Made by a program: the position numbers and the translations under genes. Source: an uncultured Candidatus Saccharibacteria bacterium (GTDB taxonomy: Bacteria; Patescibacteriota; CAZHWT01). From it: a DNA stretch of 56,801 nucleotides. The notes below the pieces were generated by a model. It was not told the origin of the DNA. It was given only the letters and a program-made list of their open reading frames with translations, and searched no databases. Each line of letters starts with the position of its first letter. The first letter of the stretch is position 1. Where the stretch lies: NCBI GenBank assembly GCA_964554805.1, contig CAZKPX010000004.1, positions 13,638 through 70,438 of the forward strand. The letters run 5' to 3'. This document shows, in pieces, positions 1 to 56,801 of the stretch.

Positions 1-2
1 CA

Positions 3-38
3 AAAATATCCCCACCGTCAAGGACGATGAGGATATTT
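3..38 (-). terminator. Hairpin plus T-run directly downstream of tRNA-Lys
   Basis: Minus strand reads AAATATCC...GGATATTTTTG. The inverted arms AAATATCC/GGATATTT are followed by a T-run immediately after the tRNA 3' end. Confidence 0.5.
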
Positions 39-113
39 TGGTGAGCCCGACAGGGCTCGAACCTGTGACGCTCTCCTTAAAAGGGAGACGCTCTACCACT
101 GAGCTACGGGCCC
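39..113 (-). tRNA. tRNA-Lys (anticodon UUU)
   Basis: The reverse complement folds as a cloverleaf. Acceptor GGGCCCG/CGGGCTC, D-arm GTAGCTCAGTGGTAGAGC, anticodon arm TCTCC-CTTTTAA-GGAGA, T-arm ACAGG-TTCGAGC-CCTGT, encoded CCA. Confidence 0.93.
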
Positions 114-338
114 GTACATAGGTAGGGGTATTGTATAGCTTTATTTTACTACTAAGGCCATTCGCGCCTCCCTTGGGAGACGAAATTAATTATTCTGCCG
201 GCTACGCCGTTGCCACTGAGCAATTTTAACTACACAAATCAAAATGCTTAATCAGAAATAAAGTTATCTACGGTCAAGCAGGCACTATATTACCATAGCA
301 GAGGCTTACAGGCAAGATTTGGCTTGCCTGGGATATTG

Positions 339-396
339 AATATAGGATATGGGATATTGATCAAACACAAAGACTATATCCAATATTCTATATCCT
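339..396. repeat. Imperfect inverted repeat built from GGATAT(T/A)GAATAT(A/T)GGATAT units
   Basis: GGGATATTGAATATAGGATATGGGATATTG (339-368) faces CTATATCCAATATTCTATATCC (374-396). It abuts the stop of the 397..675 ORF. Confidence 0.6.
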
Positions 397-675
397 CTAC
401 TTTGACTTAGTCGAAGTAGACTCTAGGTCTTTGATCTTCCATAAGAACAATTTACCTTTGTTTTTGGCGGCGGGATAGTCGGTGACGTAGGTGCGGGCTT
501 GTTCTAATAGTTGGCGAGGTTTGGTTTTGGCCAATTTGATATACATGGCCTTGCGATTTTCTTCGCCCATTTCCATAGCCAATCGATAGCCGTAGTCTTG
601 AAATTCTTGACTAATATAGTGTTGTTTTTCTTCAGGATCGAGCCGCTGAGGTAAGATGTTTGATATTTTATCCAT
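397..675 (-). CDS. Hypothetical small protein (92 aa from the ATG; the ORF track starts at an upstream TTG)
   Basis: Open frame MDKISNILPQRLDPEEKQHY.... ATG at 673-675. The upstream extension to 708 starts at TTG and runs into a repeat arm. No family recognised. Confidence 0.5.
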   Translation of the reverse strand: MDKISNILPQRLDPEEKQHYISQEFQDYGYRLAMEMGEENRKAMYIKLAKTKPRQLLEQARTYVTDYPAAKNKGKLFLWKIKDLESTSTKSK

Positions 676-697
676 TGGTCTAGGATACCATGATAAG

Positions 698-795
698 GCA
701 AAGGTCAAAAGGTAACGGTTAAAAATAGTTGCATAGCGCAGCGCCGTTTCCTTATTTTTTATTTTCTCCTTTAATTTTTGCCTTTTGACCTTTGC
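698..795. repeat. Inverted repeat of a low-complexity TTTGCC/TTTGAC module (hairpin of about 98 nt)
   Basis: GCAAAGGTCAAAAGG (698-712) is exactly complementary to CCTTTTGACCTTTGC (781-795). The same module recurs at 47738-47788, 52582-52633, 52729-52781 and 53118-53173. Confidence 0.7.
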
Positions 796-808
796 TTTTT
801 GATTTTAT

Positions 809-1174
809 CTAGCTTAGGTCGACGTTGGGGTAGACTTCTGTGTCTAGTTTTTTAGTTGTGGGGTTGACTTGGACTGAGACGACGTCGAATCTTAGGCTGT
901 CGGGGGTTTGGGGGTGGGTGAGTTTGTAATACTCGAAGGCTCGGCGGAGTTTTTGTTTCTTGTGAAAGGAGATGGCGTCCAATGGGGTGCCGTATTTGGC
1001 GGATGAGCGAGTTTTGACTTCTATGAATACCAGACTGCCTTGGTGGGTGGCGATAATATCGACTTCACCCCACCGACCAGAACGATAATTTTGCTCCAAA
1101 ATGCGGTAGCCTTGTTGTTTTAAAACAAGGACAGCTTGGTTTTCACCAAGCTGTCCAAGCGATTGATTGGTCAT
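809..1174 (-). CDS. yraN: YraN/UPF0102 family endonuclease
   Basis: 121 aa. GEVDIIA...LVFIEVKTR core typical of the YraN family. Confidence 0.85.
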   Translation of the reverse strand: MTNQSLGQLGENQAVLVLKQQGYRILEQNYRSGRWGEVDIIATHQGSLVFIEVKTRSSAKYGTPLDAISFHKKQKLRRAFEYYKLTHPQTPDSLRFDVVSVQVNPTTKKLDTEVYPNVDLS

Positions 1175-1182
1175 AGCCTAAC

Positions 1183-1797
1183 TTATTCGGCCTTTTTGGC
1201 TCGATTTGCTGAGCGAGTTCCGGTTTTCTTAGTCGCAGCCTTAGGAGTAGCTTCGGCTTTGCGGGCCAAACGAGCTGCTTTCTTCTCGGCTTTGGCGGCC
1301 TTGGTAGCAGTGTGGTCGCGAACAACCTTGCGCTCTTTGATAACATTGGCGGTTGAGCCAACAATATCGCGAAGGAAGTAGACTTTGGCGCGACGAGTAA
1401 CACCGCGGCGGCGCACTTCAAATGAAGCAAGGGCTGGTGAGTAAAGTGGGAAGATACGCTCAACAGCGATACCGCCGGCACCAATCTTGCGAATAGTGAA
1501 GGTTTTATTAACACCCATTCCCTTACGAGATAGGACGATACCTTCGAAGTATTGAATACGAACTTTTTCACCTTCTTTGATGCGAACACCTAGGCGAAGC
1601 GTATCACCGGCGCGGAAGTCGGGAATCGAAGTTTTAGAATCCGATGATGGCTCAATAGCCTCTTCTTCAGAAGATGCCTCAGCAACTTCTTCGGACGGAG
1701 TTTCTTCAACAGCAACCACTTCCTCGTTGGCGACTACCTGTTCGGTAGTATCTTCAGCTGGGTTTTCTCGTTCGGTTGTTTGTGTATTATCTGCCAT
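1183..1797 (-). CDS. rplS: 50S ribosomal protein L19 with an acidic N-terminal and a Lys/Ala-rich C-terminal extension
   Basis: Core IPDFRAGDTLRLGVRIKEGEKVRIQYFEGIVLSRKG...IRKIGAGGIAVERIFPLYSP is canonical L19. About 55 extra acidic aa at the N-terminus and about 60 KA-rich aa at the C-terminus. Confidence 0.95.
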   Translation of the reverse strand: MADNTQTTERENPAEDTTEQVVANEEVVAVEETPSEEVAEASSEEEAIEPSSDSKTSIPDFRAGDTLRLGVRIKEGEKVRIQYFEGIVLSRKGMGVNKTFTIRKIGAGGIAVERIFPLYSPALASFEVRRRGVTRRAKVYFLRDIVGSTANVIKERKVVRDHTATKAAKAEKKAARLARKAEATPKAATKKTGTRSANRAKKAE

Positions 1798-1859
1798 AAA
1801 AATGTCCCTTAGGGGTAAGAGTCTTTAACAATTGCTCATTTGTGCTTAATAACCACAGG

Positions 1860-1889
1860 AGTATACCATAGACCTCCCCGCTGGTGCAA
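1860..1889 (-). promoter_or_regulatory. Candidate sigma70 promoter for rplS
   Basis: Minus strand: TTGCAC (1884-1889), 18-nt spacer, TGG-TATACT (-10 at 1860-1865). About 60 nt upstream of the rplS ATG. Confidence 0.4.
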
Positions 1890-1903
1890 GACGCGAGTCA
1901 GGG

Positions 1904-4900
1904 CTAATTGGTTGCGCTGGTAGGTATCGCTGGTAGTCCTAACAGGCTGGATAATTGCTGTTGCAATTCTGCTGATCGACCATCGACTTTCATCGGCAAT
2001 TTCATGGTTCGCTGGTTGCCGCTTCCTCCTGGCAGCACAAGGGATACCTCAGTGCCACCGGGGTGGGAGTCAATAATTTTGCGGAGATCTTGCAGCAAGG
2101 CTGCTTGCCCCATAGCCGGAATACTAATAATAATATGTTGATCAGACATGACTAGAGGTGTTTTGAGAGTGGCCGCTTGCGTTGAGTGCAGGGCATGAGC
2201 GACATCCTGACTATCTATCAGAGATTCGGCTAATATCTTGATGCCTCGTTCGTCTTTGTTATCTACCCGACCGTTAACTACCACGATAGCATCCTCGATC
2301 AGATATTGCTTACAGACTTCATAGGTTTTAGGGAAAATGACTATCTCCAACTCAGCAGTTCCATCAGAGATACTGACAAAAGCCATTTCGGCATTTGAAG
2401 CCTTGGTGTAGATTTTGCGCATTTTAGTTATCATGCCACCTGCGGTTACAACCTGCCCAACCACCTCATCATCAATGGCGCCTAGAGTGTGCGTAACTTT
2501 GCCATATAAATCTTTTTCGACTTTCTTGAGGGGGTTGGAGGTGATGTATAAGCCCATCAATTCTTTTTCCCAGGCTGCTCTCTCCAACAGCGATGCCTCG
2601 TCGATAGACGGTAGCGGCGTAGCGGCTACTTTGGTTGATGAGTTATCTTCTAGCGTATCGAATAAACTGCCCTGGTTGGCCGAACCCCTACCCTTGCTGA
2701 CCTTCTCAATGACACTGTCCAGGATGGCCAACAAGGCTGAGCGAGGACCCATATCATCTAGGGCTCCTGCCTTAATGAGAGACTCGAGGGCGCGCTTATT
2801 CAATGAGCCACCGGTGGCCCGAGAAACCAAGTCATCCAAACTGGAAAATTCTCCGTTAGCTAGACGAGCGTTCTCAATAGCTGATACTGGCCCTTCGCCG
2901 ACGTTTTTAATAGCGGTCAAACCAAACCGGACATTACCATCCTCTACTTTAAATGAGTAGCTAGAATAACTGATGTTAGGTGGCAAAACTTTGATATTCA
3001 TTCGTTCACATTCAGAGATAGCCTGAGCTACTTTTTCTGAATCACCCGATTCAGCAGTTAATACAGCACACATGAATTCGGCTGGATAATTGGCTTTGAG
3101 GTAGGCAGTCATGTAGGCGAGATAGCCGTACGAGGCGGCGTGAGCCTTGTTGAACCCGTAGCCAGCGAAGGTCTCTATTTGCAGCCACAACTCTTCAACC
3201 GCTTCTTTGGCCATGCCTCGTTCAATGATTTGGGTGAAGAACTTTTCTTTTTGAGCTGCCATTTCTGAAACGATTTTCTTGCCGATAGCTTTGCGGAATT
3301 TATCCACTTCTCCCCAATCATAGCCAGCCATGTCAATAGCCAGAGACAACACGTCGTCTTGGTAGACAATAAGTCCAAAGGATCGATCGAGGATTTTGTC
3401 CATGCGAGGATCTAGGTAGACTACTTTGCTCGGGTCGCGCTTCCGTTCAATATACTGAGGGATGAAATTCATTGGGCCAGGTCGATAGAGGGCCACCATA
3501 GCCATCACGTCAAAAATTGTTGATGGCTGGAGTTGTTTGATATACTGGCGCATCCCTGATGATTCAAGTTGGAATATACCTGTGGTTTCGCCCGACGATA
3601 ACACTTTATACGCCGGTAGATCGTCTAGAGGTAAGTTGTCTAAATCAACGGTAATATTTCGCTCTTTTTGAATTATTTTGTTGGCGTTGGAAATAATAGT
3701 CAGGTTGCGCAGACCTAGAAAATCAATCTTGAGGAGGCCCATATCTTCTAAGCCATGAGCATCGTACTGGGTTATGATCTTTTCGCCATGAGCTTCGCGC
3801 TGGAGCGGACTAAATTCTGTCATGGGTCTTGGAGCAACCACCACCCCGGCAGCATGGACTGAAGCATGTCGAATTAGGCCTTCAAGCTGTTTGGCCATAT
3901 CTAGCAGACGCTTGTAATCAGGATTGGTAGCGTAGAGCTCCTTTAGTTCAGGCACTGTATCGATGGCTTTGGTGATTGAGTTGCCGGTTGGAATTAATTT
4001 GGACAATCGGTCGGGGTCAGCATATGGAAAACCTAATGCACGACCGACATCACGAATGGCCGCCTTGGCTTCCATTTTTCCAAAGGTAATGATTTGAGCC
4101 ACATGATCAACGCCATATTTTTCGGTAACGTAGCGAATCACATCATCGCGACGAACATCTTCGAAATCCATATCAATATCGGGCGGTGACGGGCGGAAGG
4201 GATTGAGGAATCGTTCAAATGGTAGCTCAAAGTAGATAGGATCGATACCGGTGATGTTCATGCAGTAGGAAACGAGTGATCCGGCGGCTGAACCGCGACC
4301 CGGGCCAACTGCAATACCCTGATCCTTGGCCCAGACTGTAAAGTCGGACACGATCAGGAAGTAGGCAGAATAACCTTTGGTGGCAATAACTTCCAACTCA
4401 TAATCGGCTCGCTGACGAATTGTCTTATCTTTGTCGGATAACTCCTCCAGAGGGATGGAGCCATCAACATCGTAGCGCCACTTCATGCCTTCATAAACTT
4501 TTTCTCGTAAATAGGTATCAACATTGTGACCTTCAGGTACGGGGAAGTATGGTAAGACCCAGTCGCCGCCAATCTGTATCTCAACATTGCAGCGCTCGGC
4601 TATTTTGACTGTATTCGCCATGGCTTCAGGATGATTTGGTAGGACTTGGGCCATTTCTTCAGCAGTTTTAAGATACAGATCCGGGGTCTCTTTCATGGAG
4701 AAGCGGCTCGGATCATCAACGTTTTTACCAATCTGAATAGCAACTAAGACATCCTGCGCTTCAACATCCTCGGCGCGAACATAGTGGACATCGTTCGTTA
4801 CGATCAACGGGATTTTGTATTCTTCAGCGAATTGAAGCAACACAGGATTAACGACTTCTTCATCTTTTAGCTTGTGGTCTTGGACCTCCATAAAGAAGTT

Positions 4901-5407
4901 GTCCTTACCAAAGGTGTCTTGATAGAACTTGGTCACTTCGCGGGCTCGCGTCAGATCGCCCTTGAGAATGGCTTGCTGGATTTGACCGCCTAGGCAGGCT
5001 GAGGTGCAGATAATCCCCTCACTGTGCATTTGAAGTAATTCCCAGTCAACGCGAGGCTTGTAGTAATACCCCTCTAAATTGGCCTTGGTGACAAGCTGAA
5101 GAAGGTTTTTATAGCCTTGCAGGTTTTCGGCCAAAAGCAATAAGTGGTTGCGCTCTTGATCAAAACCGGCCTCTTTGTCGTGTCGTGAGCGCGTGGCAAC
5201 ATAGACTTCACAACCTAATATAGGTTTAATGCCAGCTTTTTTACACTGCTTATAAAATTCAAGCGCGCCATACATATTGCCATGATCGGTTAGAGCCAAG
5301 GCTTCAAAACCCAGCTCTTTAGCTCTGGCAATCAGATCTGGAATTCTTCCCAGACCATCCAGCATTGAATATTCAGAATGTACATGTAAGTGAACGAAGT
5401 CGGCCAT
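1904..5407 (-). CDS. dnaE: DNA polymerase III alpha subunit
   Basis: 1167 aa. N-terminal PHP motif FVHLHVHSEYSMLDG, polymerase core and OB-fold region. Long uninterrupted ORF. Confidence 0.97.
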   Translation of the reverse strand: MADFVHLHVHSEYSMLDGLGRIPDLIARAKELGFEALALTDHGNMYGALEFYKQCKKAGIKPILGCEVYVATRSRHDKEAGFDQERNHLLLLAENLQGYKNLLQLVTKANLEGYYYKPRVDWELLQMHSEGIICTSACLGGQIQQAILKGDLTRAREVTKFYQDTFGKDNFFMEVQDHKLKDEEVVNPVLLQFAEEYKIPLIVTNDVHYVRAEDVEAQDVLVAIQIGKNVDDPSRFSMKETPDLYLKTAEEMAQVLPNHPEAMANTVKIAERCNVEIQIGGDWVLPYFPVPEGHNVDTYLREKVYEGMKWRYDVDGSIPLEELSDKDKTIRQRADYELEVIATKGYSAYFLIVSDFTVWAKDQGIAVGPGRGSAAGSLVSYCMNITGIDPIYFELPFERFLNPFRPSPPDIDMDFEDVRRDDVIRYVTEKYGVDHVAQIITFGKMEAKAAIRDVGRALGFPYADPDRLSKLIPTGNSITKAIDTVPELKELYATNPDYKRLLDMAKQLEGLIRHASVHAAGVVVAPRPMTEFSPLQREAHGEKIITQYDAHGLEDMGLLKIDFLGLRNLTIISNANKIIQKERNITVDLDNLPLDDLPAYKVLSSGETTGIFQLESSGMRQYIKQLQPSTIFDVMAMVALYRPGPMNFIPQYIERKRDPSKVVYLDPRMDKILDRSFGLIVYQDDVLSLAIDMAGYDWGEVDKFRKAIGKKIVSEMAAQKEKFFTQIIERGMAKEAVEELWLQIETFAGYGFNKAHAASYGYLAYMTAYLKANYPAEFMCAVLTAESGDSEKVAQAISECERMNIKVLPPNISYSSYSFKVEDGNVRFGLTAIKNVGEGPVSAIENARLANGEFSSLDDLVSRATGGSLNKRALESLIKAGALDDMGPRSALLAILDSVIEKVSKGRGSANQGSLFDTLEDNSSTKVAATPLPSIDEASLLERAAWEKELMGLYITSNPLKKVEKDLYGKVTHTLGAIDDEVVGQVVTAGGMITKMRKIYTKASNAEMAFVSISDGTAELEIVIFPKTYEVCKQYLIEDAIVVVNGRVDNKDERGIKILAESLIDSQDVAHALHSTQAATLKTPLVMSDQHIIISIPAMGQAALLQDLRKIIDSHPGGTEVSLVLPGGSGNQRTMKLPMKVDGRSAELQQQLSSLLGLPAIPTSATN

Positions 5408-5537
5408 GCGATACCCCAGATCATATTTAATCTACTGTTACTATGAACTAGCTACTGGGGTATGGTCAACGTCTATAATTGCCGTAGACATGGCAGACGT
5501 AGCACTATTAGCTTCAGCTGACAGCCGTTACTAATTA

Positions 5538-7028
5538 CTACTCTAGGTCTAGGCCAAGCTGCTTGGCTAGGACGCGACGAACCGTATCTGGCTTGGCTTG
5601 ACCGCGAGTTTGTTTCATGACTTGACCTACCAAGAACTGAGCGGCTGACATCTTGCCATTTTTGATGTTGTTGACTGCATCCTGATTGTCTCGGATAACT
5701 TGGTCAATAATGGGTATAAGCTGATCTTGGCTATCGATTTGCTGTAGGCCTAAGGCTTGGACTAGTTGGGCAGGCGACTGTCCAGTTTGATACATGTCGA
5801 CCAAAACCTGTTTGGCGCTGGCTGCTGATATGGCCTGTTTGTCGACCATAGCTAGTAATTCGGACAAGGCCTGCGGCGTGAGTTGCGATTGATCAATTGA
5901 TTGTTGAGCTTGATTATTAAGCTTGGCCACTTCGCCCAACAGCCAGTTGGCAACTGTTTTGGCAGCTGCTTGATGATCCTGCTGCGTCATTTGGTCCAGC
6001 TGTTGGACTGCTTGCTCGTACCAGTCCGCCGACACTCTCTCCTCAGTTAGGAGCTGTGCATCATAGTTGGATAAGCCATATTGGCCCACAAAACGTTGTT
6101 TTTTGGCCTGTGGCATTTCTGGAAGAGTAGCCCTAATCGACTCAACCCATTGCCGATCAATGGCTAGTGGCGGGATGTCCGGTTCGGGGAAATAACGGTA
6201 ATCATGGGCATCCTCCTTGCTGCGCTGGCCCATGGTTTTGCCCTTGGCTTCGTCCCATCCCCGGGTCTCTTGAATAATAGGTTGCCCGGACTTGAGGAAC
6301 TCTGCTTGGCGACCAACCTCATACTCAACTGCCCGCTCGATGGCTTTGAAGGAGTTGACGTTTTTGACTTCGACACGGTTATTTAAAAGATAGCCGTCTA
6401 CCCCTACAAGCCCATCGTCTTGATTGCGCCATTTGCCTTTTTCTTGTAGTGATATATTAATATCTGCCCGCATGACGCCTTTCTCTAAGCTACCCTCATT
6501 TACTCCGATATATCTAGCCAGCTGGCGAAGTGCCTGCACATAGCTTTTGGCTTGAGCTGCCGAGTGCATGACTGGCTTTGACACTATCTCCAAGAGCGGG
6601 GTGCCGCCTTTATTAAAATTAACTAGGCTATATTGGCCTTGATGAGAAAGTTTGCCCACATCCTCTTCTAGATGGGCCCTAACTAGCTCGATCGGCTGAC
6701 CATCAACCTCGATATAGCCACCTATAGCCAGCGGTTGCTCATACTGGGTGATCTGATAGGCTTTGGCCAGATCAGGATAAAAATAATTCTTTCGATCAAA
6801 ATGCGCATGACTGGCAATGGTGCTGTTGAGGGCTAGACCGACTAAGATAGCTTTATCAATAGCCTTTTTATTGGCCACCGGCAGCGCCCCTGGTAAGCCA
6901 AGGCACGTAGGGCAGGTTAAGGTATTAGGGTCTGCCTGCCAGCTGGCAGTAGAGCACTGACAGAACATCTTGGTATCAGTGTTGAGTTGGATATGTGTTT
7001 CTATGCCGATTATTACATCAAATTCCAT
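5538..7028 (-). CDS. gatB: Asp/Glu-tRNA amidotransferase subunit B
   Basis: 496 aa. IGIETHIQLNT...FCQC...CPTCLGLPGALP N-terminus and C-terminal YqeY-like tail typical of GatB. Confidence 0.95.
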   Translation of the reverse strand: MEFDVIIGIETHIQLNTDTKMFCQCSTASWQADPNTLTCPTCLGLPGALPVANKKAIDKAILVGLALNSTIASHAHFDRKNYFYPDLAKAYQITQYEQPLAIGGYIEVDGQPIELVRAHLEEDVGKLSHQGQYSLVNFNKGGTPLLEIVSKPVMHSAAQAKSYVQALRQLARYIGVNEGSLEKGVMRADINISLQEKGKWRNQDDGLVGVDGYLLNNRVEVKNVNSFKAIERAVEYEVGRQAEFLKSGQPIIQETRGWDEAKGKTMGQRSKEDAHDYRYFPEPDIPPLAIDRQWVESIRATLPEMPQAKKQRFVGQYGLSNYDAQLLTEERVSADWYEQAVQQLDQMTQQDHQAAAKTVANWLLGEVAKLNNQAQQSIDQSQLTPQALSELLAMVDKQAISAASAKQVLVDMYQTGQSPAQLVQALGLQQIDSQDQLIPIIDQVIRDNQDAVNNIKNGKMSAAQFLVGQVMKQTRGQAKPDTVRRVLAKQLGLDLE

Positions 7029-7051
7029 AGCTGAACTCTTTTCCTTAACTT

Positions 7052-7510
7052 TTACATTACCCGCAATTGTTGTAGGGCGGCCTTAAACTGATTGAGGTGT
7101 TGTCGGGCTACTGATTTTGGCACATCAAATGATAGCTCATGTGCCAAGGCATTGCGCATCTTGTGGGCCTGCCACAATCCGTCATAAACGGCGTTATTGC
7201 CAAAATATGACCGAGCATCCTTTAGCCGATCGCCCATACTTTGGCCATCAAATCCTTTTTGCTTCAGAGCCGTATCTACCAACTTATCTGCTTCCATAAG
7301 GGCCGCCTTGGTTGATTCTGTACCCTGCTGCTCCATCAGTTGCTCTATTCTGGACCAGTGTTGATGATATTGTTGGGCACTAAGTCCGGCCGACACAGTG
7401 CCGCTTTTGCGGGTTTTTTTATTTGCTGCGGATGGCTTGCGCGAGACCATCCACCAAATTGAGCCGCCGACAACCAAGGCTAATACTAGGGCAATAGGTC
7501 CATAATCCAT
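7052..7510 (-). CDS. Hypothetical membrane-anchored protein inserted between gatA and gatB
   Basis: 152 aa. One N-terminal TM segment (PIALVLALVVGGSIWWMV) and a helical C-terminal domain containing RNALAH. Its start ATG shares one nt with the gatA TAA (TAATG at 7508-7512). Confidence 0.7.
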   Translation of the reverse strand: MDYGPIALVLALVVGGSIWWMVSRKPSAANKKTRKSGTVSAGLSAQQYHQHWSRIEQLMEQQGTESTKAALMEADKLVDTALKQKGFDGQSMGDRLKDARSYFGNNAVYDGLWQAHKMRNALAHELSFDVPKSVARQHLNQFKAALQQLRVM

Positions 7511-8988
7511 TAGTTATCCTCCTGAGATATGCTTACTTGTGGCCGGCGGGCATGCCAATCAGTGATCTGTTGGTACTGATACCCCCAATTAAAGAGTTTT
7601 TCTTCGCTGAATTGTGGGCCTATAATTTGAATGCCAACCGGCAAGCTTTGACTAAATCCAGCCGGCAATGATAGCGCTGGAACGCCTGCCAGATTCATAG
7701 GCACCGTCATAATATCAGACAGGTACATGGCCAGCGGATCATCTTTCTTTTGGCCTAACTTAAAGGGCAGGTCGGCTGCAACTGGGGCCAATAGTCCGTC
7801 TACCTGAGAGAATACCTGATCAAAATCTTGCTTAACCAAGGTTCGTACCTTTTGGGCTTTGGTATAGTAGGCGTCGTAATACCCTGAGGATAGCGCATAC
7901 GTCCCCAACATGATTCGTCGCTTTGCCTCAGCCCCAAATCCCTCAGCTCGAGACTTTTGATAGAGCTCAAGTAAATCTTGTGCCTGCTCGGCACTGTGCC
8001 CGTAGCGAATGCCGTCCAATCGAGCTAAATTCGAAGATATCTCTGATGAAGCCAGAATATAGTAAGCTGCCAAGGCTGCCGAAGCATTGGGGAGTTCTAC
8101 TTCGACAAACGTGACACCGAGTTTTTGATAGTCACTGATGGCCTGTTCAACAATTTGTGCAACTTGCGGATTAAGGCCTTGGTGACTCATAAAGCTCTTG
8201 ACTAAGCCGAGCTTTAATCCGGCTAATGGTTTTGATACATGTGCAGCATAATTGGGTACGGCAATTGGGCTTGAGGTTCCATCTCGAGCATCCGGTCCAG
8301 CCATCACTTGAAAGGCAGTGACTAAGTCTTCGACTGAGCCGGCAAAGCAGCCTATGCTATCAAATGATGAGCCCATGGCGATCACACCATACCGCGATAC
8401 CCGTCCGTAGCTGGGCTTGAGCCCGACTGTATTGGTATATGAAGCTGGTAATCTAATCGATCCGCCGGTATCTGAGCCTGTGGCTAGTAACGCCTGGCCT
8501 GCAGCAACAGCCACAGCTGAGCCACCGCTTGATCCACCAGGCACATACTCAGTATTCCAAGGATTTTTGGTCGGGCCAAAGTCGCTATTCTCAGTTGACG
8601 AGCCGTGGGCAAATGCATCCATATTGGCTTTGCCAAGGGTTATGGCGCCTGCTTGCTTGAATTTTGTGGTCACCGTGGCATCATAGTGCCCGATATAATT
8701 GGCAAGCATGGTGGAGCCAGCAGTGGTTTTGACACCTTCGGTAAGGAAGTTATCTTTGTGAACGATCGGTACTCCAAATAAAGGTAATTCGTCGATTTGA
8801 TCAAGGTGCTGATCGTAATATTTGGCCTGCTCGAGTGCCTGATCGGCAGTAATAGTGATAAGTGAATTCAGCGCAGGCTGAGATTGCTCAATATGCTGCA
8901 GGTAATCAGTTATCATCTCAGCAACTGACATTGTCTTTGATTTGAGGCTGCTCTTGTAGTCGATAAGGGTGGTAGGCCTGGTGGACAT
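7510..8988 (-). CDS. gatA: Asp/Glu-tRNA amidotransferase subunit A (amidase family)
   Basis: 492 aa. Amidase signature GGSSGGSAVAVAAG...GSDTGGSIRLPAS. Confidence 0.95.
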   Translation of the reverse strand: MSTRPTTLIDYKSSLKSKTMSVAEMITDYLQHIEQSQPALNSLITITADQALEQAKYYDQHLDQIDELPLFGVPIVHKDNFLTEGVKTTAGSTMLANYIGHYDATVTTKFKQAGAITLGKANMDAFAHGSSTENSDFGPTKNPWNTEYVPGGSSGGSAVAVAAGQALLATGSDTGGSIRLPASYTNTVGLKPSYGRVSRYGVIAMGSSFDSIGCFAGSVEDLVTAFQVMAGPDARDGTSSPIAVPNYAAHVSKPLAGLKLGLVKSFMSHQGLNPQVAQIVEQAISDYQKLGVTFVEVELPNASAALAAYYILASSEISSNLARLDGIRYGHSAEQAQDLLELYQKSRAEGFGAEAKRRIMLGTYALSSGYYDAYYTKAQKVRTLVKQDFDQVFSQVDGLLAPVAADLPFKLGQKKDDPLAMYLSDIMTVPMNLAGVPALSLPAGFSQSLPVGIQIIGPQFSEEKLFNWGYQYQQITDWHARRPQVSISQEDN

Positions 8989-8993
8989 AATAA

Positions 8994-9299
8994 CTAACCT
9001 TCCCCCATAACCTTAGGTACGACAAATTGTCCGTCCTGCGACTGCCTGGCTTGCGATGTGGCTAATGATTGCTGAAGACTTGCGGCTGGCTGGTCTTGAT
9101 CATGCCATATGTTAGTCAGACCTGCCACTTGACTGGTTGGTTGGATATCGTCAGTTGGAATGGCGTTGAGTATGGTCATATTATAATCAATTACCTGACT
9201 TAGCTGTTGAGAAAATAGTTCAATTTCGGCTTGAGATAGCTCAATGCGGGCTAGCTTGGCAATATGTTTAACTGTTTGTTGTGGAATTCGCTCGGCCAT
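8994..9299 (-). CDS. gatC: Asp/Glu-tRNA amidotransferase subunit C
   Basis: 101 aa. HIAKLARIELSQAEIELFSQQLSQVIDY motif, 5 nt upstream of gatA. Confidence 0.9.
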   Translation of the reverse strand: MAERIPQQTVKHIAKLARIELSQAEIELFSQQLSQVIDYNMTILNAIPTDDIQPTSQVAGLTNIWHDQDQPAASLQQSLATSQARQSQDGQFVVPKVMGEG

Positions 9300-9317
9300 A
9301 TAAATAATTTCCTCTCC

Positions 9318-10217
9318 CTACATTGCTCGCAATCGCTTGACGCGCTCGGCTATTGGCGGATGAGTATTGAATAAGTTGCTTAAAAAATCCTTGGCTTGGC
9401 CTTTTAGGGGATTGGAGATATAGAGGCTGGCGGTGGCATTGTTGGCACTTTCTAGGGGCTCCTGATCAGAATCTATTTTCTCCAAGGCTCGAGCCAATCC
9501 TTCGGGATTGCGGGTCAGGTAAGCCGCCGATGCATCTGCCAAATATTCTCGCTGACGGGATATGGCCAGCTTAATAATTGTAGCAATAAGCGGAGCAATG
9601 ATGGCCAGAACTATACCAATAATCATAAAGATGGCATTGCCGTTTCCTCTATTGCTATCGCGTCCGATCGATTGAAATAGGCTCATGCGAATAAAGAAAT
9701 CGGCCACAATAGCGATGACGCCGACCAGGATAACAACCAGCGATGTAAGCAGGATATCATAGTTCTTAATATGGGCTAACTCGTGTGCAACCACGCCTTC
9801 CAATTCAGCTCGATCTAGCTTGGCTAAGATGCCTGTTGTAAAACATACCGCGGCATGCTCAGGATTCCTGCCTGTGGCAAAGGCGTTGGGGGCAGAATCA
9901 TTAATAATATAAATCTTAGGTCTCGGCAAGCCACTGCCAATGCACAAATTCTCGACTAGATTAAACAGCTCAGGCGCTTGATCCTTAGTTGATATCTCCT
10001 GAGCATGAGATAAACTTAGAATCATTTTGTCAGAAAAGTAATAGCTGATTAAAGCATATACGGCCGTAGCAACCAAGGCTATGCCAGTTAAGGCTAAGGG
10101 ACTATAGCCATAAGCCAGAGCAAAGACATAGACTACAATGGCCACAAAAGTCAGTAAGCCAAGTATAAGGATGACGGTTTTTTGTTTATTAGAACTAATT
10201 TGAGAGTACAGATTCAT
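9318..10217 (-). CDS. htpX: HtpX-like M48 zinc metalloprotease
   Basis: 299 aa. HELAHIKNYD zinc motif and four TM segments. Confidence 0.9.
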   Translation of the reverse strand: MNLYSQISSNKQKTVILILGLLTFVAIVVYVFALAYGYSPLALTGIALVATAVYALISYYFSDKMILSLSHAQEISTKDQAPELFNLVENLCIGSGLPRPKIYIINDSAPNAFATGRNPEHAAVCFTTGILAKLDRAELEGVVAHELAHIKNYDILLTSLVVILVGVIAIVADFFIRMSLFQSIGRDSNRGNGNAIFMIIGIVLAIIAPLIATIIKLAISRQREYLADASAAYLTRNPEGLARALEKIDSDQEPLESANNATASLYISNPLKGQAKDFLSNLFNTHPPIAERVKRLRAM

Positions 10218-10283
10218 AGCACAATTTCCACTAGCCCATCCCGGGGCTAGATTTCAAAAGGGATGGACTATATGGATTGATGG

Positions 10284-10862
10284 TTACTTGTTAATTGCTG
10301 CAACCGACTTGTCGTCAAAGGCAACAGTTACTTCCTGGCGGCCTGCCTCATCAGTCTCAAAGAATTCGGAATTTTTGAAACCAAAGCTGTTGGCAATAAT
10401 TACACTAGGAAACAGCTCAATCTTAGTGTTGTATTGGAGAACGTTTGAATTATAGAACTGACGTGCATAGGCAATCTTATCTTCAGTGTCAGCTAAATCC
10501 CGCTGCAAACCAAGGAAGTTCTCATTGGCTCTTAACTGAGGGTAGGCTTCGGCAACTGCAAATAAAGACTTAAGCGTGCCGCTCAGGGTATTGTCTGCTT
10601 CGGCTTTTTGATGAGGCGTGTCTGCAGACATCAGGGCTGATCGTGCTTCGGTTACCCGCTCAAAAACTTCCCTTTCATGGCTTGCATAGCCCTTAACCGA
10701 TTCAATCAGATTGGGGATAAGACTTGAGCGACGCTTAAGCTGGACGTCGATGCCCGACCAAGACTCACTAACTCGATTACGAAGAGTAACCAATGAGTTG
10801 TATGTAAACCACACAAATACAACTAGTGCTAATACAATGGCGCCAATAATTATATATGTCAT
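10284..10862 (-). CDS. lemA: LemA family membrane protein
   Basis: 192 aa. N-terminal TM, then [25 protein letters not shown] and [10 protein letters not shown] motifs typical of LemA. Confidence 0.9.
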
Positions 10863-11216
10863 CCTATTAAAATAACCTCCTTTGCCTTTGGTTTTAATGC
10901 GTTCCGTTTAACAAAAACTCCTGCAGCGCATTAATGTTTAAGGCCTATTGATACCAATTTTATCAGAAGTACTATGCAAGTTACAACCACCTATTGAGTT
11001 TTTACTAAAAATGTATGCAGTTCGCTTATATAGAATCTACAATAATACTTATTGGTTGCTATTGTTTCTATGACGAACAATTCCTCATTCTTGATCACTT
11101 ACTTTACTCTTATTCCTATACTGAGCATATTATATACTCTCTTGCCCATCTTACCCTTTTATGACGGTTTATATGTATTATTTGATATAGCTTAGTCGGA
11201 CACTATCGACTCTCCC

Positions 11217-11245
11217 TTGACTATCAGAGTAAAGTCTGATAAAGT
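11217..11245 (+). promoter_or_regulatory. Candidate sigma70 promoter for tRNA-Asp
   Basis: TTGACT (11217-11222), 17-nt spacer, TAAAGT (11240-11245). About 20 nt upstream of the tRNA 5' end. Confidence 0.45.
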
Positions 11246-11266
11246 AAGCAAGCATTTCAAATACTT

Positions 11267-11343
11267 GGACTCGTGGTGTAGAGGCCTAACACGCTTCCCT
11301 GTCACGGAAGAGATCGGCGGTTCGAATCCGCTCGGGTCCGCCA
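11267..11343 (+). tRNA. tRNA-Asp (anticodon GUC)
   Basis: Acceptor GGACTCG/CGGGTCC, anticodon arm CTTCC-CTGTCAC-GGAAG, T-loop GGTTCGAATCC, encoded CCA. Confidence 0.93.
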
Positions 11344-11373
11344 TATTGAAATTATTCTAAAGCACGAACAAAA

Positions 11374-11404
11374 GTAGCAACCATCCGGTTGCTGCTTTTG
11401 TTTT
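11374..11404 (+). terminator. Rho-independent terminator after tRNA-Asp
   Basis: Stem GTAGCAACC/GGTTGCTGC with loop ATCC, followed by TTTTGTTTT. Confidence 0.75.
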
Positions 11405-11471
11405 AGCTGTTGTGTGTCATCTTGGGTGCATTGTTATTAATATTCATAAAGTTATATTTAAATTCTAGGCC

Positions 11472-11500
11472 TTGATAGCTTTTAAATATTAGGCTATAGT
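11472..11500 (+). promoter_or_regulatory. Candidate sigma70 promoter for the LysM gene (about 155-nt leader)
   Basis: TTGATA (11472-11477), 17-nt spacer, TATAGT (11495-11500). Confidence 0.45.
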
Positions 11501-11661
11501 ATCAGTTATACCGAGCACGCCCTAGTTTTAGTTGCTCTTTAATCTGCCCCACTACAATCTTATATAGCGCGGAATAATCACAGCATTTTTGTATCTATTT
11601 ACCCAAATTGCATCATCAAAGCTGCATCATCTATTTCTATGACAGAGGAGTAATAATTAGT

Positions 11662-12366
11662 ATGCCACAAAGCAAAAAGGCCATTGAGGCCACTTCGATT
11701 AAGACAGATTCCGCACCTACCGCTGACACCTCTGATTTGAATACACCTTCTGACCGCCAATCGAACCTAGCGACTATCCTTATTGGCCTGCTTATTATTG
11801 CCAGCGGACTTCTTATTTATAATTATTTCCAGGCCTCTACAGCTCCTGAGACTACTACCATATCCGATTCAACCACACCAACGCCGGCCGAGCCAGGTCA
11901 ACCAACCCCTACTCCTGTTACTGGCCCGGAAGCTACTGAAGGTAGCTATACTGTCGTAGCCGGAGACACTCTTTGGTCTGTATCCGAAAAGGTCTATGGA
12001 GATGGAAACCGCTGGGTTGAGATAGAACAGGCTAATGAACTGCCTCGTACGGACGAAGGTCGGCCTATTATTGAGCCTGGTCAGACTCTAACTGTACCTA
12101 ATAGCGCTGCTTCTACCGTAGCGACCACTCCAGGTGCACAAGATTCAGACGATAGCCACACCTCTGACCAAACCGACAGCAATGACATGGCAGTAACTAG
12201 CTATACTGTTGCAAGCGGAGAGACGCTATGGTCGATTGCAGAGCAAGTGTACGGCGATGGAAATGACTGGGTCAAGATCTTCAATGACCAAGCCAACAGA
12301 CTGGGAAGCTTGAGCAATGGCAACCCTCTCATACACTCGGGCAATGTCCTTCATATCCCCCGCTAA
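11662..12366 (+). CDS. Membrane-anchored protein with two LysM domains
   Basis: ATG at 11662 is preceded by AGAGGAG. One TM (LATILIGLLIIASGLLIY). Two LysM repeats: YTVVAGDTLWSVSEKVYGDGNRW...GQTLTVP and YTVASGETLWSIAEQVYGDGNDW...GNVLHIP. Confidence 0.9.
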   Translation: MPQSKKAIEATSIKTDSAPTADTSDLNTPSDRQSNLATILIGLLIIASGLLIYNYFQASTAPETTTISDSTTPTPAEPGQPTPTPVTGPEATEGSYTVVAGDTLWSVSEKVYGDGNRWVEIEQANELPRTDEGRPIIEPGQTLTVPNSAASTVATTPGAQDSDDSHTSDQTDSNDMAVTSYTVASGETLWSIAEQVYGDGNDWVKIFNDQANRLGSLSNGNPLIHSGNVLHIPR

Positions 12367-12434
12367 TGCTTCACCGATAATCTGAAGTATGGTACTTTAA
12401 ATATGCTAATAAATTTACGCATCGTATAATCCGC

Positions 12435-12509
12435 GCTGATGTAGCTCAGGGGTAGAGCAATGCTCTCGTAAAGCATAGGCCATGGGTTCGAATCCCTTCA
12501 TCAGCTCCA
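12435..12509 (+). tRNA. tRNA-Thr (anticodon CGU)
   Basis: Acceptor GCTGATG/CATCAGC, D-arm TAGCTCAGGGGTAGAGC, anticodon arm ATGCT-CTCGTAA-AGCAT, T-loop GGTTCGAATCC, encoded CCA. A TATAAT hexamer lies at 12425-12430. Confidence 0.93.
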
Positions 12510-12695
12510 AATTAAGACTGTTAAACGGGAGCTGCGATTAGCGGGAGGGCAGTACTTTTTGCTGTTTTTACTTTATTTGCGCGGAACAAGTCTGTACTGT
12601 TTCGCTTAGCTTGACAGCACTATCTCGGGATGTAGGCATGAATAATAGATTTTTTTAAAGAGATGGATTATGATTAAGTGGAAGGCATACAGTCT

Positions 12696-13469
12696 ATGGC
12701 GAAATCAATAAACCAAAACAACGAATCTTTTTATAGTTTTAGCGCACGACGCAACTTGCGCAAAGAAGAGGTGGCTGCTTACAAGCGAATTGCCATTGCA
12801 ACGATAGTGGTGGTCGGATTGTTGGCGGCTGGCTACTTCTGGGGAGTTCCGCTGATTGCCCAAATGGGTGGAGATAGTGTAAATCTATCTGATAAGGACA
12901 AGCTTGGGACAACAGACAATATACCGCCAACATCGCCCAAGCTAGACACTATTCCTGAGTTTGTTAGGGTTCGCCAGCTCACAATTAAGGGTTCGGCTGA
13001 AAGCGGAGCTACTGTTGTCTTGCGAAATAATGACCAAGAATTAGCCACTTTTACTGCCGACAAAGACGGCTTGTTCCAGGGGGAGATTACCCTAGAAGCC
13101 GGCTTGAATACTCTTAGTGCAACTGCTCAGGATGCGGCTGGCAATACAAGCCGTGCCACAAAGTCGGTGACGATTACTTTTGACGCTACTCCTCCCAAGC
13201 TCACGCTAAGCAGTGAGCCCAATTCGGTTGTTACGACTTCTCGGGTGACATTTAAAGGCAAGGTAGAATCGGGATCAACGGTTACTATTAACAATCGATT
13301 GACGGTGCTGGCGGATGACGATAGTTTTGAGAGCGAGATAAATCTGTCGCCAGGGGCCAACACGATTACCATAATAGCTACTGACCAGGCAGGTAATATA
13401 AACCGTATCTCTAGGACCGTTACACTAGAGCAGCCCAGTCAGGCCAGCCCATCAGCAAGCCTCGAATAG
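12696..13469 (+). CDS. Membrane-anchored surface protein with two Ig-like repeats
   Basis: One TM (IAIATIVVVGLLAAGYFWGV). Two similar beta-rich repeats: GSAESGATVVL...LEAGLNTLSATAQDAAGNTS and GKVESGSTVTI...LSPGANTITIIATDQAGNIN. ATG at 12696; the ORF track uses GTG at 12678. Confidence 0.7.
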   Translation: MAKSINQNNESFYSFSARRNLRKEEVAAYKRIAIATIVVVGLLAAGYFWGVPLIAQMGGDSVNLSDKDKLGTTDNIPPTSPKLDTIPEFVRVRQLTIKGSAESGATVVLRNNDQELATFTADKDGLFQGEITLEAGLNTLSATAQDAAGNTSRATKSVTITFDATPPKLTLSSEPNSVVTTSRVTFKGKVESGSTVTINNRLTVLADDDSFESEINLSPGANTITIIATDQAGNINRISRTVTLEQPSQASPSASLE

Positions 13470-13482
13470 TCCGCCCATTACG

Positions 13483-14757
13483 TCACGAACCATCGACTTG
13501 ACGCAATTTATCTGCGACAAGCACTATGGCTGGAATGATCCACCACAGCATGGCTAGATCGTTCTTGAAGTATGGGACATCAACTAAACCATGAATTAGC
13601 CAATAAACCAGGCTTAGCAATCCGGCCACATACAACCAACTGTACTGATGCTTCTTACTACTGATAATGCCTTGGGTGGTTTGCTTGATCCAGAGAGTCG
13701 TCATGGCAACGAAAGACAGAAGGCCTAATAGGCCAGTTTCTGACCAAAAAGTAAGCACATTGTTGTGCGGATAGGTGAATGGCTCAGCATCGCAGGTATA
13801 ATGCTGTGCATAGGCTACGGGGAAACCCGCTAGGCCGCTACCAAGGATAGGGCTTCCTTTTAATGACTCCCATGTCCCTTCCCAGGTGCACTGCCGAATA
13901 GTCATAGTGGTAAAATCCGGTCGGGTATATGGATTGGCCACCTGCGGCGGATGATTTCCCCAAGCCACATAGCCAATATTGATGGCTACGTACGTCAACA
14001 TGACTAGCGTTGCGAATATGGTGGCTGTTTTTTGGCTATTCAGTTGAGGCCAGACTGGTCGACAGGCAGCTATGGCCGCTAAGCCAACCAGCAGGCCGCC
14101 AACTGACAGCCAGGCGCCTTCTGATTTGGTCGCCAAGAGGGCTACAAGCAATAGCAGTAGAATAACAGACAGGACAATGTTGGCCGCCATGGATGTTTTT
14201 TTATATAAGATATAGCTGCCAACAAAGGCAATGACTGGGCCAAGTGCTAGTCCGACTGCATTTGCAGTATTAAAGGTGGCACTTGAGCGACCCTGAGCTA
14301 ATTCGTGTGGTGCAATGTTAGGCCAACCCCATACCCATTGAGTAAGACACACGCAGGCAATTTGCAGACCAGCAAGCAAGCCTGCCAATAATACGCCGTT
14401 CAGTTTATCTTTGGTATCAATCGTATCGTATAGCTGATAGAAGAATATGACAGGCAGGAGGAAATACGCTTTAAAAATGCCTGAAGCGGCACGCAAATCC
14501 GGAGATATCAGCATAGATATTATAGCGATAAGCACCCATACTACGCTAATAACTACCCATGGCTTCGGCGGAATGGCTACTGTTTTGGAGCATATTTTTA
14601 ATACAACCCACATTGCTATACTAGCCCAGGCAATAGCTTCGGGGAGAGTTACTGGTATGCCTACTATGGAAAATCTGATGATATACCATGGTAGGCTAGC
14701 AATAGTTATAAGAATTAGGCCAAACTGAATTTGTGACACGTGTGATTGGATAGTCAT
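13483..14757 (-). CDS. O-antigen ligase/polymerase-like (Wzy_C type) polytopic membrane protein
   Basis: 424 aa with about 10 or more TM segments and a central loop of the TKSEGAWLS type. Ends in TGA. Confidence 0.6.
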   Translation of the reverse strand: MTIQSHVSQIQFGLILITIASLPWYIIRFSIVGIPVTLPEAIAWASIAMWVVLKICSKTVAIPPKPWVVISVVWVLIAIISMLISPDLRAASGIFKAYFLLPVIFFYQLYDTIDTKDKLNGVLLAGLLAGLQIACVCLTQWVWGWPNIAPHELAQGRSSATFNTANAVGLALGPVIAFVGSYILYKKTSMAANIVLSVILLLLLVALLATKSEGAWLSVGGLLVGLAAIAACRPVWPQLNSQKTATIFATLVMLTYVAINIGYVAWGNHPPQVANPYTRPDFTTMTIRQCTWEGTWESLKGSPILGSGLAGFPVAYAQHYTCDAEPFTYPHNNVLTFWSETGLLGLLSFVAMTTLWIKQTTQGIISSKKHQYSWLYVAGLLSLVYWLIHGLVDVPYFKNDLAMLWWIIPAIVLVADKLRQVDGS

Positions 14758-14768
14758 TATAGGAGAGC

Positions 14769-16079
14769 TTATAGGGTATTTGATTGATTTGCTTTGACTA
14801 TGGCTTGCCCTTGGTGTTTAAGCCAATAAGCGGTGCCCAAGCTTAGCCCAATCAAGACCCACCACAATTGCAGAATCCAGGTGTAGAAAAGACTATTATT
14901 TATCATGCTGGCTGGTATTAAGCCAAATAAAACTGCTACAACTGCTAATTGAGTGGCCTTTATACTCATTAATGTTTGATTATTGTGCTGGTTTTCTAAC
15001 AAGACTCGTCCGCTGGCATAGATAAGACTGCTATAAAATATTATAAAGAGCGTGAACCCAATTGCTCCTGTTGTAGCTAGCACAAACAGCCAGCTTGAAT
15101 CAGCGCCCGCTCCGGCGTTGCCGCTATCTTCTTGATTAACTATTCCATAGCGGTCCTGAGCATAGCGATAACTATTAAATCCTATGCCAAATGGTTGATT
15201 ATCCATGGCGATTGTCAGAGAGTTTTGCCACGAAGTAATGCGAATGGAAGAAGTGACATCGATCTGAACTCCGCTCATGACTCTTTCCTTAACGCGAGGA
15301 ACTGCAGTAAAGGCAATAATTCCTACAACAGCGGCTACTAATAGCAGCCAGCGCGCTTTGAAAAAGGCCACAACAGCCAAGCCAACCACCAGCATGACAT
15401 ATGCGCTCCTAGAGAATGTTAGAATGATGGCCAAGATGAGAATGCCAGCGATGAGACCGAATATAAAGCGCCGCTTCATGCTTGTGCTGTAGAGAAGAAA
15501 ACTTGTAGCAACAATAGCACCAATAGACAGATACGCGCCAGCATAATTAGGATCTAGCATAGCCGTAGCCAGTCGTCCAATATGAGGGTCCCAACCATAT
15601 TTGGTCAATTCCGCAAAATCTGGCAACACGTACAACTGAATAAAGCCACTTGCCGCCATTAATAGACTAGCCATCAAGAGCACCTTTAGCCAAAAGGCGA
15701 TTGAGCGCTGCAATTGCAGCGAGTTGGCCGAGTAAACCACCCCATCAAAAACAATCAAGGCAATGAATGCGTAAGCTGCGTAGCGAATCCAGTAGGACAA
15801 ACTGACAAGAACTTGACTATTGGATAACATATTGCTGCCAATCAACAAGCCCACTGGGGCCAGGGCCATAAAGATGGCCAAGACTGCCATGGGCCATGGT
15901 ATTATCCAAGTCTTGCGAATAATAAGCACATGGGCAAGGTATACTGCAACGATTCCAGCCATTAGTAAATCATTGGCATAGATAACTACCCCGTCTCCCC
16001 CACCGACGGGGATACGGTTAAGTTGTCCCAGACAGGCAGTTAGCAGCATTAAGACGGTCAGGATTACAGTTAGTTTCAT
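14769..16079 (-). CDS. O-antigen ligase/polymerase-like (Wzy_C type) polytopic membrane protein, paralogue of the neighbouring gene
   Basis: 436 aa, polytopic. FSRSAYVMLVVGLAV motif typical of the Wzy_C family. Confidence 0.65.
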   Translation of the reverse strand: MKLTVILTVLMLLTACLGQLNRIPVGGGDGVVIYANDLLMAGIVAVYLAHVLIIRKTWIIPWPMAVLAIFMALAPVGLLIGSNMLSNSQVLVSLSYWIRYAAYAFIALIVFDGVVYSANSLQLQRSIAFWLKVLLMASLLMAASGFIQLYVLPDFAELTKYGWDPHIGRLATAMLDPNYAGAYLSIGAIVATSFLLYSTSMKRRFIFGLIAGILILAIILTFSRSAYVMLVVGLAVVAFFKARWLLLVAAVVGIIAFTAVPRVKERVMSGVQIDVTSSIRITSWQNSLTIAMDNQPFGIGFNSYRYAQDRYGIVNQEDSGNAGAGADSSWLFVLATTGAIGFTLFIIFYSSLIYASGRVLLENQHNNQTLMSIKATQLAVVAVLFGLIPASMINNSLFYTWILQLWWVLIGLSLGTAYWLKHQGQAIVKANQSNTL

Positions 16080-16082
16080 ATA

Positions 16083-17231
16083 TTAGCTCAGTATACTAGC
16101 GTAGATTTCTGTCAGCTGATCGGTGGCTATTTTTTCGGTATGCATGTCCATAACTCTCTGATGGCCTGCTTCAGATAGTTGATCAGCCAGCTGAGGGTTG
16201 TCGACAAGCGTTGAAATTGCTTCGGCCAGTAGCTCAGGTTGAGCAGGCGGAATAAGTATGCCAGTTTGACCATTTATTACTAATTCATTAGTTCCGCCGG
16301 CGTCTGTGCCGATAACAGGCTTGTTGGCCATCATAGCTTGAACCACGGTTGTAGCAAACGGCTCAGCATCGATGGTTGTCAGGGTGAAAATGTCGAATAG
16401 TGAATAATACAATGCCTCTTGCTGCTGATATCCAGCAAACTTAATGTAGTCCTCGGCACCTGCTTCAGCCACTCTTTGATGGAGCTGTTCTTCTATATCA
16501 TGCTCCTGCCCTTTGCCTGTGCCAACGATCAAAGCTTTGAGTTGAGGAAACTGACTGTGCAGCTGAATCATAGCTTCGATTAAGTCTGAAGGGCCTTTTT
16601 CAAAAACCAATCTGCCCATAAAACCAATGACAACATCGGTCGAGTCTAATTGCCATTGTTGGCGAGTCGCCAGGCGCTGTTTAGCTGTGATATCAGCGAG
16701 CTTTTGATATATATTACTGGCAACATAGACGACCACCCCTTGCGGGTTTTGACTGGACATATAGCGCACTTTAATGGCTTGTGAAACACAAATTATTTTG
16801 GCAGCACGCCATCTGAGCAGATTAAAAAGCACCCTACTATATAAGAAATCACGAACCCACCATATCAGTTTGACTGGTGTGCCAATCACTGCCAATGTGG
16901 CAATATAGCTGGCCCGGGATGTATTGGAGACGACAATATCAATCTTATGCTTACCTATCAGATCTTTGACGACTCGCGAGGTCTTCCAGACATCCATAAT
17001 CGAGGTAAGACTGCCTTTAAGGCGCGGCATTTCGATGCACTCTACCATTGCACCAGCATGTTTATACCTTTCGATTAGCTGCGGCACCGTGTCTGTACAA
17101 ACTACTACCACTTGATAATGATTCTTATCTAATTGCGCAATATGTTCGGCTAAGACTAGCTGCGCTCCACCGGCAAAAGGGGTATGATCGACAAATAGTA
17201 GCTTAGTTTTGATGTTGATTGATCGGCTCAT
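16083..17231 (-). CDS. Glycosyltransferase, GT4 (GT-B fold) family
   Basis: 382 aa. C-terminal EPFATTVVQAMMANKPVIGTDAGGTNELV (EX7E-like) motif. Confidence 0.85.
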   Translation of the reverse strand: MSRSINIKTKLLFVDHTPFAGGAQLVLAEHIAQLDKNHYQVVVVCTDTVPQLIERYKHAGAMVECIEMPRLKGSLTSIMDVWKTSRVVKDLIGKHKIDIVVSNTSRASYIATLAVIGTPVKLIWWVRDFLYSRVLFNLLRWRAAKIICVSQAIKVRYMSSQNPQGVVVYVASNIYQKLADITAKQRLATRQQWQLDSTDVVIGFMGRLVFEKGPSDLIEAMIQLHSQFPQLKALIVGTGKGQEHDIEEQLHQRVAEAGAEDYIKFAGYQQQEALYYSLFDIFTLTTIDAEPFATTVVQAMMANKPVIGTDAGGTNELVINGQTGILIPPAQPELLAEAISTLVDNPQLADQLSEAGHQRVMDMHTEKIATDQLTEIYASILS

Positions 17232-18538
17232 AGCACCACCTCGTCTTCTGTTAGCTGGCTGGCTTGGGGTTGATCGTTTAATAATCCAATATTTTTACGG
17301 GGATTGCGCCATAGGCTAACTACCTGACCTGCCAGCAACAATCCAATAATACTTTCGGCTATAGCGGTGGAAATGATAATTCCCCAGTAGCCATACTGAG
17401 GGACAAGCCACATATTTAGACTAAGGCTAATCAGCGCGCCAATGCCATAGAAAAATACAACCGCTTTCCTCTTTCCCATTGCAATTATTGCCCATAGAAG
17501 TAGATTGGTAACAAAGAAGATCGGCGTTAATGCTCCTAGCCACCGCAGAATCGTAATCGACTGCTCGAAGTCCTGATTGCCAGTTGATACATGGATGGCA
17601 AGTGGGGCAAAGATCCAGATAGCCCCCGCGATAACGAGAGAACTGCCAAGCATTAACCACAGAGAACGAATAAACAATTTTTTAAATGAATCAACACCAA
17701 TTTGAAGTCTTTGAATCATGATGGGGTACAGCGCATTGACTATAAAGACTGGAATGACCAAAGCCACGTCAAAGATCCGATAAGCAGCACTTAGCAATCC
17801 AAATTCAACCCCGTTATGAAGACTTAAGATAAAGAACCCTGAACGAATATAGATAAGATTTAATGCAATAGCCAGCCCTAGCGGCAATGCGGCAATTATA
17901 AAATACTTCCAAACCCGCCAATCAAAGCGCGGCCTGACAGACACTTGGTTATTAACCAGCATCAAAGAAATTGCAGCCATGACCGCAGATCCTGCTAAGG
18001 CGGCCATTATATACAAAAAGAGACTGCCGGCCGAGAAGAAGTTTAAGCTAGCTATAGATAATGAAACCAGACTGCCTATGCCGATGGCGATAGTTGATTG
18101 CCAGTATTGCAGCTTGGCTTGGAATAGAATATTACTATTGGTGATTATGGCCTGACTTATAACTGTTATTAAGCTGATAATAATACCAATCTTAATGACA
18201 GCGCTGTAGGGCAAGAAGACTAGAATAGCCAGACCCGCCATGATTAAGCATGCCGACAAAACAATCCTCAACCCCAATAAGTTGTTGATATGAGATGATG
18301 TTTTCTGCTCATCTTCTGTAATATCTTTAATAGCCACCGCGTTAAAACCAAAATCGCAGATGATATAGAAATATGCTACATAGCTGACGATGATGGCATA
18401 ATCAGAAAACCCAGTCAGCCCCAAACCGCGATTATCATCTGCAATCATTCGGCCTATGGCTAGAGTGGTTAGCACTGATAGTGCTTTGGCTACCGTTTGG
18501 GCAATCGTGTTAGTTGTCAGCAATTTTGCTGTGCTCAT
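17228..18538 (-). CDS. Polysaccharide flippase (MOP/Wzx family)
   Basis: 436 aa with about 12 TM segments. 4-nt ATGA overlap with the downstream GT4 gene. Confidence 0.7.
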   Translation of the reverse strand: MSTAKLLTTNTIAQTVAKALSVLTTLAIGRMIADDNRGLGLTGFSDYAIIVSYVAYFYIICDFGFNAVAIKDITEDEQKTSSHINNLLGLRIVLSACLIMAGLAILVFLPYSAVIKIGIIISLITVISQAIITNSNILFQAKLQYWQSTIAIGIGSLVSLSIASLNFFSAGSLFLYIMAALAGSAVMAAISLMLVNNQVSVRPRFDWRVWKYFIIAALPLGLAIALNLIYIRSGFFILSLHNGVEFGLLSAAYRIFDVALVIPVFIVNALYPIMIQRLQIGVDSFKKLFIRSLWLMLGSSLVIAGAIWIFAPLAIHVSTGNQDFEQSITILRWLGALTPIFFVTNLLLWAIIAMGKRKAVVFFYGIGALISLSLNMWLVPQYGYWGIIISTAIAESIIGLLLAGQVVSLWRNPRKNIGLLNDQPQASQLTEDEVVL

Positions 18539-18602
18539 GATACCAATAATAACACAGATAGCTATAGAAATTGGTCATCTTCTATCTTTTGGGCACCTTA
18601 CG

Positions 18603-19313
18603 ATGTATAATGATTCGGCTATGGATACACCTACATCCTCTAATTCCGAACTGCTTGGCAGCCAACCTGCTGTTCAGCCAGACCAGACTGACCAAGTATC
18701 AACTGACACAGACCTCATTCCTGATAACCAGGACTCCGATTCGCCATCATTTAAGCGCTTTATTCTTGATGCTCTTGAAACTATTGCTATCGCTCTGGTC
18801 ATTTTCTTTGTCATTTATACGTTTATAGCTCAACCTCACCTGGTTAAGGGCGAGTCTATGAAACCTAATTATTTTGAAGGCGAGTATATCCTAACTAGCA
18901 AAATCTACAACTGGCTCGGAGAACCGCAGCGCGGCGATGTCATTGTGCTCAAGAGTCCCGACGAGGCTAATGTGCAATTTATCAAGCGCATAATCGGTAT
19001 GCCGGGCGAAAAGATTATGGTCGAAGACAATAAAGTTCATATTATTAATTCTAATCATCCCAATGGCTTTATCTTAGAAGAATCCTATTTGGCTGATGAC
19101 CTGAGCATTCCTGACGGAGCATTTCTCAAAGAAGGGCAATGGGCTGACATACCTGATGGCAACTTTGCTGTTATGGGGGATAACCGACCAGCATCGTATG
19201 ATTCGCGGAATTGGGGATTGTTGCCGAAGGATAATATAATCGGCAAGGCGTTCTTTGTGTATTGGCCTTTGCCAAGCTTTGGCTTTGTAGCTCATGCTAC
19301 CTATAACGATTAA
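18603..19313 (+). CDS. lepB: Signal peptidase I
   Basis: GESMKPN (catalytic Ser), FIKRIIGMPGEKI (Lys) and VMGDNRPASYDSRNWG boxes. The ATG at 18603 is preferred over the ORF-track start at 18456, which would overlap the divergent flippase gene. Confidence 0.9.
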   Translation: MYNDSAMDTPTSSNSELLGSQPAVQPDQTDQVSTDTDLIPDNQDSDSPSFKRFILDALETIAIALVIFFVIYTFIAQPHLVKGESMKPNYFEGEYILTSKIYNWLGEPQRGDVIVLKSPDEANVQFIKRIIGMPGEKIMVEDNKVHIINSNHPNGFILEESYLADDLSIPDGAFLKEGQWADIPDGNFAVMGDNRPASYDSRNWGLLPKDNIIGKAFFVYWPLPSFGFVAHATYND

Positions 19314-19378
19314 TTACTTTGACAGTTTAACCGCGCGCCAATGAAGATTTTTTGCGGATTAGTATGCGGATTAATTAA

Positions 19379-19906
19379 ATGACAGAAATGCACAAACTGA
19401 GAGAAGCCATCTTGGCAGCTAATTTACTCGATGAGGAAGGTAGCCATCATCAGTTTGCTTCTGGTACGCATGGCCGGAAGATTGATTTTGACTTGATTGT
19501 TGCGGACTCAGAGCTTTATGCCTTGTGGGTCGAAGCAAATGTTAATTTTATTAAGAGCGAGTTCGGTTTAAACATATCAGGTGCCGTTGGGGTGGCCAAT
19601 GGTACAAACCGTATAGCCATTGATGTGGCCCGTGGGTTGAGCTGTTTGGCACTTACGACCAAAAAGTTAGCCGACAAATCAATAGCACTTAGCGACGATG
19701 CGCAAACTTCACTTGGGGTCTTGTCAGAAGCTGACCGCGTGATAGTTCTGGAGGATGTCGGGACGAGTGGTGGCAGCGCTGTGTCTGTCAGCACATTATG
19801 CCAAAAATGGAGCCCTGCCCAGATCTCTATGCTCTTTACTTGGCAACGAACTGATACGCTGCCGCTAGCAGACCAATCAAAAATTCCTTATTGGTCGATT
19901 AATTAA
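19379..19906 (+). CDS. Type I phosphoribosyltransferase-like protein (OPRT-like), possibly C-terminally frameshifted
   Basis: 175 aa with PRPP-binding motif VIVLEDVGTSGGSA. A further 27-40 codons are open in another frame as far as 19988 (see findings). Confidence 0.65.
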   Translation: MTEMHKLREAILAANLLDEEGSHHQFASGTHGRKIDFDLIVADSELYALWVEANVNFIKSEFGLNISGAVGVANGTNRIAIDVARGLSCLALTTKKLADKSIALSDDAQTSLGVLSEADRVIVLEDVGTSGGSAVSVSTLCQKWSPAQISMLFTWQRTDTLPLADQSKIPYWSIN

Positions 19907-19997
19907 AGACCCCCTGCCCACTTATAGCGAGGAGCGGTGTGCCGAAATTGGCTACTGTAGTCAGGGATGGCGACTGATTAAGCGCTGACTTTTCATC

Positions 19998-20816
19998 TTA
20001 GATTTTATCGAGCGTAGTACCTGCTAGTTGTTTAAGCAAATAATCTAACTTTTGATCGTTAGGGAAGGTGAACTCTACCTTGACCCGATGTTTTGTTTTG
20101 ACTATCTTGGTTTTGCAGCCGAGTTTCTTGGAAAAGACATCTTCTAGCTGTTGGAGCTTTTTACCTTCAACCTTTTTGGCTTCATCGTTAAATAGGACGC
20201 GCTGGTTCTGTCGTTCATCTTGCTGATAACGTCGGCAGAGCTCTTCTGTTTGCGAAATATTAAGCTTTTTCTTTACAACTTGGGTAAATACTTCAAATAT
20301 AAGGTTGGGATCTTCAAGACCGACCAGACTCTTGGCGTGTCCTTCTTGAATGCGCCCATCCAGCAGTGCTTGCTTGATGGCATCCGGTAATTTTAGCAGC
20401 CGCATCTTGTTGGAAATGGTTGAAACAGCTAAGCCCATTTTGTCGCTAACCTGTTGCAGAGATAGGCTAAAATCATCCACCAATCGTCTGAAGCCGGCTG
20501 CTTCTTCTAGGACAGTCAAATCTTCTCGCTGCAGGTTCTCGACAATAGATAGAACCAGCATTTCTTTTTGATTAACTTTTTTAATAATGGTTGGGACTTG
20601 TTTTAGACCGATTATCTTGGCAGCTCGCCACCGACGCTCACCGGCGATTATTTGGTAGCCTGCCGGAGTATCAGCAATAACCAGCGGTTCTAAGATGCCA
20701 TTGGCTTTAATGGAGTCTGCTAATTCTTTTAAACTGGCAGCGGCGATAGAGCCTCGAGGTTGAAGAGGATTAGGTGAAATTCGGTCGTGGTCTACTAGTT
20801 CGTATCGATCAGTCAT
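19998..20816 (-). CDS. parB: ParB/Spo0J-family partition protein
   Basis: 272 aa. ParB box GERRWRAAK and an HTH region (SLQQVSDKMGLAVSTISNKMRLLKLP). Confidence 0.92.
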   Translation of the reverse strand: MTDRYELVDHDRISPNPLQPRGSIAAASLKELADSIKANGILEPLVIADTPAGYQIIAGERRWRAAKIIGLKQVPTIIKKVNQKEMLVLSIVENLQREDLTVLEEAAGFRRLVDDFSLSLQQVSDKMGLAVSTISNKMRLLKLPDAIKQALLDGRIQEGHAKSLVGLEDPNLIFEVFTQVVKKKLNISQTEELCRRYQQDERQNQRVLFNDEAKKVEGKKLQQLEDVFSKKLGCKTKIVKTKHRVKVEFTFPNDQKLDYLLKQLAGTTLDKI

Positions 20817-21118
20817 GGAAATATAGTAGCATTTTTATGGAAAGTGTTCAATAAAGGATGAGGCAGACACTGTCATTCCGCGTTCAATCGAGGGCACTTT
20901 TCAGCTCTGGATGGCAAAAATCTCTGCGCGCTGGTTGAGATGAGGGCGGAGCAATCGGTTGACATAGCAGAGAATAGTTTGGCCTATGTTGGGCAGCCTA
21001 AGAGTCAACTATCCCGATAGTTAGCCTCATACCACATTCGGAATGTGGTGTGTTCATGAGGGGATACCCGGGGTTGCTACAGATGGTAACTCCCGGAGTT
21101 GCCAAGGTGGGCTATCCT

Positions 21119-21616
21119 TTATCCCTGGACACACCGGACATAGTTTGAACTAATCGTTGATTTGTTGGCGGTGTCTGTATGGCTATTTGATAAATTTGGA
21201 GCCCAAGCGCTAGCCTTAGCAGTCAAATGCTCTGACGAAGACCAGTAGCCTCTATTGGCATTAGATACATTGCTACCCGAGCCGTTGAGGTAGGCTATCA
21301 GTAGCTCTGGTTGGGTTGGTACGCGCCAATCAGTCTTAACACCTGAGCCATCATCGGCTTCTAGGTTTAAGCAGAATTCAGAAGCTGAGACGTCTGTCTT
21401 GGCTTGGTCTGGAAGGGTGTTGTTGGCTGGGTTGTTGTAGTCAGGGGCGGAGAGGTCGAAGACGTTGCAGTGAGTATTGGCAGTGCCGGTGGTGTTGAAG
21501 TTGCAAGAGCTGCCGGTTGGAATGATGGGGTTGTCGCCTGCGACCCAAGTGAAGTTGTTGTGGGTTTGAGCTGTCGTTGAGTCTGTCCAGATGAGTTTGG
21601 TTCTGTTGTCTTGCAT
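21119..21616 (-). CDS. DUF1566 (Lcl C-terminal-like) domain protein, apparently 5'-truncated
   Basis: 165 aa. TKLIWTD...DWRVPTQPELL...GYWSSSE...YVRCVQG pattern of DUF1566. No signal peptide. The frame stays open 48 codons upstream without any start codon. Confidence 0.6.
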   Translation of the reverse strand: MQDNRTKLIWTDSTTAQTHNNFTWVAGDNPIIPTGSSCNFNTTGTANTHCNVFDLSAPDYNNPANNTLPDQAKTDVSASEFCLNLEADDGSGVKTDWRVPTQPELLIAYLNGSGSNVSNANRGYWSSSEHLTAKASAWAPNLSNSHTDTANKSTISSNYVRCVQG

Positions 21617-21957
21617 GACGCGGGTTGAGGCTAGGGTTAGAGTGGAAGCGTTGGTGGTGACTGAGGCTGGTGAGCCAACACCAGAGGCTTGGAGTTCTGT
21701 CCAAGCACCAAAGCCTTGAGTGTTAGCCCGTGACGATTGAAGGCTAGGTTTTGGTAGAGACTAATCTCGGTTCATCGGGGGCATGTGGGGCTAAGGGAGG
21801 GGTAAGTCGCCTGTCTGGTGATTCTATTTAGTTGTGGAAACTATATGGAAAGTCTATTATTTGTTGATTTATCTCTGTTATGAGCATATATTATACTCAA
21901 TATGGAAAATTGGTGGAAATATATCTTTAAATTGCTCCATACCAGCATACAACTCCA

Positions 21958-21983
21958 ACAAAAACAGACGCCGAAGCGTCTAT
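21958..21983 (-). terminator. Rho-independent terminator after rpmA
   Basis: Minus strand AGACGC-TTCG-GCGTCT followed by GTTTTTGTT, about 35 nt downstream of the rpmA stop. Confidence 0.7.
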
Positions 21984-22016
21984 CTTTGTGATTTTGATTG
22001 ATTTTATGTTCTTGGT

Positions 22017-22274
22017 TTAGGCTTGAGACTTAACGTTTACCAGCTTGCGACCGCGACTAATGCTGAACTGAACAAAACCGTCAGTTAAAGCAAACAGAGT
22101 AAAATCTCGGCCTTGGCCTACATTCTCACCTGCATGAGTCTTGGTACCTTTTTGACGAATAATGATGTTGCCGGCCTTGACAGCCTGAGAACCAAAGATT
22201 TTAACGCCTAAACGCTTGCCTCGTTGATTACTACTTTGTCGGGCCTTGGAGCCACCAGCTTTCTTATGTGCCAT
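22017..22274 (-). CDS. rpmA: 50S ribosomal protein L27
   Basis: [25 protein letters not shown]... canonical L27. There is no N-terminal propeptide, consistent with the absence of a prp gene. Confidence 0.96.
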
Positions 22275-22281
22275 AGTTCAA

Positions 22282-22650
22282 TTACTCCTGCTCTTGAGCA
22301 GCCTTTTCCTTCTTAGGAGCAGTCTTTGTTGCCTTGGTGGCGCCAATGGAGTCAATGCGCACAACAGTTTGATGTTGACGATGACCCATGGTACGTCGAT
22401 AACGGCTCTTGGGGCGATACTTAAAAATACGTAGCTTGTCACCAAGATCGTTCTTAAGTAGAGTGGCTTGAACAGCCACATTGGCGACAGTTGGAGCACC
22501 AACAACTACATCTTTGCCATTAACAGTTAATAGGACCTGATCGAAGCTGACTGTATCGCCTTCTTCTTGAGATAAGCGCTCAATAACCAGCTCTTGGCCC
22601 GGGACTGCAATATATTGTTTTCCACCAGTTAAAATGACAGCGTATTCCAT
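22282..22650 (-). CDS. rplU: 50S ribosomal protein L21
   Basis: MEYAVILTGGKQYIAVPGQ... canonical L21 start at 22650; the ORF track extends to 22680. Short Lys-rich C-terminal tail. Confidence 0.93.
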   Translation of the reverse strand: MEYAVILTGGKQYIAVPGQELVIERLSQEEGDTVSFDQVLLTVNGKDVVVGAPTVANVAVQATLLKNDLGDKLRIFKYRPKSRYRRTMGHRQHQTVVRIDSIGATKATKTAPKKEKAAQEQE

Positions 22651-22748
22651 AACTGTCGTACTATAACTGATATGCCTCATAATGTCAACTAACTTATCTC
22701 AGGTAAAACAGCCTGCATATCGGGCCATCCCAATAGTGATAATGTGCT

Positions 22749-23570
22749 TCAAACATCAAGCTCAATCGAGACTGGGCAGTGATCTGAGCCCATGATATTG
22801 GCATGGATAGCAGCGGCTTTCAAATTTGCCTGAAGCTGTTGACTGACAACAAAATAATCAATACGCCAACCAACATTTCTGGCTCTGGCATTGGCCCAGT
22901 GAGTCCACCAGGTATAGGCCTGAGTCTGATCGGGATAAAAATGGCGATAGCTGTCAATAAAACCGGCTTCGAGATAATCCCGGAACCGTTGCCGCTCTTC
23001 ATCGGTAAAACCATGCTTACCTCGATTTGGTTTGGGGTTGGCCAAGTCAATATCGAGATGGGCTACATTTAGATCTCCGCAGAATGCTACCCCCTTAGCT
23101 TTTTTCGTGCCATGGACACCTGATTCAAGTTGCTTCATATAAGCCAAGAAGGCAGGGTCCCAATGATCAAACCGTAGTTTTAGCCTGCTCAAATCGTCTT
23201 TGCTATTGGGCGTATACACAGTAACTAGCCAGAATGACTCGAACTCGGCAGCAATTACGCGCCCCTCCAGATTGGGATCTCCATACTCGTCACCTGAAAC
23301 ACTATATTGATCAATTACGTCTTGCGGCAATCCGTTAATAACTTCCAGCGGCTTTTGTTTGGAAAAAATTGCTGTGCCACTGTAGCCGGCTTTGGCGGCT
23401 GAATTCCAATATTCATAATAGTCAGGCATATCTATCTCGGCTTGGCCTTGCTTAGCCTTGGTCTCCTGAAGACAGATGACGTCAGGTTGATGCTCGTCGA
23501 TAAATGAAACAAAGAGTCCCTTGTTAATAACTGCCCTGATTCCATTTACGTTCCACGAATATATTTTCAT
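22749..23570 (-). CDS. xthA: Exodeoxyribonuclease III (AP endonuclease)
   Basis: 273 aa. MKIYSWNVNGIRA, ICLQETK and SDHCPV motifs. Confidence 0.93.
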   Translation of the reverse strand: MKIYSWNVNGIRAVINKGLFVSFIDEHQPDVICLQETKAKQGQAEIDMPDYYEYWNSAAKAGYSGTAIFSKQKPLEVINGLPQDVIDQYSVSGDEYGDPNLEGRVIAAEFESFWLVTVYTPNSKDDLSRLKLRFDHWDPAFLAYMKQLESGVHGTKKAKGVAFCGDLNVAHLDIDLANPKPNRGKHGFTDEERQRFRDYLEAGFIDSYRHFYPDQTQAYTWWTHWANARARNVGWRIDYFVVSQQLQANLKAAAIHANIMGSDHCPVSIELDV

Positions 23571-23572
23571 AG

Positions 23573-24667
23573 TTATTCCTTATTAATTGGGTGCATAGCT
23601 ATGCTTTGGATGATGGCCAAGGCCAGAGCGCTCGTCAATAGCGAACTTCCTCCATAGCTAACAAAAGGGAGAGGTATTCCCGTAACGGGGGCTAAGCCAA
23701 TGTTCATGGCAATGTTGATGATTGCCTGGACTAGGATCATGAACGTTAGGCCGCTTAGCAGGATTATTGTCGGCTGATCTTTGGTGAACCAGATTAGCCG
23801 TAGCCCTCTATAGAAAATAATAGCATACAACGAAACAACGAACAGTCCACCCACTAGACCAAACTCTTCAGAGAGGCTAGCAAAAATAAAATCTGTTTGA
23901 TGCTCAGGGAGAAAGTTAAGATGACTCTGAGTGCCTTGCCCCCAGCCTTGGCCAATCAAACCGCCGGATTGCACAGCTATGACTGATTGAAGGACATTAT
24001 AACCAGAACCCAACGGATCGGCCGTCGGATTAAGAAACGTAAAAACGCGCTGTTGTTGATATGGCGCAAGAATCGACCAACCTATGATGGCAGCCAATCC
24101 TAAGCCGCAAAAGACAGCCGTTAAAGTTTTTTTACTGATGGGGCTCATCCATACCACGGCTAACCAGCCCACTAGCATAATAGTAGCAGTGCCAAAGTCT
24201 GGTTGTAGCAAAATGAGACCAATGGGAAGAGCCCCAATGACAGCATATAGGGGAAATAGGGACCAGCTCGACCAATGCTTATGGTGATGTAGGGTGTAGG
24301 CATACGCCAAGGTGCACACCATAAAAACTTTCATAAACTCGGATGGTTGCAACGAGAAAGCGCCCAGATCGAGCCAACTTACCGCACCTCGAGTTGCTTG
24401 TCCGAAGATTGCTAAGCCTATCAATAGGATTAATGTCGCAGAATATGCTAAAGGAGATGCCTTCCAATACCATGAAGGCTGTACCCAGCTGCCGGCAATG
24501 TACACTATTGCCCCTAAAAGGATGAAAAGTAGTTGATTGGTCAGCAGATTGTCTTGCTGACTAATGGCACTTGACGACAGCATGATCAAACTAATTGTCA
24601 TTAAGGCGATCACTGAGCCTGTTAACCACCAGTCATGCAGTTGCCACCACGCTTTTCTTGGGTTCAC
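23573..24667 (-). CDS. rodA: SEDS family protein (FtsW/RodA/SpoVE), outside dcw so RodA-like
   Basis: 364 aa, polytopic. QPSEFMKV, TDFIFA and PLPFVSYGGSS motifs. Confidence 0.8.
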   Translation of the reverse strand: MNPRKAWWQLHDWWLTGSVIALMTISLIMLSSSAISQQDNLLTNQLLFILLGAIVYIAGSWVQPSWYWKASPLAYSATLILLIGLAIFGQATRGAVSWLDLGAFSLQPSEFMKVFMVCTLAYAYTLHHHKHWSSWSLFPLYAVIGALPIGLILLQPDFGTATIMLVGWLAVVWMSPISKKTLTAVFCGLGLAAIIGWSILAPYQQQRVFTFLNPTADPLGSGYNVLQSVIAVQSGGLIGQGWGQGTQSHLNFLPEHQTDFIFASLSEEFGLVGGLFVVSLYAIIFYRGLRLIWFTKDQPTIILLSGLTFMILVQAIINIAMNIGLAPVTGIPLPFVSYGGSSLLTSALALAIIQSIAMHPINKE

Positions 24668-24678
24668 ACTCTCCCCCC

Positions 24679-27498
24679 CTACTCTACTACTGATACAGAA
24701 AGCTGATCAGCCCGCTTGATGTCTATGGCTAACGTTTGCTGCTTGATGCGATCTGTTTGAGATGCTGGCCAGTCCGGAAGAGACACGATAATCTTGGCAT
24801 CTAGCTGGCAACCTATCTTTTTTCGCTCCGCTTGGATGCTTCTAATAATTTCTCTGGCCTCACCCATGGCCTGCAATTCAGGAGTAATTTGGGTATCAAA
24901 ATTAACTTTTAGCTCTTCAGACACTCCCCCAAACTTGACCTGCAGAACGTTAATTTCTTGGGCTACTATCGCTTCTAATTCCTCCGATAGCTGCTGGGGC
25001 TGCCAATAGGTTGCGCTGTCGAGAGGCTGCTTCAGTTTTAGTTTTTGTTCATTGCGTTGACTATGGGCATGTTCAACCAGTTGACGGGCGGTGACCATTT
25101 GATGATGCAACTCTGAGTCAATGGTAGGGGTATTGGATAAGGGCCAGTCAGATAAATGAACAGATTCGTTATCAGTAAGGTTGCGATATATTTCTTCAGT
25201 CATAAATGGCGCAATAGGAGCCATAAGCTGGCACAGTGTTACTAGCACCTGGTGGCATGTCTGGTAAAAGGCTTGCTTATCCTGCGTATCAATGGCTGAA
25301 GGGCCAACTCGATCGCGACTACGGCGAATGTACCAGGTTGAGAAGTCAGCAATAAATGCCTTGATGTCTTCAATGGGCTGGGTTGTATTGTAGGTATCTA
25401 AAGACTCGGTGACTGCCGTCGTCAGTTGATTGAGTTTGGATAGTATCCATTTATCCAGAATCGTTAGATGCTGCGATGCTTGCTGATCTCCCGCCTGCCA
25501 TCTATCTAAGTTGGCATACGTGACAAAGAAGTTGTAGCTATTCCACAAGATGAGCATGGTGCCTCTGACTTGATTTTGATAGGTCTGCTCTGAGATGAGA
25601 ATATCTTCGCCGTTCATGACAGGGCTGCCTAATAAATAGAGCCGCAAAGCATCTCCGCCGTATTTGTCTAGCATTTCAGCAGGATCTGGGTAGTTTTTGA
25701 AGTTTTTACTCATCTTGCGACCATCGGTGCCTAGGATAACGCCTTCTACTACAACATTTTTAAAAGCCGGAGATTTGTATAGGGCCGCACCGATAATATG
25801 GAGGATTGAGAACCAGGCTCGAATTTGACCAGTATATTCAGCAATAAAATCCGGAGGGAAGAAATCTTCTGCTTTTTCTTCGGAGTTGAATGGGAAGTGG
25901 CGCTCAGCAAAAGAGGCAGAACCAGCTTCAATCCAGCTGTCCAAGACTTCCGGAACGCGATGCGCTGCTTGGCCACAGTCAAGACACTTGACGACAATTT
26001 CGTCAATATGTGGCTTGTGCAAATCGATAACTTTCTGGCCTGAAGCTTGCTCTAGGTCGGCAATTGAGCCCGGCACATAGCGATGTCCGTCAGGACATTC
26101 CCAGACCGGCACTGGACTACCCCAGTAGCGATTCCGAGAGATATTCCAATCGGGGGCGCTTTCAATGCTCTTGGAAAATCGACCAGATTTAAAATGGCCT
26201 GGATACCAATTTATCTGCTCGTTTGTTTCTTTCAATAACGGTTTCAGATCCTGAATATTGACATACCAGGCGTCAATTGGAGCATAGTATAAGCGAGTGT
26301 GACATCGCCAGCATAGTGGTACACGATGAGGATGATCTGCCATTTTGTATATTAATCCTCGATCTTGCAGATCTAGGTCAACAGCCTTGTTGGCCTTAAG
26401 ATAATACATGCCACCAAATTGAGGGACTTCCGGCTTGATATTACCTTCTTCGTCGAGATGTGTTTGGATGTGAATGCCTTGCTCTTGCATTAGCTTAAGA
26501 TCATCCTCGCCATATGCGGCGATAGTGACTACACCAGTACCATCTTCTGCTGAAACAAACTCCGCTGGGACTACCTCAAAAATCTTGCCCTTGGCTTCTA
26601 TCTCGAAATAATTGTAGTGTGGCGCGTACTTCCGTCCTACTAAATCACTGCCCTTTTGCTTATTTAGTACTGTATAGGATGTCTCGTCTCCAAGTATAGC
26701 TGCGGTAGTTTCGGCTAGAATATACTTTTGGCCAGCCTGTTCAACTGTAATATATGATAAATCCGGATTTACTGCTAGAGCGCAGGTAACAATTTTATTC
26801 CAAGGCGTTGTTGACCATGCCAGAATATAGGTGTCTGGTTGATCTACGAGCTGAAACTTATAAGTAGTGGCGACATCAATGACCTCTTTATAATTTTCCG
26901 CATCCATGGCTACCTCAAAATTTGATATAGGCGTGGAGCAGTGCGGACAATAGAGTGAAACCTTATAACCTTTATAGATATGACCGCCGTCATACATTTG
27001 CTTAAAAACCCACATAACCGACTCCATATACGGAGTATCCCAAGTTTTGTAGGCATTTTTGAAGTCTGTCCAACGCCCAATACGGTCAACGTACCACTCC
27101 CAATCCGATGAGACCTGCTCAACATACTGCTTGCATTGATCGACAAATTTCTGAACGCCAACTACTTCTTCTATATCGCGCTTACGGGTAATATTCAGCT
27201 CATTTTCTACTTTATTTTCGATAGGCAATCCATGACCATCCCATCCCCAGACTCGACGGACCTGGTATCCTTTCATGGTCCAATAACGGCCGAAGAGATC
27301 TTTGGGTAAGCTTGATAACAACGATCCATAGTGCGGCATGCCTGTAACAAAAGGAGGGCCATCTAAGAATGTCCACTTCTTGTCATCAGATCGGCTAGAA
27401 ATAGACTTTTCGAAAATCTGATTTTCTTTCCAGTACTTGATGGTTTCTTTTTCTTGGTCAGCGAAGTTTACATTTGAAATTACGGGTTTGAAGGACAT
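24679..27498 (-). CDS. ileS: Isoleucyl-tRNA synthetase, type 2 (eukaryote-like) architecture
   Basis: 939 aa. GPPFVTGMPHYGS (HIGH region), GWDGHGLPIE and RKMSKNFKNYPDP (KMSKS region). Confidence 0.93.
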   Translation of the reverse strand: MSFKPVISNVNFADQEKETIKYWKENQIFEKSISSRSDDKKWTFLDGPPFVTGMPHYGSLLSSLPKDLFGRYWTMKGYQVRRVWGWDGHGLPIENKVENELNITRKRDIEEVVGVQKFVDQCKQYVEQVSSDWEWYVDRIGRWTDFKNAYKTWDTPYMESVMWVFKQMYDGGHIYKGYKVSLYCPHCSTPISNFEVAMDAENYKEVIDVATTYKFQLVDQPDTYILAWSTTPWNKIVTCALAVNPDLSYITVEQAGQKYILAETTAAILGDETSYTVLNKQKGSDLVGRKYAPHYNYFEIEAKGKIFEVVPAEFVSAEDGTGVVTIAAYGEDDLKLMQEQGIHIQTHLDEEGNIKPEVPQFGGMYYLKANKAVDLDLQDRGLIYKMADHPHRVPLCWRCHTRLYYAPIDAWYVNIQDLKPLLKETNEQINWYPGHFKSGRFSKSIESAPDWNISRNRYWGSPVPVWECPDGHRYVPGSIADLEQASGQKVIDLHKPHIDEIVVKCLDCGQAAHRVPEVLDSWIEAGSASFAERHFPFNSEEKAEDFFPPDFIAEYTGQIRAWFSILHIIGAALYKSPAFKNVVVEGVILGTDGRKMSKNFKNYPDPAEMLDKYGGDALRLYLLGSPVMNGEDILISEQTYQNQVRGTMLILWNSYNFFVTYANLDRWQAGDQQASQHLTILDKWILSKLNQLTTAVTESLDTYNTTQPIEDIKAFIADFSTWYIRRSRDRVGPSAIDTQDKQAFYQTCHQVLVTLCQLMAPIAPFMTEEIYRNLTDNESVHLSDWPLSNTPTIDSELHHQMVTARQLVEHAHSQRNEQKLKLKQPLDSATYWQPQQLSEELEAIVAQEINVLQVKFGGVSEELKVNFDTQITPELQAMGEAREIIRSIQAERKKIGCQLDAKIIVSLPDWPASQTDRIKQQTLAIDIKRADQLSVSVVE

Positions 27499-27527
27499 AG
27501 CTATTACCTGGCAAAAGTGATGCCAGC

Positions 27528-27556
27528 ATTATACACCTTTTTGCTCATATTGTCTG
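27528..27556 (-). promoter_or_regulatory. Candidate promoter for ileS
   Basis: Minus strand CAGACA (27551-27556), 17-nt spacer, TATAAT (27528-27533). About 30 nt upstream of the ileS ATG. Confidence 0.4.
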
Positions 27557-27561
27557 GAGTA

Positions 27562-28191
27562 TTATGGCAATTTTATATCTAAAACCTTGGCCAAATCTTG
27601 GCCGCCAGGTTGCCGACTCAGGAATTCCTGGAGAGCTTTATCCAAAACCTGACCTGCACTCATATGCGATGTGTCAATTGTTACGTCAAAAAATTCAGGC
27701 AGGTAAGGATTAGGCACGCCATATAACCTGCCAAATTTGGCATTTAATGCTTGGGTTCTCTGTTGCGAATACTTAATTGCCTGCTCCAATGTCCACTCTT
27801 CGCGTGAAGCAATGCGCTCCATGGCAACTATTTCATCAGTAATACATAAAATTCTAAAGGTTCGCGGGTTATCCTTGGCCAGCCAACCCGCCAAATGCGA
27901 TTCAAAGACTGTGCTACTTAGCTTGGTCATATCTCGCTGGAAACGCTTATCCAACTCACGATCAACCTCTTCGGGTATTTCTTGAGTTTCTTCCAGCGGG
28001 ACACCATGTTCTCTATGCCAAGTTCTAAAGTATGCGCCGGCATTCACATGTTGCCAACCGAGGGTGGAGGCTACGTTTTTACCGAGTGTGGTAGTGCCAG
28101 TTCCCACATCACCTGCTAAGGCGATATTTAAGTACTCAATCGCTTGTCTTGAATTATTTTCAGCATGTGCTTGGTTAGTGCTCATAAACAA
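27562..28191 (-). CDS. Cytidylate kinase-like family P-loop protein
   Basis: 209 aa. P-loop-like GDVGTGTTTLGK, of a length and layout matching cytidylate-kinase-like proteins. Confidence 0.6.
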   Translation of the reverse strand: MFMSTNQAHAENNSRQAIEYLNIALAGDVGTGTTTLGKNVASTLGWQHVNAGAYFRTWHREHGVPLEETQEIPEEVDRELDKRFQRDMTKLSSTVFESHLAGWLAKDNPRTFRILCITDEIVAMERIASREEWTLEQAIKYSQQRTQALNAKFGRLYGVPNPYLPEFFDVTIDTSHMSAGQVLDKALQEFLSRQPGGQDLAKVLDIKLP

Positions 28192-28197
28192 TTACCG

Positions 28198-28841
28198 CTA
28201 TTTATTAATCGCATTATATACTGATTGATAGTCACTATACATCTCATCGAATATTTGTTGAGGGGTTTGAGTGGCATCAATTATCATAAATCGTTGAGGA
28301 TCGGCTTGGGCTAACTGCAAATAGCCCTGTTGGACTCATGTAAAGAAGTCCTTTTTTCACTATCTAATCTGTCGGCACTTCGATTATCATCGGCCATCCG
28401 CTGCCAAATCATATCGAGAGGCGCATCAAGTAGATATGTTCGATCGGGCATAAGACCTTCGGTAGCAAATTGGTTAATGGTTTCAACTGATTCCATATCC
28501 AAGCCTCTACCAAACACTTGGTACGCGTAGGTGGAATCTACATAACGATCGGCAATGACTGCAGCACCTTCAGCCAAGCTAGGACGATAGGTTCTATGAA
28601 CTAATTGGGCACGAGCCGCAACCATTAGGAGCGCCTCGGTGCGATAGTCCATCTCTCCATAATCTGGATTTTTGCTTAAAGCTCTAATTTGCTCGCTGAT
28701 TGGAGAGCCGCCTGGCTCGCGGGTGGCAATAAACTTCTGTCCCTCATCAACTAATTTATGACACAGGGTTTTGACGGTAGTGGTTTTGCCCACACCATCA
28801 ACACCTTCAAATGAAATAAATACTCCCCATCTTCTAGCCAT
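28198..28841 (-). pseudogene. tmk: Thymidylate kinase with disrupted C-terminus (frame change at an A6 run plus an in-frame TGA)
   Basis: The intact ORF 28311..28841 carries FISFEGVDGVGKTT and REPGG motifs. The Tmk-like C-terminus (K)DFFT-TGA-VQQGYLQLAQADPQRFMIIDATQ...NK* continues in another frame to the TAG at 28198-28200. Confidence 0.75.
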
Positions 28842-28922
28842 CTATTACCCCTTCTTGTTTTATTCATCATATAAGACAGCTTGCCTATCATCAAGTCAGC
28901 CATTGCTTGCTTGTGCATCGAG

Positions 28923-29387
28923 TCATGTTAAGCCCGGCTCATCCAGGGCGTCGACATAACCACCCGTCGATCCTCGGCCTCCACGAGTCGGCGCTGCAAC
29001 TTGATCAACTTCATTCCAGACTGCTTGGACGACTGGGATAAATATGCCTTGGGCTATCTTGTCGCCACGATTAACTGTGACTTCCTTATCGGTAAAATTA
29101 TAAACTTGGATCCAGATTTCGTCATCAGGACCTCGATAATCTGAGTCTATAATGCCGATGCCGTGAGGAAGCGATAAGCCTTTTTTCTTTGGTGTTGAGG
29201 ACCTGCTAACCACCGCTAGCATATAACCAGCCGGAGTTTCTACAATAACATTGCCAGGAATGAGTGCTATTTCTTGCGGTTGCAAAGCTTTATCTTGCCG
29301 AGCAACAAAGTCAAAGCCAGCCGCCCCTGCTGTTTCATACTTTGGCAATGGTAGATCCTTGTCTACTCTTTTAATATTAATCTGCAT
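28923..29387 (-). CDS. dut: dUTP diphosphatase
   Basis: 154 aa. AGAAGFD, GIIDSDYRG and RGGRGSTG motifs. Confidence 0.92.
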   Translation of the reverse strand: MQINIKRVDKDLPLPKYETAGAAGFDFVARQDKALQPQEIALIPGNVIVETPAGYMLAVVSRSSTPKKKGLSLPHGIGIIDSDYRGPDDEIWIQVYNFTDKEVTVNRGDKIAQGIFIPVVQAVWNEVDQVAAPTRGGRGSTGGYVDALDEPGLT

Positions 29388-29392
29388 ATTTA

Positions 29393-29851
29393 CTAATCCT
29401 TCTGCTTTACTATCTCATGTATTATTTTGCGGTGACTTGGGTGCAGTGTGACCGGGAGCTTGTCTATGTCAAAAAACTTAGCTTCAATTATCTCAATTTG
29501 ATCAAATGCCTGAGGTGTTTGAGAAAAATTTCCCGTAAAATAAACAACTAAACCTCGCTTTTTATTCTGCTGAATATCTACCAAGCTGTCAATGTGAAGG
29601 ATGACCCCTAATTCTTCGTGTATTTCTCGAACAATAGCTTGCTGTGGCGTTTCGTGAGAATTTGCGTGCCCACCAGGCAGTCCCCAGGGGTACTTAGGCC
29701 AGAATCGATGATTTTGTAGCCACACCTGTCCTTGTTTATTGACTACGATGACATTTGCGCCGACGACATACTTGGCGTTCAGCTGAAAAATAAGTGCATT
29801 CTGAATCCAGCCTGGCAACATCTTCCAAGGTGTAGCGAGCCATTTAATCAT
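29393..29851 (-). CDS. NUDIX hydrolase
   Basis: 152 aa. NUDIX box GGHANSHETPQQAIVREIHEELGV. Confidence 0.88.
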   Translation of the reverse strand: MIKWLATPWKMLPGWIQNALIFQLNAKYVVGANVIVVNKQGQVWLQNHRFWPKYPWGLPGGHANSHETPQQAIVREIHEELGVILHIDSLVDIQQNKKRGLVVYFTGNFSQTPQAFDQIEIIEAKFFDIDKLPVTLHPSHRKIIHEIVKQKD

Positions 29852-30030
29852 GCATCGCGCCTAGCTCTCGACCATACCTACTCGTTTCTGGTACGGCCCG
29901 ATCAGCTTGCCTTGTATTATGCTGCAGCTGATTTATCACCTCAACTGTTGCGCTGAACCATTGCTTGGATTTGCTGTATGTATCAGGTAAGATCATGCAG
30001 CAATCATACGTAATACAACTACCTGCGTCA

Positions 30031-30072
30031 ATGAAAAAGACAATAGCACCTAGCAAAAGCTAGGTGCTATTG
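30031..30072 (-). terminator. Rho-independent terminator after the LPXTG gene
   Basis: Perfect 14-bp stem CAATAGCACCTAGC/GCTAGGTGCTATTG, followed on the minus strand by TCTTTTTC. Confidence 0.8.
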
Positions 30073-30102
30073 AATTCTACAGGCTAGAACACTAGGACTG
30101 TC

Positions 30103-30930
30103 TTAGAACCAGCGCTTCTTCGCAATCATTCCACCAATAATTGTCATTAAGGATACAGCCACGGCTGCGCCTGGGCCAGTTGAAGGAAGTTCGGCTGGAG
30201 GGGGAGGAGTTGGAGTTGTTGATACACCGGCCACAGTTGGAGTAGGTGTTGGAACTTCTGCAGTTGGGGTTGGGGTTGGTTTAGTGGGGGTTGGGGTAGG
30301 CTGGGTTGGAGTTGGAGTTGGGGTTGGCTTAGTGGGGGTTGGGGTTGGTTTAGTTGGAGTTGGGGTAGGCTTGGTTGGAGTTGGAGTTGGTTTAGTGGGG
30401 GTTGGGGTAGGCTTTTCTTTGCAGACAGGTAACTTGCCCTGTTGAGAAGCATCGCCTGGGAAATACCATCCATCCAGGAATCGACCTTGGCTGGTATACG
30501 TGGCATTCTTGAAGTTTTCTAAGACGCTGCCCTGATAAAAGTCAACTTGGTAGGTACAATCAGGCACTGCAACGGTATACGTCCAAGTGTATCCGGGCTT
30601 TAAGTCAATGGAGGCATATCGGTATAGTTTTTGGCTCTTCACACTTACAGTGTAATGCTCAAACGCTTTATAAGATGCTATACCTAGCTTATAGATACAA
30701 TCAGAGCTGGTATTTTTTACATCCACTTTATTCATATTCCAAGTGCGCAAGGCGTGCTCAACACCCAAGGTGTAATTGCCGTTGCCATCTTTGGCCTTCA
30801 AGTTAGCCTTCGCTGAGGCTGCATTACAATATTTGGTGGCGGCATTGGCCGCTGGTACGTTAGAGCTCAACATAAAGCTGGAAAAACCAACCAATGCGGC
30901 TATGGCTACAGCTGCTACAGTATTTTTCAT
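30103..30930 (-). CDS. Secreted LPXTG-type cell-wall-anchored protein with a PT-rich stalk
   Basis: Signal peptide, a globular domain with 4 Cys, (K)PTPTPT repeats, then LPSTG plus a hydrophobic segment and the KKRWF tail. Confidence 0.85.
   Translation of the reverse strand: MKNTVAAVAIAALVGFSSFMLSSNVPAANAATKYCNAASAKANLKAKDGNGNYTLGVEHALRTWNMNKVDVKNTSSDCIYKLGIASYKAFEHYTVSVKSQKLYRYASIDLKPGYTWTYTVAVPDCTYQVDFYQGSVLENFKNATYTSQGRFLDGWYFPGDASQQGKLPVCKEKPTPTPTKPTPTPTKPTPTPTKPTPTPTKPTPTPTPTQPTPTPTKPTPTPTAEVPTPTPTVAGVSTTPTPPPPAELPSTGPGAAVAVSLMTIIGGMIAKKRWF
30232..30414 (-). repeat. Tandem 21-nt (7-aa KPTPTPT) coding repeat
   Basis: Plus strand shows GGTTGGGGTTGGTTTAGTGGG-type units repeated about 7 times. 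Translates as KPTPTPTKPTPTPT.... Confidence 0.85.
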
Positions 30931-31054
30931 AGTTCCTCCTAGCCCTCAGCATATAGTATGCCTGCTTGATAATACTATATATTTTACTATGAGTTAGATA
31001 AACTTGTCAATAGCATTGTAAGCAAGCGTGGCCTAGTCTTTAGCTCTCATAACA

Positions 31055-31087
31055 ATAAAAAGTGCACCTTAAGTGCACTTTTTATTG
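31055..31087. terminator. Bidirectional hairpin terminator after the dsbA-like gene
   Basis: AATAAAAAGTGCAC-CTTAA-GTGCACTTTTTATT, a long A/T-flanked stem 16 nt downstream of the stop. Confidence 0.75.
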
Positions 31088-31102
31088 TTCTACTTGATGC
31101 TG

Positions 31103-31786
31103 CTACTCTGATACTGGAGAGGCCGTGACTGATGCTTGTTCCTGCTGTTCGTCCTGGGCCAATAACTGATCAATTTTTTGTTTGAGGGACGCGTATGCCC
31201 AGCTGTCTTGCTTGTCACCGTTGAGATAGAAGGAAGGCGTGCCTGTTACGCCCAATGCCTCTCCATCTCTTTGATCAGCCCGCACTATATCCTGGACTGT
31301 CTGGCTAAAAAGATCATCCGCAAATTTTTGCTCATCAAGACCGAGCTGTTTGGCCATATCTTTGAATTGACTTGTTGGATCGGTTACAGCTGACCAGTCG
31401 CTCTGTGTAACAAAGAGCTGGTCATGCATTTCCCAGAATTTACCTTGTAGTCCAGCAGCTTCGGCAGCTTGAGCCGCTAGTTGTGCATGCTGATGAAATG
31501 ATAATGGGAAGTTGCGATAGACGAACTTGAGTTTGTCACCATATTCTTGCCTCAATTGCTGAACAACTGGCTCAGCCTGACCGCAAGCTGGACACTGGAA
31601 GTCTCCAAATTCAACCAAGGTGACGGATGCGTCGACTGCTCCAGTGTAGTGACTATTGTCGCGGACCAATGCCTCTTCTGGGAGTGGCTTTGTCGATGCT
31701 TGATGTCTGGCGACGGCTATAAGCACTGCTACGATGGCAATAATAATTCCGCCAATAACCAAAACTGTTTTTAATTCTTTGCTCAT
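31103..31786 (-). CDS. DsbA-family thiol:disulfide oxidoreductase, membrane-anchored
   Basis: 227 aa. N-terminal TM and thioredoxin-fold CPAC active site (FGDFQCPACG). Confidence 0.88.
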   Translation of the reverse strand: MSKELKTVLVIGGIIIAIVAVLIAVARHQASTKPLPEEALVRDNSHYTGAVDASVTLVEFGDFQCPACGQAEPVVQQLRQEYGDKLKFVYRNFPLSFHQHAQLAAQAAEAAGLQGKFWEMHDQLFVTQSDWSAVTDPTSQFKDMAKQLGLDEQKFADDLFSQTVQDIVRADQRDGEALGVTGTPSFYLNGDKQDSWAYASLKQKIDQLLAQDEQQEQASVTASPVSE

Positions 31787-32229
31787 GCGTTAACCTTTCT
31801 TTGTATAAGCAGGCAGATAATAATAACGGTAAAGGCAAGCAGGGAAAGGAGAGGGATGGTCAAGAAACCAAGCCACTCAATATATTCAGTAGTGCACGAT
31901 ACGCCAGCTCGGCAGGTAGCATCTGATTCAGCCAAGATTTTGTAATACAGCAGGTTGTGATAAAAGGCTATACCCCAACCAACTAAGGCTATTGGCAAGC
32001 CATACATCCAAGCCTTGGCGTCTTTGGCTAGGATGCCAACAAGCAAAATAGCCACTAATGGGTACATAGCAATACGTTGATACCAGCACAGCATGCAAGG
32101 CAAATATCCTGCAGCCTCTGAGAAGTAGAGGCTGCCAGCAGTGGCTGCCAAGGCAGTGGCCCAGGCTATGTACAAGACATTTTGTCCGAGTAACTGCCCA
32201 GCTTTGGTTTGTAGTAATTGTTGAGTCAT
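31783..32229 (-). CDS. DsbB/BdbC-family disulfide bond formation protein
   Basis: 148 aa with 4 TM segments. CMLCWYQR motif plus a second Cys pair (CRAGVSC). 4-nt overlap with the dsbA-like gene. Confidence 0.85.
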   Translation of the reverse strand: MTQQLLQTKAGQLLGQNVLYIAWATALAATAGSLYFSEAAGYLPCMLCWYQRIAMYPLVAILLVGILAKDAKAWMYGLPIALVGWGIAFYHNLLYYKILAESDATCRAGVSCTTEYIEWLGFLTIPLLSLLAFTVIIICLLIQRKVNA

Positions 32230-32316
32230 AATTGCCCTATAGACCTCGTTTGATATCGGCCAAGCTTTATATAGTATATGATAGACAAGTGATGTAAGAC
32301 CAATCTAAGACATACA

Positions 32317-32343
32317 AATTACCGCCGGTATTCGGCGGTAATT
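32317..32343 (-). terminator. Hairpin directly after ftsZ
   Basis: AATTACCGCC-GGTATTC-GGCGGTAATT, 4 nt downstream of the ftsZ stop. The U-tract is weak. Confidence 0.45.
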
Positions 32344-32347
32344 GGAA

Positions 32348-33541
32348 TTAACGATTTTGGCGCATAAAGGCCGGAATATCAAAATCGTCTTTGTCATCAG
32401 GAGCCTGAGATGGTTGCTGTTGTTGAGGCACAGAGAAGCTACGCGAGGCGTCAGGTTGTTGTGACACAGGAGCTTGCTCCTCATATTCATCATGTTCCTC
32501 AGCTTCTTCTGTATTAACTGGTGCTTCCTCTTCTACAGAGACTTGTCGAGTCTGAAGACTGATTGCTGAAGGACGCATCCGAGAACGATCTTCGTCAAAA
32601 CCAGTAGCAATGACTGTGATCTTCATGGAATCGGTTAGATTTTCGTCAATGGTAGCACCAAAGATGATGTTGGCGTCAGGATCAGCGGCGGCAGCGATGA
32701 TTTGTGCGGCGGCATCTACTTCAGCCATGGCCAGGTCAGCTCCGCCAGTGACGTTGAATAGGACGCCCTTGGCCCCCTGAATCGATACTTCTAGTAGAGG
32801 GCTTTCAATGGCAGCCTTGGCAGCTGTTATGGCTCTGTCTTCGCCAGCACCACGGCCAATACCCATTAAGGCCGACCCCGCATCAGTCATAATAGAGCGA
32901 ACATCGGCAAAGTCGACATTAATTAAGCCAGGCATAACAACTAAATCAGAGATGCCTTGCACGCCTTGTCCCAGAACAGAGTCGGCCACCTTAAAAGCCT
33001 CAAGCATAGAAGTCTTTCGGTCAACGATATCAAGGATTCTCTGGTTTGGAATAGAAATAAGGGTATCAACTGCGTCGCGGAGGTTAGCAATACCCTCTTC
33101 AGCATTGACTCGACGCTTAGCTCCTTCGAAATTGAAGGGTTTGGTAACTACACCAACCGTCAATGCGCCTAGATTTTTGGAAATCTGAGCAATAACAGGA
33201 GCAGCCCCGGTACCGGTACCACCGCCCATACCTGCGGTAATAAAGACCATGTCTGAATCACCAAGATATTCGTGGAGTTTTTCTTGTGATTCTTCGGCAG
33301 CGTGCTGACCAACCTCAGGCACTCCACCAGAGCCTAGGCCTTTGGTAAGTTGCTCACCGATTTGGATTTTGATAGGGGCAGGGGAAGATGCTAGGGCTTG
33401 AGCGTCAGTATTAACTGCAACGAACTCAACACCTTGAATATTTTGCAAATCGATCATGGACTTGAGGGCGTTTCCGCCTCCACCACCAACACCGACTACT
33501 TTAATTTTGGCGAACTTTTCGATCTCTGGTTTAACTAACAT
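32348..33541 (-). CDS. ftsZ: Cell division GTPase FtsZ
   Basis: 397 aa. [20 protein letters not shown] and the C-terminal DIPAFMRQ peptide. Confidence 0.97.
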
Positions 33542-33725
33542 GAGGTTATAATTCCTGAAGAGTTATACATTTTTGATAAAACAATGGTAACACAGTATCG
33601 CATATCTCGCTACAGGATACTGTGAATAGCAGCGTCATGTATCTTGTCATACGCGCAGCAGCCTTACCGCCATGTATGATACCACGGATAGTCTGATTGT
33701 ACACTACCTAAATGAAGGGGCAAAG

Positions 33726-35066
33726 CTACCAGTAAACCGATGACCAGTTGAGACTTACACTGGAGAAGTGCGACTTGACCGGATCTGACCAGTTTGGACT
33801 GACAATATGCAGCTTAACGGCTGAAACATCTATCATAGCTAACTGTCCGGTAGATACTCGCCACGCACCTTGCTGGTAGCCTTTGGCGAAAACTGGTACT
33901 TGCTGCTGCTGAATATCCCAGCCTCCCCACAACCATTGGCCATCTACTGATAAACCTGTAAATCCTATTCGATAATCGGAGAGCCACACTAACTGACTAA
34001 GTGCTACTTGCTTTAACCATAACAGATCTGTTTTATATGGTATCTGGGTTAAAGACTGGTTATTGAGGTCAATATAGGCTAGGCCATGCTGATCTATGAT
34101 AGCTAGTTTTTGCTGATCAGGGGATAAAGCCATGTCAAAGGACTGGTAGGCAGCTACTGTTGATTCTTGTAGTAGGATGGGCCTGACTTCGGTAATTTCA
34201 TTGGACCTTAAGGATAATTTGGTTAGTATCTGCGCCGACTGGTTGTCAATTGATTTTGTTTTGACAAAAAATAGAGACTGTGACTGAGCCTGCCAAATCA
34301 GAGGGGCTTGGAGCTGTTGGTCAACTGAAGTGATCCCGGCCATAGCTAGCGGCTGAGCGGACTGACTGTCCAGATTATATATTTGAATAGAGGAATTGAG
34401 GACTGCTAAGCGGTTGTTGTCTAGCCAAACCAAGGCTTTGGCAATATTTTTAACCTCCAGATTGGTGTCGAGTCTGCGTTGGTTTGTTACATCAATTATC
34501 GTTAGGCGACCAAAGGGAAAGGCCTGTGGGGAAATGTCCGAGCTTAATCCTAATGACTGAGCGTATCCAGCAGGATTGTCGGTTAGAGCCTTGGCTTCTG
34601 AGTCGGTCAGATAGAGGGCTGCAATTTTAGTCTTATCCGGAGACCAATAGATTTGCGAAATAGGGCCATACCAAGGGTTGTCGGCTTCCAATATGGTTTT
34701 ATGCTGACCAGTTTGGGGATTGAGTAGCAGCATCGATCCATGCTTCACGCCTACCAACCAATCTTGATAATTTGTCGCCTGCTGCAATAGGCTGCCGAAT
34801 GTTGCACTAGCAACTTGCGGTGTAGGCTGTGCCTCAAATTGAGTCTTGGGAGGCTCAAGCTTGGTGCTGATAGTGTTGGATTGGCTTACTAAGACATAGC
34901 TACCAACAGCCGCCAGACCTAGCAATACCAGTAGCACTCCAGCAATAACTAGTGGCTTCTTCAAGCCTCTTTTGTTCGGGATAGTGGCAAAAATGCTGGC
35001 TGCTTGATGAGGGGCAGGCTGCCCTTTTGGAGTGTCTTGTTCGGTTACTTGGGATGAAAAATACAT
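33726..35066 (-). CDS. Bitopic membrane protein with an extracytoplasmic beta-propeller-like (PD40/TolB-like) domain
   Basis: 446 aa. Short cytoplasmic N-terminus and one TM (PLVIAGVLLVLLGLAAVGSYVLV). Beta-rich domain with WSPDKTKIA and SPDQQKLA repeats. Confidence 0.6.
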   Translation of the reverse strand: MYFSSQVTEQDTPKGQPAPHQAASIFATIPNKRGLKKPLVIAGVLLVLLGLAAVGSYVLVSQSNTISTKLEPPKTQFEAQPTPQVASATFGSLLQQATNYQDWLVGVKHGSMLLLNPQTGQHKTILEADNPWYGPISQIYWSPDKTKIAALYLTDSEAKALTDNPAGYAQSLGLSSDISPQAFPFGRLTIIDVTNQRRLDTNLEVKNIAKALVWLDNNRLAVLNSSIQIYNLDSQSAQPLAMAGITSVDQQLQAPLIWQAQSQSLFFVKTKSIDNQSAQILTKLSLRSNEITEVRPILLQESTVAAYQSFDMALSPDQQKLAIIDQHGLAYIDLNNQSLTQIPYKTDLLWLKQVALSQLVWLSDYRIGFTGLSVDGQWLWGGWDIQQQQVPVFAKGYQQGAWRVSTGQLAMIDVSAVKLHIVSPNWSDPVKSHFSSVSLNWSSVYW

Positions 35067-35100
35067 GTTGAACCATGGCTGTAGTCATGGTCGGTCATGG

Positions 35101-36405
35101 CTAAGGCATAAAGTTTTTAAGCCAGCCCAACAGACCATCGCCCACCTTAGAGATATTGCCTAGACCACCAAAATTGGCTCGTCGTCGGGATTCGCCGCCT
35201 ACCTTGGCACCATAAATAATAGTCCCCACTGAGGCAGCATAGGCTGGAGAGATGACTTCTTCTATCAAGCCCGACACGCCTTTAGGTTGAGCAACTCTGA
35301 CCGGCACGCGAAGGCTATCCTTAATCGTCTCGGACATGCCAACAGTATTAGCTGCGCCACCACAAATTACCACTCCGGCTGGTAACAATCCTGCATAACC
35401 ACTCTTTTTGATTTCCAGCGCCACCAAATCAAAGATTTCTCGGAGTCGTGGTTTAATCACCCCTTCGACAACAAATTTTTTGGAAATAGTTTTTAGCTCT
35501 CCAATATGAAGCTCACTAATATCAAGCGCATCTTCCCGCTGCGCTTCTTCTCTCAGGGAACGCAACGGCTTATCTGTCGCATCTGACTTAGCAGCAGGTC
35601 GGGCTGCTGGCTCTCGATAGCTTGACACAAATAGCTTAATCTTTTCAGCGTCTTCGAGCGAAACTCTCAGACCAATTGCTATGTCGTTGGTGATGTTTTT
35701 CCCACCGACAGGCAATACGGCTGAATATGCCACTGCTCCGTCAAGATATAAGGCCAGATTAGTTGTCCCACCACCAATATCAAGCAAGACGACACCGAGC
35801 TCCTTTTCGGTGTCACTCAGGGTTGACTCGGCGCTGGCCAAACCGGCAAATACTAGTTCGCTGACTTCTACTCCAACCTGCTGGACGCAGCGAACAAGGT
35901 TGCGCATCGTCATAGCTGCACCTGATATGATGTGTGTCTCGACTTCTAGCCGCACACCGCTCATGCCGGCTGGATCATGGACACCTTCTTGTGTATCAAC
36001 AATAAAGTTTTTTGGGACAACATGAATAATTTCTCTGGAAGAAGGGATCGATATGGCACGGGCAGCTTCGGTAACGCGAGCAATGTCGTTATGACTAATC
36101 TCACCATCGGGAGATGAAATAGCCACCACGCCATGCGAGTTGAGGGAGGTGATATGGTTTCCATTAACTGTAACAAAGGCCGATGAAACCGTGTAGCCAG
36201 CCATGCGCTCAGCCCCTTCAAGAGATTCGGCTATCGCTTCGACGGCCTGATCAATATCAACTACAACCCCTTTTTTTATGCCTTTTGAAGCTACAGTTGA
36301 TACACCGATGATTGATAATAAGCCATCAACTCCTTGAGAAGCGATAATAGTGCAAACCTTGGAGGAGCCAATATCAATACCGGAGATAATTCGATCTTTT
36401 GCCAT
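35101..36405 (-). CDS. ftsA: Cell division protein FtsA
   Basis: 434 aa. Actin-fold motifs GIDIGSSKV, LDIGGGTT and CGGAANT. Confidence 0.95.
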   Translation of the reverse strand: MAKDRIISGIDIGSSKVCTIIASQGVDGLLSIIGVSTVASKGIKKGVVVDIDQAVEAIAESLEGAERMAGYTVSSAFVTVNGNHITSLNSHGVVAISSPDGEISHNDIARVTEAARAISIPSSREIIHVVPKNFIVDTQEGVHDPAGMSGVRLEVETHIISGAAMTMRNLVRCVQQVGVEVSELVFAGLASAESTLSDTEKELGVVLLDIGGGTTNLALYLDGAVAYSAVLPVGGKNITNDIAIGLRVSLEDAEKIKLFVSSYREPAARPAAKSDATDKPLRSLREEAQREDALDISELHIGELKTISKKFVVEGVIKPRLREIFDLVALEIKKSGYAGLLPAGVVICGGAANTVGMSETIKDSLRVPVRVAQPKGVSGLIEEVISPAYAASVGTIIYGAKVGGESRRRANFGGLGNISKVGDGLLGWLKNFMP

Positions 36406-36632
36406 AATTTATAAATAGAGCGCCAAGGATAATAACCGATACCAGAAAACTATATGTTTTACATATCAATCATCAGGCAAGCGAGCGAGAGGTGCTACGA
36501 TGAATAGAATACAATGTTGTGTTTGCTTCAGTCAAGAGTAAAAATGGTTTTAGGCCTTATTATGCTTGCTTGATATTTTGATCTACTATTGGACACAAGA
36601 TGTAGTATCTTTAAAATTTCTCCAGCACAATT

Positions 36633-37460
36633 CTAATATTGCAACACTGGTCTATCAAACCTCAAATCAACAACTTTTGGAGTTTTTTGCTGCTCTTTGA
36701 AGGTTTGCAGCAGGTCAATAATTGTAAGGACCACTTGATCGGCTGGCAGCTGGAGTCCTACTAATATTTTTGGGTCCTTATCAAGTAGTACGTCTAGCTG
36801 TTGATTATTTAGAGTAATAGAAGCTAGCCCTGGTTCAATTTGCCTTAGCCCGGTAATGAGATGCAGCGCTACATCAACGCCCTGTGCAGGAATCGTGTCG
36901 CCGACTTTGAGATTGGCGTTCTGGGTTACAATTTGAGGCAAGTTATGTGATGGCTTGTCTGAGAATATTAACCCTTTTTGATTGACCAGAAAGCGGCCTT
37001 GTGGCGCGACAATTTGGGCCAATGCAATATGAGGCTGGAATTGCACCTTAAGCGTGCTGGGGTACTCTTTTACTACATATACGGCGGCTATTCCGGCAAG
37101 CTTTTGCGTTAGATCTTGGTTTAATTTAGACTCATTAAGCAGGACCAATGACTGACCTTGATAGGCCTGCAGGGTTTGGCTAACCTGACTTTCGGTAACC
37201 ACTTCGGGGTCAACCATGACAAGCTGAGTCGCTTGAATGTGCCTGACGACCAACCAGCTGGTATTTACCAGTTGCCATATTGCGACAAGGATACCAATGC
37301 CTATTAGACTCGAGATTAGGATCAGGACTAGCTTGTGACGAGCTGCCCATGAACTACTTGGTTGGTTGTAAGTAGGCACCCGAGCGCTGACGGCTCCCTG
37401 TCTGGGATTGACTGACTGTGGTTGAAGCGGGTTGGTGCGGCGACGTTTAAACATGGGCAA
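36633..37460 (-). CDS. ftsQ: FtsQ/DivIB-like cell division protein (TM plus POTRA)
   Basis: 275 aa. Basic N-terminus, one TM, POTRA-like region. Sits in the position between murG and ftsA. Confidence 0.75.
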   Translation of the reverse strand: MPMFKRRRTNPLQPQSVNPRQGAVSARVPTYNQPSSSWAARHKLVLILISSLIGIGILVAIWQLVNTSWLVVRHIQATQLVMVDPEVVTESQVSQTLQAYQGQSLVLLNESKLNQDLTQKLAGIAAVYVVKEYPSTLKVQFQPHIALAQIVAPQGRFLVNQKGLIFSDKPSHNLPQIVTQNANLKVGDTIPAQGVDVALHLITGLRQIEPGLASITLNNQQLDVLLDKDPKILVGLQLPADQVVLTIIDLLQTFKEQQKTPKVVDLRFDRPVLQY

Positions 37461-37483
37461 GCATTATATGAAACTGGACAGCT

Positions 37484-38647
37484 TTATGATACAGACCGGG
37501 CTTGGGCAAGACTAACCGTGATAGATGCTAAGACTTGATCTGCATCAAGCTTGACTAGCTGCTTAGCAGCATCCTTTTGCTGCTGAGTAGGTGGGTGCGC
37601 TAGCTGCTGTTCAATTGTATCGAATAATACTCTATCGGACAAAAGACTTTCTTTGACGATTGTGGCTGTCCCCGCCTCCACTAGCGCCTGAGCGTTTTTG
37701 GTCTGCTCATCATGTGTCACCCATGGAATAGGGATGCAGATGGCTGGCAGACCCCAATAGGCCAGCTCTAGGATCGTATTAGCGCCAGCCCGACATACCA
37801 CTAAGCTAGCTGCTTTATAGATATGACCGATTTGGCTGACTGCCAATTGCTGGAGCGGTAAGTAGTCTTGAGCTAATTTGCTTGGCAACCTTTTTTGCAA
37901 TTCTGTCAATCTTTCATAGTCAGCGAACTTTTGATTGGATCCCGTTTGATGAATAACTCTATACACCGTTAATAATTTTTCTAGATCCTGCTCCACTGCT
38001 AGGTTGATAACATGCGAACCAAGGCCACCGCCCGTAACATAAATAAGCGGCTTGGCGGACTTGCGTTGCAGCCAGCCAAGAACCGGATCGGATTTAAGAC
38101 CATCGCTGGTTGGATTGGCTACCTGCTGGTTGAGCGGATTACCTGTCAGTACGACTTTTTTAGCATTAAAATATGTCGCGGATTGAGGAAAAGTTATGGC
38201 AATGACATTGGCCATACGAGAGGCAATCTGATTGGCAAGTCCAACTGCGGCTGTTTGCTCATGAATAACAACCGGTATGCCTTGCATCCAAGCAGCCCAG
38301 ACAACAGGCAAGGAGACATAGCCACCAGTCGATAAAACTACCTGCGGCTTAAAATCCTTGACCACTTTGAATGCTTGAAAAATACCAGGTACGACACCCC
38401 ACAGTCGGGTTACTGTGGTCAACGACAAACCGTCTCTTTTTAGCTTGCCTGCAGAAATCGCAACAAAAGGAATATCAGTTGGCTGAACTAAGGATTGTTC
38501 AACCGATGGTCCGGTTGAGCCCTCCATGGTCAACGTGCCACCAACATACAATAGTTCCATGTCGGATTGTGCTTGCAACACTTTTGCCACTGCTAGGGCC
38601 GGCGAAACATGACCGCCCGATCCTCCGCCAGTAATCAGAATCTTCAT
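37484..38647 (-). CDS. murG: UDP-GlcNAc:lipid I GlcNAc transferase MurG
   Basis: 387 aa. N-terminal ITGGGSGGHVSPALAV, C-terminal CRAGANTILE. Confidence 0.92.
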   Translation of the reverse strand: MKILITGGGSGGHVSPALAVAKVLQAQSDMELLYVGGTLTMEGSTGPSVEQSLVQPTDIPFVAISAGKLKRDGLSLTTVTRLWGVVPGIFQAFKVVKDFKPQVVLSTGGYVSLPVVWAAWMQGIPVVIHEQTAAVGLANQIASRMANVIAITFPQSATYFNAKKVVLTGNPLNQQVANPTSDGLKSDPVLGWLQRKSAKPLIYVTGGGLGSHVINLAVEQDLEKLLTVYRVIHQTGSNQKFADYERLTELQKRLPSKLAQDYLPLQQLAVSQIGHIYKAASLVVCRAGANTILELAYWGLPAICIPIPWVTHDEQTKNAQALVEAGTATIVKESLLSDRVLFDTIEQQLAHPPTQQQKDAAKQLVKLDADQVLASITVSLAQARSVS

Positions 38648-40005
38648 ACCTGTAGTATAGCAGCTTGTTTAAAAACTTGCCCCCGGTGCTTATAATCTGA
38701 AAACATGTCAAAACTTTTTGCTCCTGGTGACAACAGGACTATGCCGGTAGAAGCGTGTTGCTGGAGTATTACTCTTGCTTTTGATACTGCTTTTGCTATA
38801 TCTGCTTGATCATAAACCATGGGGATAGTTATGCCGATAGTTTCGGCAGCTCCATGAATTGAGTCTGAATCTTGCCCCATAACAACAATGGCCTTGAGGT
38901 GTTGACATTGAGATAGATCTTTTAATACCGCAGCCCAATTTGCGTGACGATTCTGGCCACCCAGTAGAAGGACCACCGGCTTATCAAATGCCTGCACGGC
39001 TGCCAGGGTAGATTCGGGCGTGGTGGAAATAGAATCATCTATGTACTCAATTCCGTTAATTGATGCTACTGACTCTAAACGGTGTGGCAGTGGCCGATAT
39101 TGGCTAATAGCTTGGACAATGGTGCTGTCATTAACTTGATTTAAATGGGCTGCCATGGCTGCTGCTGCGATATTTTGTAGATTATGTTTACCGAGCAAGC
39201 TCATTTGCGGCAGAGCGATGCTGACTGATCGGTGTTTATTAGTAATCTCCAATGAATCGGCTGCATAGTGGATTCCTTGCTCTACGGCCTTGCCACTCAT
39301 GGCGAAGCGTTGGGCTGAAGTACTAACAATTTGACGGGTTAAAGAAAAGTCATTGTTGAATATAGCTATGTCGTCGATGGTTTGATGTTGAAATAGTTGA
39401 CTTTTGGCTTGCAAATAATTTGATAGTCGGCCATGCAGCTCTAGATGTTCGGGCACTATCATGAGACCAATCGCCATATGGGGAGAATACATAGCATCCC
39501 ATAATTGATAACTAGATAGTTCTGCGACAACAACATCTTGTGGCCCTACTTGGTCAATAATATCTAGGAATGGCACACCAATGTTGCCGGCCAAGTGCAC
39601 TCTTTTTCCTGACAACTTAAGCATGTCATGTAATAATGAGCTGGTTGTCCCCTTGCCTTTTGTACCAGTAATGCCAATCGTTTGAGCAGCGAATTGCTGG
39701 AGAAATAGATTAGTTTGGCTAACAATTTTTAGGGGGTCGATCCCTTGTAGCGCCGAATGATTTGGATTGAATGAAGGGGTGCGAAAGATTAAGTCAAAAT
39801 GATTTAAATCCAGCTGACCATACTCTCCAACCGTAACTTCAGGGATAGTTTGAGCTTCAACCCGCCTATCAAAAATTGTAATATCTTTAACATAATGTCG
39901 TTGAAGAAACTTAACTGTGGATTTTCCTTCTATACCGCACCCTAGCACAGCCACTTTTGGGAAATCATTTAGCAGAGAGATGTATGATTCGTTGCTTGGT
40001 TTCAC
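38644..40005 (-). CDS. murD: UDP-MurNAc-L-Ala:D-Glu ligase MurD
   Basis: GITGTKGKGTT P-loop and Mur ligase layout. The preferred start is GTG at 40003-40005: AAGGAG lies 5 nt upstream and GTGA overlaps the upstream stop. The ORF track starts at 40023. Confidence 0.88.
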   Translation of the reverse strand: MKPSNESYISLLNDFPKVAVLGCGIEGKSTVKFLQRHYVKDITIFDRRVEAQTIPEVTVGEYGQLDLNHFDLIFRTPSFNPNHSALQGIDPLKIVSQTNLFLQQFAAQTIGITGTKGKGTTSSLLHDMLKLSGKRVHLAGNIGVPFLDIIDQVGPQDVVVAELSSYQLWDAMYSPHMAIGLMIVPEHLELHGRLSNYLQAKSQLFQHQTIDDIAIFNNDFSLTRQIVSTSAQRFAMSGKAVEQGIHYAADSLEITNKHRSVSIALPQMSLLGKHNLQNIAAAAMAAHLNQVNDSTIVQAISQYRPLPHRLESVASINGIEYIDDSISTTPESTLAAVQAFDKPVVLLLGGQNRHANWAAVLKDLSQCQHLKAIVVMGQDSDSIHGAAETIGITIPMVYDQADIAKAVSKARVILQQHASTGIVLLSPGAKSFDMFSDYKHRGQVFKQAAILQV

Positions 40006-41414
40006 GATAGCTCCTTTGACCACTTCTGCTCTAGTAGATTTGTTAATCGTTGTGGCAGCTGATGGCTGTTAGCCACAGACATAGACAGGAGCACGTCGCC
40101 TGGTTGCAATTGCTCTGCTAGTCGATCAAGTGCTTGGTCAACATCCTCAACAACATGAATGTCTGCCGGACTGATTATTTGCCGAGCAATATCTGACGAA
40201 CTAATGTCGGCAGAGATTGACTCTTCGCGAGCCGCTTCAATTGGTAGTAATAAAATATGGTCAGCCGAGCTAAAAGCCGATGCATAATCCTGCAGCAATG
40301 CTTTGACGCGCGAGTAGGTGTGTGGTTGATAGCAAGCCCACATTGAACCATGTCGCCACTGCTGAACAAATCGTTGTTTGGCACCACTGATGGTGGCTTT
40401 GATCTCGCTGGGATGGTGAGCATAATCGTCGATAATCGTAATGTGGTTTACTTGGCCCGTTATGACAAATCGACGATCGGCTCCAGCAAAGGTCTGCAAA
40501 CCTTTGCTAAATGAGCTATCAGAAATCCCCAACAGATTGCAGACAATGTACGCTGCACTGACATTGAGCGTATTATGCTGTCCCGCCAGAGGGCTCTTTA
40601 TGTCGACATGCTGATGTATAGATTGGAGAGTAAAAGTAGTTTGGGGATGGTATTTTTGACTATTAATTTTCCAGTCAGACTCCCCTGTCTGCCCATACCA
40701 AATTATTCGATGGGGCTTCCCGGATAAGAGCTGAGGTAAGTATGGATCATCGGCGCAGGCAATGATTATTTTATCTGAAGGCATAGAGTCAACCAGCTCA
40801 TCAAAAGCCTTAATAACATGATCGAATGTCGGAAATAAGTCAGGATGATCCCATTCAAGAGAGGTCAGAATCAAAATATCAGGATGATAAAACATGAACT
40901 TAGATCGCCGATCAATTTGCGATGAGCTGTATTCATCCCCTTCGATAATTACAACCTGGCTATCTGACAATTTAACACTTCTGCCTAGATTTGCCCCCTT
41001 CATGCCGATAAGGTAATCAGGATTATAGCCCGCTTGATCCAATAGCCAGGCGATCAATGTAGTGGTGGTAGTCTTGCCGTGAGTCCCACTTACGACGATT
41101 CGTTTCTTGCGGGCGGTTAACTCCTCGACCAGCTGCGGAAATGATTTAATTTCTAGATGAAGTCGCTTTGCTTCGAGTAGCTCGATATTGTCGGCAGGTA
41201 TATCATTGGCTAAAACAACCATATCCTGATGTTTCAGATGTGACTTATCATATGTGGTATAAAACTCAATACCTGCCTCAATCAAATCGGTGCTAGCAGG
41301 CGGGTAGGCGTTAATGGCCACTCCCGACACTCGATGCCCCTCTCTAGCTAACTGCAGAGCAAGTCCGCTCATCACTTGGCCACATATGCCGATAAAATAG
41401 TATCCTTTAGTCAT
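40002..41414 (-). CDS. Active Mur ligase of the MurC/Mpl family with Mpl-like signatures
   Basis: 470 aa. IGICGQVMSGLA...NAYPPAS N-domain, SGTHGKTTTT P-loop, EGDEYSSSQIDRRSKF, LEWDHPDLF and DDYAHHP. Confidence 0.85.
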   Translation of the reverse strand: MTKGYYFIGICGQVMSGLALQLAREGHRVSGVAINAYPPASTDLIEAGIEFYTTYDKSHLKHQDMVVLANDIPADNIELLEAKRLHLEIKSFPQLVEELTARKKRIVVSGTHGKTTTTTLIAWLLDQAGYNPDYLIGMKGANLGRSVKLSDSQVVIIEGDEYSSSQIDRRSKFMFYHPDILILTSLEWDHPDLFPTFDHVIKAFDELVDSMPSDKIIIACADDPYLPQLLSGKPHRIIWYGQTGESDWKINSQKYHPQTTFTLQSIHQHVDIKSPLAGQHNTLNVSAAYIVCNLLGISDSSFSKGLQTFAGADRRFVITGQVNHITIIDDYAHHPSEIKATISGAKQRFVQQWRHGSMWACYQPHTYSRVKALLQDYASAFSSADHILLLPIEAAREESISADISSSDIARQIISPADIHVVEDVDQALDRLAEQLQPGDVLLSMSVANSHQLPQRLTNLLEQKWSKELS

Positions 41415-41462
41415 AGAAATATACCTAATACGCTACATTGTATACTATATTTGATATATATT

Positions 41463-42632
41463 CTAGACTTTTTGAATTTTTTGGCGAGATATATTAAGCA
41501 CTATGCCGAGGGCGACTAACAAAACGACAAGCGATGTGCCGCCGCTAGAGATGAAGGGCAATGGCACGCCGGTTAGTGGGATAATGCTGACCGCTGCCAA
41601 TAAATTGATAAGGCTTTGGATGGCAATGAGCGACATGACACCGACAATAATCAACCGGCCTTGTTCGTCTGGCGCTTGATGAGAAAGTTTGAAGCCTTGC
41701 CATATCAGGTAGCCGATGATCAGAATCACGATCACTGCTCCTAAATAGCCGAGCTCTTCCCCAATAATAGCAAAGATGGAGTCAGATTCAACCACTGGTA
41801 ACCATTCATACTTTTGCTTGCTTTGCCCCAAGCCCAAGCCGGTCCAACCGCCACTGCCGAGGGCTATGAGCAACTGATTGACCTGGTAGTCAGCATTTTG
41901 GGCGTCGCCAGCTCCACCCCTAAGGAAGGTGGCGATGCGCTGCAAGCGGTAGGGCTGAGTAATAATCAAGATCAATCCAGCCAAACCAGCAACCGGCAAC
42001 AATATCAGGAAATGGCTGAGGCTTGCACCAGCCAAGAAGTACATAATGCCGGCTACAGCCATAATAATAGCGGCTGTGCCCAAATCTCCTTGAGGAACGG
42101 CCACTATAGCGGCAATCAAACCTACCAAAACCATATAGGGCACAAAACCCTTCTTGACTGACTTTAAATCGATTTTCTCGCTGGTTAACCACTTCGCCAA
42201 ATAGATAATCAAAGCAATGATCAGTGGATATGACGGTTGAAATGCCGGCAAGGGACCGATCTTTAGCCAACTGGTGGCACCGCCCAAAGTTACACCGAGA
42301 CCAGGAATAAAAACTGCAAATAAGCCAATGATGGTCACAGCTAGGATTAGCGGGGATAGCTTTAGCCATGTGTGGTACTCTACTCTACTGACAATAAACA
42401 TCGCTACTAGGCCCAAAGCCAAACTAATTGCTTGCTGACTCACAAAATGAAAATTATGGCCGTAGCGCGACATGGACACCACCACTGAAGCATCGTAGAC
42501 CATTAATAAGCCGAAGGCGGTGAGGGCCAGGACGGGTGCAAGAATGCGGAGGTCGAGTTTGGAGGAGCTGGTGTCACCAGCGGCTCTTCGACCAGATAGT
42601 ACTTTTCCATGTTTTAAGCGAATTGTAGACAT
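41463..42632 (-). CDS. ftsW: SEDS glycosyltransferase FtsW
   Basis: 389 aa, polytopic. SDSIFAIIGEELG and PLPFISSGGTS motifs, in dcw context. Confidence 0.9.
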   Translation of the reverse strand: MSTIRLKHGKVLSGRRAAGDTSSSKLDLRILAPVLALTAFGLLMVYDASVVVSMSRYGHNFHFVSQQAISLALGLVAMFIVSRVEYHTWLKLSPLILAVTIIGLFAVFIPGLGVTLGGATSWLKIGPLPAFQPSYPLIIALIIYLAKWLTSEKIDLKSVKKGFVPYMVLVGLIAAIVAVPQGDLGTAAIIMAVAGIMYFLAGASLSHFLILLPVAGLAGLILIITQPYRLQRIATFLRGGAGDAQNADYQVNQLLIALGSGGWTGLGLGQSKQKYEWLPVVESDSIFAIIGEELGYLGAVIVILIIGYLIWQGFKLSHQAPDEQGRLIIVGVMSLIAIQSLINLLAAVSIIPLTGVPLPFISSGGTSLVVLLVALGIVLNISRQKIQKV

Positions 42633-42673
42633 AATGGGCAGGGTGCTACTAATTTACATTACGGTGGCGCTGT

Positions 42674-43684
42674 TTATAGCAAGGCTATCCACAAACCGAG
42701 AAAAGCGCTTAAGATGCCGAATAGCCAGAAGCGCATTGTAACTTTCGTTTCAGTCCATCCTTTGGCCTCAAAATGATGATGCAAAGGGGCTATGAGGAAG
42801 ACTTTTTTGCCACGGAACTTTTTGGAGGCCATTTGAATTGCTGATGAGGCGAGCTCAACCATAAAAACTGCTCCGATAAATGGCAGCGCGAAGACATTTT
42901 GGCTCATTAAAGCAATGACTGCCAAGGCGGCGCCCAGAGCTAGTGCTCCAGTATCGCCCATAATGAATCGGGCAGGGTATATATTGAAGTATAGGAAAGC
43001 CAATACTGAGCCAATAAGGATAGCAATAAATAAAACTACATCAGCCGTTGAAAAGGCTGCGGCTAGATAGAAGAACGCTGCCAAGGCGATTAAAAGTAGG
43101 CCGCCGGACAGGCCATCCAAGCCATCTGTAATGTTAAACGCATTTGACATGGTGGCAATAACAAAGGCGGCGAAGGGGATATACCACCAGCCCAGCACAA
43201 TCTCCGTATCGAAGGGCAGTCTAATACTATCAAAACCCATATAGGTGTAGAGTAAGTACCCAACTACTAGACCAAGCAGCAGTTGGACAATCAACTTACT
43301 TCGAGCTCTCATGCCCCATAAACCTGAAGCCGGCGCCTCAAGGAATTTTCGGAGATCGTCATAGAAGCCCAGTGCCCCAAAGGTAATGAGAGTTATGGCC
43401 AGAATGCCGATTGTCCAGTTAACTTTGAAACTCGTGAATTGGTAAACGGCAAAACCTAGCGCAAGTACAGTAAAGATAATCAATACTCCACCCGCAGACG
43501 GCGTGCCAATTTTCGACTCATGGAGCTGGTCTATTAGATCTACTTGCTTGACTTGTCCTTTAATATATTCCCGCTGTCTCTGGAATTTTAATTTGTACAG
43601 AAGGTTGATAAAAGGCACAGCCAAGGCGGCGGCGATACCGGTTGATAGAAGAAGGGTGAGGAAGACTTTAGACATATAGGCCAA
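42674..43684 (-). CDS. mraY: Phospho-MurNAc-pentapeptide translocase MraY
   Basis: 336 aa. NAFNITDGLDGL and APLHHHFE motifs. Confidence 0.95.
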   Translation of the reverse strand: MAYMSKVFLTLLLSTGIAAALAVPFINLLYKLKFQRQREYIKGQVKQVDLIDQLHESKIGTPSAGGVLIIFTVLALGFAVYQFTSFKVNWTIGILAITLITFGALGFYDDLRKFLEAPASGLWGMRARSKLIVQLLLGLVVGYLLYTYMGFDSIRLPFDTEIVLGWWYIPFAAFVIATMSNAFNITDGLDGLSGGLLLIALAAFFYLAAAFSTADVVLFIAILIGSVLAFLYFNIYPARFIMGDTGALALGAALAVIALMSQNVFALPFIGAVFMVELASSAIQMASKKFRGKKVFLIAPLHHHFEAKGWTETKVTMRFWLFGILSAFLGLWIALL

Positions 43685-43709
43685 TCATGATTACATCATA
43701 TCAGAATGT

Positions 43710-44708
43710 TTAGTGTTTGGGAGGATCAGGCTTACGATAGGCTTCGAGAGCAAGGGTGGCAGCGGCTTGAGCTGGGCTCATAGTCGGCTTGATGATTCGG
43801 GTTTGAGGGTTGATTCTTCTTAGTTCGGCTTCGAATCGTCGATAGAGGTATCGACTATTGAGAATGGTGCTGCCAATAATAACTAGTGAGACTTTGGCGT
43901 CTCGCCAATCCAGCTTGGTCATGACAGCATCTACCATTTTCAATAGTTCGTTGACTGAGTGATTGAGTATGTGTTGAGCAACATGATCACCATCTTCGGC
44001 TACATCTGAGGCTAAGATAGCCAAGCTGGCTATCGAGGCTTTATCGGTATATTTCCGATAAATTACCTGATACATCTCATTCAGGGTATCTACCTGGAGG
44101 TGCTTAAAAACTGCTTTGGTTAATTTGGTGGCATCTGATCGCCCATCGAGATCTGAAGTAACAGCTCGCAGAATGCGCAATCCTATATCATAGCCGCTCC
44201 CCTGATCCGACATAATATAATCCAGTCCGCCCGCTTGGACTATTTGCCCACTTTCGGAGCGTGCCAGACAATTAGATCCTGTTCCGGATAGTAAAATGAT
44301 GCCGACGCTATCCTCTACTCCGGCCCTCAAGGCGATCAAGCTGTCATTAACTACTGTCAGTTGGCCGATCATGGAGCTAAGAGAGCTGAGCTTGATGGCT
44401 TTTTCAAGGACTTGGTGATCATGATCAAAATTGTTTCCGGCTAGACCGAAGACTGCTTGATCAAATACCAAGGGCGGGGGAACTTTCAGCTCTGCTATGG
44501 CTTCTTGAACTGCCATTTCCAAATTGGCAATGACTGCCTCTAGACCAATCGTATGATAATTAGCGCCGACAGGAAATGTTTGTTGATAGATGGATTGCCC
44601 TTGCTGGTCAACGATGGCTACGGTAGTATTGCTGGCTCCGCCATCTATGCCAATAAATAGTTGTTCGTGGATTAGTCTTGATTTATTAGTCATATGTATT
44701 CCCATCAT
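43710..44708 (-). CDS. BadF/BadG/BcrA/BcrD-type ATPase, N-acetylglucosamine-kinase-like sugar kinase
   Basis: 332 aa. IGIDGGASNT, SGTGSN and GGLDYIMSDQGSGYDIG motifs are intact. Alternative ATG at 44693. Confidence 0.75.
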   Translation of the reverse strand: MMGIHMTNKSRLIHEQLFIGIDGGASNTTVAIVDQQGQSIYQQTFPVGANYHTIGLEAVIANLEMAVQEAIAELKVPPPLVFDQAVFGLAGNNFDHDHQVLEKAIKLSSLSSMIGQLTVVNDSLIALRAGVEDSVGIILLSGTGSNCLARSESGQIVQAGGLDYIMSDQGSGYDIGLRILRAVTSDLDGRSDATKLTKAVFKHLQVDTLNEMYQVIYRKYTDKASIASLAILASDVAEDGDHVAQHILNHSVNELLKMVDAVMTKLDWRDAKVSLVIIGSTILNSRYLYRRFEAELRRINPQTRIIKPTMSPAQAAATLALEAYRKPDPPKH

Positions 44709-44713
44709 GTAAT

Positions 44714-45967
44714 CTAGTCATGTCTGTCTATTTTTGCCCCCAATTTAATCAATCGATCTGCTAGCGATTCAAATCGCCCATCAATGGCGGCCATGTTGTG
44801 GAGCGTGCTTTGCTCATTGGCTGCTAACGATAGCAACAATCCAACAATACCGCCTGCAAAATCATTGACTGTATACTCAGCCGATTTAATCTTAGTTGGA
44901 CCAAATAAATGAAGGTCTTGATCTACTAAATAGCCGTCAACCAAAAACGCTTTAAGGCACGATAAAGCCTGCGCCAATTCATCTTCATGGTCGGAGCTAA
45001 AAATGCACTCACCCTGACTGAGACTAGATAGCGGTGTGAATAAAAGTAGCCAATCTTCGCTTAAGCCTGGGAAGGGCTTGGCAACTAATTGAATCGGCTG
45101 CCATTCCTGGTCGTGGGTATCTCGCCAGAAACGAATACTGCGACTATCAACTGTATATCGACCAGTCATCTGCTGGATTTTGGCTAAGAACGGCATGATA
45201 AGGGCCGATTTTACCCCTTCTATTTGAACATCACCGGCAGTCATATAGGCAGCAGTGGCCAAAAAAGCTGCCTCATAGCGATCTGGGACGATGGCGTGGG
45301 TGGTACCGGCCATTTCTGATTGCCCTTGAATTTGAAGTCTTGATTCATCTACTCGGTCGATAACGCCATTCATATGCCTTAAACACTGCATCACATCTTC
45401 GACTTCTGGGTTAATGACTGCGCCATCAATCAAGGTTGTGCCATCCGCGGTGGCGGCTAGAATGATAGTGGTGAGGGTTTGATCAGAACCCATACTTTGC
45501 AAATCCAGAGATGCGGCATGGAGATGGTTAAGAGATATTACTGTATGAGATTGTTTGGTAATTTGAGCGCCAAATTGTTCCAAAATTGGCCATAAATAGT
45601 TAAAATCCGACTGGAGAGGCGGCGGAATATCAATCGTGAGCTGTCGACACCGTACCAGGATGGCGGCCAGGAGGCTAGGCGGCCAGCCGACGACATCCCG
45701 AGCATCAACAATGGCGCTCGGCGATGCAACTTGGGCTGCATGGACAGTTATTTCATGACTATGCGTCCAATCTATGGCTATGCCAAATCCCCGCAACTCA
45801 TTCATTAGTGTATCTAAATCTTTCAGGTGAGGAACATTTGTAATAGTGACCTTGTCGGTAGTGAGCAAGGAGGCTGCCAGCACTCCGACGGCTGCTAGTG
45901 GCGAGCCTTTTACAGAAATAATGCCGCGGAGCGCAGAGCCACCTTTGACTTTATAGGTGATACTCAT
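44714..45967 (-). CDS. MurA/EPSP-synthase-fold protein, divergent, predicted catalytically inactive
   Basis: 417 aa. The N-terminus YKVKGGSALRGIISVKGSPLAAVGVLAASLL...ITNVPHLKDLDTLMNELRGFG parallels MurA. C-terminus IDGRFESLADRLIKLGAKI. Catalytic positions are substituted (see findings). Confidence 0.7.
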   Translation of the reverse strand: MSITYKVKGGSALRGIISVKGSPLAAVGVLAASLLTTDKVTITNVPHLKDLDTLMNELRGFGIAIDWTHSHEITVHAAQVASPSAIVDARDVVGWPPSLLAAILVRCRQLTIDIPPPLQSDFNYLWPILEQFGAQITKQSHTVISLNHLHAASLDLQSMGSDQTLTTIILAATADGTTLIDGAVINPEVEDVMQCLRHMNGVIDRVDESRLQIQGQSEMAGTTHAIVPDRYEAAFLATAAYMTAGDVQIEGVKSALIMPFLAKIQQMTGRYTVDSRSIRFWRDTHDQEWQPIQLVAKPFPGLSEDWLLLFTPLSSLSQGECIFSSDHEDELAQALSCLKAFLVDGYLVDQDLHLFGPTKIKSAEYTVNDFAGGIVGLLLSLAANEQSTLHNMAAIDGRFESLADRLIKLGAKIDRHD

Positions 45968-47352
45968 GGCTTCGCCGACCTTTTCTGAGCCTGAATCGCA
46001 GCTTGAATGTCGCCTACTATTGGGAGACGATTTTTTGCATGAATGTAATAGATAAGATCGTTAGGCGAGACATGCTTGGCAATAAAACGGGGCAGTTCGT
46101 CGACGGGTATAGAGTAATGTATGGGTTGAGGTGGTGATGCGACTGAAGATGACCGAGATGTGTCCGGTGTATCGATTCGAATTATAATATCTGTCTCATT
46201 TAAGGCCTTTTTAATAACCGATGGGGACAGGTGGCTATACTCATCTTGGCTGATTAACAGCCACAGCCTGGCATCTGTTTTTGGAAGCAAAAATTGTTGC
46301 CTAACTCGATTAATATGTAACTCTAGGTCGCTAGACCACGGCAGGATAGATTCAATAATGTGGATGTCTTGGACCGTGGCTTGCAATGTATCCCAGGTAA
46401 GAAGGCCATTGCTGTTGCCGATTTCGGTTAGAGCTTGCGACATATCCACTTCCAGAGCATGCGCGCAGGCTAGCGTAGCCATAACTGCCGCTACCCCCTG
46501 CTGGCCAATAAATTGACTGGTTAATAATTCCAATGGTTTGGCCTGGAAGTCTGCGCCAAAGGTACTGTTTTGGGTTGTATATTTAATCTTGGTAGCTCGC
46601 CAATCAGCGGCTGAGGTTTGGCCATAGGTGCTGTATTTGAGATTAACCTGTTTGACCAGACGGAGAGATTGTTTATCTTGATCATGGAGAATGACCTGCA
46701 CTGTCGAGGCTGACTGACTATCTGCCATGTGTTTTAGGAGATGCAGCAGGTCCTTGTAATATGTCGATGATAGCTTGCGCGATGGCTCGTGAGCCAGGAT
46801 CACTATGCTCGGACTGAGATATAGCCACTCAGCGGCAGCATCTAGGCAAGAAGCTGGTTGCCAATCGGTGTCGATGACAAGTGTTTTTTTGGCAGCATAA
46901 TGCACCGCAGAGGGGTGCGACCAATGGTTGGTTGTAGCTAGGACTTGATGCGAAATAATATCAGCCGAGTTTTTGGTAGATTGGAGACTGCTGGCTACCA
47001 ATGCTGCTGTGAGAGGCGAGCCTATGACGACAACCTGCTGCTGCTTGGCTGCTAACTGTTGAATGAGCTGAGCGACCGAAACTACCTCCAGTTTCAACTT
47101 CTGAGCTGTCCGTAATTCGGGATTTTGTTTGGCTATCTGAGGACCAACTACAATCAAGCTATCAGGGTTAATATGCTGAGACTGGTATCGACTGTAGCTA
47201 TGGATGCCTGCTTGGTTGAGCTGCTCGTCAAGTGGTGGGGGTAGCTGGTCAGCTGAGCCAGAGACGGCAAAACCGAGCTGCTTGGTCGCCACAGCTAAGC
47301 CTGCCATGATGGGTTGATCAAGGCCAAGAAAATAGAGATGCTGTTTGATCAT
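45964..47352 (-). CDS. Mpl/MurC-like Mur ligase paralogue lacking the P-loop and other catalytic motifs
   Basis: 462 aa. N-domain YFLGLDQPIMAGLAVATKQLGFAVSGSADQLPPPL parallels the adjacent active ligase. The P-loop position reads VVVIGSPLTAAL. ATGA overlap with the downstream MurA-like gene. Confidence 0.7.
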   Translation of the reverse strand: MIKQHLYFLGLDQPIMAGLAVATKQLGFAVSGSADQLPPPLDEQLNQAGIHSYSRYQSQHINPDSLIVVGPQIAKQNPELRTAQKLKLEVVSVAQLIQQLAAKQQQVVVIGSPLTAALVASSLQSTKNSADIISHQVLATTNHWSHPSAVHYAAKKTLVIDTDWQPASCLDAAAEWLYLSPSIVILAHEPSRKLSSTYYKDLLHLLKHMADSQSASTVQVILHDQDKQSLRLVKQVNLKYSTYGQTSAADWRATKIKYTTQNSTFGADFQAKPLELLTSQFIGQQGVAAVMATLACAHALEVDMSQALTEIGNSNGLLTWDTLQATVQDIHIIESILPWSSDLELHINRVRQQFLLPKTDARLWLLISQDEYSHLSPSVIKKALNETDIIIRIDTPDTSRSSSVASPPQPIHYSIPVDELPRFIAKHVSPNDLIYYIHAKNRLPIVGDIQAAIQAQKRSAKP

Positions 47353-47358
47353 ATGATC

Positions 47359-47367
47359 AGTATAGCA
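47359..47367 (-). promoter_or_regulatory. Extended -10 element (TGCTATACT) placing a predicted TSS on the ATG of the ligase paralogue (leaderless candidate)
   Basis: Minus strand reads GCTTGCTATACTGATCATATG. There are 6 nt between the -10 hexamer and the ATG at 47350-47352, and no SD is possible. Confidence 0.4.
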
Positions 47368-47472
47368 AGCTTGGGAGCCCGCTGTCTTCTGTCTTAGGTT
47401 TGACCTCTACTCGACTGCTGCATTGAGACTGGGAGGTTTGAGGCTGGAGCTGGAGTGATTAATGTTTAGTTC

Positions 47473-47788
47473 ACCGTCATTGCCACTCCGCCAGCTGGCG
47501 GAGTGGCAATCTAGCTATGACTGATATATTTTTCTCAAGTTACATTCGGCCAAAAGCCATTGTTTTTGTATGTCATTTTTTCACCTCAAATAAACATTTT
47601 TTACTAACCTTTGTGTCTATGGGTAGTATTGAATTTGCTTAGGGGCTCTCCCCGTCAAGCTAGGAGACCAGTATTTGAGGTGAAAGAAATGAATACAAGG
47701 GTTTTTATTTAAATGCAGAAGACAGTTGCAGCTACTTTGTATTTTTAACTTTAATCTTTGCCTTTTGACTTTTGATTTTTGCCTTTCC
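47473..47788 (+). repeat. Composite intergenic repeat unit, copy A (module M1, spacer, module M2)
   Basis: M1 (47473-47597) starts with a 32-nt perfect palindrome (47479-47510), followed by GGCAATCTAGCT...TTCGGCCAAAAGCCATTGTTTTTGTATGTCATTTTTTCAC.TCAAATAAACAT. M2 (47646-47788) runs CTCTCCCCGTCA.GCTAGGAGACCAGTATTTGA... and ends in the TTTGCC low-complexity tail. Matches 52862-53173 by eye along its full length. Confidence 0.85.
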
Positions 47789-47908
47789 AATACCTCATCA
47801 AGTTGACTAGATTGCCGCTCCGCTTGTTGGGGATGGCAATCTAGCTGTGTCTGATACTTTTTCTCAAGTTGCATTCGGCCAAAAGCCATTGTTTTTGTAT
47901 GTCATTTG
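47789..47908 (+). repeat. Second, partial M1 module (degenerate palindrome plus conserved 3' part)
   Basis: ATTGCCGCTCCGCTTGTTGGGGATGGCAATCTAGCTGTGTCTGATACTTTTTCTCAAGTTGCATTCGGCCAAAAGCCATTGTTTTTGTATGTCATTTG. Confidence 0.8.
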
Positions 47909-48016
47909 TTTCTTGCCACACTGGTGCAGCCAGCTCGGCTGGCGGATATTGAGACAGGAGACGCGAGACGGAAGACACGGGACAAAGCATGCCACATATC
48001 AACAGCTATGAATGCG

Positions 48017-49801
48017 CTACGGAGCCTGCTGCTGGGCGATGCCGTAGTGCTGGAAAATGTCCTTAGCCATGTCCATCCACATCGGTACAACTGTTTCTGC
48101 AGAGTTGTCGATGCGGGGTTTGTCGAGTTTGGCTAACATAATAAATCTTGGATTAACGGCTGGGGCAAACCCAACAAAGGTTGTAATAGTATTGTCCTGA
48201 TCATAACCGCCTTCGACAGCAATCTGAGAGGTGCTCGTTTTGCCAGCAATATCATAGCCTTGAAGAGCGAGGCGTCGAAATTCACCATTTTTGACGACCT
48301 GCTTGAGCATTTCTACAACTGTTTTAGTTGTTTGAGTGCTGTAAACCTGACTGATCTGCTCTGGCTGGACCGTGGTGATTTGGTCTCCTTGCTGCACGGA
48401 CTCGATGATAGTTGGTTTCATCTGCTTGCCTTGATTGGCGATGGTGGCCATCATTTGGAGAAGCTGTATGGGAGTTACTGAAATCCCCTGACCAAATGAG
48501 GCTGTAGCCAGCGTAACCGGCAACCAGTCTTTGGCAGGAGGGATATATCCTTGTGTTTCACCCTGAAGAGTGATGCCAGTCACTCGGTCAAACCCAACCC
48601 TATGGATGGCTTCTAGGAATTTGTCTCGACCTATTTTGAGGGCAAATTGAGCAGCGCCAGTATTATCCGAGGTTTCAAGCATGTGTGTGACGGTGCTATT
48701 GGGGCCTGAATATTTCTTATTAGCGGTTGTAATGGTGTGATCGCCAACTTTGTATGGGGCGCTCAGGTAGGTAGAATTAGGATTAAAGATGTTGCTATCT
48801 ATGCCGGTGGCTACGGTAAACGACTTTATGACACTGCCAGGCTCATAGGTATCAGAAATAATACTATTTTTAAACAATTTGGCATCATCTACTGCTGCAA
48901 TGTTAGACGGATCAAAGGTTGGATAGTTGGCCATTGCTAGTATCTTGCCAGTCTGAGGTTCCATCAAGATGAACGAGCCAGCCTCGGCAGAATTCTTTTC
49001 TACACCTGACTTGAGTTTTGCTTCCAGCAGATATTGTAATCCCCGATTGATGGTAAGCGTAATAGTTTTGCCATTGACAGCTGGGGTAGACGCGTAATTG
49101 CCGACTGGAATTGGATTGCCCTGTGGATCGCGGTCATAGACCGTTTTGCCGTCGCGTCCTCTTAGGTCATGATCAAAATACCCCTCAATTCCATAATATC
49201 CTTGATCCTGCCCTTGATCATTTTGACTGACAAAGCCCAAGATCTGGCTAGCTAATGAGCCTTCAGGATAGTAGCGCTTTTGTTCTGATTGAAAATCTAT
49301 GCCCTTTAACTGCTTGGCCTTTATTTGTTCAATTTTGACTGGATCAATTTTGCGGGCAATGGCCACCCATTTACGATCTTTTTGTTCAAGCTGTTGTTTT
49401 ATTGTGGCGACAGTGTATTTGGCAGGAGTCGGTATGGGGGTTGGAGAGTTGGGAGTCGTACTTGCGGCATCGGTTTGGCTCGAGTCGGCATTTAGAATGT
49501 CAGCGAGATCTGTGGCTGTTTGCTGGCTGTTTTCAATACGTTGAGGTTCAGCGTAAATAAGATAGGCAGGTTGAGTGCTGGCTAGCTCGAAGCCATCGGC
49601 CGATTTGATAGTGCCTCTGATAGCAGGGATTTCTCGACTGATACCATACTGCTGCTCGGCTTTGGCTAAGAACTGAGGGTGCATTACTACCTGGATATAG
49701 GCAAGTCGGACTAGCAAGGCCAAGCCTATGGCAGCAAATACGCCTAAGATAACAGCATAGCGGGTTTTGTTTGGATTATTGTTTGCTCTTGCCCTGGCCA
49801 T
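48017..49801 (-). CDS. ftsI: Class B penicillin-binding protein / transpeptidase FtsI
   Basis: 594 aa. N-terminal TM, SVIK (SxxK), SDN (SxN), and a third motif reading KTS instead of KTG. Confidence 0.9.
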   Translation of the reverse strand: MARARANNNPNKTRYAVILGVFAAIGLALLVRLAYIQVVMHPQFLAKAEQQYGISREIPAIRGTIKSADGFELASTQPAYLIYAEPQRIENSQQTATDLADILNADSSQTDAASTTPNSPTPIPTPAKYTVATIKQQLEQKDRKWVAIARKIDPVKIEQIKAKQLKGIDFQSEQKRYYPEGSLASQILGFVSQNDQGQDQGYYGIEGYFDHDLRGRDGKTVYDRDPQGNPIPVGNYASTPAVNGKTITLTINRGLQYLLEAKLKSGVEKNSAEAGSFILMEPQTGKILAMANYPTFDPSNIAAVDDAKLFKNSIISDTYEPGSVIKSFTVATGIDSNIFNPNSTYLSAPYKVGDHTITTANKKYSGPNSTVTHMLETSDNTGAAQFALKIGRDKFLEAIHRVGFDRVTGITLQGETQGYIPPAKDWLPVTLATASFGQGISVTPIQLLQMMATIANQGKQMKPTIIESVQQGDQITTVQPEQISQVYSTQTTKTVVEMLKQVVKNGEFRRLALQGYDIAGKTSTSQIAVEGGYDQDNTITTFVGFAPAVNPRFIMLAKLDKPRIDNSAETVVPMWMDMAKDIFQHYGIAQQQAP

Positions 49802-50133
49802 TATTTTTCGACCTCTGGGCTTGGAAGATACATCAGATTTTTGTGAAGCGGCTCCATTTTTAGCTCCTGAGTCGCCTGCTGATTAATGTATTGTAGCGAC
49901 TTATACCGAGAAACTTCCTTGGTTAATTGACTTACTTGGTCGGCTAATTGGGATTGTTGGGATAACAAGGCATTGGACTGGCTCCCGATAGCGACTTGAG
50001 TGTTAGTCAAAATTGTTTCGGCGATTAACAAAATTGCCACACCCATAGCCAAGCAAATATTCACTAGGCCTAGCTTGGAGGCTTGATTAGTCATCTTGGT
50101 AGAGCTTGAGCGGACTTGTCTTCCAATCGCCAT
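49801..50133 (-). CDS. ftsL: FtsL/DivIC-like small bitopic division protein
   Basis: 110 aa with one TM and then a coiled-coil-like segment. Sits between rsmH and ftsI with 1-nt overlaps on both sides. Confidence 0.65.
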   Translation of the reverse strand: MAIGRQVRSSSTKMTNQASKLGLVNICLAMGVAILLIAETILTNTQVAIGSQSNALLSQQSQLADQVSQLTKEVSRYKSLQYINQQATQELKMEPLHKNLMYLPSPEVEK

Positions 50134-51086
50134 TATGAAATACCTTTTTTGATTGCAAATCGAAGCTTAGCTGAGCGTGATCGTGGGTTGCGGTCGACTT
50201 CTGGCTGGCTGGCCATAATTGGCTTTTTGGTGACAACTTCTAGTTGGGAATGCTGCAGCATAAAATGCTTGACGATTCGATCTTCCAGAGAGTGAAAACT
50301 CATGACTGCCAAGACACCTTGATCGGCCAAGATTTCAGTAGCGGCCGGCAGGGCTTGCGATAAACTATCAAGTTCAGCATTAACTGCGAGACGTATAGCC
50401 TGAAAAACTCTGGTAGCGGGATGAATGGGGCCGCGCTTGTAGACCACTGGGCTTGCCTGATAAATAATCTGAGCCAGCTGTTTGGCAGAGGTTATTGGCT
50501 TGACTTGACGCTGCGAGTCAATGGCTTGAGCAAATCGGCGAGCATAACGTTCTTCGCCTAAGTTAGAAAAAATGTTTATCAAATCAGGAACTGACAGCTT
50601 GGCAATCAACTCTTCGGCCGTGACTCCGAACTGACCGTTCATTCTCATATCCAAGTTGTCAGAAGAAAAACTAAATCCACGCTCTAGGTCATCTAGTTGA
50701 TGCGAGGATACCCCCAAATCCATCAGTATGCCCATCACCGGTTGGTCGGTGGCAAGTTGAACTTGTTGTGCAATTTGATCAAAATTTGTGTGAATAAGTT
50801 TTAATTGACCTGACTGGCGATAGCTGTCTAAGCGGTGACCTGCGAAGTCAAGCGCTTGCTGATCCTGATCGATGCCAATAACCCTGGCTCCCAGTTGCAG
50901 CATGGCTTCGGTATGTCCGCCTCCACCAAGAGTAGCGTCAATGTAGGTTAAGCCAGCTTGAACGCGTAGACCTGCCATAATTTCATTTACCATAATAGGA
51001 GTGTGGTAGGTGGAAGCAAAGGGGTGGTGGGAGGTTGACGATTGAAGGTTGGTCGCAGAAGACATATTCCGTTTATTGTACCTCAT
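50133..51086 (-). CDS. rsmH: 16S rRNA (cytosine1402-N4)-methyltransferase RsmH
   Basis: 317 aa. HTPIMVNEI, DATLGGGGH, DLGVSSHQLD and SFHSLEDRIVK motifs. Confidence 0.95.
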   Translation of the reverse strand: MRYNKRNMSSATNLQSSTSHHPFASTYHTPIMVNEIMAGLRVQAGLTYIDATLGGGGHTEAMLQLGARVIGIDQDQQALDFAGHRLDSYRQSGQLKLIHTNFDQIAQQVQLATDQPVMGILMDLGVSSHQLDDLERGFSFSSDNLDMRMNGQFGVTAEELIAKLSVPDLINIFSNLGEERYARRFAQAIDSQRQVKPITSAKQLAQIIYQASPVVYKRGPIHPATRVFQAIRLAVNAELDSLSQALPAATEILADQGVLAVMSFHSLEDRIVKHFMLQHSQLEVVTKKPIMASQPEVDRNPRSRSAKLRFAIKKGIS

Positions 51087-51525
51087 TTTTATTGAATGAT
51101 TGTGTGGCTGCTAGCTTTTGAGCTATGACTGAACCCTGATCGGCTAATTGAGTTTGCATTGATTGCCAACGCTCCAGACTCCACACTTCTAACCATTGAC
51201 CTAGGCCAACAAAGACAACTTCCTGATCAAAGCCTGCATGCTCATATAATGGTGCGGGAATAATGCAGCGGCCTTGGCTATCGAGAGTAACCTGATGCGC
51301 CCCACCCATCAAGAATCGAGCGGATGCTCGGGTGTTTTGATCGAGAAATGAGCCTTGGCTGATTGGTTGAGTTATGTTCAGCCACATTTGCTGGTTAACG
51401 ACAATTAAGCAGCCTTCATAGCCACGGCTAATTATGAGAGAATCGCCCAATATTTGTCTAAATTTTTTTGGTATAGCTAGGCGATGCTTCTGCCCAAGCT
51501 TGTACTGTTCTTCGCCAACAAGCAT
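51073..51525 (-). CDS. mraZ: Transcriptional regulator MraZ
   Basis: 150 aa. Two SpoVT/AbrB-like halves (KHRLAIPKKFR and DSQGRCIIPAPL). First gene of dcw. Confidence 0.93.
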   Translation of the reverse strand: MLVGEEQYKLGQKHRLAIPKKFRQILGDSLIISRGYEGCLIVVNQQMWLNITQPISQGSFLDQNTRASARFLMGGAHQVTLDSQGRCIIPAPLYEHAGFDQEVVFVGLGQWLEVWSLERWQSMQTQLADQGSVIAQKLAATQSFNKNEVQ

Positions 51526-51602
51526 ACCGGTCTCCTAGTGTAATTTTCAAAAAGTGATGAAGAGGGTGGGGGCAGTGAATAAACTTTAAAATAGGAGGGG
51601 GT

Positions 51603-51635
51603 TTATAATCACCACTCTTCACCACTTGTCACCAT
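51603..51635 (-). promoter_or_regulatory. Candidate dcw promoter overlapped by three 10-nt-phased direct repeats (predicted MraZ operator)
   Basis: Minus strand reads AATGGTGACAAGTGGTGAAGAGTGGTGATTATAAA. TGGTGA occurs three times at exact 10-nt period (51609-51634). GTGACA -35 (51627-51632), 18-nt spacer, TATAAA -10 (51603-51608). About 75 nt upstream of the mraZ ATG. Confidence 0.55.
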
Positions 51636-51903
51636 TTTGCCTCGTTTTACGAAGAGTGTCAATACTTATTTAGCTCTCAAATTATCGGTCGCCTGATAAA
51701 GGTTCTCAGGAGGCCGAAGACGCACCTTTGACAATCATAAATGATTACGTATGTATCTGAGATCACCAAGCTCCACTTTGCGTTGTCATTATTTAACAGC
51801 GTTGAAATACTGCATGGGTGAGCAACGAGCACGACTGGCATATGACAAGCTGCGGCTGGCGGACACTAGACAGAAGACACCCGACAGAAGACAATAGACA
51901 TCT

Positions 51904-52554
51904 ATGGCTAAAACATACAGAGATCAGGTGGTGGTGTTGAAACGAATAGAATTTGGCGAAGCTGATGTTATTTTGGTTGTCTTTGGCAGAAAGCAAGGCA
52001 TTGTGTCAGCTATTGCTAAGGGCGCCAGACGCTTGAGATCTAGCAAAAGCGGCAATTTGGAATTGTTTACCCAAATTGATGCTCTGTTTAGTGAGGGCAG
52101 AAATTTGGATATTTTGAGCGAGGCGGTAGCGATTGACAGTTTTGAGTCGTGGCGAACTGAATTGGAATATATCTCTCTTGCTTATTACGCAACCGATATC
52201 ACGACTATGCTGCTAGCTGAGGGCGAGCAGTATACTTATATCTACGATAGATTAATTGAATTTTATGCCTGGCTCGGCAAAACACCCAGTGCTTCACTGT
52301 TGATACGCTGGTATGAGGTGCAGTTACTGCAGGCGTTGGGATTTTGGTCGAGCCAAGAATTGGATAGTCTGAGTATTAATGCTATCGCTTTATTGGATAG
52401 CTTTGCCAGTCGATCGGTTGACTCGCTGGTGAGCCTTAAGGGGTCGGAGGCGCTTGAAGCAGAGCTGGAGCGGTTGATGCGTCATCAGTTGGCTATCGTT
52501 TTGGACAGACAGCCGAAGTCGGAAAGGTTTGTTGATCAGGTACGGGAGTTGTAA
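51904..52554 (+). CDS. recO: DNA repair protein RecO
   Basis: 216 aa. N-terminal OB-fold signature VVVLKRIEFGEADVILVVFGRKQGIVSAIAKGARR. Confidence 0.88.
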   Translation: MAKTYRDQVVVLKRIEFGEADVILVVFGRKQGIVSAIAKGARRLRSSKSGNLELFTQIDALFSEGRNLDILSEAVAIDSFESWRTELEYISLAYYATDITTMLLAEGEQYTYIYDRLIEFYAWLGKTPSASLLIRWYEVQLLQALGFWSSQELDSLSINAIALLDSFASRSVDSLVSLKGSEALEAELERLMRHQLAIVLDRQPKSERFVDQVREL

Positions 52555-52570
52555 GCTAGCTTGGCTGGGG

Positions 52571-52790
52571 GAGGAGGGGTTGGAAGGGCAAAAGGCAAAG
52601 GCAAAAGGCAAAAATTAAGGTTAAAAATCAAAGATTACTGACAATCCTCTCCGTCATTGCCATCCCCCAGCTGGCAGATCCTCGCAATGACGAATACTGG
52701 CTAACTTGGCACTACTTGTAACCTTGGACTTTGATTTTTAACTTTAATTTTTGCCCTTTGCCTTTCGACCTTTGCCTTTCCAACCCCTCA
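52571..52790. repeat. Inverted repeat of about 220 nt (arms of about 60 nt of the low-complexity module) enclosing a CGTCATTGC...GCAATGACG palindrome
   Basis: Left arm GAGGAGGGGTTGGAAGGGCAAAAGGCAAAGGCAAAAGGCAAAAATTAAGGTTAAAAATCAAAG. Right arm CTTTGATTTTTAACTTTAATTTTTGCCCTTTGCCTTTCGACCTTTGCCTTTCCAACCCCTC. Lies between convergent recO and glyQS. Confidence 0.8.
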
Positions 52791-52861
52791 TCAAGCGAAC
52801 CAGATTGCCACGTCTCCGCCAGCTGGCGGATCCTCGCAAGGACCCAATACAAATACCCCCT

Positions 52862-53173
52862 CGTCATTGCCATCCCCCAGCTGGCAGAGCGGCAATCTAG
52901 CTGTGGCTGATACTTTTTCTCAAATTGCATTCGGCCAAAAGCCATTGTTTTTGTATGTCATTTTTTCACATCAAATAAACATGACTTACTTGTCTTTGTA
53001 AGTATGGACGAGGATTTTTTTGTTTTATTACTCTCCCCCGTCAGGCTAGGAGACCAGTATTTGATACGAAAGAAATGAATACAGGGTTTTAATTAAATGC
53101 AGAAGACAATTGCGATTACTTTGTATTTTTGCCTTTAATTTTTGCCTTTTGATTTTTGGTTTTTGCCTTTTGA
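52862..53173 (+). repeat. Composite intergenic repeat unit, copy B (M1, spacer, M2)
   Basis: Collinear with 47473-47788 in the same orientation. Ends 7 nt from the glyQS stop. Confidence 0.85.
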
Positions 53174-53179
53174 ATTAAC

Positions 53180-54577
53180 TTAGGAAATCAGACTAGCAGA
53201 AATGAATTGCTGCAGCTCTGCAATCGGAAGGCGGTGTTGTTGTTGGGTGTCGCGATTGCGGATGGTGACGGTGTCATCTTCCATGGTGTCAAAATCAATG
53301 GTGATGCACCACGGGGTTCCGATTTCATCTTGGTATAGATACCGCTTGCCAATGTTACCCCGATCATCCCAGGTGGCAGCAAATTGCTTATGCAATGTTT
53401 GATAAACTTGCTGTGCTTTATCCACTAGCTGAGGCTTATTTTTTAGTAGCGGAAAAACGGCTACTTGATATGGGGCGAGTGACGGCTTGAGTGCGAGAAC
53501 AGTGCGCTGATTATCGTCATCCTGACGGTAAGCATCTGATAAAACCATTAAAAATAGTCTGTTTATCCCTACTGCAGGTTCGATAACATGAGGGACAAGC
53601 TTGGCACCAGTCATAGGATCGGTATATTCAAGTGTCTGGCCAGAGAACTTTTGGTGCTGGTTTAGATCATAGTTTGTGCGGTATGCTACGCCCCACAACT
53701 CTTTCCAGCCGAATGAGAACTTATACTCAAGATCGTAGGTGTCATTGCTATAATGACTGCGCTCTTTGTCGGTATGCTGTCGCCAGCGGAGGTTATCTGC
53801 CTGTACGCCGAGCACTTCGGTTACAAATTCCCACATGGCGGCCTTCCAGTCCTCCATCAAAGCCTGCCAGTCAGTTTCTTCAGGATTAAAGAAATACTCG
53901 ATCTCTGCTTGCTCAAACTCTAGGGTGCGGAATACGAACTGACCAGTGGTTATCTCATTGCGGAAAGACTTGCCGATTTGGCCAATACCAAATGGAAGGC
54001 GTACCCGACTGGAATCGATAACATTTTTAAAGTTGGAAAAAATGCCTTGAGCAGTTTCTCCACGGAGATAGACGGTTGATTTTTCACCAGCTACGGCCCC
54101 AATCGCTGTTTCGAACAGCAAATTAAACGCTTTGGGGGCGGTAATAGGATTGCCTTGCGGAGATGTCACTTGGTGCTGCTGGATAAAATCAGCCATTTGC
54201 TCTAAGGTTAAATCTTCAACTTGAACGCCCTGGGGAAACTTGCTTGGATTGGCTTCAACATAGGCTTCAATAAGATGATCCGCGCGAAAACGATTATTGG
54301 TAACAGCATCTTCTACCAGAGGATCGCTAAATGATCCGACGTGACCGGATGCCACCCAGGTTTGTGGATGTAAAATTATTTGCGAATCGAGACCTACCAT
54401 ATCGGGCCGACGAGTAATAAAAAATTGCCACCACTGATTTTTGATTTCTCTCAGAAGTTCAACCCCCAGCGGTCCGTAATCAAATGAATTAGCGAGGCCG
54501 CCATAAATTTCACTGGTTTGATATACATATCCGCGACGCTTGGCTAGGGAAACAATTTTTTCTAGTGAATCTACCAT
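53180..54577 (-). CDS. glyQS: Glycyl-tRNA synthetase, single-chain dimeric (alpha2) type
   Basis: 465 aa. Class II motifs (FRNEITTGQFVFRTLEFEQAEIEYF, GINRL) and a C-terminal anticodon-binding domain. Confidence 0.93.
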   Translation of the reverse strand: MVDSLEKIVSLAKRRGYVYQTSEIYGGLANSFDYGPLGVELLREIKNQWWQFFITRRPDMVGLDSQIILHPQTWVASGHVGSFSDPLVEDAVTNNRFRADHLIEAYVEANPSKFPQGVQVEDLTLEQMADFIQQHQVTSPQGNPITAPKAFNLLFETAIGAVAGEKSTVYLRGETAQGIFSNFKNVIDSSRVRLPFGIGQIGKSFRNEITTGQFVFRTLEFEQAEIEYFFNPEETDWQALMEDWKAAMWEFVTEVLGVQADNLRWRQHTDKERSHYSNDTYDLEYKFSFGWKELWGVAYRTNYDLNQHQKFSGQTLEYTDPMTGAKLVPHVIEPAVGINRLFLMVLSDAYRQDDDNQRTVLALKPSLAPYQVAVFPLLKNKPQLVDKAQQVYQTLHKQFAATWDDRGNIGKRYLYQDEIGTPWCITIDFDTMEDDTVTIRNRDTQQQHRLPIAELQQFISASLIS

Positions 54578-54755
54578 ATTTTGAATACCCGTTTTAAGTT
54601 TTTGGGTGTTACGTTTTTGAGAAATACTACCAAATTAACTAAACTTAAATTATGGGCTTGATTATACCAGAATTGGAAGGATGATTACAGAAGGATTTAA
54701 GCTGTCATCTTGACTAAAGGGCTATAAGAATGGCAGGTTCTGGTATACTTAGGAT

Positions 54756-55874
54756 ATGAAGGTTGCCTTGGTGCACGATTATTTAAATCAATATGGTGGA
54801 GCCGAACGAGTCATGGAAGCGCTCCATGAGTTATTTCCCGAAGCTCCGATTTATACTTCGATCTATGATGCAGCGGCCATGAAAGAGCTGGGATTCAAAG
54901 AGGCGGGCAAAGATATTCGAACATCCTTTATGGAGCGGTTGCCGCTTCGACATAAGCTGCCTCGATATTATTTCACCCTCTTTTATCCGTTCGTGTTTAG
55001 CAAATTTGATATGTCTGCCTACGATGTGATTATTTCCGATGCTTCGTATGCGGCAAAATACGTGAACAAGCGACCAGGAGCGATCCATATTTGTTATTGT
55101 CATACTCCGCCGCGCTTTTTATACGGTTATGATACCGATTCGTCGGCCAAGATGAACTGGCTTGAAAAACAGCTTTCTAGCATCTGGAAAGTGTATCTCA
55201 AATGGCTAGACCAGCATAAAGCCAAGGGCGTTGACGTGTGGATCTCTAACTCCCAATCAATACGGCAGAAGGTCTATCAAGCATATGGGGTTCAATCGGA
55301 GGTGGTCTATCCTCCTGTAGATTTGAATCGTTTCAAAGACCTCGCAACCACCGATAAGGGTTACTTTTTTGTGGTTAGCCGCCTTGGTGAGTATAAACGG
55401 GTTGATTTGATCGTCAAGGCATTTAATCAGCTGGGATGGCCACTTAAGGTAGTTGGTCGAGGGCCACAAAAAGAATACCTTATGTCTATTGCCAAAGATA
55501 ACGTTCATATCATGGAAGCCTTGCCGGATGAAGAAGTGGCTGAGCTGTACGCAAACTGCCGAGCTATGGTCTTGGCTTCCTATGAAGATGCCGGAATTAC
55601 GCCGCTAGAAGCCATGGCATGCGGGAAGCCGGTGGTGGCTTTGGGTCAAGGGGGGTACCTCGAGACTATCGTTGATGGCAAGACTGGTGTCTTTTTTGCT
55701 GAGCAGACTGTCGAAAGCCTTGTTGAAGCTTTAGAGCGTTTTTCGACCATGTCATTTAAACCGGACGATTGTAGAAAGCAGTCGGCATTATTCGGGCCTG
55801 ATTCTTTTAAACAGAAAATTATGGAGATTTATACTCGTACGATAGACACTATAGCAAAAGGAGCAACGTCATGA
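54756..55874 (+). CDS. Glycosyltransferase, GT4 family
   Basis: 372 aa. MKVALVHDYLNQYGGAERV N-terminus and EDAGITPLEAMACGKPVVA motif. Confidence 0.85.
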   Translation: MKVALVHDYLNQYGGAERVMEALHELFPEAPIYTSIYDAAAMKELGFKEAGKDIRTSFMERLPLRHKLPRYYFTLFYPFVFSKFDMSAYDVIISDASYAAKYVNKRPGAIHICYCHTPPRFLYGYDTDSSAKMNWLEKQLSSIWKVYLKWLDQHKAKGVDVWISNSQSIRQKVYQAYGVQSEVVYPPVDLNRFKDLATTDKGYFFVVSRLGEYKRVDLIVKAFNQLGWPLKVVGRGPQKEYLMSIAKDNVHIMEALPDEEVAELYANCRAMVLASYEDAGITPLEAMACGKPVVALGQGGYLETIVDGKTGVFFAEQTVESLVEALERFSTMSFKPDDCRKQSALFGPDSFKQKIMEIYTRTIDTIAKGATS

Positions 55875-56801
55875 AGATTGGTATCGATGGTCGCTTTTAT
55901 GGGCCCAAGCATGCTGGATTGGGTCGATATACCAAAAATCTGATCGACTGGGTAGTCAAGCTGGATAAAGATAATGACTATGTTATTTTCCTTAGCCCGG
56001 ACAATATAGATACATTTGAATGCGAAAACCCGCGGGTCAAAAAAGTGCTGGTGCATTCGAGTCACTACTCAGTTAAAGAGCAGCTAGAAATGCCCAAAGT
56101 TTTGGGTGCTGAAAAGTTAGACTTGGTACATTTCCCTCACCTGAATGTGCCGCTGGCCTATACAGGGTCATTTGTAGTGACAATTCATGATTTGATTATG
56201 CATAAGTTTAAGAATCGGGCTGTCACCACTAAGGTAAAACCGCTGTATGAAGCTAAGCATATGGGCTATCGGGCAGTAACTCGCTGGGCGGCAACTCGGG
56301 CCAAGGCAGTTTTGGTACCATCGCAGTCGGTTAAGGATGAGTTGGAAGATTTTTATCATTTACCGGATGAGCGTGTGTTTGTCACCCTAGAGGCGGCTGA
56401 TGATAAGGCAGCGGCTACTCAACCTGATAAAAAAACTGCCCAGCAGGTTTTGAAGAAATACAAACTACGTGGTCCTTTTGTTATTTATGTCGGCAATGTT
56501 TATCCTCATAAAAATGTTGAGACGCTGGCTAAGGCTATGAAGGGTCTTCATGATAAACACGGTTTAAGCCTGATATTGCCATCTGCTCGCAGTGTATTTT
56601 TGGAACGGACCGAGAAGATGATGGAGGAGCATGGGGTGAGCGACTACGCCGTTTTGCCCGGCTTTGTGCCGGATGAGGATTTATCGATTCTCTACTCACA
56701 GGCTGTAGCCTATGTGTTCCCTACTCTGGCGGAGGGCTTTGGCTTGCCGCCCCTGGAAGCGATGGCTAGCGGCTTGCCGGTGGTTTGCTCTGATTTACCT
56801 G
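55871..56801 (+). CDS. Glycosyltransferase, GT4 family (3' end beyond the window)
   Basis: The ATG at 55871 overlaps the previous stop (ATGA). Frame is open to the window edge: MKIGIDGRFYGPKHAGLGRY...EGFGLPPLEAMASGLPVVCSDLP. Absent from the ORF track because no stop is reached. Confidence 0.85.
   Translation, partial: MKIGIDGRFYGPKHAGLGRYTKNLIDWVVKLDKDNDYVIFLSPDNIDTFECENPRVKKVLVHSSHYSVKEQLEMPKVLGAEKLDLVHFPHLNVPLAYTGSFVVTIHDLIMHKFKNRAVTTKVKPLYEAKHMGYRAVTRWAATRAKAVLVPSQSVKDELEDFYHLPDERVFVTLEAADDKAAATQPDKKTAQQVLKKYKLRGPFVIYVGNVYPHKNVETLAKAMKGLHDKHGLSLILPSARSVFLERTEKMMEEHGVSDYAVLPGFVPDEDLSILYSQAVAYVFPTLAEGFGLPPLEAMASGLPVVCSDLP

Follow-up and report, generated by a model that had tools for sequence, protein, structure and literature searches.

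A rare lineage of Candidatus Saccharibacteria, which are tiny, parasitic bacteria, carries three functional genes, here called X1, X2 and X3, in its dcw operon. As judged from residue loss and comparison with relatives, X1 and X2 appear to encode catalytically dead proteins that derive from a MurC-type ligase and from MurA, respectively, and that are conserved rather than decaying, while the product of X3 resembles an active MurNAc/GlcNAc 6-kinase of the MurK type. The stretch of DNA that was analysed (the window) is 56.8 kb long. A literature search found no published account of a system of the X1–X2–X3 type, in keeping with an earlier interpretation of this DNA (the sequence-only reading), to which no described system of this composition was known.

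X1, X2 and X3 are real, tightly packed genes on the minus strand between ftsI (48017..49801) and mraY (42674..43684), both of which were identified by profile matches. The order on the minus strand is mraZ, rsmH, ftsL, ftsI, a spacer of 664 bp (47353..48016), X1 (45964..47352; 462 aa), X2 (44714..45967; 417 aa), X3 (43710..44708), mraY, ftsW, murC, murD, murG, ftsQ, ftsA, a gene encoding 446 aa, and ftsZ. There is a 4-nt overlap between X1 and X2, 5 nt separate X2 from X3, and mraY follows X3 after 25 nt. Re-annotation bore out this order and these spacings, which the sequence-only reading had given, and the repeat block and extended −10 arrangement that it had described upstream of X1 are both real. 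In the spacer, a dispersed repeat of about 80 nt occurs twice and there is a palindrome of 32 nt; tblastn with the murE-like and PgeF proteins of a sister lineage (L005) found no murE or pgeF remnant there. At the X1 end of the spacer lies a promoter-like site on the minus strand (AAGACA-18-TATACT with an upstream TG; 47359..47388). Six nucleotides separate its −10 element from the ATG of X1, so X1 probably opens a leaderless transcript, as had been proposed. The TGCTATACT-N6-ATG arrangement ahead of X1 was confirmed, and recurs ahead of murG and of a glycosyltransferase gene (three found in the window, 0.37 expected).

X1 is a descendant of MurC that has kept the parental fold and lost the catalytic and most of the substrate-binding residues. 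In Pfam, only the Mur ligase N-terminal domain is recognised, Mur_ligase_M being undetected, and the scores against the curated models are far under the cutoffs for both MurC (TIGR01082, 74.6 bits; cutoff 335.1) and Mpl (TIGR01081, 53.9; cutoff 388.7). The AlphaFold2 model (pLDDT 89.6; TM 0.75 to Haemophilus influenzae MurC, 1gqy and 1p3d), which like that of X2 is biased toward the parental fold by an input alignment of mostly true MurC or MurA sequences, has the three domains of a Mur ligase (N-terminal Rossmann-like, central ATPase and C-terminal), and X1 also resembles MurC and Mpl in length. Unlike in those enzymes, the P-loop GTHGKTTT has become GS---PLT by a deletion of three residues, common to relatives P0065 and P0123–P0126, and every other ATP, Mg and substrate motif (EGDEY, DHPD, HN, RRF, DDYAH, PHTYSR) has been replaced, as has the glycine-rich UDP loop. 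The alignments and the model agree with the earlier view that X1 has the Mpl/MurC layout and no P-loop, and extend it to all other ligase motifs. Constraint, which is uniform in MurC and Mpl, declines in X1 from the N-terminal through the middle to the C-terminal domain (49.5% identity in the N-terminal, UDP-binding domain versus 22.6% in the C-terminal domain), and the family has motifs of its own: the invariant AQLIQQL and YY[KR]xLQHL, and a loop specific to X1, GL[DE]xPxM[AT]G, in the N-terminal domain. X1-type proteins are rare, with only four to five relatives among 1.84 billion representatives. The best match outside the family is the MurC encoded at the same position in the clade of another sister lineage, L004 (P0067, E = 1.9e-39; the MurC of the same genome, 2.9e-20), and in a neighbour-joining tree X1 forms one long branch next to the MurC group of Saccharibacteria, the lineage from which it comes. 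A precedent for a non-enzymatic relative of Mur ligases is found among the structural matches of X1: the plant MurE-like protein PAP11 (PDB 8r6s, chain Q), a subunit of the plastid-encoded RNA polymerase, in which the Mur ligase fold survives in seed plants as a structural element rather than as a ligase. PAP11, however, is a eukaryotic protein of MurE ancestry that belongs to a transcription complex and has no link to a dcw operon.

X2 is similarly a descendant of MurA with the parental fold and without the catalytic and most of the substrate-binding residues. EPSP_synthase (PF00275) matches it over its full length (residues 7–404, E = 7.5e-31), whereas it is far below the curated cutoffs for MurA (TIGR01072, 204.7 versus 392.7; NF006873, 216.6 versus 297). 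Its AlphaFold2 model (pLDDT 93), subject to the alignment bias noted for X1, has the two-domain inside-out α/β barrel of the EPSP synthase superfamily, with Foldseek TM values of 0.88–0.92 to many MurA structures. Of the residues which we take to bind PEP and UDP-GlcNAc in MurA, K22, N23 and R91 have become P, L and W, respectively, R331 and R371 have disappeared, and R397 has moved by one position; D305, presumably the base, is kept in six family members and is S in L005. The Cys115/R120 loop (LPGGCxIGxRP) is replaced by a shorter, variable sequence in all members. Alignments and model uphold the proposal that X2 keeps the MurA layout without its catalytic residues, and the former show that in X1 and X2 these residues are lost rather than merely shifted (R397 of X2 being the one displaced). 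The family has its own signatures (VKGSPLA, DWT[HD]xHE, GW[SP]P and DWLxLF) and is set apart by a gap in similarity, from 41–52% identity within it down to 25% with real MurA.

The orthologues, at 30–52% identity, argue strongly for purifying selection on X1 and X2 rather than decay, because both are full length across lineages and diverge at non-synonymous sites about as much as ordinary dcw genes do. Full-length reading frames occur in at least five lineages for X1 (the window, L001, L003, L114 and L115) and in at least nine for X2 (those five with L002, L004, L005, L076 and P0004–P0007). Between the window and L001, synonymous sites are saturated (pS 0.73–0.88) and pN is well below pS, at 0.46 for X1 and 0.33 for X2, values bracketed by those of ordinary dcw genes (ftsQ 0.49, rsmH 0.31, murG 0.30). 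Indels in both families are in-frame only. The combination that marks a pseudoenzyme, i.e., catalytic residues lost and purifying selection across lineages, thus appears to be found in both X1 and X2.

The earlier assignment of X3 to the BadF/NagK-type kinases (ASKHA) with intact motifs has been borne out. X3 matches PF01869 (BcrAD_BadFG; E = 2.6e-32), and its closest solved relative is the MurNAc/GlcNAc kinase MurK of Clostridium acetobutylicum (PDB 8ZO3; E = 1e-38), with which it shares the ASKHA phosphate-1 and phosphate-2 motifs, the catalytic Asp and the N that precedes this Asp in the dual-specificity clostridial MurK. Five orthologues all carry the motifs DGGAS, ND (VxND), GTGSNC and DxGSGYDIG unchanged; the score against the NCBIfam NagK equivalog model is 89 (cutoff 370), and translation may in fact begin a few codons past the first ATG. 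In contrast to MurK, X3 has a dead MurA as its neighbour in a dcw operon and does not lie in a cluster for MurNAc catabolism (murQ); its predicted reaction is phosphorylation of MurNAc and/or GlcNAc at C6. The MurK of Tannerella forsythia is described in the literature as a MurNAc/GlcNAc kinase, with T94 and S133-P134-L135 as the residues of MurNAc specificity (PMC10465942).

Comparison with related loci alters the view of where X1 sits. In L005 the order is ftsI, a murE-like gene, pgeF, intact murC, an X2-like gene, X3, mraY, murD, ftsW and murG, and in L004 it is pgeF, intact murC, X2, X3, mraY and ftsW. Because these sister lineages have an intact murC at this site, X1 occupies the ancestral place of murC and not, as the sequence-only reading had it, the murE–murF slot. 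The X2–X3 pair is kept in the sister loci, and X2 adjoins a sugar kinase in all loci compared, whereas X1 is confined to a sub-lineage that includes this window. The idea of a coupled X1–X2 pseudoenzyme pair plus a kinase therefore stands as regards the tight coupling to an intact kinase, but the conserved core is X2 with X3; the comparisons indicate that X2 and X3 form the older module, to which X1 is a later addition. In the X1 sub-lineage, the ligase at the murC position has lost its ATPase. MurC itself is not missing from the window: the gene at 40002..41414 (minus strand) has all MurC motifs intact, scores 348.8 bits against TIGR01082 (above the cutoff of 335.1) and is 44% identical to the intact murC at the X1 position in L005. 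With murD (38644..40023, minus strand; TIGR01087, 315.5 bits, cutoff 211.95) it forms a working pair two genes downstream of X3, past mraY and ftsW. No murE, murF, murB, ddl or canonical murA was found in the 56.8-kb window, and so the earlier statement of what is absent holds for these five genes but not for murC.

What might the three genes do? We favour, tentatively and at somewhat less than even odds, a reading in which amino-sugar salvage has taken over from the MurA step, with the dead enzymes kept on as non-catalytic partners. The MurA reaction would no longer be done with X2 in this lineage, and the wall-precursor pathway would be fed, at least partly, by X3 phosphorylating scavenged GlcNAc and/or MurNAc, plausibly from the wall of the host. 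The dead MurA and MurC would persist through a non-catalytic role, most likely as stoichiometric partners that scaffold or regulate the cytoplasmic Mur enzymes that remain, the kinase or MraY; the position in the operon, the 4-nt and 5-nt junctions and the leaderless transcript that the genes probably share are in line with such a role. Conversion of the product of a 6-kinase (MurNAc-6-P or GlcNAc-6-P) to UDP-sugars requires a mutase and a uridylyltransferase, and neither was found in the window. T. forsythia feeds wall synthesis through AmgK/MurU, genes for which were not seen in the window either. If X2 were the sole MurA homologue, T. forsythia would be the best physiological analogy: it is host-associated, has given up de novo MurNAc synthesis, has a MurK-type kinase and, lacking MurA and MurB, depends on MurNAc (PMC10465942, PMC5790795). 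In T. forsythia, however, murA is simply absent, whereas here a dead MurA has been retained under selection.

A second reading, possible but clearly less probable, is that remodelling has fitted the pocket of X2, and perhaps also the X1 N-terminal domain, to bind a new small molecule or to carry out a new reaction, with MurNAc-6-P, GlcNAc-6-P, a muropeptide or a precursor from the host as candidates; X1, X2 and X3 would then make up a salvage pathway rather than a scaffold. Six of the 12 positions which we take to belong to the former MurA cleft now carry new residues that are invariant throughout the X2 family (background 22%, p about 0.03), namely P23, L24, W95, D229, R230 and D305-W306, which hints that the cleft still matters and would fit ligand binding better than a pure scaffold. 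The polar motif DWT[HD]xHE is new and invariant even in the most divergent member, L005; the association of X2 with a sugar kinase and, in X1, the loop and better conservation of the N-terminal domain point the same way. Yet nearly all of the phosphate-binding basic residues of MurA are gone from X2, L005 also lacks D305, R232 and R398, so that no catalytic set is shared family-wide, the nucleotide-binding loop is wholly absent from X1, and no known chemistry comes to mind. As the substrate residues of MurA and the UDP loop of MurC have been replaced, there is no residue-level support for the earlier suggestion of UDP-GlcNAc and UDP-MurNAc binding by X1 and X2, in so far as it would use the ancestral contacts.

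Rather unlikely is that X1 and X2 are regulatory paralogues only, tuning the stability or activity of real enzymes encoded by normal murA, murB, murE, murF and ddl genes elsewhere, with no dependence on salvage. A working murC does coexist with X1, and pairs of MurA paralogues (MurA/MurZ, MurAA/MurAB) are known in Firmicutes, in which the second protein affects the level or activity of the first, as MurZ/MurA2 reportedly does; the top structural match of X2 is a MurA2–MurA1 heterodimer model (PDB 9a7b). Both members of the Firmicutes pairs, however, are catalytically competent, which X2 appears not to be. Saccharibacteria dcw clusters are often split, e.g. in the more distant L015, so the missing genes may simply be elsewhere. 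On the other hand, the canonical murA of L015 is one gene downstream of ftsI, and X2 likewise lies downstream of ftsI, which suggests descent in place rather than an added copy. The kinase goes with the dead MurA, no X3-type kinase being found in the 21-kb L015 locus that bears a live murA, and a pattern-based genome scan of two sister MAGs, a weak indication, returned the X2-type locus alone.

That X1 and X2 are functionless leftovers of murC and murA, in slow decay and as yet undisrupted, is highly improbable and already disfavoured: X1 does evolve fast (36% identity to L001, versus 60–90% for most neighbouring genes) and its C-terminal domain is scarcely conserved, but this rate is that of ftsQ and of the conserved gene between ftsA and ftsZ, and frames of about 460 and 417 codons have stayed intact in synonymously saturated lineages, with low pN, in-frame indels and new invariant motifs. 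Least probable of all is that the dead proteins are decoys for inhibitors of the real enzymes such as phage lysis proteins, since the general precedent of MurA as a lysis target (Qβ A2 binds MurA; the MurA–A2 complex, PDB 5vm7, is among the matches of X2) is set against the lack of defence or phage genes near X1–X3 in the window annotation, the deletion of the Cys115-bearing surface loop and the stable place of the genes within the core dcw operon across diverged lineages.

Of the regulatory, scaffolding or sensing module envisaged by the sequence-only reading, a regulatory or scaffolding role for X1 and X2 would thus be the most plausible part. Conserved dead copies of two essential wall enzymes are found in the division operon beside an apparently working kinase, which suggests, but does not prove, that the first step of wall synthesis has been given up for sugar salvage in this lineage.

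Between ftsI and mraY, in the dcw cluster of the window, lie two conserved descendants of MurC and MurA that are dead, i.e., without catalytic residues by sequence, and that are packed with what is predicted to be an intact MurK-like kinase. The cluster spans 51525 to 32348 on the minus strand, in the order mraZ, rsmH, ftsL, ftsI, a 664-bp spacer, X1, X2, X3, mraY, ftsW, murC, murD, murG, ftsQ, ftsA, an unknown 446-aa gene and ftsZ. X1 (45964-47352, minus strand) has a Mur ligase N-terminal domain, X2 (44714-45967, minus strand) matches the EPSP-synthase model and X3 (43710-44708, minus strand) is a BadF-type ASKHA kinase. There is a 4-nt overlap between X1 and X2, 5 nt separate X2 from X3, and 25 nt separate X3 from mraY, just as an earlier, sequence-only reading had described. 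Its observation of X1, X2 and X3 is confirmed with one correction: it had seen no bona fide murC, and a murC is present at 40002-41414 (348.8 bits against a cutoff of 335.1), with its motifs all intact and followed by a normal murD. No murE, murF, murB, ddl or canonical murA was found in the whole 56.8-kb window.

The only domain of X1 that Pfam recognises is the N-terminal Mur ligase domain, and X1 scores 74.6 bits against the curated murC model, for which the cutoff is 335. The P-loop, GTHGKTTT in intact MurC, has become GS---PLT by a three-residue deletion; EGDEY, DHPD, HN, RRF, DDYAH and PHTYSR have been replaced, every one; and the glycine-rich UDP loop has changed from GIxGxxMSG to GL[DE]xPxM[AT]G. 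The missing ribose-binding Asp of “GSD” was rejected as evidence, as it is absent from the window's working MurC too. Within X1, mean identity falls from 49.5% in the N domain to 33.2% in the M domain and 22.6% in the C domain; intact MurC sequences have a flat 36–37% identity across domains. The former ATPase and amino-acid-binding parts of X1 thus appear to be under relaxed constraint, with constraint retained on the N-terminal domain.

X2 matches the EPSP-synthase model from end to end and scores 205 bits against the murA model (cutoff 393). Taking the residue roles to be those known from E. coli and E. cloacae MurA (E. coli numbering), K22 is P in the X2 family, N23 is L and R91 is W; the Cys115/R120 loop is shortened and variable; R331 and R371 are lost; R397 is shifted by one position; and D305 is kept in six members. 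In the most divergent member, from the related locus L005, D305 (here S), R232 and the displaced Arg are also lost, and no catalytic set common to all members survives. The AlphaFold2 models of X1 (pLDDT 89.6, pTM 0.89) and X2 (pLDDT 93.0, pTM 0.91), for which the input alignments were mostly genuine MurC and MurA and hence biased towards the parental fold, superpose on MurC at TM 0.75 (Mpl matches as well) and on MurA at TM 0.88–0.92, respectively. Among the structural matches of X1 is 8r6s_Q, a subunit of plastid RNA polymerase in which it has a structural role, an example of the Mur-fold proteins that exist in non-enzymatic roles.

In X3, the motifs DGGAS, GTGSNC and DxGSGYDIG and the N-D catalytic pair are kept in all five orthologues. 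Its closest solved relative is 8ZO3 (E = 1e-38), deposited as a MurNAc/GlcNAc kinase, and X3 is predicted to be an intact, MurK-like kinase.

The X1/X2 family is rare. A scan in which each species was represented by one genome located the X2 family in two Candidatus Saccharibacteria MAGs, L004 (GenBank CAZQWH01; 46% identity to X2) and L005 (GenBank CAZHWT01; 34%). Among 5.8 billion proteins, the X2 family comprises about seven clusters at 90% identity, and the next step down is real MurA, at 25% identity. For X1, a word-based homologue search with X1 alone as query returned only the self-match; by exhaustive search and profile, only four further representatives were obtained among 1.84 billion. 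A JGI metagenome scan gave a single extra family member, on the short contig L076. In the literature, we found neither a description of a dead MurA or MurC nor any treatment of the murA/murB content of Saccharibacteria.

The closest gene order to that of the window is seen in L001 (a 55-kb contig, Logan assembly of run DRR438448), which reads mraZ-rsmH-ftsL-ftsI-X1-X2-X3-mraY-ftsW-murG-ftsQ-ftsA-unknown-ftsZ; at 12312-15731 of this contig, mraY, ftsW and murG follow one another without an intervening murC or murD, although X1 is present. The related loci L003, L114 and L115 have X1-X2, together with X3 and mraY in L003. The order in L004 is pgeF-murC(intact)-X2-X3-mraY-ftsW, and that in L005 is ftsI-murE-like-pgeF-murC(intact)-X2-like-X3-mraY-murD-ftsW-murG. 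The more distant locus L015 has ftsI, a 388-aa unknown gene and a canonical MurA (K22, N23 and the Cys loop are present), with no X3 within its 21 kb. The two ORFs flanking this MurA (8746-9912, 388 aa; 11325-12101, 258 aa) are without a Pfam match, and the position of the 258-aa ORF is that of X3 in the window's clade. Within the dcw cluster, X2 follows ftsI at some distance, and in this it parallels the live murA of L015. X2 and X3 are probably the older module, always paired, rather than X1 and X2, which had been taken as the core. X1 would hold the ancestral murC position and be confined to a sub-lineage (the window, L001, L003, L114 and L115).

The top match of X1 outside its own family is P0067, the positional MurC of the L004 clade (1.9e-39; the MurC of its own genome, 2.9e-20), and in a rough neighbour-joining tree X1 forms a single long branch next to the MurC sequences of Saccharibacteria. 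Identity is 44% between the working murC of the window and the L005 murC, the one in the X1 position. The block that holds murC in the relatives also has, upstream of it, a murE-like gene and pgeF, both of which are gone from there in the X1 sub-lineage. The pgeF/yfiH gene (Cu-oxidase_4 family; L004 125-859, L005 7663-8397) is directly upstream of the intact murC, and PgeF/YfiH is a peptidoglycan-editing factor acting on the first amino-acid position of UDP-MurNAc-peptide precursors (PMC8844914, PMC12280929). Since relatives have an intact murC in the position of X1, and X1 has affinity to that positional MurC, “murE-murF slot”, as the place of X1 and X2 had been called, is the wrong description.

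Six nucleotides ahead of the X1 ATG is the end of a promoter-like site, AAGACA-18-TATACT with a TG before it. The arrangement TGCTATACT-N6-ATG is found before murG too and, with one mismatch, before a glycosyltransferase gene starting at 54756. The pattern TG[CG]TATACT-N6-ATG occurs three times (47350-47367, X1; 38645-38662, murG; 54741-54758, glycosyltransferase) against 0.37 expected, each time exactly at an annotated start codon, and Shine-Dalgarno sequences are weak or absent across the whole cluster. The pattern suggests extended -10 promoters for leaderless mRNAs and, for murG, an internal promoter inside the end of murD. On consensus matches, the leaderless transcript beginning at X1 that had been proposed is reasonable, and X1, X2 and X3 are probably packed at the head of an X1-to-murD transcription unit. 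The idea that the 664-bp spacer upstream is a pseudogene of murE or pgeF was rejected, as searching the DNA with the L005 proteins gave no remnant of either. A 90-aa ORF within it (47617-47889) has a sub-threshold Pfam match, overlaps repeats and is probably spurious, and an Rfam gathering scan of the window, which gave three tRNAs only, placed no regulatory RNA there. The spacer contains two copies (47504-47581, 47834-47910) of a dispersed repeat of about 50–80 nt, of which a third is in the recO-proS spacer (52917-52963); the copies are 96–98% identical, with none expected by chance, and a perfect 32-nt palindrome (47479-47510) adjoins one of them. The repeat may be a miniature mobile or REP-like element.

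The 446-aa gene between ftsA and ftsZ (33726-35066, minus strand), called a propeller in the sequence-only reading, has no Pfam match. L001 (37% identity) and L005 (40%) have it at the corresponding place, and the division cluster thereby includes an uncharacterised gene specific to this lineage. The genome, though reduced in gene content, has two SEDS polymerases, as a further protein of the RodA/FtsW family (364 aa; 23573-24667, minus strand) is encoded outside the cluster. A 152-aa ORF between gatA and gatB (7052-7510, minus strand) is without a Pfam match; it is likewise predicted as a gene, with no Pfam match there either, on L112, a contig from another run bearing proteins identical to those of the window. 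Proteins near the window ends have identical copies on short contigs in the Logan assemblies of runs SRR16798008 and SRR16798009.

In the likeliest mechanism, X2 would not carry out the MurA reaction in this lineage, X3 would produce phosphorylated GlcNAc and/or MurNAc from scavenged sugar, and X2 and X1 would be kept as non-catalytic partners to the rest of the machinery. The joint reading, which we regard as rather unlikely, is that the clade gave up de novo UDP-MurNAc synthesis (MurA being dead, and MurB possibly missing) and builds its wall from host amino sugars or muropeptide parts, by a route starting at a MurK-type 6-kinase, the dead MurA and MurC being obligatory, non-catalytic parts of a Mur “metabolon” that passes precursors to MraY. 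We know of no anabolic wall route that starts with such a kinase. The physiological analogy for salvage is Tannerella forsythia, which is without the MurNAc biosynthetic pathway, needs external MurNAc and has MurK kinases (PMC10465942, PMC5790795).

A serious rival to non-catalytic partnership is that X2 has a remodelled ligand pocket in the former MurA cleft: six of 12 hand-picked former cleft positions carry new residues that are invariant, compared with a background rate of 22% (p about 0.03). As for the UDP-sugar binding that had been suggested for X1 and X2, the residues that would contact UDP-GlcNAc, PEP and UDP-MurNAc are mostly gone, and binding of the ancestral ligands via the ancestral contacts is therefore without residue-level support. 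A further rival, set against salvage dependence, is that X1 and X2 are purely regulatory paralogues.

Simple decay is very unlikely, as the ORFs are intact (X1, about 460 codons, in at least five lineages; X2, 417 codons, in at least nine), indels are in-frame only, each family has its own newly acquired invariant motifs, and nonsynonymous divergence (pN) is like that of neighbouring genes. L001 is the one long orthologous locus available for comparison, and against it all genes are saturated at synonymous sites (pS 0.73–0.88), so that dN/dS is not computable and pN was compared across genes instead: 0.49 for ftsQ, 0.46 for X1, 0.43 for the conserved gene between ftsA and ftsZ, 0.33 for X2, 0.31 for rsmH, 0.30 for murG and 0.29 for X3. 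Of the sequence-only interpretation, which is partly supported, “dead and conserved” stands; a murE-murF slot, X1 and X2 as the core, and the binding of UDP-sugars do not.

X1 and X2 are pseudoenzymes that arose from metabolic enzymes; their place and lineage are unusual, and their stepwise series is clear: from live MurA, to dead MurA and a kinase beside live MurC, to dead MurC as well. The series offers an unusually clean natural experiment in pseudoenzyme birth. Few bacterial enzymes are as conserved, or as often targeted by drugs, as MurA and the Mur ligases, and both as conserved dead proteins in a core operon would show that the fold has value beyond catalysis, e.g., in complex assembly or regulation at MraY. 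The finding is also relevant to the long-running debate on whether the cytoplasmic Mur enzymes work as a complex. Saccharibacteria are obligate epibionts with minimal metabolism, and a dead MurA beside a putative MurNAc/GlcNAc kinase leads to the testable hypothesis that some of them depend on the wall sugars of their hosts.

Follow-up and report, generated by a model that had tools for sequence, protein, structure and literature searches.

A putative MurC-derived pseudoenzyme beside a MurA homologue in the cell-wall and division gene cluster of a Patescibacteria lineage

Introduction

MurC and MurA are near-universal and essential enzymes and have been heavily studied as antibiotic targets. 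Among the homologues of Mur ligases, a role as a subunit is known for MurT of the lipid II amidotransferase MurT-GatD. Here, the Mur-ligase homologue functions solely within a complex of two proteins, the genes of which lie side by side; its P-loop for ATP binding is intact, and its partner is a glutaminase. A dead cell-wall enzyme acting as a regulator of the cytoplasmic precursor pathway is known from mycobacteria, where the catalytically inactive amidase CwlM activates MurA. Furthermore, some eukaryotic enzymes are tuned by dead paralogues, the so-called prozymes, and dimerisation is known for the MurC enzymes of E. coli and H. influenzae. The cell-wall metabolism of the episymbionts of the candidate phyla radiation (CPR) is largely unknown; with their small genomes, these bacteria as a rule eliminate genes that have died.

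For a eukaryotic MurE-derived protein with a Mur-ligase fold, a structural role outside ligase chemistry has been reported, as part of a transcription complex, and the loss of its catalysis is unsettled (PMC11561172). Of the known cases, this protein is the best precedent for the re-use of a Mur ligase as a non-catalytic subunit. Our searches of the open literature gave no account of conserved, dedicated paralogues of MurC or MurA without catalysis.

Here, we describe a candidate for such a paralogue, termed dMurC, from a Patescibacteria (CPR) lineage, which is encoded inside the cell-wall/division (dcw) cluster. The analysis covers a stretch of 56,801 nucleotides, called the window below, in which four genes are of importance:

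45964..47352, minus strand: dMurC, MurC-derived, 462 aa, all catalytic motifs lost (ORF, HMM, hhalign, AF2)
44714..45967, minus strand: dMurA, MurA homologue, 417 aa, catalytic residues lost (murA HMM, residue tables, AF2)
43710..44708, minus strand: MurK-like N-acetylmuramic acid/N-acetylglucosamine kinase of the BadF/BcrAD family (PF01869, E 2.6e-32)
40002..41414, minus strand: active MurC paralogue, used as comparator (TIGR01082, three Pfam Mur-ligase domains)

Homology and fold of dMurC

The open reading frame of dMurC starts with ATG on the minus strand and encodes 462 amino acids without any internal stop, whereas each of the five remaining frames contains 24-35 stops. Composition-matched shuffles contained a mean of 21 stops, and none of 2000 was stop-free. 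An earlier model-made reading of this DNA, performed without database searches (the sequence-only reading), had already proposed an intact frame and a Mur-ligase paralogue of the active ligase at 40002..41414, and both proposals hold. BLASTP against this ligase aligned 373 aa with 24% identity (E 5e-24), and hhalign of the six-member dMurC family against 29 active MurCs resulted in a probability of 100% and an E-value of 1e-53 over 425 collinear columns. The comparator itself is a bona fide MurC, reaching 348.8 bits with TIGR01082 and thereby passing the cutoff of 335.1, and its GTHGKTT, EGDEY, DH, HNxxN, RRF and DDYAHHP motifs are intact.

With the same MurC model, dMurC scores 74.6 bits and stays below the cutoff, as it does with the Mpl model TIGR01081 (53.9 bits, cutoff 388.7). 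Mpl, which the sequence-only reading had named beside MurC, is thus the more distant of the two. Among the Pfam domains PF01225 alone passes (residues 5-104, E 1.1e-9); Mur_ligase_M and Mur_ligase_C were undetected by Pfam in dMurC. The predicted AF2 model displays the three-domain Mur-ligase fold with a pLDDT of 91.2 and a pTM of 0.91 and is still confident in the C-terminal domain, with the limit that its input alignment consisted mostly of active MurCs and the confidence is possibly inflated. In a Foldseek search with this model the best matches were all MurC, over the full length and with TM values of 0.72-0.76, and the eukaryotic MurE-derived protein appeared at rank 46. The parts of dMurC are arranged as follows:

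47038..47352, minus strand: N-terminal Rossmann-like domain, residues 1-105, best conserved (PF01225; family identity)
47005..47031, minus strand: P-loop remnant VVIGS/PLTA, residues 108-116, shortened by the three residues His-Gly-Lys (alignments, six members)
46423..47037, minus strand: central (former ATPase) domain, residues 106-310, without EGDEY, DH and HNxxN (motif alignment)
45967..46422, minus strand: C-terminal domain, residues 311-462, without RR, DDYAHHP, PHxYSR and AARE, fastest-evolving (motif alignment)

Loss of the catalytic motifs

The sequence-only reading had paired the P-loop of the active MurC with its counterpart in dMurC residue for residue and had pointed out the missing lysine. 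The lysine is indeed absent, but the change is not a replacement. The stretch VVSGTHGKTTTTTLIA of the active MurC aligns with VVIGS---PLTAALVA of dMurC, where a deletion of three residues takes out His-Gly-Lys, and this deletion is common to 6/6 members of the family. Neither a Walker A motif nor GK[ST] was found anywhere in a whole-sequence scan of the six members; therefore, an alternative placement of a functional P-loop, considered in the same reading, is not possible.

The other motif pairings of this reading were reproduced in the alignment, i.e., EGDEYSSS/DTDWQPAS, LEWDHPD/AH-EPSRK and DDYAHHP/ESILPWS (active MurC/dMurC), and three further losses can be added, with HNxxN changed to QGxxA, RRF to LTW and PHTYSR to QDEYSH. 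Across all six members EGDEY, DH, HNxxN, RR, DDYAHHP and PHxYSR are absent. The columns of the Mg-binding Glu (EGDEY) and His (DH) are 99% conserved among 77 active homologues, whereas the dMurC members carry W/L and R/F/Y or a gap, respectively. Also the adenine and gamma-phosphate contacts (HNxxN, RR) as well as the substrate motifs of the C-domain (DDYAHHP, PHxYSR) have all been replaced. dMurC displays features by which a pseudoenzyme is operationally defined, namely clear homology to an enzyme family together with loss of the catalytic residues. Judged from these motifs, dMurC should be unable to bind ATP-Mg or to form the acyl-phosphate and would not be an ATP-dependent ligase, in line with the previous proposal.

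The N-domain had been described as retained, which is correct for the fold and for the Pfam match. At residue level, however, the second Gly of the Gly-rich loop (G13 equivalent) and the Asp of the SGSD motif (D34 equivalent), both present in 95% of the active enzymes, are replaced in all dMurC members. Due to this, a retained UDP-MurNAc pocket, which had been suggested as something to look for by structure, is doubtful, and a sensor role of dMurC would lack an obvious ligand.

These findings also bear on the idea that dMurC has put the Mur-ligase fold to a new use, either in chemistry independent of ATP or in the binding of a muropeptide or amino-sugar intermediate, in a salvage module together with MurK. 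The residues at the former active-site positions vary between the dMurC members, and this speaks against an active site that has been built anew; the few polar residues invariant in the family (Q95, Q98, Q99, Q104, D131 and H204) form no recognisable catalytic motif. Together with the lost nucleotide-binding Gly and Asp of the N-domain, this makes such a new function of dMurC unlikely, although the neighboring genes provide some arguments in its favor.

The neighboring genes

In the window, the ATG of dMurA overlaps the stop of dMurC by 4 nt (ATGA). This overlap is not conserved, as gaps of 5 nt and 34 nt are present in the orthologous loci L087 and L003, respectively. Nevertheless, dMurA directly follows dMurC in 3/3 full loci (window, L003 and L087), and an N-terminal dMurA fragment (VKGSPLA) was found after dMurC in L004 and L005.

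dMurA scores 204.7 bits with the MurA model TIGR01072, below the cutoff of 392.7, and its AF2 model (pLDDT 93.3) matches MurA structures with TM values of 0.88-0.92. The residues K22, N23, R91, C115, R120, R331, R371 and R397 are missing, so that from the MurA catalytic set (K22, C/D115, R120, D305 and R397) D305 alone is retained. For comparison, the MurAs of other CPR loci keep K22, N23, R91, C/D115, R120, D305, R371 and R397 in 48/48 and R331 in 46/48 cases. The dMurA family consists of 15 clusters, followed by a score gap before true MurA, and a search with its alignment revealed a single JGI metagenome locus. Within JGI, two family members bear the name 'UDP-N-acetylglucosamine 1-carboxyvinyltransferase'.

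Near-invariant residues that are absent from MurA have appeared in this family (ADWTHxHExT at 65-74, W95, W281, W306 and R398); therefore, at least dMurA shows the gain of a new conserved site. This, as well as the MurK-like kinase, which is located after dMurA in every locus reaching that far, speaks for such a re-use in a salvage module. The kinase aligns with the MurNAc/GlcNAc kinase MurK (PDB 8zo3) with an E-value of 1.1e-38 and few gaps, including its DGGxS, ND and GTGS stretches.

In other CPR dcw loci, a MurC-type ligase is present directly before MurA in 38/48, where this slot thus holds an active murC-murA pair, and in the sister lineages L006, L086, L090, L094 and P0167 an active MurC occupies the slot of dMurC upstream of dMurA. 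The missing catalytic residues of dMurA and the position of the pair in the ancestral murC-murA slot of the CPR dcw cluster had escaped the sequence-only reading. We also considered whether dMurC is present where dMurA has lost its D115/R120-like loop; this coupling holds for the main clade and was rejected, since P0166 and P0167 have an eroded dMurA loop yet an active MurC upstream. A role of dMurC in a defence system was also rejected, as there were no PADLOC matches.

The second MurC in the cluster raises the question of whether dMurC acts as a prozyme, pairing with the active paralogue and tuning its activity or stability, with dMurA being incidental. An origin of dMurC from MurC, an active MurC within the same cluster and window, and a conservation that is highest in the N-domain and in the first half of the domain that follows, the central one, would fit. 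However, dMurC always adjoins dMurA and not murC, and in L087 no active murC was seen within the 21 kb of the cluster, meaning that a MurC partner is not always nearby. Such a pairing is consequently regarded as improbable.

Upstream of dMurC the following site is present:

47359..47388, minus strand: promoter-like site (AAGACA, 18 nt, TG-n-TATACT), which ends 6 nt before the ATG of dMurC

The pattern TGnTAnnnT is found 6-8 nt before the ATG in 5/5 dMurC orthologues with known upstream sequence, and at 5/50 gene starts in the window compared with a background of 0.5%. Its position suggests a leaderless dMurC transcript, and the conserved extended -10 element is an indirect sign that dMurC may be expressed.

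Conservation and evolution of dMurC

The dMurC family consists of six known sequences, five of them represented as clusters among 1.84 billion representatives. It was found by an exhaustive HMMER search, and a word-indexed search with the single protein matched dMurC itself alone. Pattern scans with the family alignment gave no match in the GTDB species representatives or in the JGI metagenome contigs. The five further orthologues share 30-62% pairwise identity, the lesions and the gene position. Five sequences of the family are full-length, all of them open, and one is a fragment of 155 aa.

In a neighbor-joining (NJ) tree, all six members group together in a single clade (bootstrap 100%). 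This clade is basal on a long branch, probably due to long-branch attraction; its placement is not recovered, and grouping with the syntenic active MurCs has a support of 34-36%. The best match outside the family is the active MurC that occupies this slot in sister lineages (P0005, 152 bits), in comparison to at most 91 bits for other MurCs. The derivation of dMurC from the syntenic MurC is consequently drawn from synteny and the ranking of matches, because the NJ tree does not place the clade.

Is dMurC simply decaying, kept open by chance or for translation into the essential dMurA, murK and mraY? No other gene of the cluster evolves as fast, with 36% identity to L087, the closest full locus, compared with 91% for FtsA, 88% for FtsZ and 78% for MraY, and every function-defining motif has been lost. 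Also the C-domain (residues 311-462) is poorly conserved, with a mean pairwise identity of 24% within the family vs. 45% among three active MurCs, which indicates that the constraint is weak outside the N-domain. The values for residues 106-205 are 42% vs. 60% and for residues 206-310 31% vs. 34%.

On the contrary, the N-domain is conserved to the same extent as in active MurCs (52% vs. 50%), the full-length orthologues are all open at 30-62% identity, and a confident full-length fold is predicted. Comparing dMurC with L087 gave a pN of 0.458 and a pS of 0.802, where dN/dS can merely be bounded because the synonymous sites are saturated. A pN of 0.46, far below this saturated pS of 0.80, implies that the amino acid sequence is constrained and not just the frame. 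Since small CPR genomes usually purge dead genes, a relic would also be unexpected, and we consider this explanation very unlikely. A six-member clade across species, pN below pS and the identity of the N-domain are the signs of purifying selection, and dMurC appears to be no decaying pseudogene but a gene maintained by such selection, mainly on its N-terminal domain. The sequence-only reading, which had seen no obvious pseudogene, is supported by the orthologues, the pN/pS comparison, the N-domain and the extended -10 element.

Comparison with known systems

dMurC resembles MurC, the UDP-N-acetylmuramate--L-alanine ligase (TIGR01082; PDB 1GQY, 1P3D and 2F00), in about 425 collinear residues, the three-domain fold and the CPR dcw slot, and it is most closely related to the active MurCs found in sister lineages. 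In contrast to MurC, the P-loop Lys is deleted and the motifs of the Mg, ATP and amino-acid sites are lost; therefore, it cannot work like MurC. Mpl, the UDP-MurNAc:tripeptide ligase (TIGR01081; PDB 3HN7 and 3EAG), belongs to the same fold family, and an Mpl-like EGDEY...SKF region is present in the CPR MurC clade, the second half of which (AS.LD...LYY.P) is partly kept in dMurC. Relative to Mpl, however, dMurC has the same catalytic losses.

Like MurT, dMurC would be a Mur-ligase homologue working with the product of an adjacent gene. However, dMurC has no P-loop and is accompanied by a MurA homologue together with a sugar kinase; the MurT model is absent from its six NCBIfam matches, and no GatD-like neighbor is found among the annotated genes of the cluster. 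The likeness to CwlM, a dead cell-wall enzyme kept as a regulator, is one of concept; CwlM has another fold and is regulated by phosphorylation. In contrast to the eukaryotic MurE-derived protein, dMurC is bacterial, derived from MurC and located in the dcw cluster, and its motifs are demonstrably lost.

Conclusion

On balance, we favor, with some reserve, the explanation that dMurC is a MurC-derived pseudoenzyme working non-catalytically with dMurA in the supply of cell-wall precursors. Here, in a CPR sub-lineage, the chemistry of MurC would have been lost from the gene copy at the ancestral ftsI-...-murC-murA-...-mraY position, with a second, intact MurC (40002..41414) in the same cluster of this genome. 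The dead copy would still be transcribed from its own conserved promoter and be retained by purifying selection, chiefly on the N-terminal domain. It may act without catalysis alongside dMurA, probably also with the MurK-like amino-sugar kinase. Its likely function would be to serve as a subunit for binding, scaffolding or regulation where peptidoglycan precursors are supplied in the cytoplasm at the division site.

A bolder and rather tentative version would see dMurC, dMurA and MurK as a dedicated three-gene module of a rare CPR lineage. Here, two former enzymes of UDP-MurNAc-peptide synthesis might have become non-catalytic ligand-sensing, scaffolding or regulatory subunits, alongside a change in which the salvage of host-derived MurNAc, GlcNAc or muropeptides replaced the synthesis of muramic acid de novo. 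If true, the module would represent a fossil record of an episymbiont rewiring the committed steps with which cell-wall synthesis begins, and dMurC and dMurA would be the first pseudoenzyme pair inside a dcw cluster.

With six sequences the dMurC family is very rare, which limits the generality of these considerations. For these genomes, an automatic annotation of such genes as enzymes would overstate the biosynthetic capacity in metabolic reconstructions. The MurK-like kinase, which is invariably present, hints at a salvage of amino sugars by CPR episymbionts, and a selected dead MurC beside dMurA in the ancestral slot suggests that the supply of precursors can make use of these folds for structure or regulation.

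Gene context in the dcw cluster

The MurC-derived protein dMurC (462 aa) is encoded in the division and cell-wall (dcw) gene cluster, where all genes around it are on the minus strand.

Genes of the dcw cluster around dMurC
51073-51525 (-): mraZ
50133-51086 (-): mraW
49801-50133 (-): ftsL-like ORF, assigned by position and size only
48017-49801 (-): ftsI
47353-48016: ftsI-dMurC spacer, 664 nt
45964-47352 (-): dMurC
44714-45967 (-): MurA homologue (dMurA)
43710-44708 (-): BadF/BcrAD-family kinase
42674-43684 (-): mraY
41463-42632 (-): ftsW
40002-41414 (-): murC (active)
38644-40023 (-): murD
37484-38647 (-): murG
beyond murG, in this order (-): ftsQ, ftsA, an unknown ORF, ftsZ

Judged from gene order, the dcw cluster of this lineage is rearranged. 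Here, murC-murD (38644-41414) lies between ftsW and murG; in the related loci L087 (13338-15731) and L089 (3560-5959), murG directly follows ftsW with no murC-murD between them. The genes murE and murF, which adjoin ftsI or mraY in locus L090 and most relatives from the candidate phyla radiation (CPR), are absent from the window cluster, and none of murE, murF, murB and ddl was found among the scanned window ORFs of at least 100 aa.

Neither Pfam nor NCBIfam gives a match for the ORF between ftsA and ftsZ (33726-35066 (-), 446 aa). L087 and L089 each have an ORF of comparable length there (450 and 441 aa), likewise with no Pfam hit on record, and the window ORF may encode a lineage-specific division-cluster protein. 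A surface-polysaccharide locus lies near the dcw cluster: at 13483-16079 (-), two Wzy_C (O-antigen ligase-like) membrane proteins are encoded in tandem, with a Wzx-like flippase and a GT4 glycosyltransferase beside them.

Loss of the ligase motifs

The sequence-only reading had described a paralogue of the active ligase in which the ATP-binding and ligase motifs are eroded, and both points hold. BLASTP aligns dMurC with the active MurC at 24% identity over 373 aa (E 5e-24), and when the profile of the dMurC family is aligned with that of 29 active MurCs, 425 columns are collinear (probability 100%, E 1e-53). In this second alignment, three residues are deleted precisely at the P-loop (GTHGKTT to GS---PLT); EGDEY, DH, HNxxN, RRF, DDYAHHP, PHxYSR and AARE are all replaced. 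No Walker-A-like string is present anywhere in the protein, so that a functional P-loop cannot be placed elsewhere. On Pfam, the N-terminal Mur_ligase domain alone passes, and the murC HMM scores dMurC at 74.6 bits against a cutoff of 335.1, which the neighboring true MurC exceeds (348.8). Although homologous to MurC, dMurC thus lacks the P-loop, the Mg ligands and the C-domain motifs and stays below the HMM cutoffs, and on these features, as had been proposed, it would not be an ATP-dependent ligase.

The retention of the N-domain, also claimed earlier, stands for the fold and becomes questionable for the ligand. Some 42 columns are conserved in at least 85% of 77 active homologues; of these, dMurC keeps mainly structural N-domain positions (G10, M16, A20, G27, V30, G32, L45, N77, E79) and has lost every ligand-contacting one. 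The losses extend to the SGSD Asp and, in the Gly-rich loop, to the second glycine, residues which we take to hold the UDP diphosphate and ribose in MurC structures, and retention of the UDP-MurNAc pocket is therefore doubtful. The AlphaFold2 model has a pLDDT of 91.2 and a pTM of 0.91, values to be read with caution because active MurCs predominate in the underlying 80-sequence alignment. Its best PDB matches are all MurC (1GQY, 4HV4, 2F00, 1P3D), over the whole length, with TM 0.72-0.76 at 16-17% identity.

A rare family under constraint

An exhaustive HMMER search over 1.84 billion cluster representatives retrieved four proteins with the same lesions, P0002 (43%), P0003 (35%), P0004 (33%) and the fragment P0006; a sixth member is encoded in L087. 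All six share the P-loop deletion and every motif loss and form one clade on a long branch (100% NJ bootstrap), which contradicts a non-conserved ORF. The next best match is an intact MurC (P0005, 152 bits), with other MurCs at 91 bits or less. Since the family was found neither in the GTDB representative scan nor in the JGI contig scan, it is rare. For P0004, encoded at 2128-3477 of locus L003, the database gene call (436 aa, start 2167) is too short; starting instead at the upstream ATG (2128) yields a protein of 449 aa with the N-terminus of the family, MQHLYFIGLHRPSM, and this ATG has the conserved -10 element.

The dMurC frame contains no internal stops, compared with 24-35 in the other frames and a mean of 21 in shuffled sequences. 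Against L087, the closest full locus, dMurC evolves faster than any other cluster gene (36% identity; FtsA 91%, FtsZ 88%, MraY 78%, FtsI 67%, kinase 57%, MurA homologue 52%). Its pN is 0.458, with pS about 0.80 and saturated for all genes, which bounds dN/dS at roughly <0.24 (neighboring genes about 0.02-0.14). Constraint differs along the protein: within the family, the N-domain is 52% identical (50% among three active MurCs) and the C-domain 24% (45%). A relic that is kept open so that the downstream essential genes are translated is very unlikely, since both the constraint at the amino-acid level and the conserved N-domain speak against it. The earlier view that dMurC is no obvious pseudogene agrees with these data.

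Upstream, an extended -10 element (TGnTAnnnT) ends 6-8 nt before the ATG in all five orthologues with known upstream sequence. Such an element ends 5-9 nt before the start codon at 5 of 50 window genes (37484-38647, 17228-18538, 19998-20816, 45964-47352, 54756-55874) and at 0.5% of random positions; a Shine-Dalgarno-like sequence precedes 8 of the 50. This suggests a conserved putative promoter yielding a leaderless mRNA, and leaderless transcripts may be in wide use in this organism. In L003 and L087 the spacer behind ftsI measures about 19-38 nt, in the window 664 nt. The window spacer carries two direct copies of an element of about 80 nt (47504-47581, 47834-47910) and a perfect 16+16-nt palindrome in the copy at 47479-47510; a third copy, differing at 1 of 45 nt (52919-52963), is found between recO and a class II aminoacyl-tRNA synthetase gene (53180-54577). 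The element resembles a short dispersed repeat or an insertion of the MITE type. Two Logan contigs stop inside this spacer, 156 nt upstream of the ATG.

The neighboring dMurA and the MurK-like kinase

The adjacent dMurA carries K22P and N23L (VKGSPLA in place of SGAKNAA), its Cys115 loop PGGCxxGxRPxD is replaced and shortened, and R91, R120, R331, R371 and R397 are missing, leaving only D305. The dMurA model shows the MurA fold with high confidence (pLDDT 93.3, TM 0.88-0.92). The dMurA family comprises 15 clusters (E 1e-94 or better) and is sharply set off from true MurAs, which come only at about 1e-53. All 15 lack K22, N23, R91, R331, R371 and R397, and near-invariant residues of their own are present (ADWTHxHExT at 65-74, W95, W281, W306, R398). 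Two members are annotated by their sources as 'UDP-N-acetylglucosamine 1-carboxyvinyltransferase'.

In every locus extending far enough, the kinase follows dMurA, in a slot often taken by a murF-like ligase in CPR relatives. Among solved structures, the kinase is closest to the MurNAc/GlcNAc kinase MurK (8ZO3, E 1e-38), with the DGGxS, ND and GTGS stretches aligned. A MurK-like kinase in a dcw cluster hints at amino-sugar salvage, and together with a dead MurA it may recall Tannerella forsythia, a MurNAc auxotroph without MurNAc biosynthesis that has MurK (PMC5790795, PMC10465942). That dMurC has become a new binder or enzyme within such a salvage module is improbable.

Proposed origin of the dead pair

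MraY similarity places the host in the Patescibacteria (CPR): the nearest GTDB representative (74% identity) is a MAG labelled Candidatus Saccharibacteria, followed at about 55% by Patescibacteria, WWE3 and Woesebacteria. Typical Patescibacteria dcw clusters, with MraY 42-56% identical to that of the window, are also present in many GTDB MAG records (L008, L011, L019, L025 and others) whose titles read 'uncultured Gammaproteobacteria' or 'Pseudomonadales' and, in one case, 'Nanoarchaeia'; these titles look taxonomically mislabelled.

Among 48 other CPR dcw loci carrying a MurA homologue, K22, N23, R91, C/D115, R120, D305, R371 and R397 are kept in all and R331 in 46. A MurC-type ligase directly precedes MurA, with mraY within two genes after it, in 38 of the 48; therefore, dMurC and dMurA occupy the ancestral murC-murA slot. 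In sister lineages an intact three-domain MurC precedes dMurA (L006, L091-93, L086, L090, L094, P0167), in the order pgeF-like, murC, dMurA, murK, mraY in L006 and L091-93, and ftsI, murE, pgeF, murC, murB, dMurA in L090. The dead MurC is confined to the sub-lineage of the window, L003 and L087 (ftsI, dMurC, dMurA, murK, mraY), plus P0002, P0003 and P0006.

The most economical history would have three steps. The dcw-resident MurA homologue of a CPR clade would have lost its enolpyruvyl-transferase residues, with a MurK-type kinase becoming a fixed neighbor; later, in one sub-lineage, the upstream MurC would have lost all ligase chemistry too; and this genome has an intact MurC paralogue in the same cluster. 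Since then, both dead genes have retained an open frame and a putative promoter, under purifying selection. With the intact paralogue nearby, dMurC could be a prozyme-like partner of the active MurC, which we consider unlikely.

Comparison with known systems and meaning

MurT retains its P-loop and pairs with GatD, and in both features differs from dMurC. Models of defense systems gave no match. Conceptually, the closest precedent is a subunit of the plant plastid RNA polymerase with a MurE fold, PAP11 (PMC11561172), which is also among the Foldseek hits of the dMurC model (8R6S_Q). Searches of the open literature returned no account of MurC or MurA paralogues that are catalytically dead.

By their sequences, dMurC and dMurA would fit the operational definition of pseudoenzymes. 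The favored role of dMurC is non-catalytic binding, scaffolding or regulation in cytoplasmic precursor supply, exerted jointly with dMurA and probably MurK. dMurC is a rare, lineage-specific and selectively maintained dead MurC, paired with a MurA homologue that lacks its catalytic residues.

Follow-up and report, generated by a model that had tools for sequence, protein, structure and literature searches.

This locus raises the question of whether a gene that occupies the place of murA in the dcw cluster of an uncultured Saccharibacteria bacterium still encodes a working enzyme and, if not, what role could have kept it. MurA, which fosfomycin targets, carries out the first committed step in the synthesis of peptidoglycan. 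Proteins of the kind described here are labeled “UDP-N-acetylglucosamine 1-carboxyvinyltransferase” by automatic annotation, and metabolic reconstructions of Saccharibacteria and other Patescibacteria may therefore credit these bacteria with a MurA activity that is absent. We analyzed the gene within a stretch of 56,801 nucleotides (the window), which contains the following features:

32348..51525, minus strand: dcw cluster, in the order mraZ-mraW-ftsL-ftsI-(degenerate ligase-MurA-like-kinase)-mraY-ftsW-murC-murD-murG-ftsQ-ftsA-unknown-ftsZ (Pfam and ORF map)
40002..41414, minus strand: intact MurC, the catalytic copy beside the degenerate MurC-like gene (TIGR01082, Pfam, motifs)
43710..44708, minus strand: BadF/BcrAD-family sugar kinase, MurK-like, of the MurNAc/GlcNAc kinase type (Pfam, structure match)
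44714..45967, minus strand: MurA-fold protein of 417 aa without the enolpyruvyl-transferase residues, or dead MurA (Pfam, TIGR01072, AF2, Foldseek, catalytic columns)
45964..47352, minus strand: degenerate MurC-like ligase of 462 aa, overlapping the MurA-like gene by 4 nt (ATGA)

A MurA fold without the MurA catalytic residues

The MurA-like ORF runs from an ATG to a TAG and contains all peptide strings quoted in the original prediction, which had read it as a non-catalytic MurA homologue. Its product has the same fold and length as MurA (TIGR01072; E. coli MurA, PDB 1UAE) and can be aligned with it from end to end. The Pfam family EPSP_synthase (PF00275) covers residues 7-404 of 417 with 107.7 bits (cut-off 22.8), while the NCBIfam murA model TIGR01072 gives 204.7 bits. 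This is far under the equivalog cut-off of 392.7, which canonical Patescibacteria MurAs pass (459.7 bits for P0066 and 463.4 for L016). The AF2 model (pLDDT 93, pTM 0.91) and its Foldseek matches give the two-domain inside-out alpha/beta barrel fold, with TM scores of 0.88-0.92 to more than 40 MurA structures and 0.88 to NikO; among the AroA/EPSPS entries listed, scores were mostly 0.78-0.81, with one open-form entry at 0.59. The best match was PDB 9a7b, which models a heterodimer of MurA2 and MurA1. The comparison does not separate an open from a closed state, MurA structures with and without ligand having matched equally well.

Catalytic positions were read from three independent alignments, which agreed with one another: a phmmer alignment with H. 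influenzae MurA, a MAFFT L-INS-i alignment of the MurA-like family with 56 canonical MurAs, and a larger MAFFT alignment of about 150 representatives, in which the canonical columns were scored in 130 sequences. The E. coli MurA reference used for numbering was identical to PDB 1UAE chain A at 419/419 positions. In the window protein, K22 is replaced by Pro23, N23 by Leu24 (Leu in all core members of the family), R91 by Gly94, R331 by Leu331, R371 by Ala371 and R397 by Gly397; the next residue, 398, is an Arg. About three residues are missing from the Cys115/Arg120 loop, which varies in the family and has no Cys or Asp conserved family-wide; the Cys115 column holds Pro or a gap in the window protein and varies elsewhere, and the R120 column is occupied by D, H or R. 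D305 and R232 alone are kept among the E. coli MurA catalytic positions compared. Across the 130 canonical sequences, conservation is 100% for K22, N23, R120, R331, R371 and R397 and 99% for R91, and position 115 is a Cys in 81% of them and an Asp in most or all of the remainder. A pattern of loss across columns this invariant is therefore not alignment noise or chance. The window protein is also much more acidic than MurA: members of its family carry net charges from -15 to -21, whereas the median of canonical MurAs is -3.

The original prediction that the equivalents of Lys22, Cys115, Arg120 and Arg397 had been lost, and that the catalytic loop offered no Cys or Asp nucleophile, was borne out by these alignments, and both the catalytic-column and structure-prediction checks suggested with it fell on the same side. 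Two of its details need correction. It had placed Ser and Pro at K22 and N23; both residues are indeed replaced, but their true partners are Pro and Leu, so that the reading was off by one. Likewise, the Arg of position 397 is lost as claimed, but the DLRAS motif in which it was sought holds Arg371, and Arg397 belongs to HIDRGYE, whose counterpart in the window protein is AIDGRFE. Fold, residue loss and a score below the cut-off support the idea of a non-catalytic homologue, and we infer from the sequence that the protein would be inactive.

Among the seven core members of the family, P23, L24, G94 and R398 (at K22, N23, R91 and G398) are invariant, as are the cleft residues W95, P97, W306 and F399. 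K20 is an invariant Lys two residues ahead of the K22 position, and the Arg R398 falls one residue past that of R397. The best-conserved parts of the core family are the cleft-lining motifs GSPLA, GW[PS]P, DW and D[GNA]RFE, a pattern equally consistent with a new site for ligand binding or catalysis. The equivalents of the UDP-binding segments (120-124 and 160-164) vary inside the family. D305 is kept in all seven core members; in three more distant ones (L006, P0064 and P0065) it is S or A, and R232, K20 and R398 are not conserved either. W67, W281 and W306 are common to the family and to active Patescibacteria MurAs, and so do not mark a new function.

A conserved gene trio with a degenerate MurC

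The family comprises about ten relatives, whose named sources are Saccharibacteria genomes assembled from metagenomes; a scan of metagenome contigs for further members returned just L088, the contig of P0006. The ORFs are full length and intact in all members, in about ten lineages and down to 34% identity, and the seven core members share 93 invariant columns. For P0004 and P0005, the two closest sequences, pN is 0.084, while pS is saturated at 0.82. Between the window and L001, the MurA-like protein is 52% identical, compared with 56% for MraW and 57.5% for the kinase. The gene is conserved under purifying selection, and is not decaying. On the evidence of its sequence, the protein would qualify as a pseudoenzyme, an enzyme homologue that purifying selection maintains despite the loss of its catalytic residues.

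Its neighbors are conserved as well. A MurC or MurC-like gene precedes the MurA-like gene in every sequenced context, and the kinase follows directly downstream in all family contexts long enough to include that position. Between ftsI and mraY, the trio recurs in the window, L001, L082, L005/L077, L083/L084 and L006, and the order in P0064 is PgeF-MurC-MurA-like. In the window, the kinase starts 5 nt past the stop codon of the MurA-like gene; it scores 112.9 bits with Pfam BcrAD_BadFG, and its best solved structure is the N-acetylmuramic acid/N-acetylglucosamine kinase 8zo3 (136.6 bits, full length). The constant presence of a MurK-type kinase suggests that the module is tied to amino-sugar salvage. 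Adjacency within a dcw cluster is in general weak evidence for a specific partnership, since every dcw gene adjoins something related to the cell wall.

On the other side, the claimed translational coupling to a degenerate ligase proved correct: the ligase TGA lies inside the ATGA that starts the MurA-like ORF, and the ligase is a MurC homologue without the P-loop and all other ligase motifs. Pfam detects its Mur_ligase N-terminal domain alone (39 bits), TIGR01082 murC gives 74.6 bits against a cut-off of 335, and a word-based search with it returned no match but itself. GTHGKTT (the P-loop), EGDEY, DDYAHHP and PHTYSR are all lost in the upstream ligases of the window, L001 and L082, which are still intact ORFs of 436-462 aa; the same motifs are intact in the positional counterparts of L005, L083 and L006. 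The window encodes a second MurC (40002..41414), which passes TIGR01082 (348.8 bits, above 335.1) and has three of the three Pfam Mur ligase domains and all ligase motifs. Rfam and tRNA scans of the 664-nt spacer upstream of the ligase-like gene were empty.

The place directly after ftsI is itself shared with canonical genes, as other Patescibacteria carry either a dead or a canonical MurA there (L016, L104, L105 and L106), which suggests orthologous replacement rather than an extra paralogue. The canonical dcw MurAs of L016 and L104 have no adjoining kinase. We considered the genes flanking the canonical MurA of L016 as cryptic ligase-like and kinase homologues, and rejected them, as they were not homologous when tested. 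The closest active relatives of the family (P0066/P0067, the canonical type of MBU0708225.1 from a Patescibacteria group bacterium) score 257-263 bits with the family profile at 27-31% identity, and share with it W67, H71, W281, W306 and the position directly after ftsI. Unlike the window protein, they keep nine of the nine catalytic residues, and P0066 has neither MurC nor kinase neighbors.

Possible roles of the MurA-like protein

The reading that we favor, at a probability of roughly 50%, is that the protein is a MurA without catalytic activity that has been maintained as a partner, binding or regulatory, in the synthesis of cell-wall precursors, the adjacent MurC or MurC-like protein being the most likely one to interact with it. 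The ancestor would have been the murA just after ftsI in Patescibacteria dcw clusters. Its two-domain fold would have been kept while the Cys115 loop was lost along with the cationic residues for PEP and UDP-sugar binding, so that the enolpyruvyl group would no longer be transferred. Selection would then have acted on a binding role in cytoplasmic peptidoglycan-precursor metabolism, in which the protein would most likely serve the product of the gene immediately upstream as a scaffold or regulator. This partner would be an active MurC in sister lineages and a non-catalytic MurC copy in the subclade of the window, where it may have lost its activity after a second, intact MurC took over ligation.

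Known systems offer partial parallels for such a role. For the second MurAs of Firmicutes (MurAB/MurZ/MurA2, including the heterodimer model PDB 9a7b), too, importance may lie partly in protein-protein contacts; MurZ and MurA2 are, however, active enzymes that keep the catalytic Cys and the Arg/Lys residues lost from the window protein. The same concept applies to the amidase homologue CwlM, which activates MurA in mycobacteria (PMC4946905), and to GKRP, a descendant of the MurQ etherase that regulates glucokinase (bioRxiv 10.64898/2026.05.08.723886): both are reported to be peptidoglycan-enzyme folds that lost catalysis and were kept as protein-binding regulators, although their folds and lineages differ from those of the window protein, for which such a role would be an inference by analogy. 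In addition, Mur enzymes of the cytoplasm interact with each other, and some are fused in pairs, for example MurC-MurB and MurG-MurC (PMC10214165). A literature search on dead or inactive MurA, on MurA and MurB in Saccharibacteria, and on MurNAc salvage in Saccharibacteria returned nothing relevant.

A less probable alternative is that the MurA fold was repurposed as an enzyme or binder of a different, less anionic ligand in amino-sugar salvage together with the MurK-type kinase, for example MurNAc, MurNAc-6-P or a related host-derived muropeptide sugar. The invariant cleft replacements of the core family, with D305 and R232 kept, would fit such a ligand, as would the kinase that is always the next gene where the contig reaches and that does not adjoin the canonical dcw MurAs of L016 and L104; moreover, the EPSP-synthase fold supports other chemistry, as in NikO. 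However, no candidate catalytic set is common to the whole clade, given that L006, P0064 and P0065 lack D305, R232, K20 and R398, and the variability of the UDP-binding segment equivalents also counts against it. To our knowledge a repurposed MurA fold of this kind has no precedent, and the literature searched held none.

About as probable as this alternative is the reading that de novo UDP-MurNAc synthesis has been lost altogether, with the dead MurA as the only murA of the genome, kept in a structural role, and MurNAc scavenged from the host. The place after ftsI that dead and canonical MurAs share points in this direction, as does the MurNAc/GlcNAc-type kinase that joined the cluster. Within the window, Pfam searches of ORFs of at least 150 aa that could fit found no murB, murE, murF, ddl or second murA, and tblastn of 117 kb from family-bearing genomes found no second MurA, MurB or Ddl, although this sequence is a fraction of each genome. 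Against this reading, the product of a BadF-type MurK, MurNAc-6-P, is known as a catabolic intermediate and is not known to lie on the AmgK/MurU route to UDP-MurNAc, and one contig (L102) has a MurB gene right beside its degenerate MurA-like gene. In favor of it, there is a documented precedent for MurNAc auxotrophy combined with a MurK kinase in Tannerella forsythia (PMC10465942, PMC5790795). Scavenging is in any case compatible with, and not exclusive of, the explanation as a binding or regulatory partner.

It seems very improbable that the protein remains an active UDP-GlcNAc enolpyruvyl transferase whose site has been rewired, for instance by using K20 and R398, which lie one or two positions away from the original residues. 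Although these two residues are invariant near the K22 and R397 positions in the seven core members, D305 is kept, and the gene stands at the place of the active murA in related genomes, the shortened and variable loop has no conserved nucleophile or acid at the Cys115 position, and R91, R120, R331 and R371 are without nearby substitutes. In addition, none of K20, R398 and D305 is kept by L006, P0064 and P0065, which have the same context, and the TIGR01072 score is half of the equivalog cut-off. We give next to no weight to a gene in decay whose function is gone, which the lost catalytic residues and the degenerate neighboring ligase might suggest, but which the low pN of the closest pair, the intact ORFs in about ten lineages, the 93 invariant core columns and the confident fold prediction contradict.

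What the preferred binding or regulatory role would mean depends on the remainder of these genomes. If they contain another MurA, the protein would represent a component of the Mur pathway that has no catalytic activity and has not been described before, accompanied in this subclade by a second, MurC-derived pseudoenzyme, and the pair would provide a natural handle on the cytoplasmic Mur multi-enzyme complex that has long been proposed. If these lineages have no other MurA, MurNAc must come from their hosts, which would be a concrete and testable dependency of an epibiont.

Degenerate MurAs in other lineages

MurA homologues in which most catalytic columns are replaced also occur in candidate division WWE3 (P0097, P0112), in P0117 and P0078, and in Thermoactinomycetaceae (P0091 from Polycladospora and P0101 from Staphylospora). 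They are 20-30% identical to the window protein; those from Patescibacteria likewise lie in the dcw cluster after ftsI, but the MurC/kinase trio of the window is missing from all of them, and P0078 instead adjoins a MurB. A neighbor-joining tree groups them with the window family, a grouping for which long-branch attraction is a likely cause, and their shared origin with this family is uncertain.

One could speculate, though with a rather low probability, that the Saccharibacteria clade, WWE3 and others have made their dcw murA non-catalytic and given up de novo UDP-MurNAc synthesis, building their walls from host MurNAc or GlcNAc via the MurK-type kinase, while the dead MurA (here together with the dead MurC) links salvage to the Mur ligase pathway in the manner of a scaffold or sensor. 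The dependence of epibiotic ultra-small bacteria on their hosts for the cell wall would then have a molecular basis. Among the degenerate homologues, the Staphylospora protein (P0101) reaches 388.9 bits with TIGR01072, almost at the murA cut-off.

Fold and catalytic positions of the MurA-like protein

The ORF at 44714-45967 (minus strand, 417 aa, ATG start) lies inside the division and cell wall (dcw) cluster. The Pfam EPSP_synthase model covers the whole length of its product (107.7 bits), which scores 204.7 bits on the NCBIfam murA equivalog TIGR01072, below the cut-off of 392.7. An AlphaFold2 model built from a 61-sequence alignment had a mean pLDDT of 93.0 and a pTM of 0.91, and in Foldseek it matched over 40 crystal structures of MurA with TM scores of 0.88-0.92. 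NikO scored 0.88; of the AroA/EPSPS entries listed, most scored 0.78-0.81 and one, in the open form, 0.59. Given the confidence of this model and its similarity to MurA structures, the predicted fold is that of MurA, as had been proposed from the sequence.

The catalytic columns were read against the E. coli MurA sequence (419/419 identical to PDB 1UAE chain A), using a pairwise phmmer alignment with H. influenzae MurA and three MAFFT alignments, all of which agreed. K22, N23, R91, R331, R371 and R397 are replaced by Pro23, Leu24, Gly94, Leu331, Ala371 and Gly397, the last followed by an Arg at 398, while D305 and R232 are kept. In the loop that bears C115 and R120, which is shortened by about three residues, no Cys, Asp or Arg is conserved. 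Among 130 canonical MurAs aligned alongside, K22, N23, R120, R331, R371 and R397 were 100% conserved, and R91 99%. The finding is thus real, and the interpretation in the original prediction, a non-catalytic MurA homologue, is supported, with its residue labels corrected: the DLRAS motif taken for Arg397 holds Arg371, and the residues replacing K22 and N23 are Pro and Leu, not Ser and Pro.

Among 5.8 billion proteins, a word-indexed search returned six relatives at 41-52% identity, below which there is a steep fall, ordinary MurAs being only about 25% identical. Three distant members were added, P0064 (365 bits) and P0065 (355 bits) when 1.84 billion representatives were searched exhaustively with a profile, and one at locus L006 by a genome scan (34% identity). 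The named sources are MAGs labelled Candidatus Saccharibacteria. In the seven-member core family, the replacement residues are themselves invariant (GSPLA at 21-25, GW[PS]P at 94-97, DW at 305-306 and D[GNA]RFE at 396-400). The protein is strongly acidic: net charge in the family is -15 to -21, versus a median of -3 in canonical MurAs. Compared with other window proteins, this negative charge is high, not extreme. Some of the family hallmarks (W67, H71, W281 and W306) are shared with active MurAs of Patescibacteria, among them P0066 and P0067, the closest active relatives (257-263 bits, 27-31% identity).

The surrounding dcw cluster and its MurC and kinase genes

Features of the dcw cluster, assigned from the ORF map and Pfam
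51073-51525, -, mraZ
50133-51086, -, mraW
49801-50133, -, ftsL-sized gene
48017-49801, -, ftsI
47353-48016, spacer between ftsI and the MurC-like ORF, 664 nt
45964-47352, -, MurC-like ORF, 462 aa
44714-45967, -, MurA-like ORF, 417 aa
43710-44708, -, BadF-family kinase
42674-43684, -, mraY
41463-42632, -, ftsW
40002-41414, -, murC (intact)
38644-40023, -, murD
37484-38647, -, murG
36633-37460, -, ftsQ
35101-36405, -, ftsA
33726-35066, -, 446-aa gene, no Pfam match
32348-33541, -, ftsZ

The TGA stop codon of the MurC-like ORF lies within an ATGA whose ATG starts the MurA-like ORF, and the kinase starts 5 nt past the MurA-like stop codon. A MurC or MurC-like gene is directly upstream in every member with a recovered contig, and the kinase is the next gene downstream wherever the contig extends that far; where it reaches far enough, this trio lies between ftsI and mraY (context covering the window, L003/L004, L001, L082, L005/L077-L081, L083-L085 and L006). 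In P0064 the order is PgeF-MurC-MurA-like.

In the sister lineages L005, L083 and L006, and in P0064, the upstream gene encodes a normal three-domain MurC with a GTHGKTT P-loop, EGDEY, DDYAHHP and PHTYSR. In the window, L001 and L082, the upstream ligase lacks all four motifs and only its N-terminal domain is recognisable, in ORFs that are intact (436-462 aa) and 30-33% identical to one another. The ATGA overlap and this motif loss bear out the predicted translational coupling to a degenerate ligase, which would be a second pseudoenzyme adjoining the MurA-like one. A separate intact MurC is encoded at 40002-41414 (TIGR01082, 348.8 bits, above cut-off).

Of solved structures, the kinase most resembles the N-acetylmuramic acid/N-acetylglucosamine kinase of PDB 8zo3, to which it aligns from end to end (136.6 bits); the DGG and GTGS phosphate motifs are retained in its sequence. 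Such a kinase directly follows the MurA-like gene, inside the dcw cluster, in every member with enough contig, a hint at amino-sugar salvage.

No murE, murF, murB or ddl was found in the window's dcw cluster (32348-51525). Its murC-murD pair is placed between ftsW and murG, both genes are outside the cluster in L001, and L006 has a MurE/F-type ligase and a PgeF (Cu-oxidase_4) gene upstream of MurC; the cluster is undergoing rearrangement within this clade.

The 664-nt spacer (37 nt in L001) has no Rfam or tRNA match; it holds inverted repeats and two copies of a direct repeat of about 80 nt (47504-47581 and 47834-47910, 329-330 nt apart, 96% and 86% identical in two blocks), and may reflect a small insertion or duplication. 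The 446-aa protein, an uncharacterised division-cluster gene product, has a counterpart at the same position between ftsA and ftsZ in L001 (18104-19456, 450 aa, 38% identity). Elsewhere in the window, a surface-polysaccharide cluster (13483-18538, minus strand) encodes two tandem Wzy_C (O-antigen ligase-like) paralogues, a GT1 glycosyltransferase and a Polysacc_synt flippase, close to LysM and Ig-like domain proteins at 11608-13469.

Possible roles of a predicted non-catalytic MurA

Judged from sequence, the protein appears to be a MurA-family pseudoenzyme that has been conserved and that, in the window's subclade, is paired with a pseudo-MurC. The reading we favour, with a confidence of about 0.5, is that a non-catalytic MurA was kept as a binding partner, either a scaffold or a regulator, in the cytoplasmic metabolism of peptidoglycan precursors. 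Its most probable partner would be the MurC or MurC-like protein encoded next to it, and the MurK-like kinase would link its function to amino-sugar salvage. The MurC partnership is favoured mainly because of the simplest history we can infer, in which the adjoining MurC had a role beyond catalysis and, once a second MurC was available, kept only the non-catalytic one. As precedents, interactions between Mur enzymes have been measured and natural fusions exist (PMC10214165), one Foldseek match (PDB 9a7b) is a MurA2-MurA1 heterodimer model, and CwlM (PMC4946905) and GKRP (bioRxiv 10.64898/2026.05.08.723886) are reported to be regulators that derive from cell-wall enzymes.

The MurA fold may instead have been repurposed as a ligand-binding or catalytic protein in salvage, an unlikely alternative but the strongest one. 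The adjacent kinase speaks for it; against it, positions 120-124 and 160-164, the segments binding the UDP moiety in MurA, are variable within the family. Slightly less likely, and compatible with the binding-partner reading, is that this is the sole MurA of a lineage turned MurNAc scavenger; neither an active MurA nor a MurB was found in the rest of the window or in 117 kb from genomes bearing the family, which cover only a minor fraction of each genome. Residual enolpyruvyl transferase activity is very improbable: D305, R232, K20 and R398 are lost as well in L006, P0064 and P0065, and no candidate catalytic set common to the whole clade was found among the aligned members, these three included. 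Functionless decay, the least credible reading, is contradicted by 93 invariant columns across the core and, in its closest pair (P0004/P0005), by a nonsynonymous proportion of 0.084 versus a saturated synonymous 0.82. Purifying selection on the protein is thus clear; between the window and L001 its identity, 52%, is close to that of MraW (56%) and the kinase (57.5%) and far exceeds that of FtsQ (33%).

Degenerate and canonical MurAs elsewhere

In other Patescibacteria, a canonical MurA directly follows ftsI, as at L104 (P0066) and in the Saccharibacteria MAG L016, whose MurA scores 463 bits on TIGR01072 and has each of the nine catalytic residues. At L105 (candidate division WWE3, 2890-4179) and L106 (6214-7533), a degenerate MurA stands there instead. 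L102 has the order MurC-MurB-degenerate MurA-DAGK-MraY (MurA at 8001-9239), its MurB scoring 138.6 bits, just below its own cut-off of 144.5. These loci and the proteins P0097, P0112, P0117 and P0078 represent MurA homologues of other Patescibacteria, WWE3 included, in which most catalytic columns are replaced and which likewise lie in dcw clusters after ftsI. The MurA-like protein of the window belongs to a broader and apparently undescribed tendency for dcw-resident murA genes of Patescibacteria to lose catalysis. A neighbour-joining tree united the family, L006/P0065, P0064 and the WWE3 forms in one all-degenerate clade; long-branch attraction could yield the same grouping, so the degenerate forms may have had a single or a repeated origin.

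The 150 best representatives include 18 further clusters in which most of the catalytic columns are substituted. Two of them, from cultivated Thermoactinomycetaceae, carry a MurA annotation: P0091 (Polycladospora coralii / Hazenella) is missing R91, C115, N23 and R397, and P0101 (Staphylospora marina WP_124728514.1), missing R91, C115, K22 and N23, scores 388.9 on TIGR01072, slightly under the cut-off.
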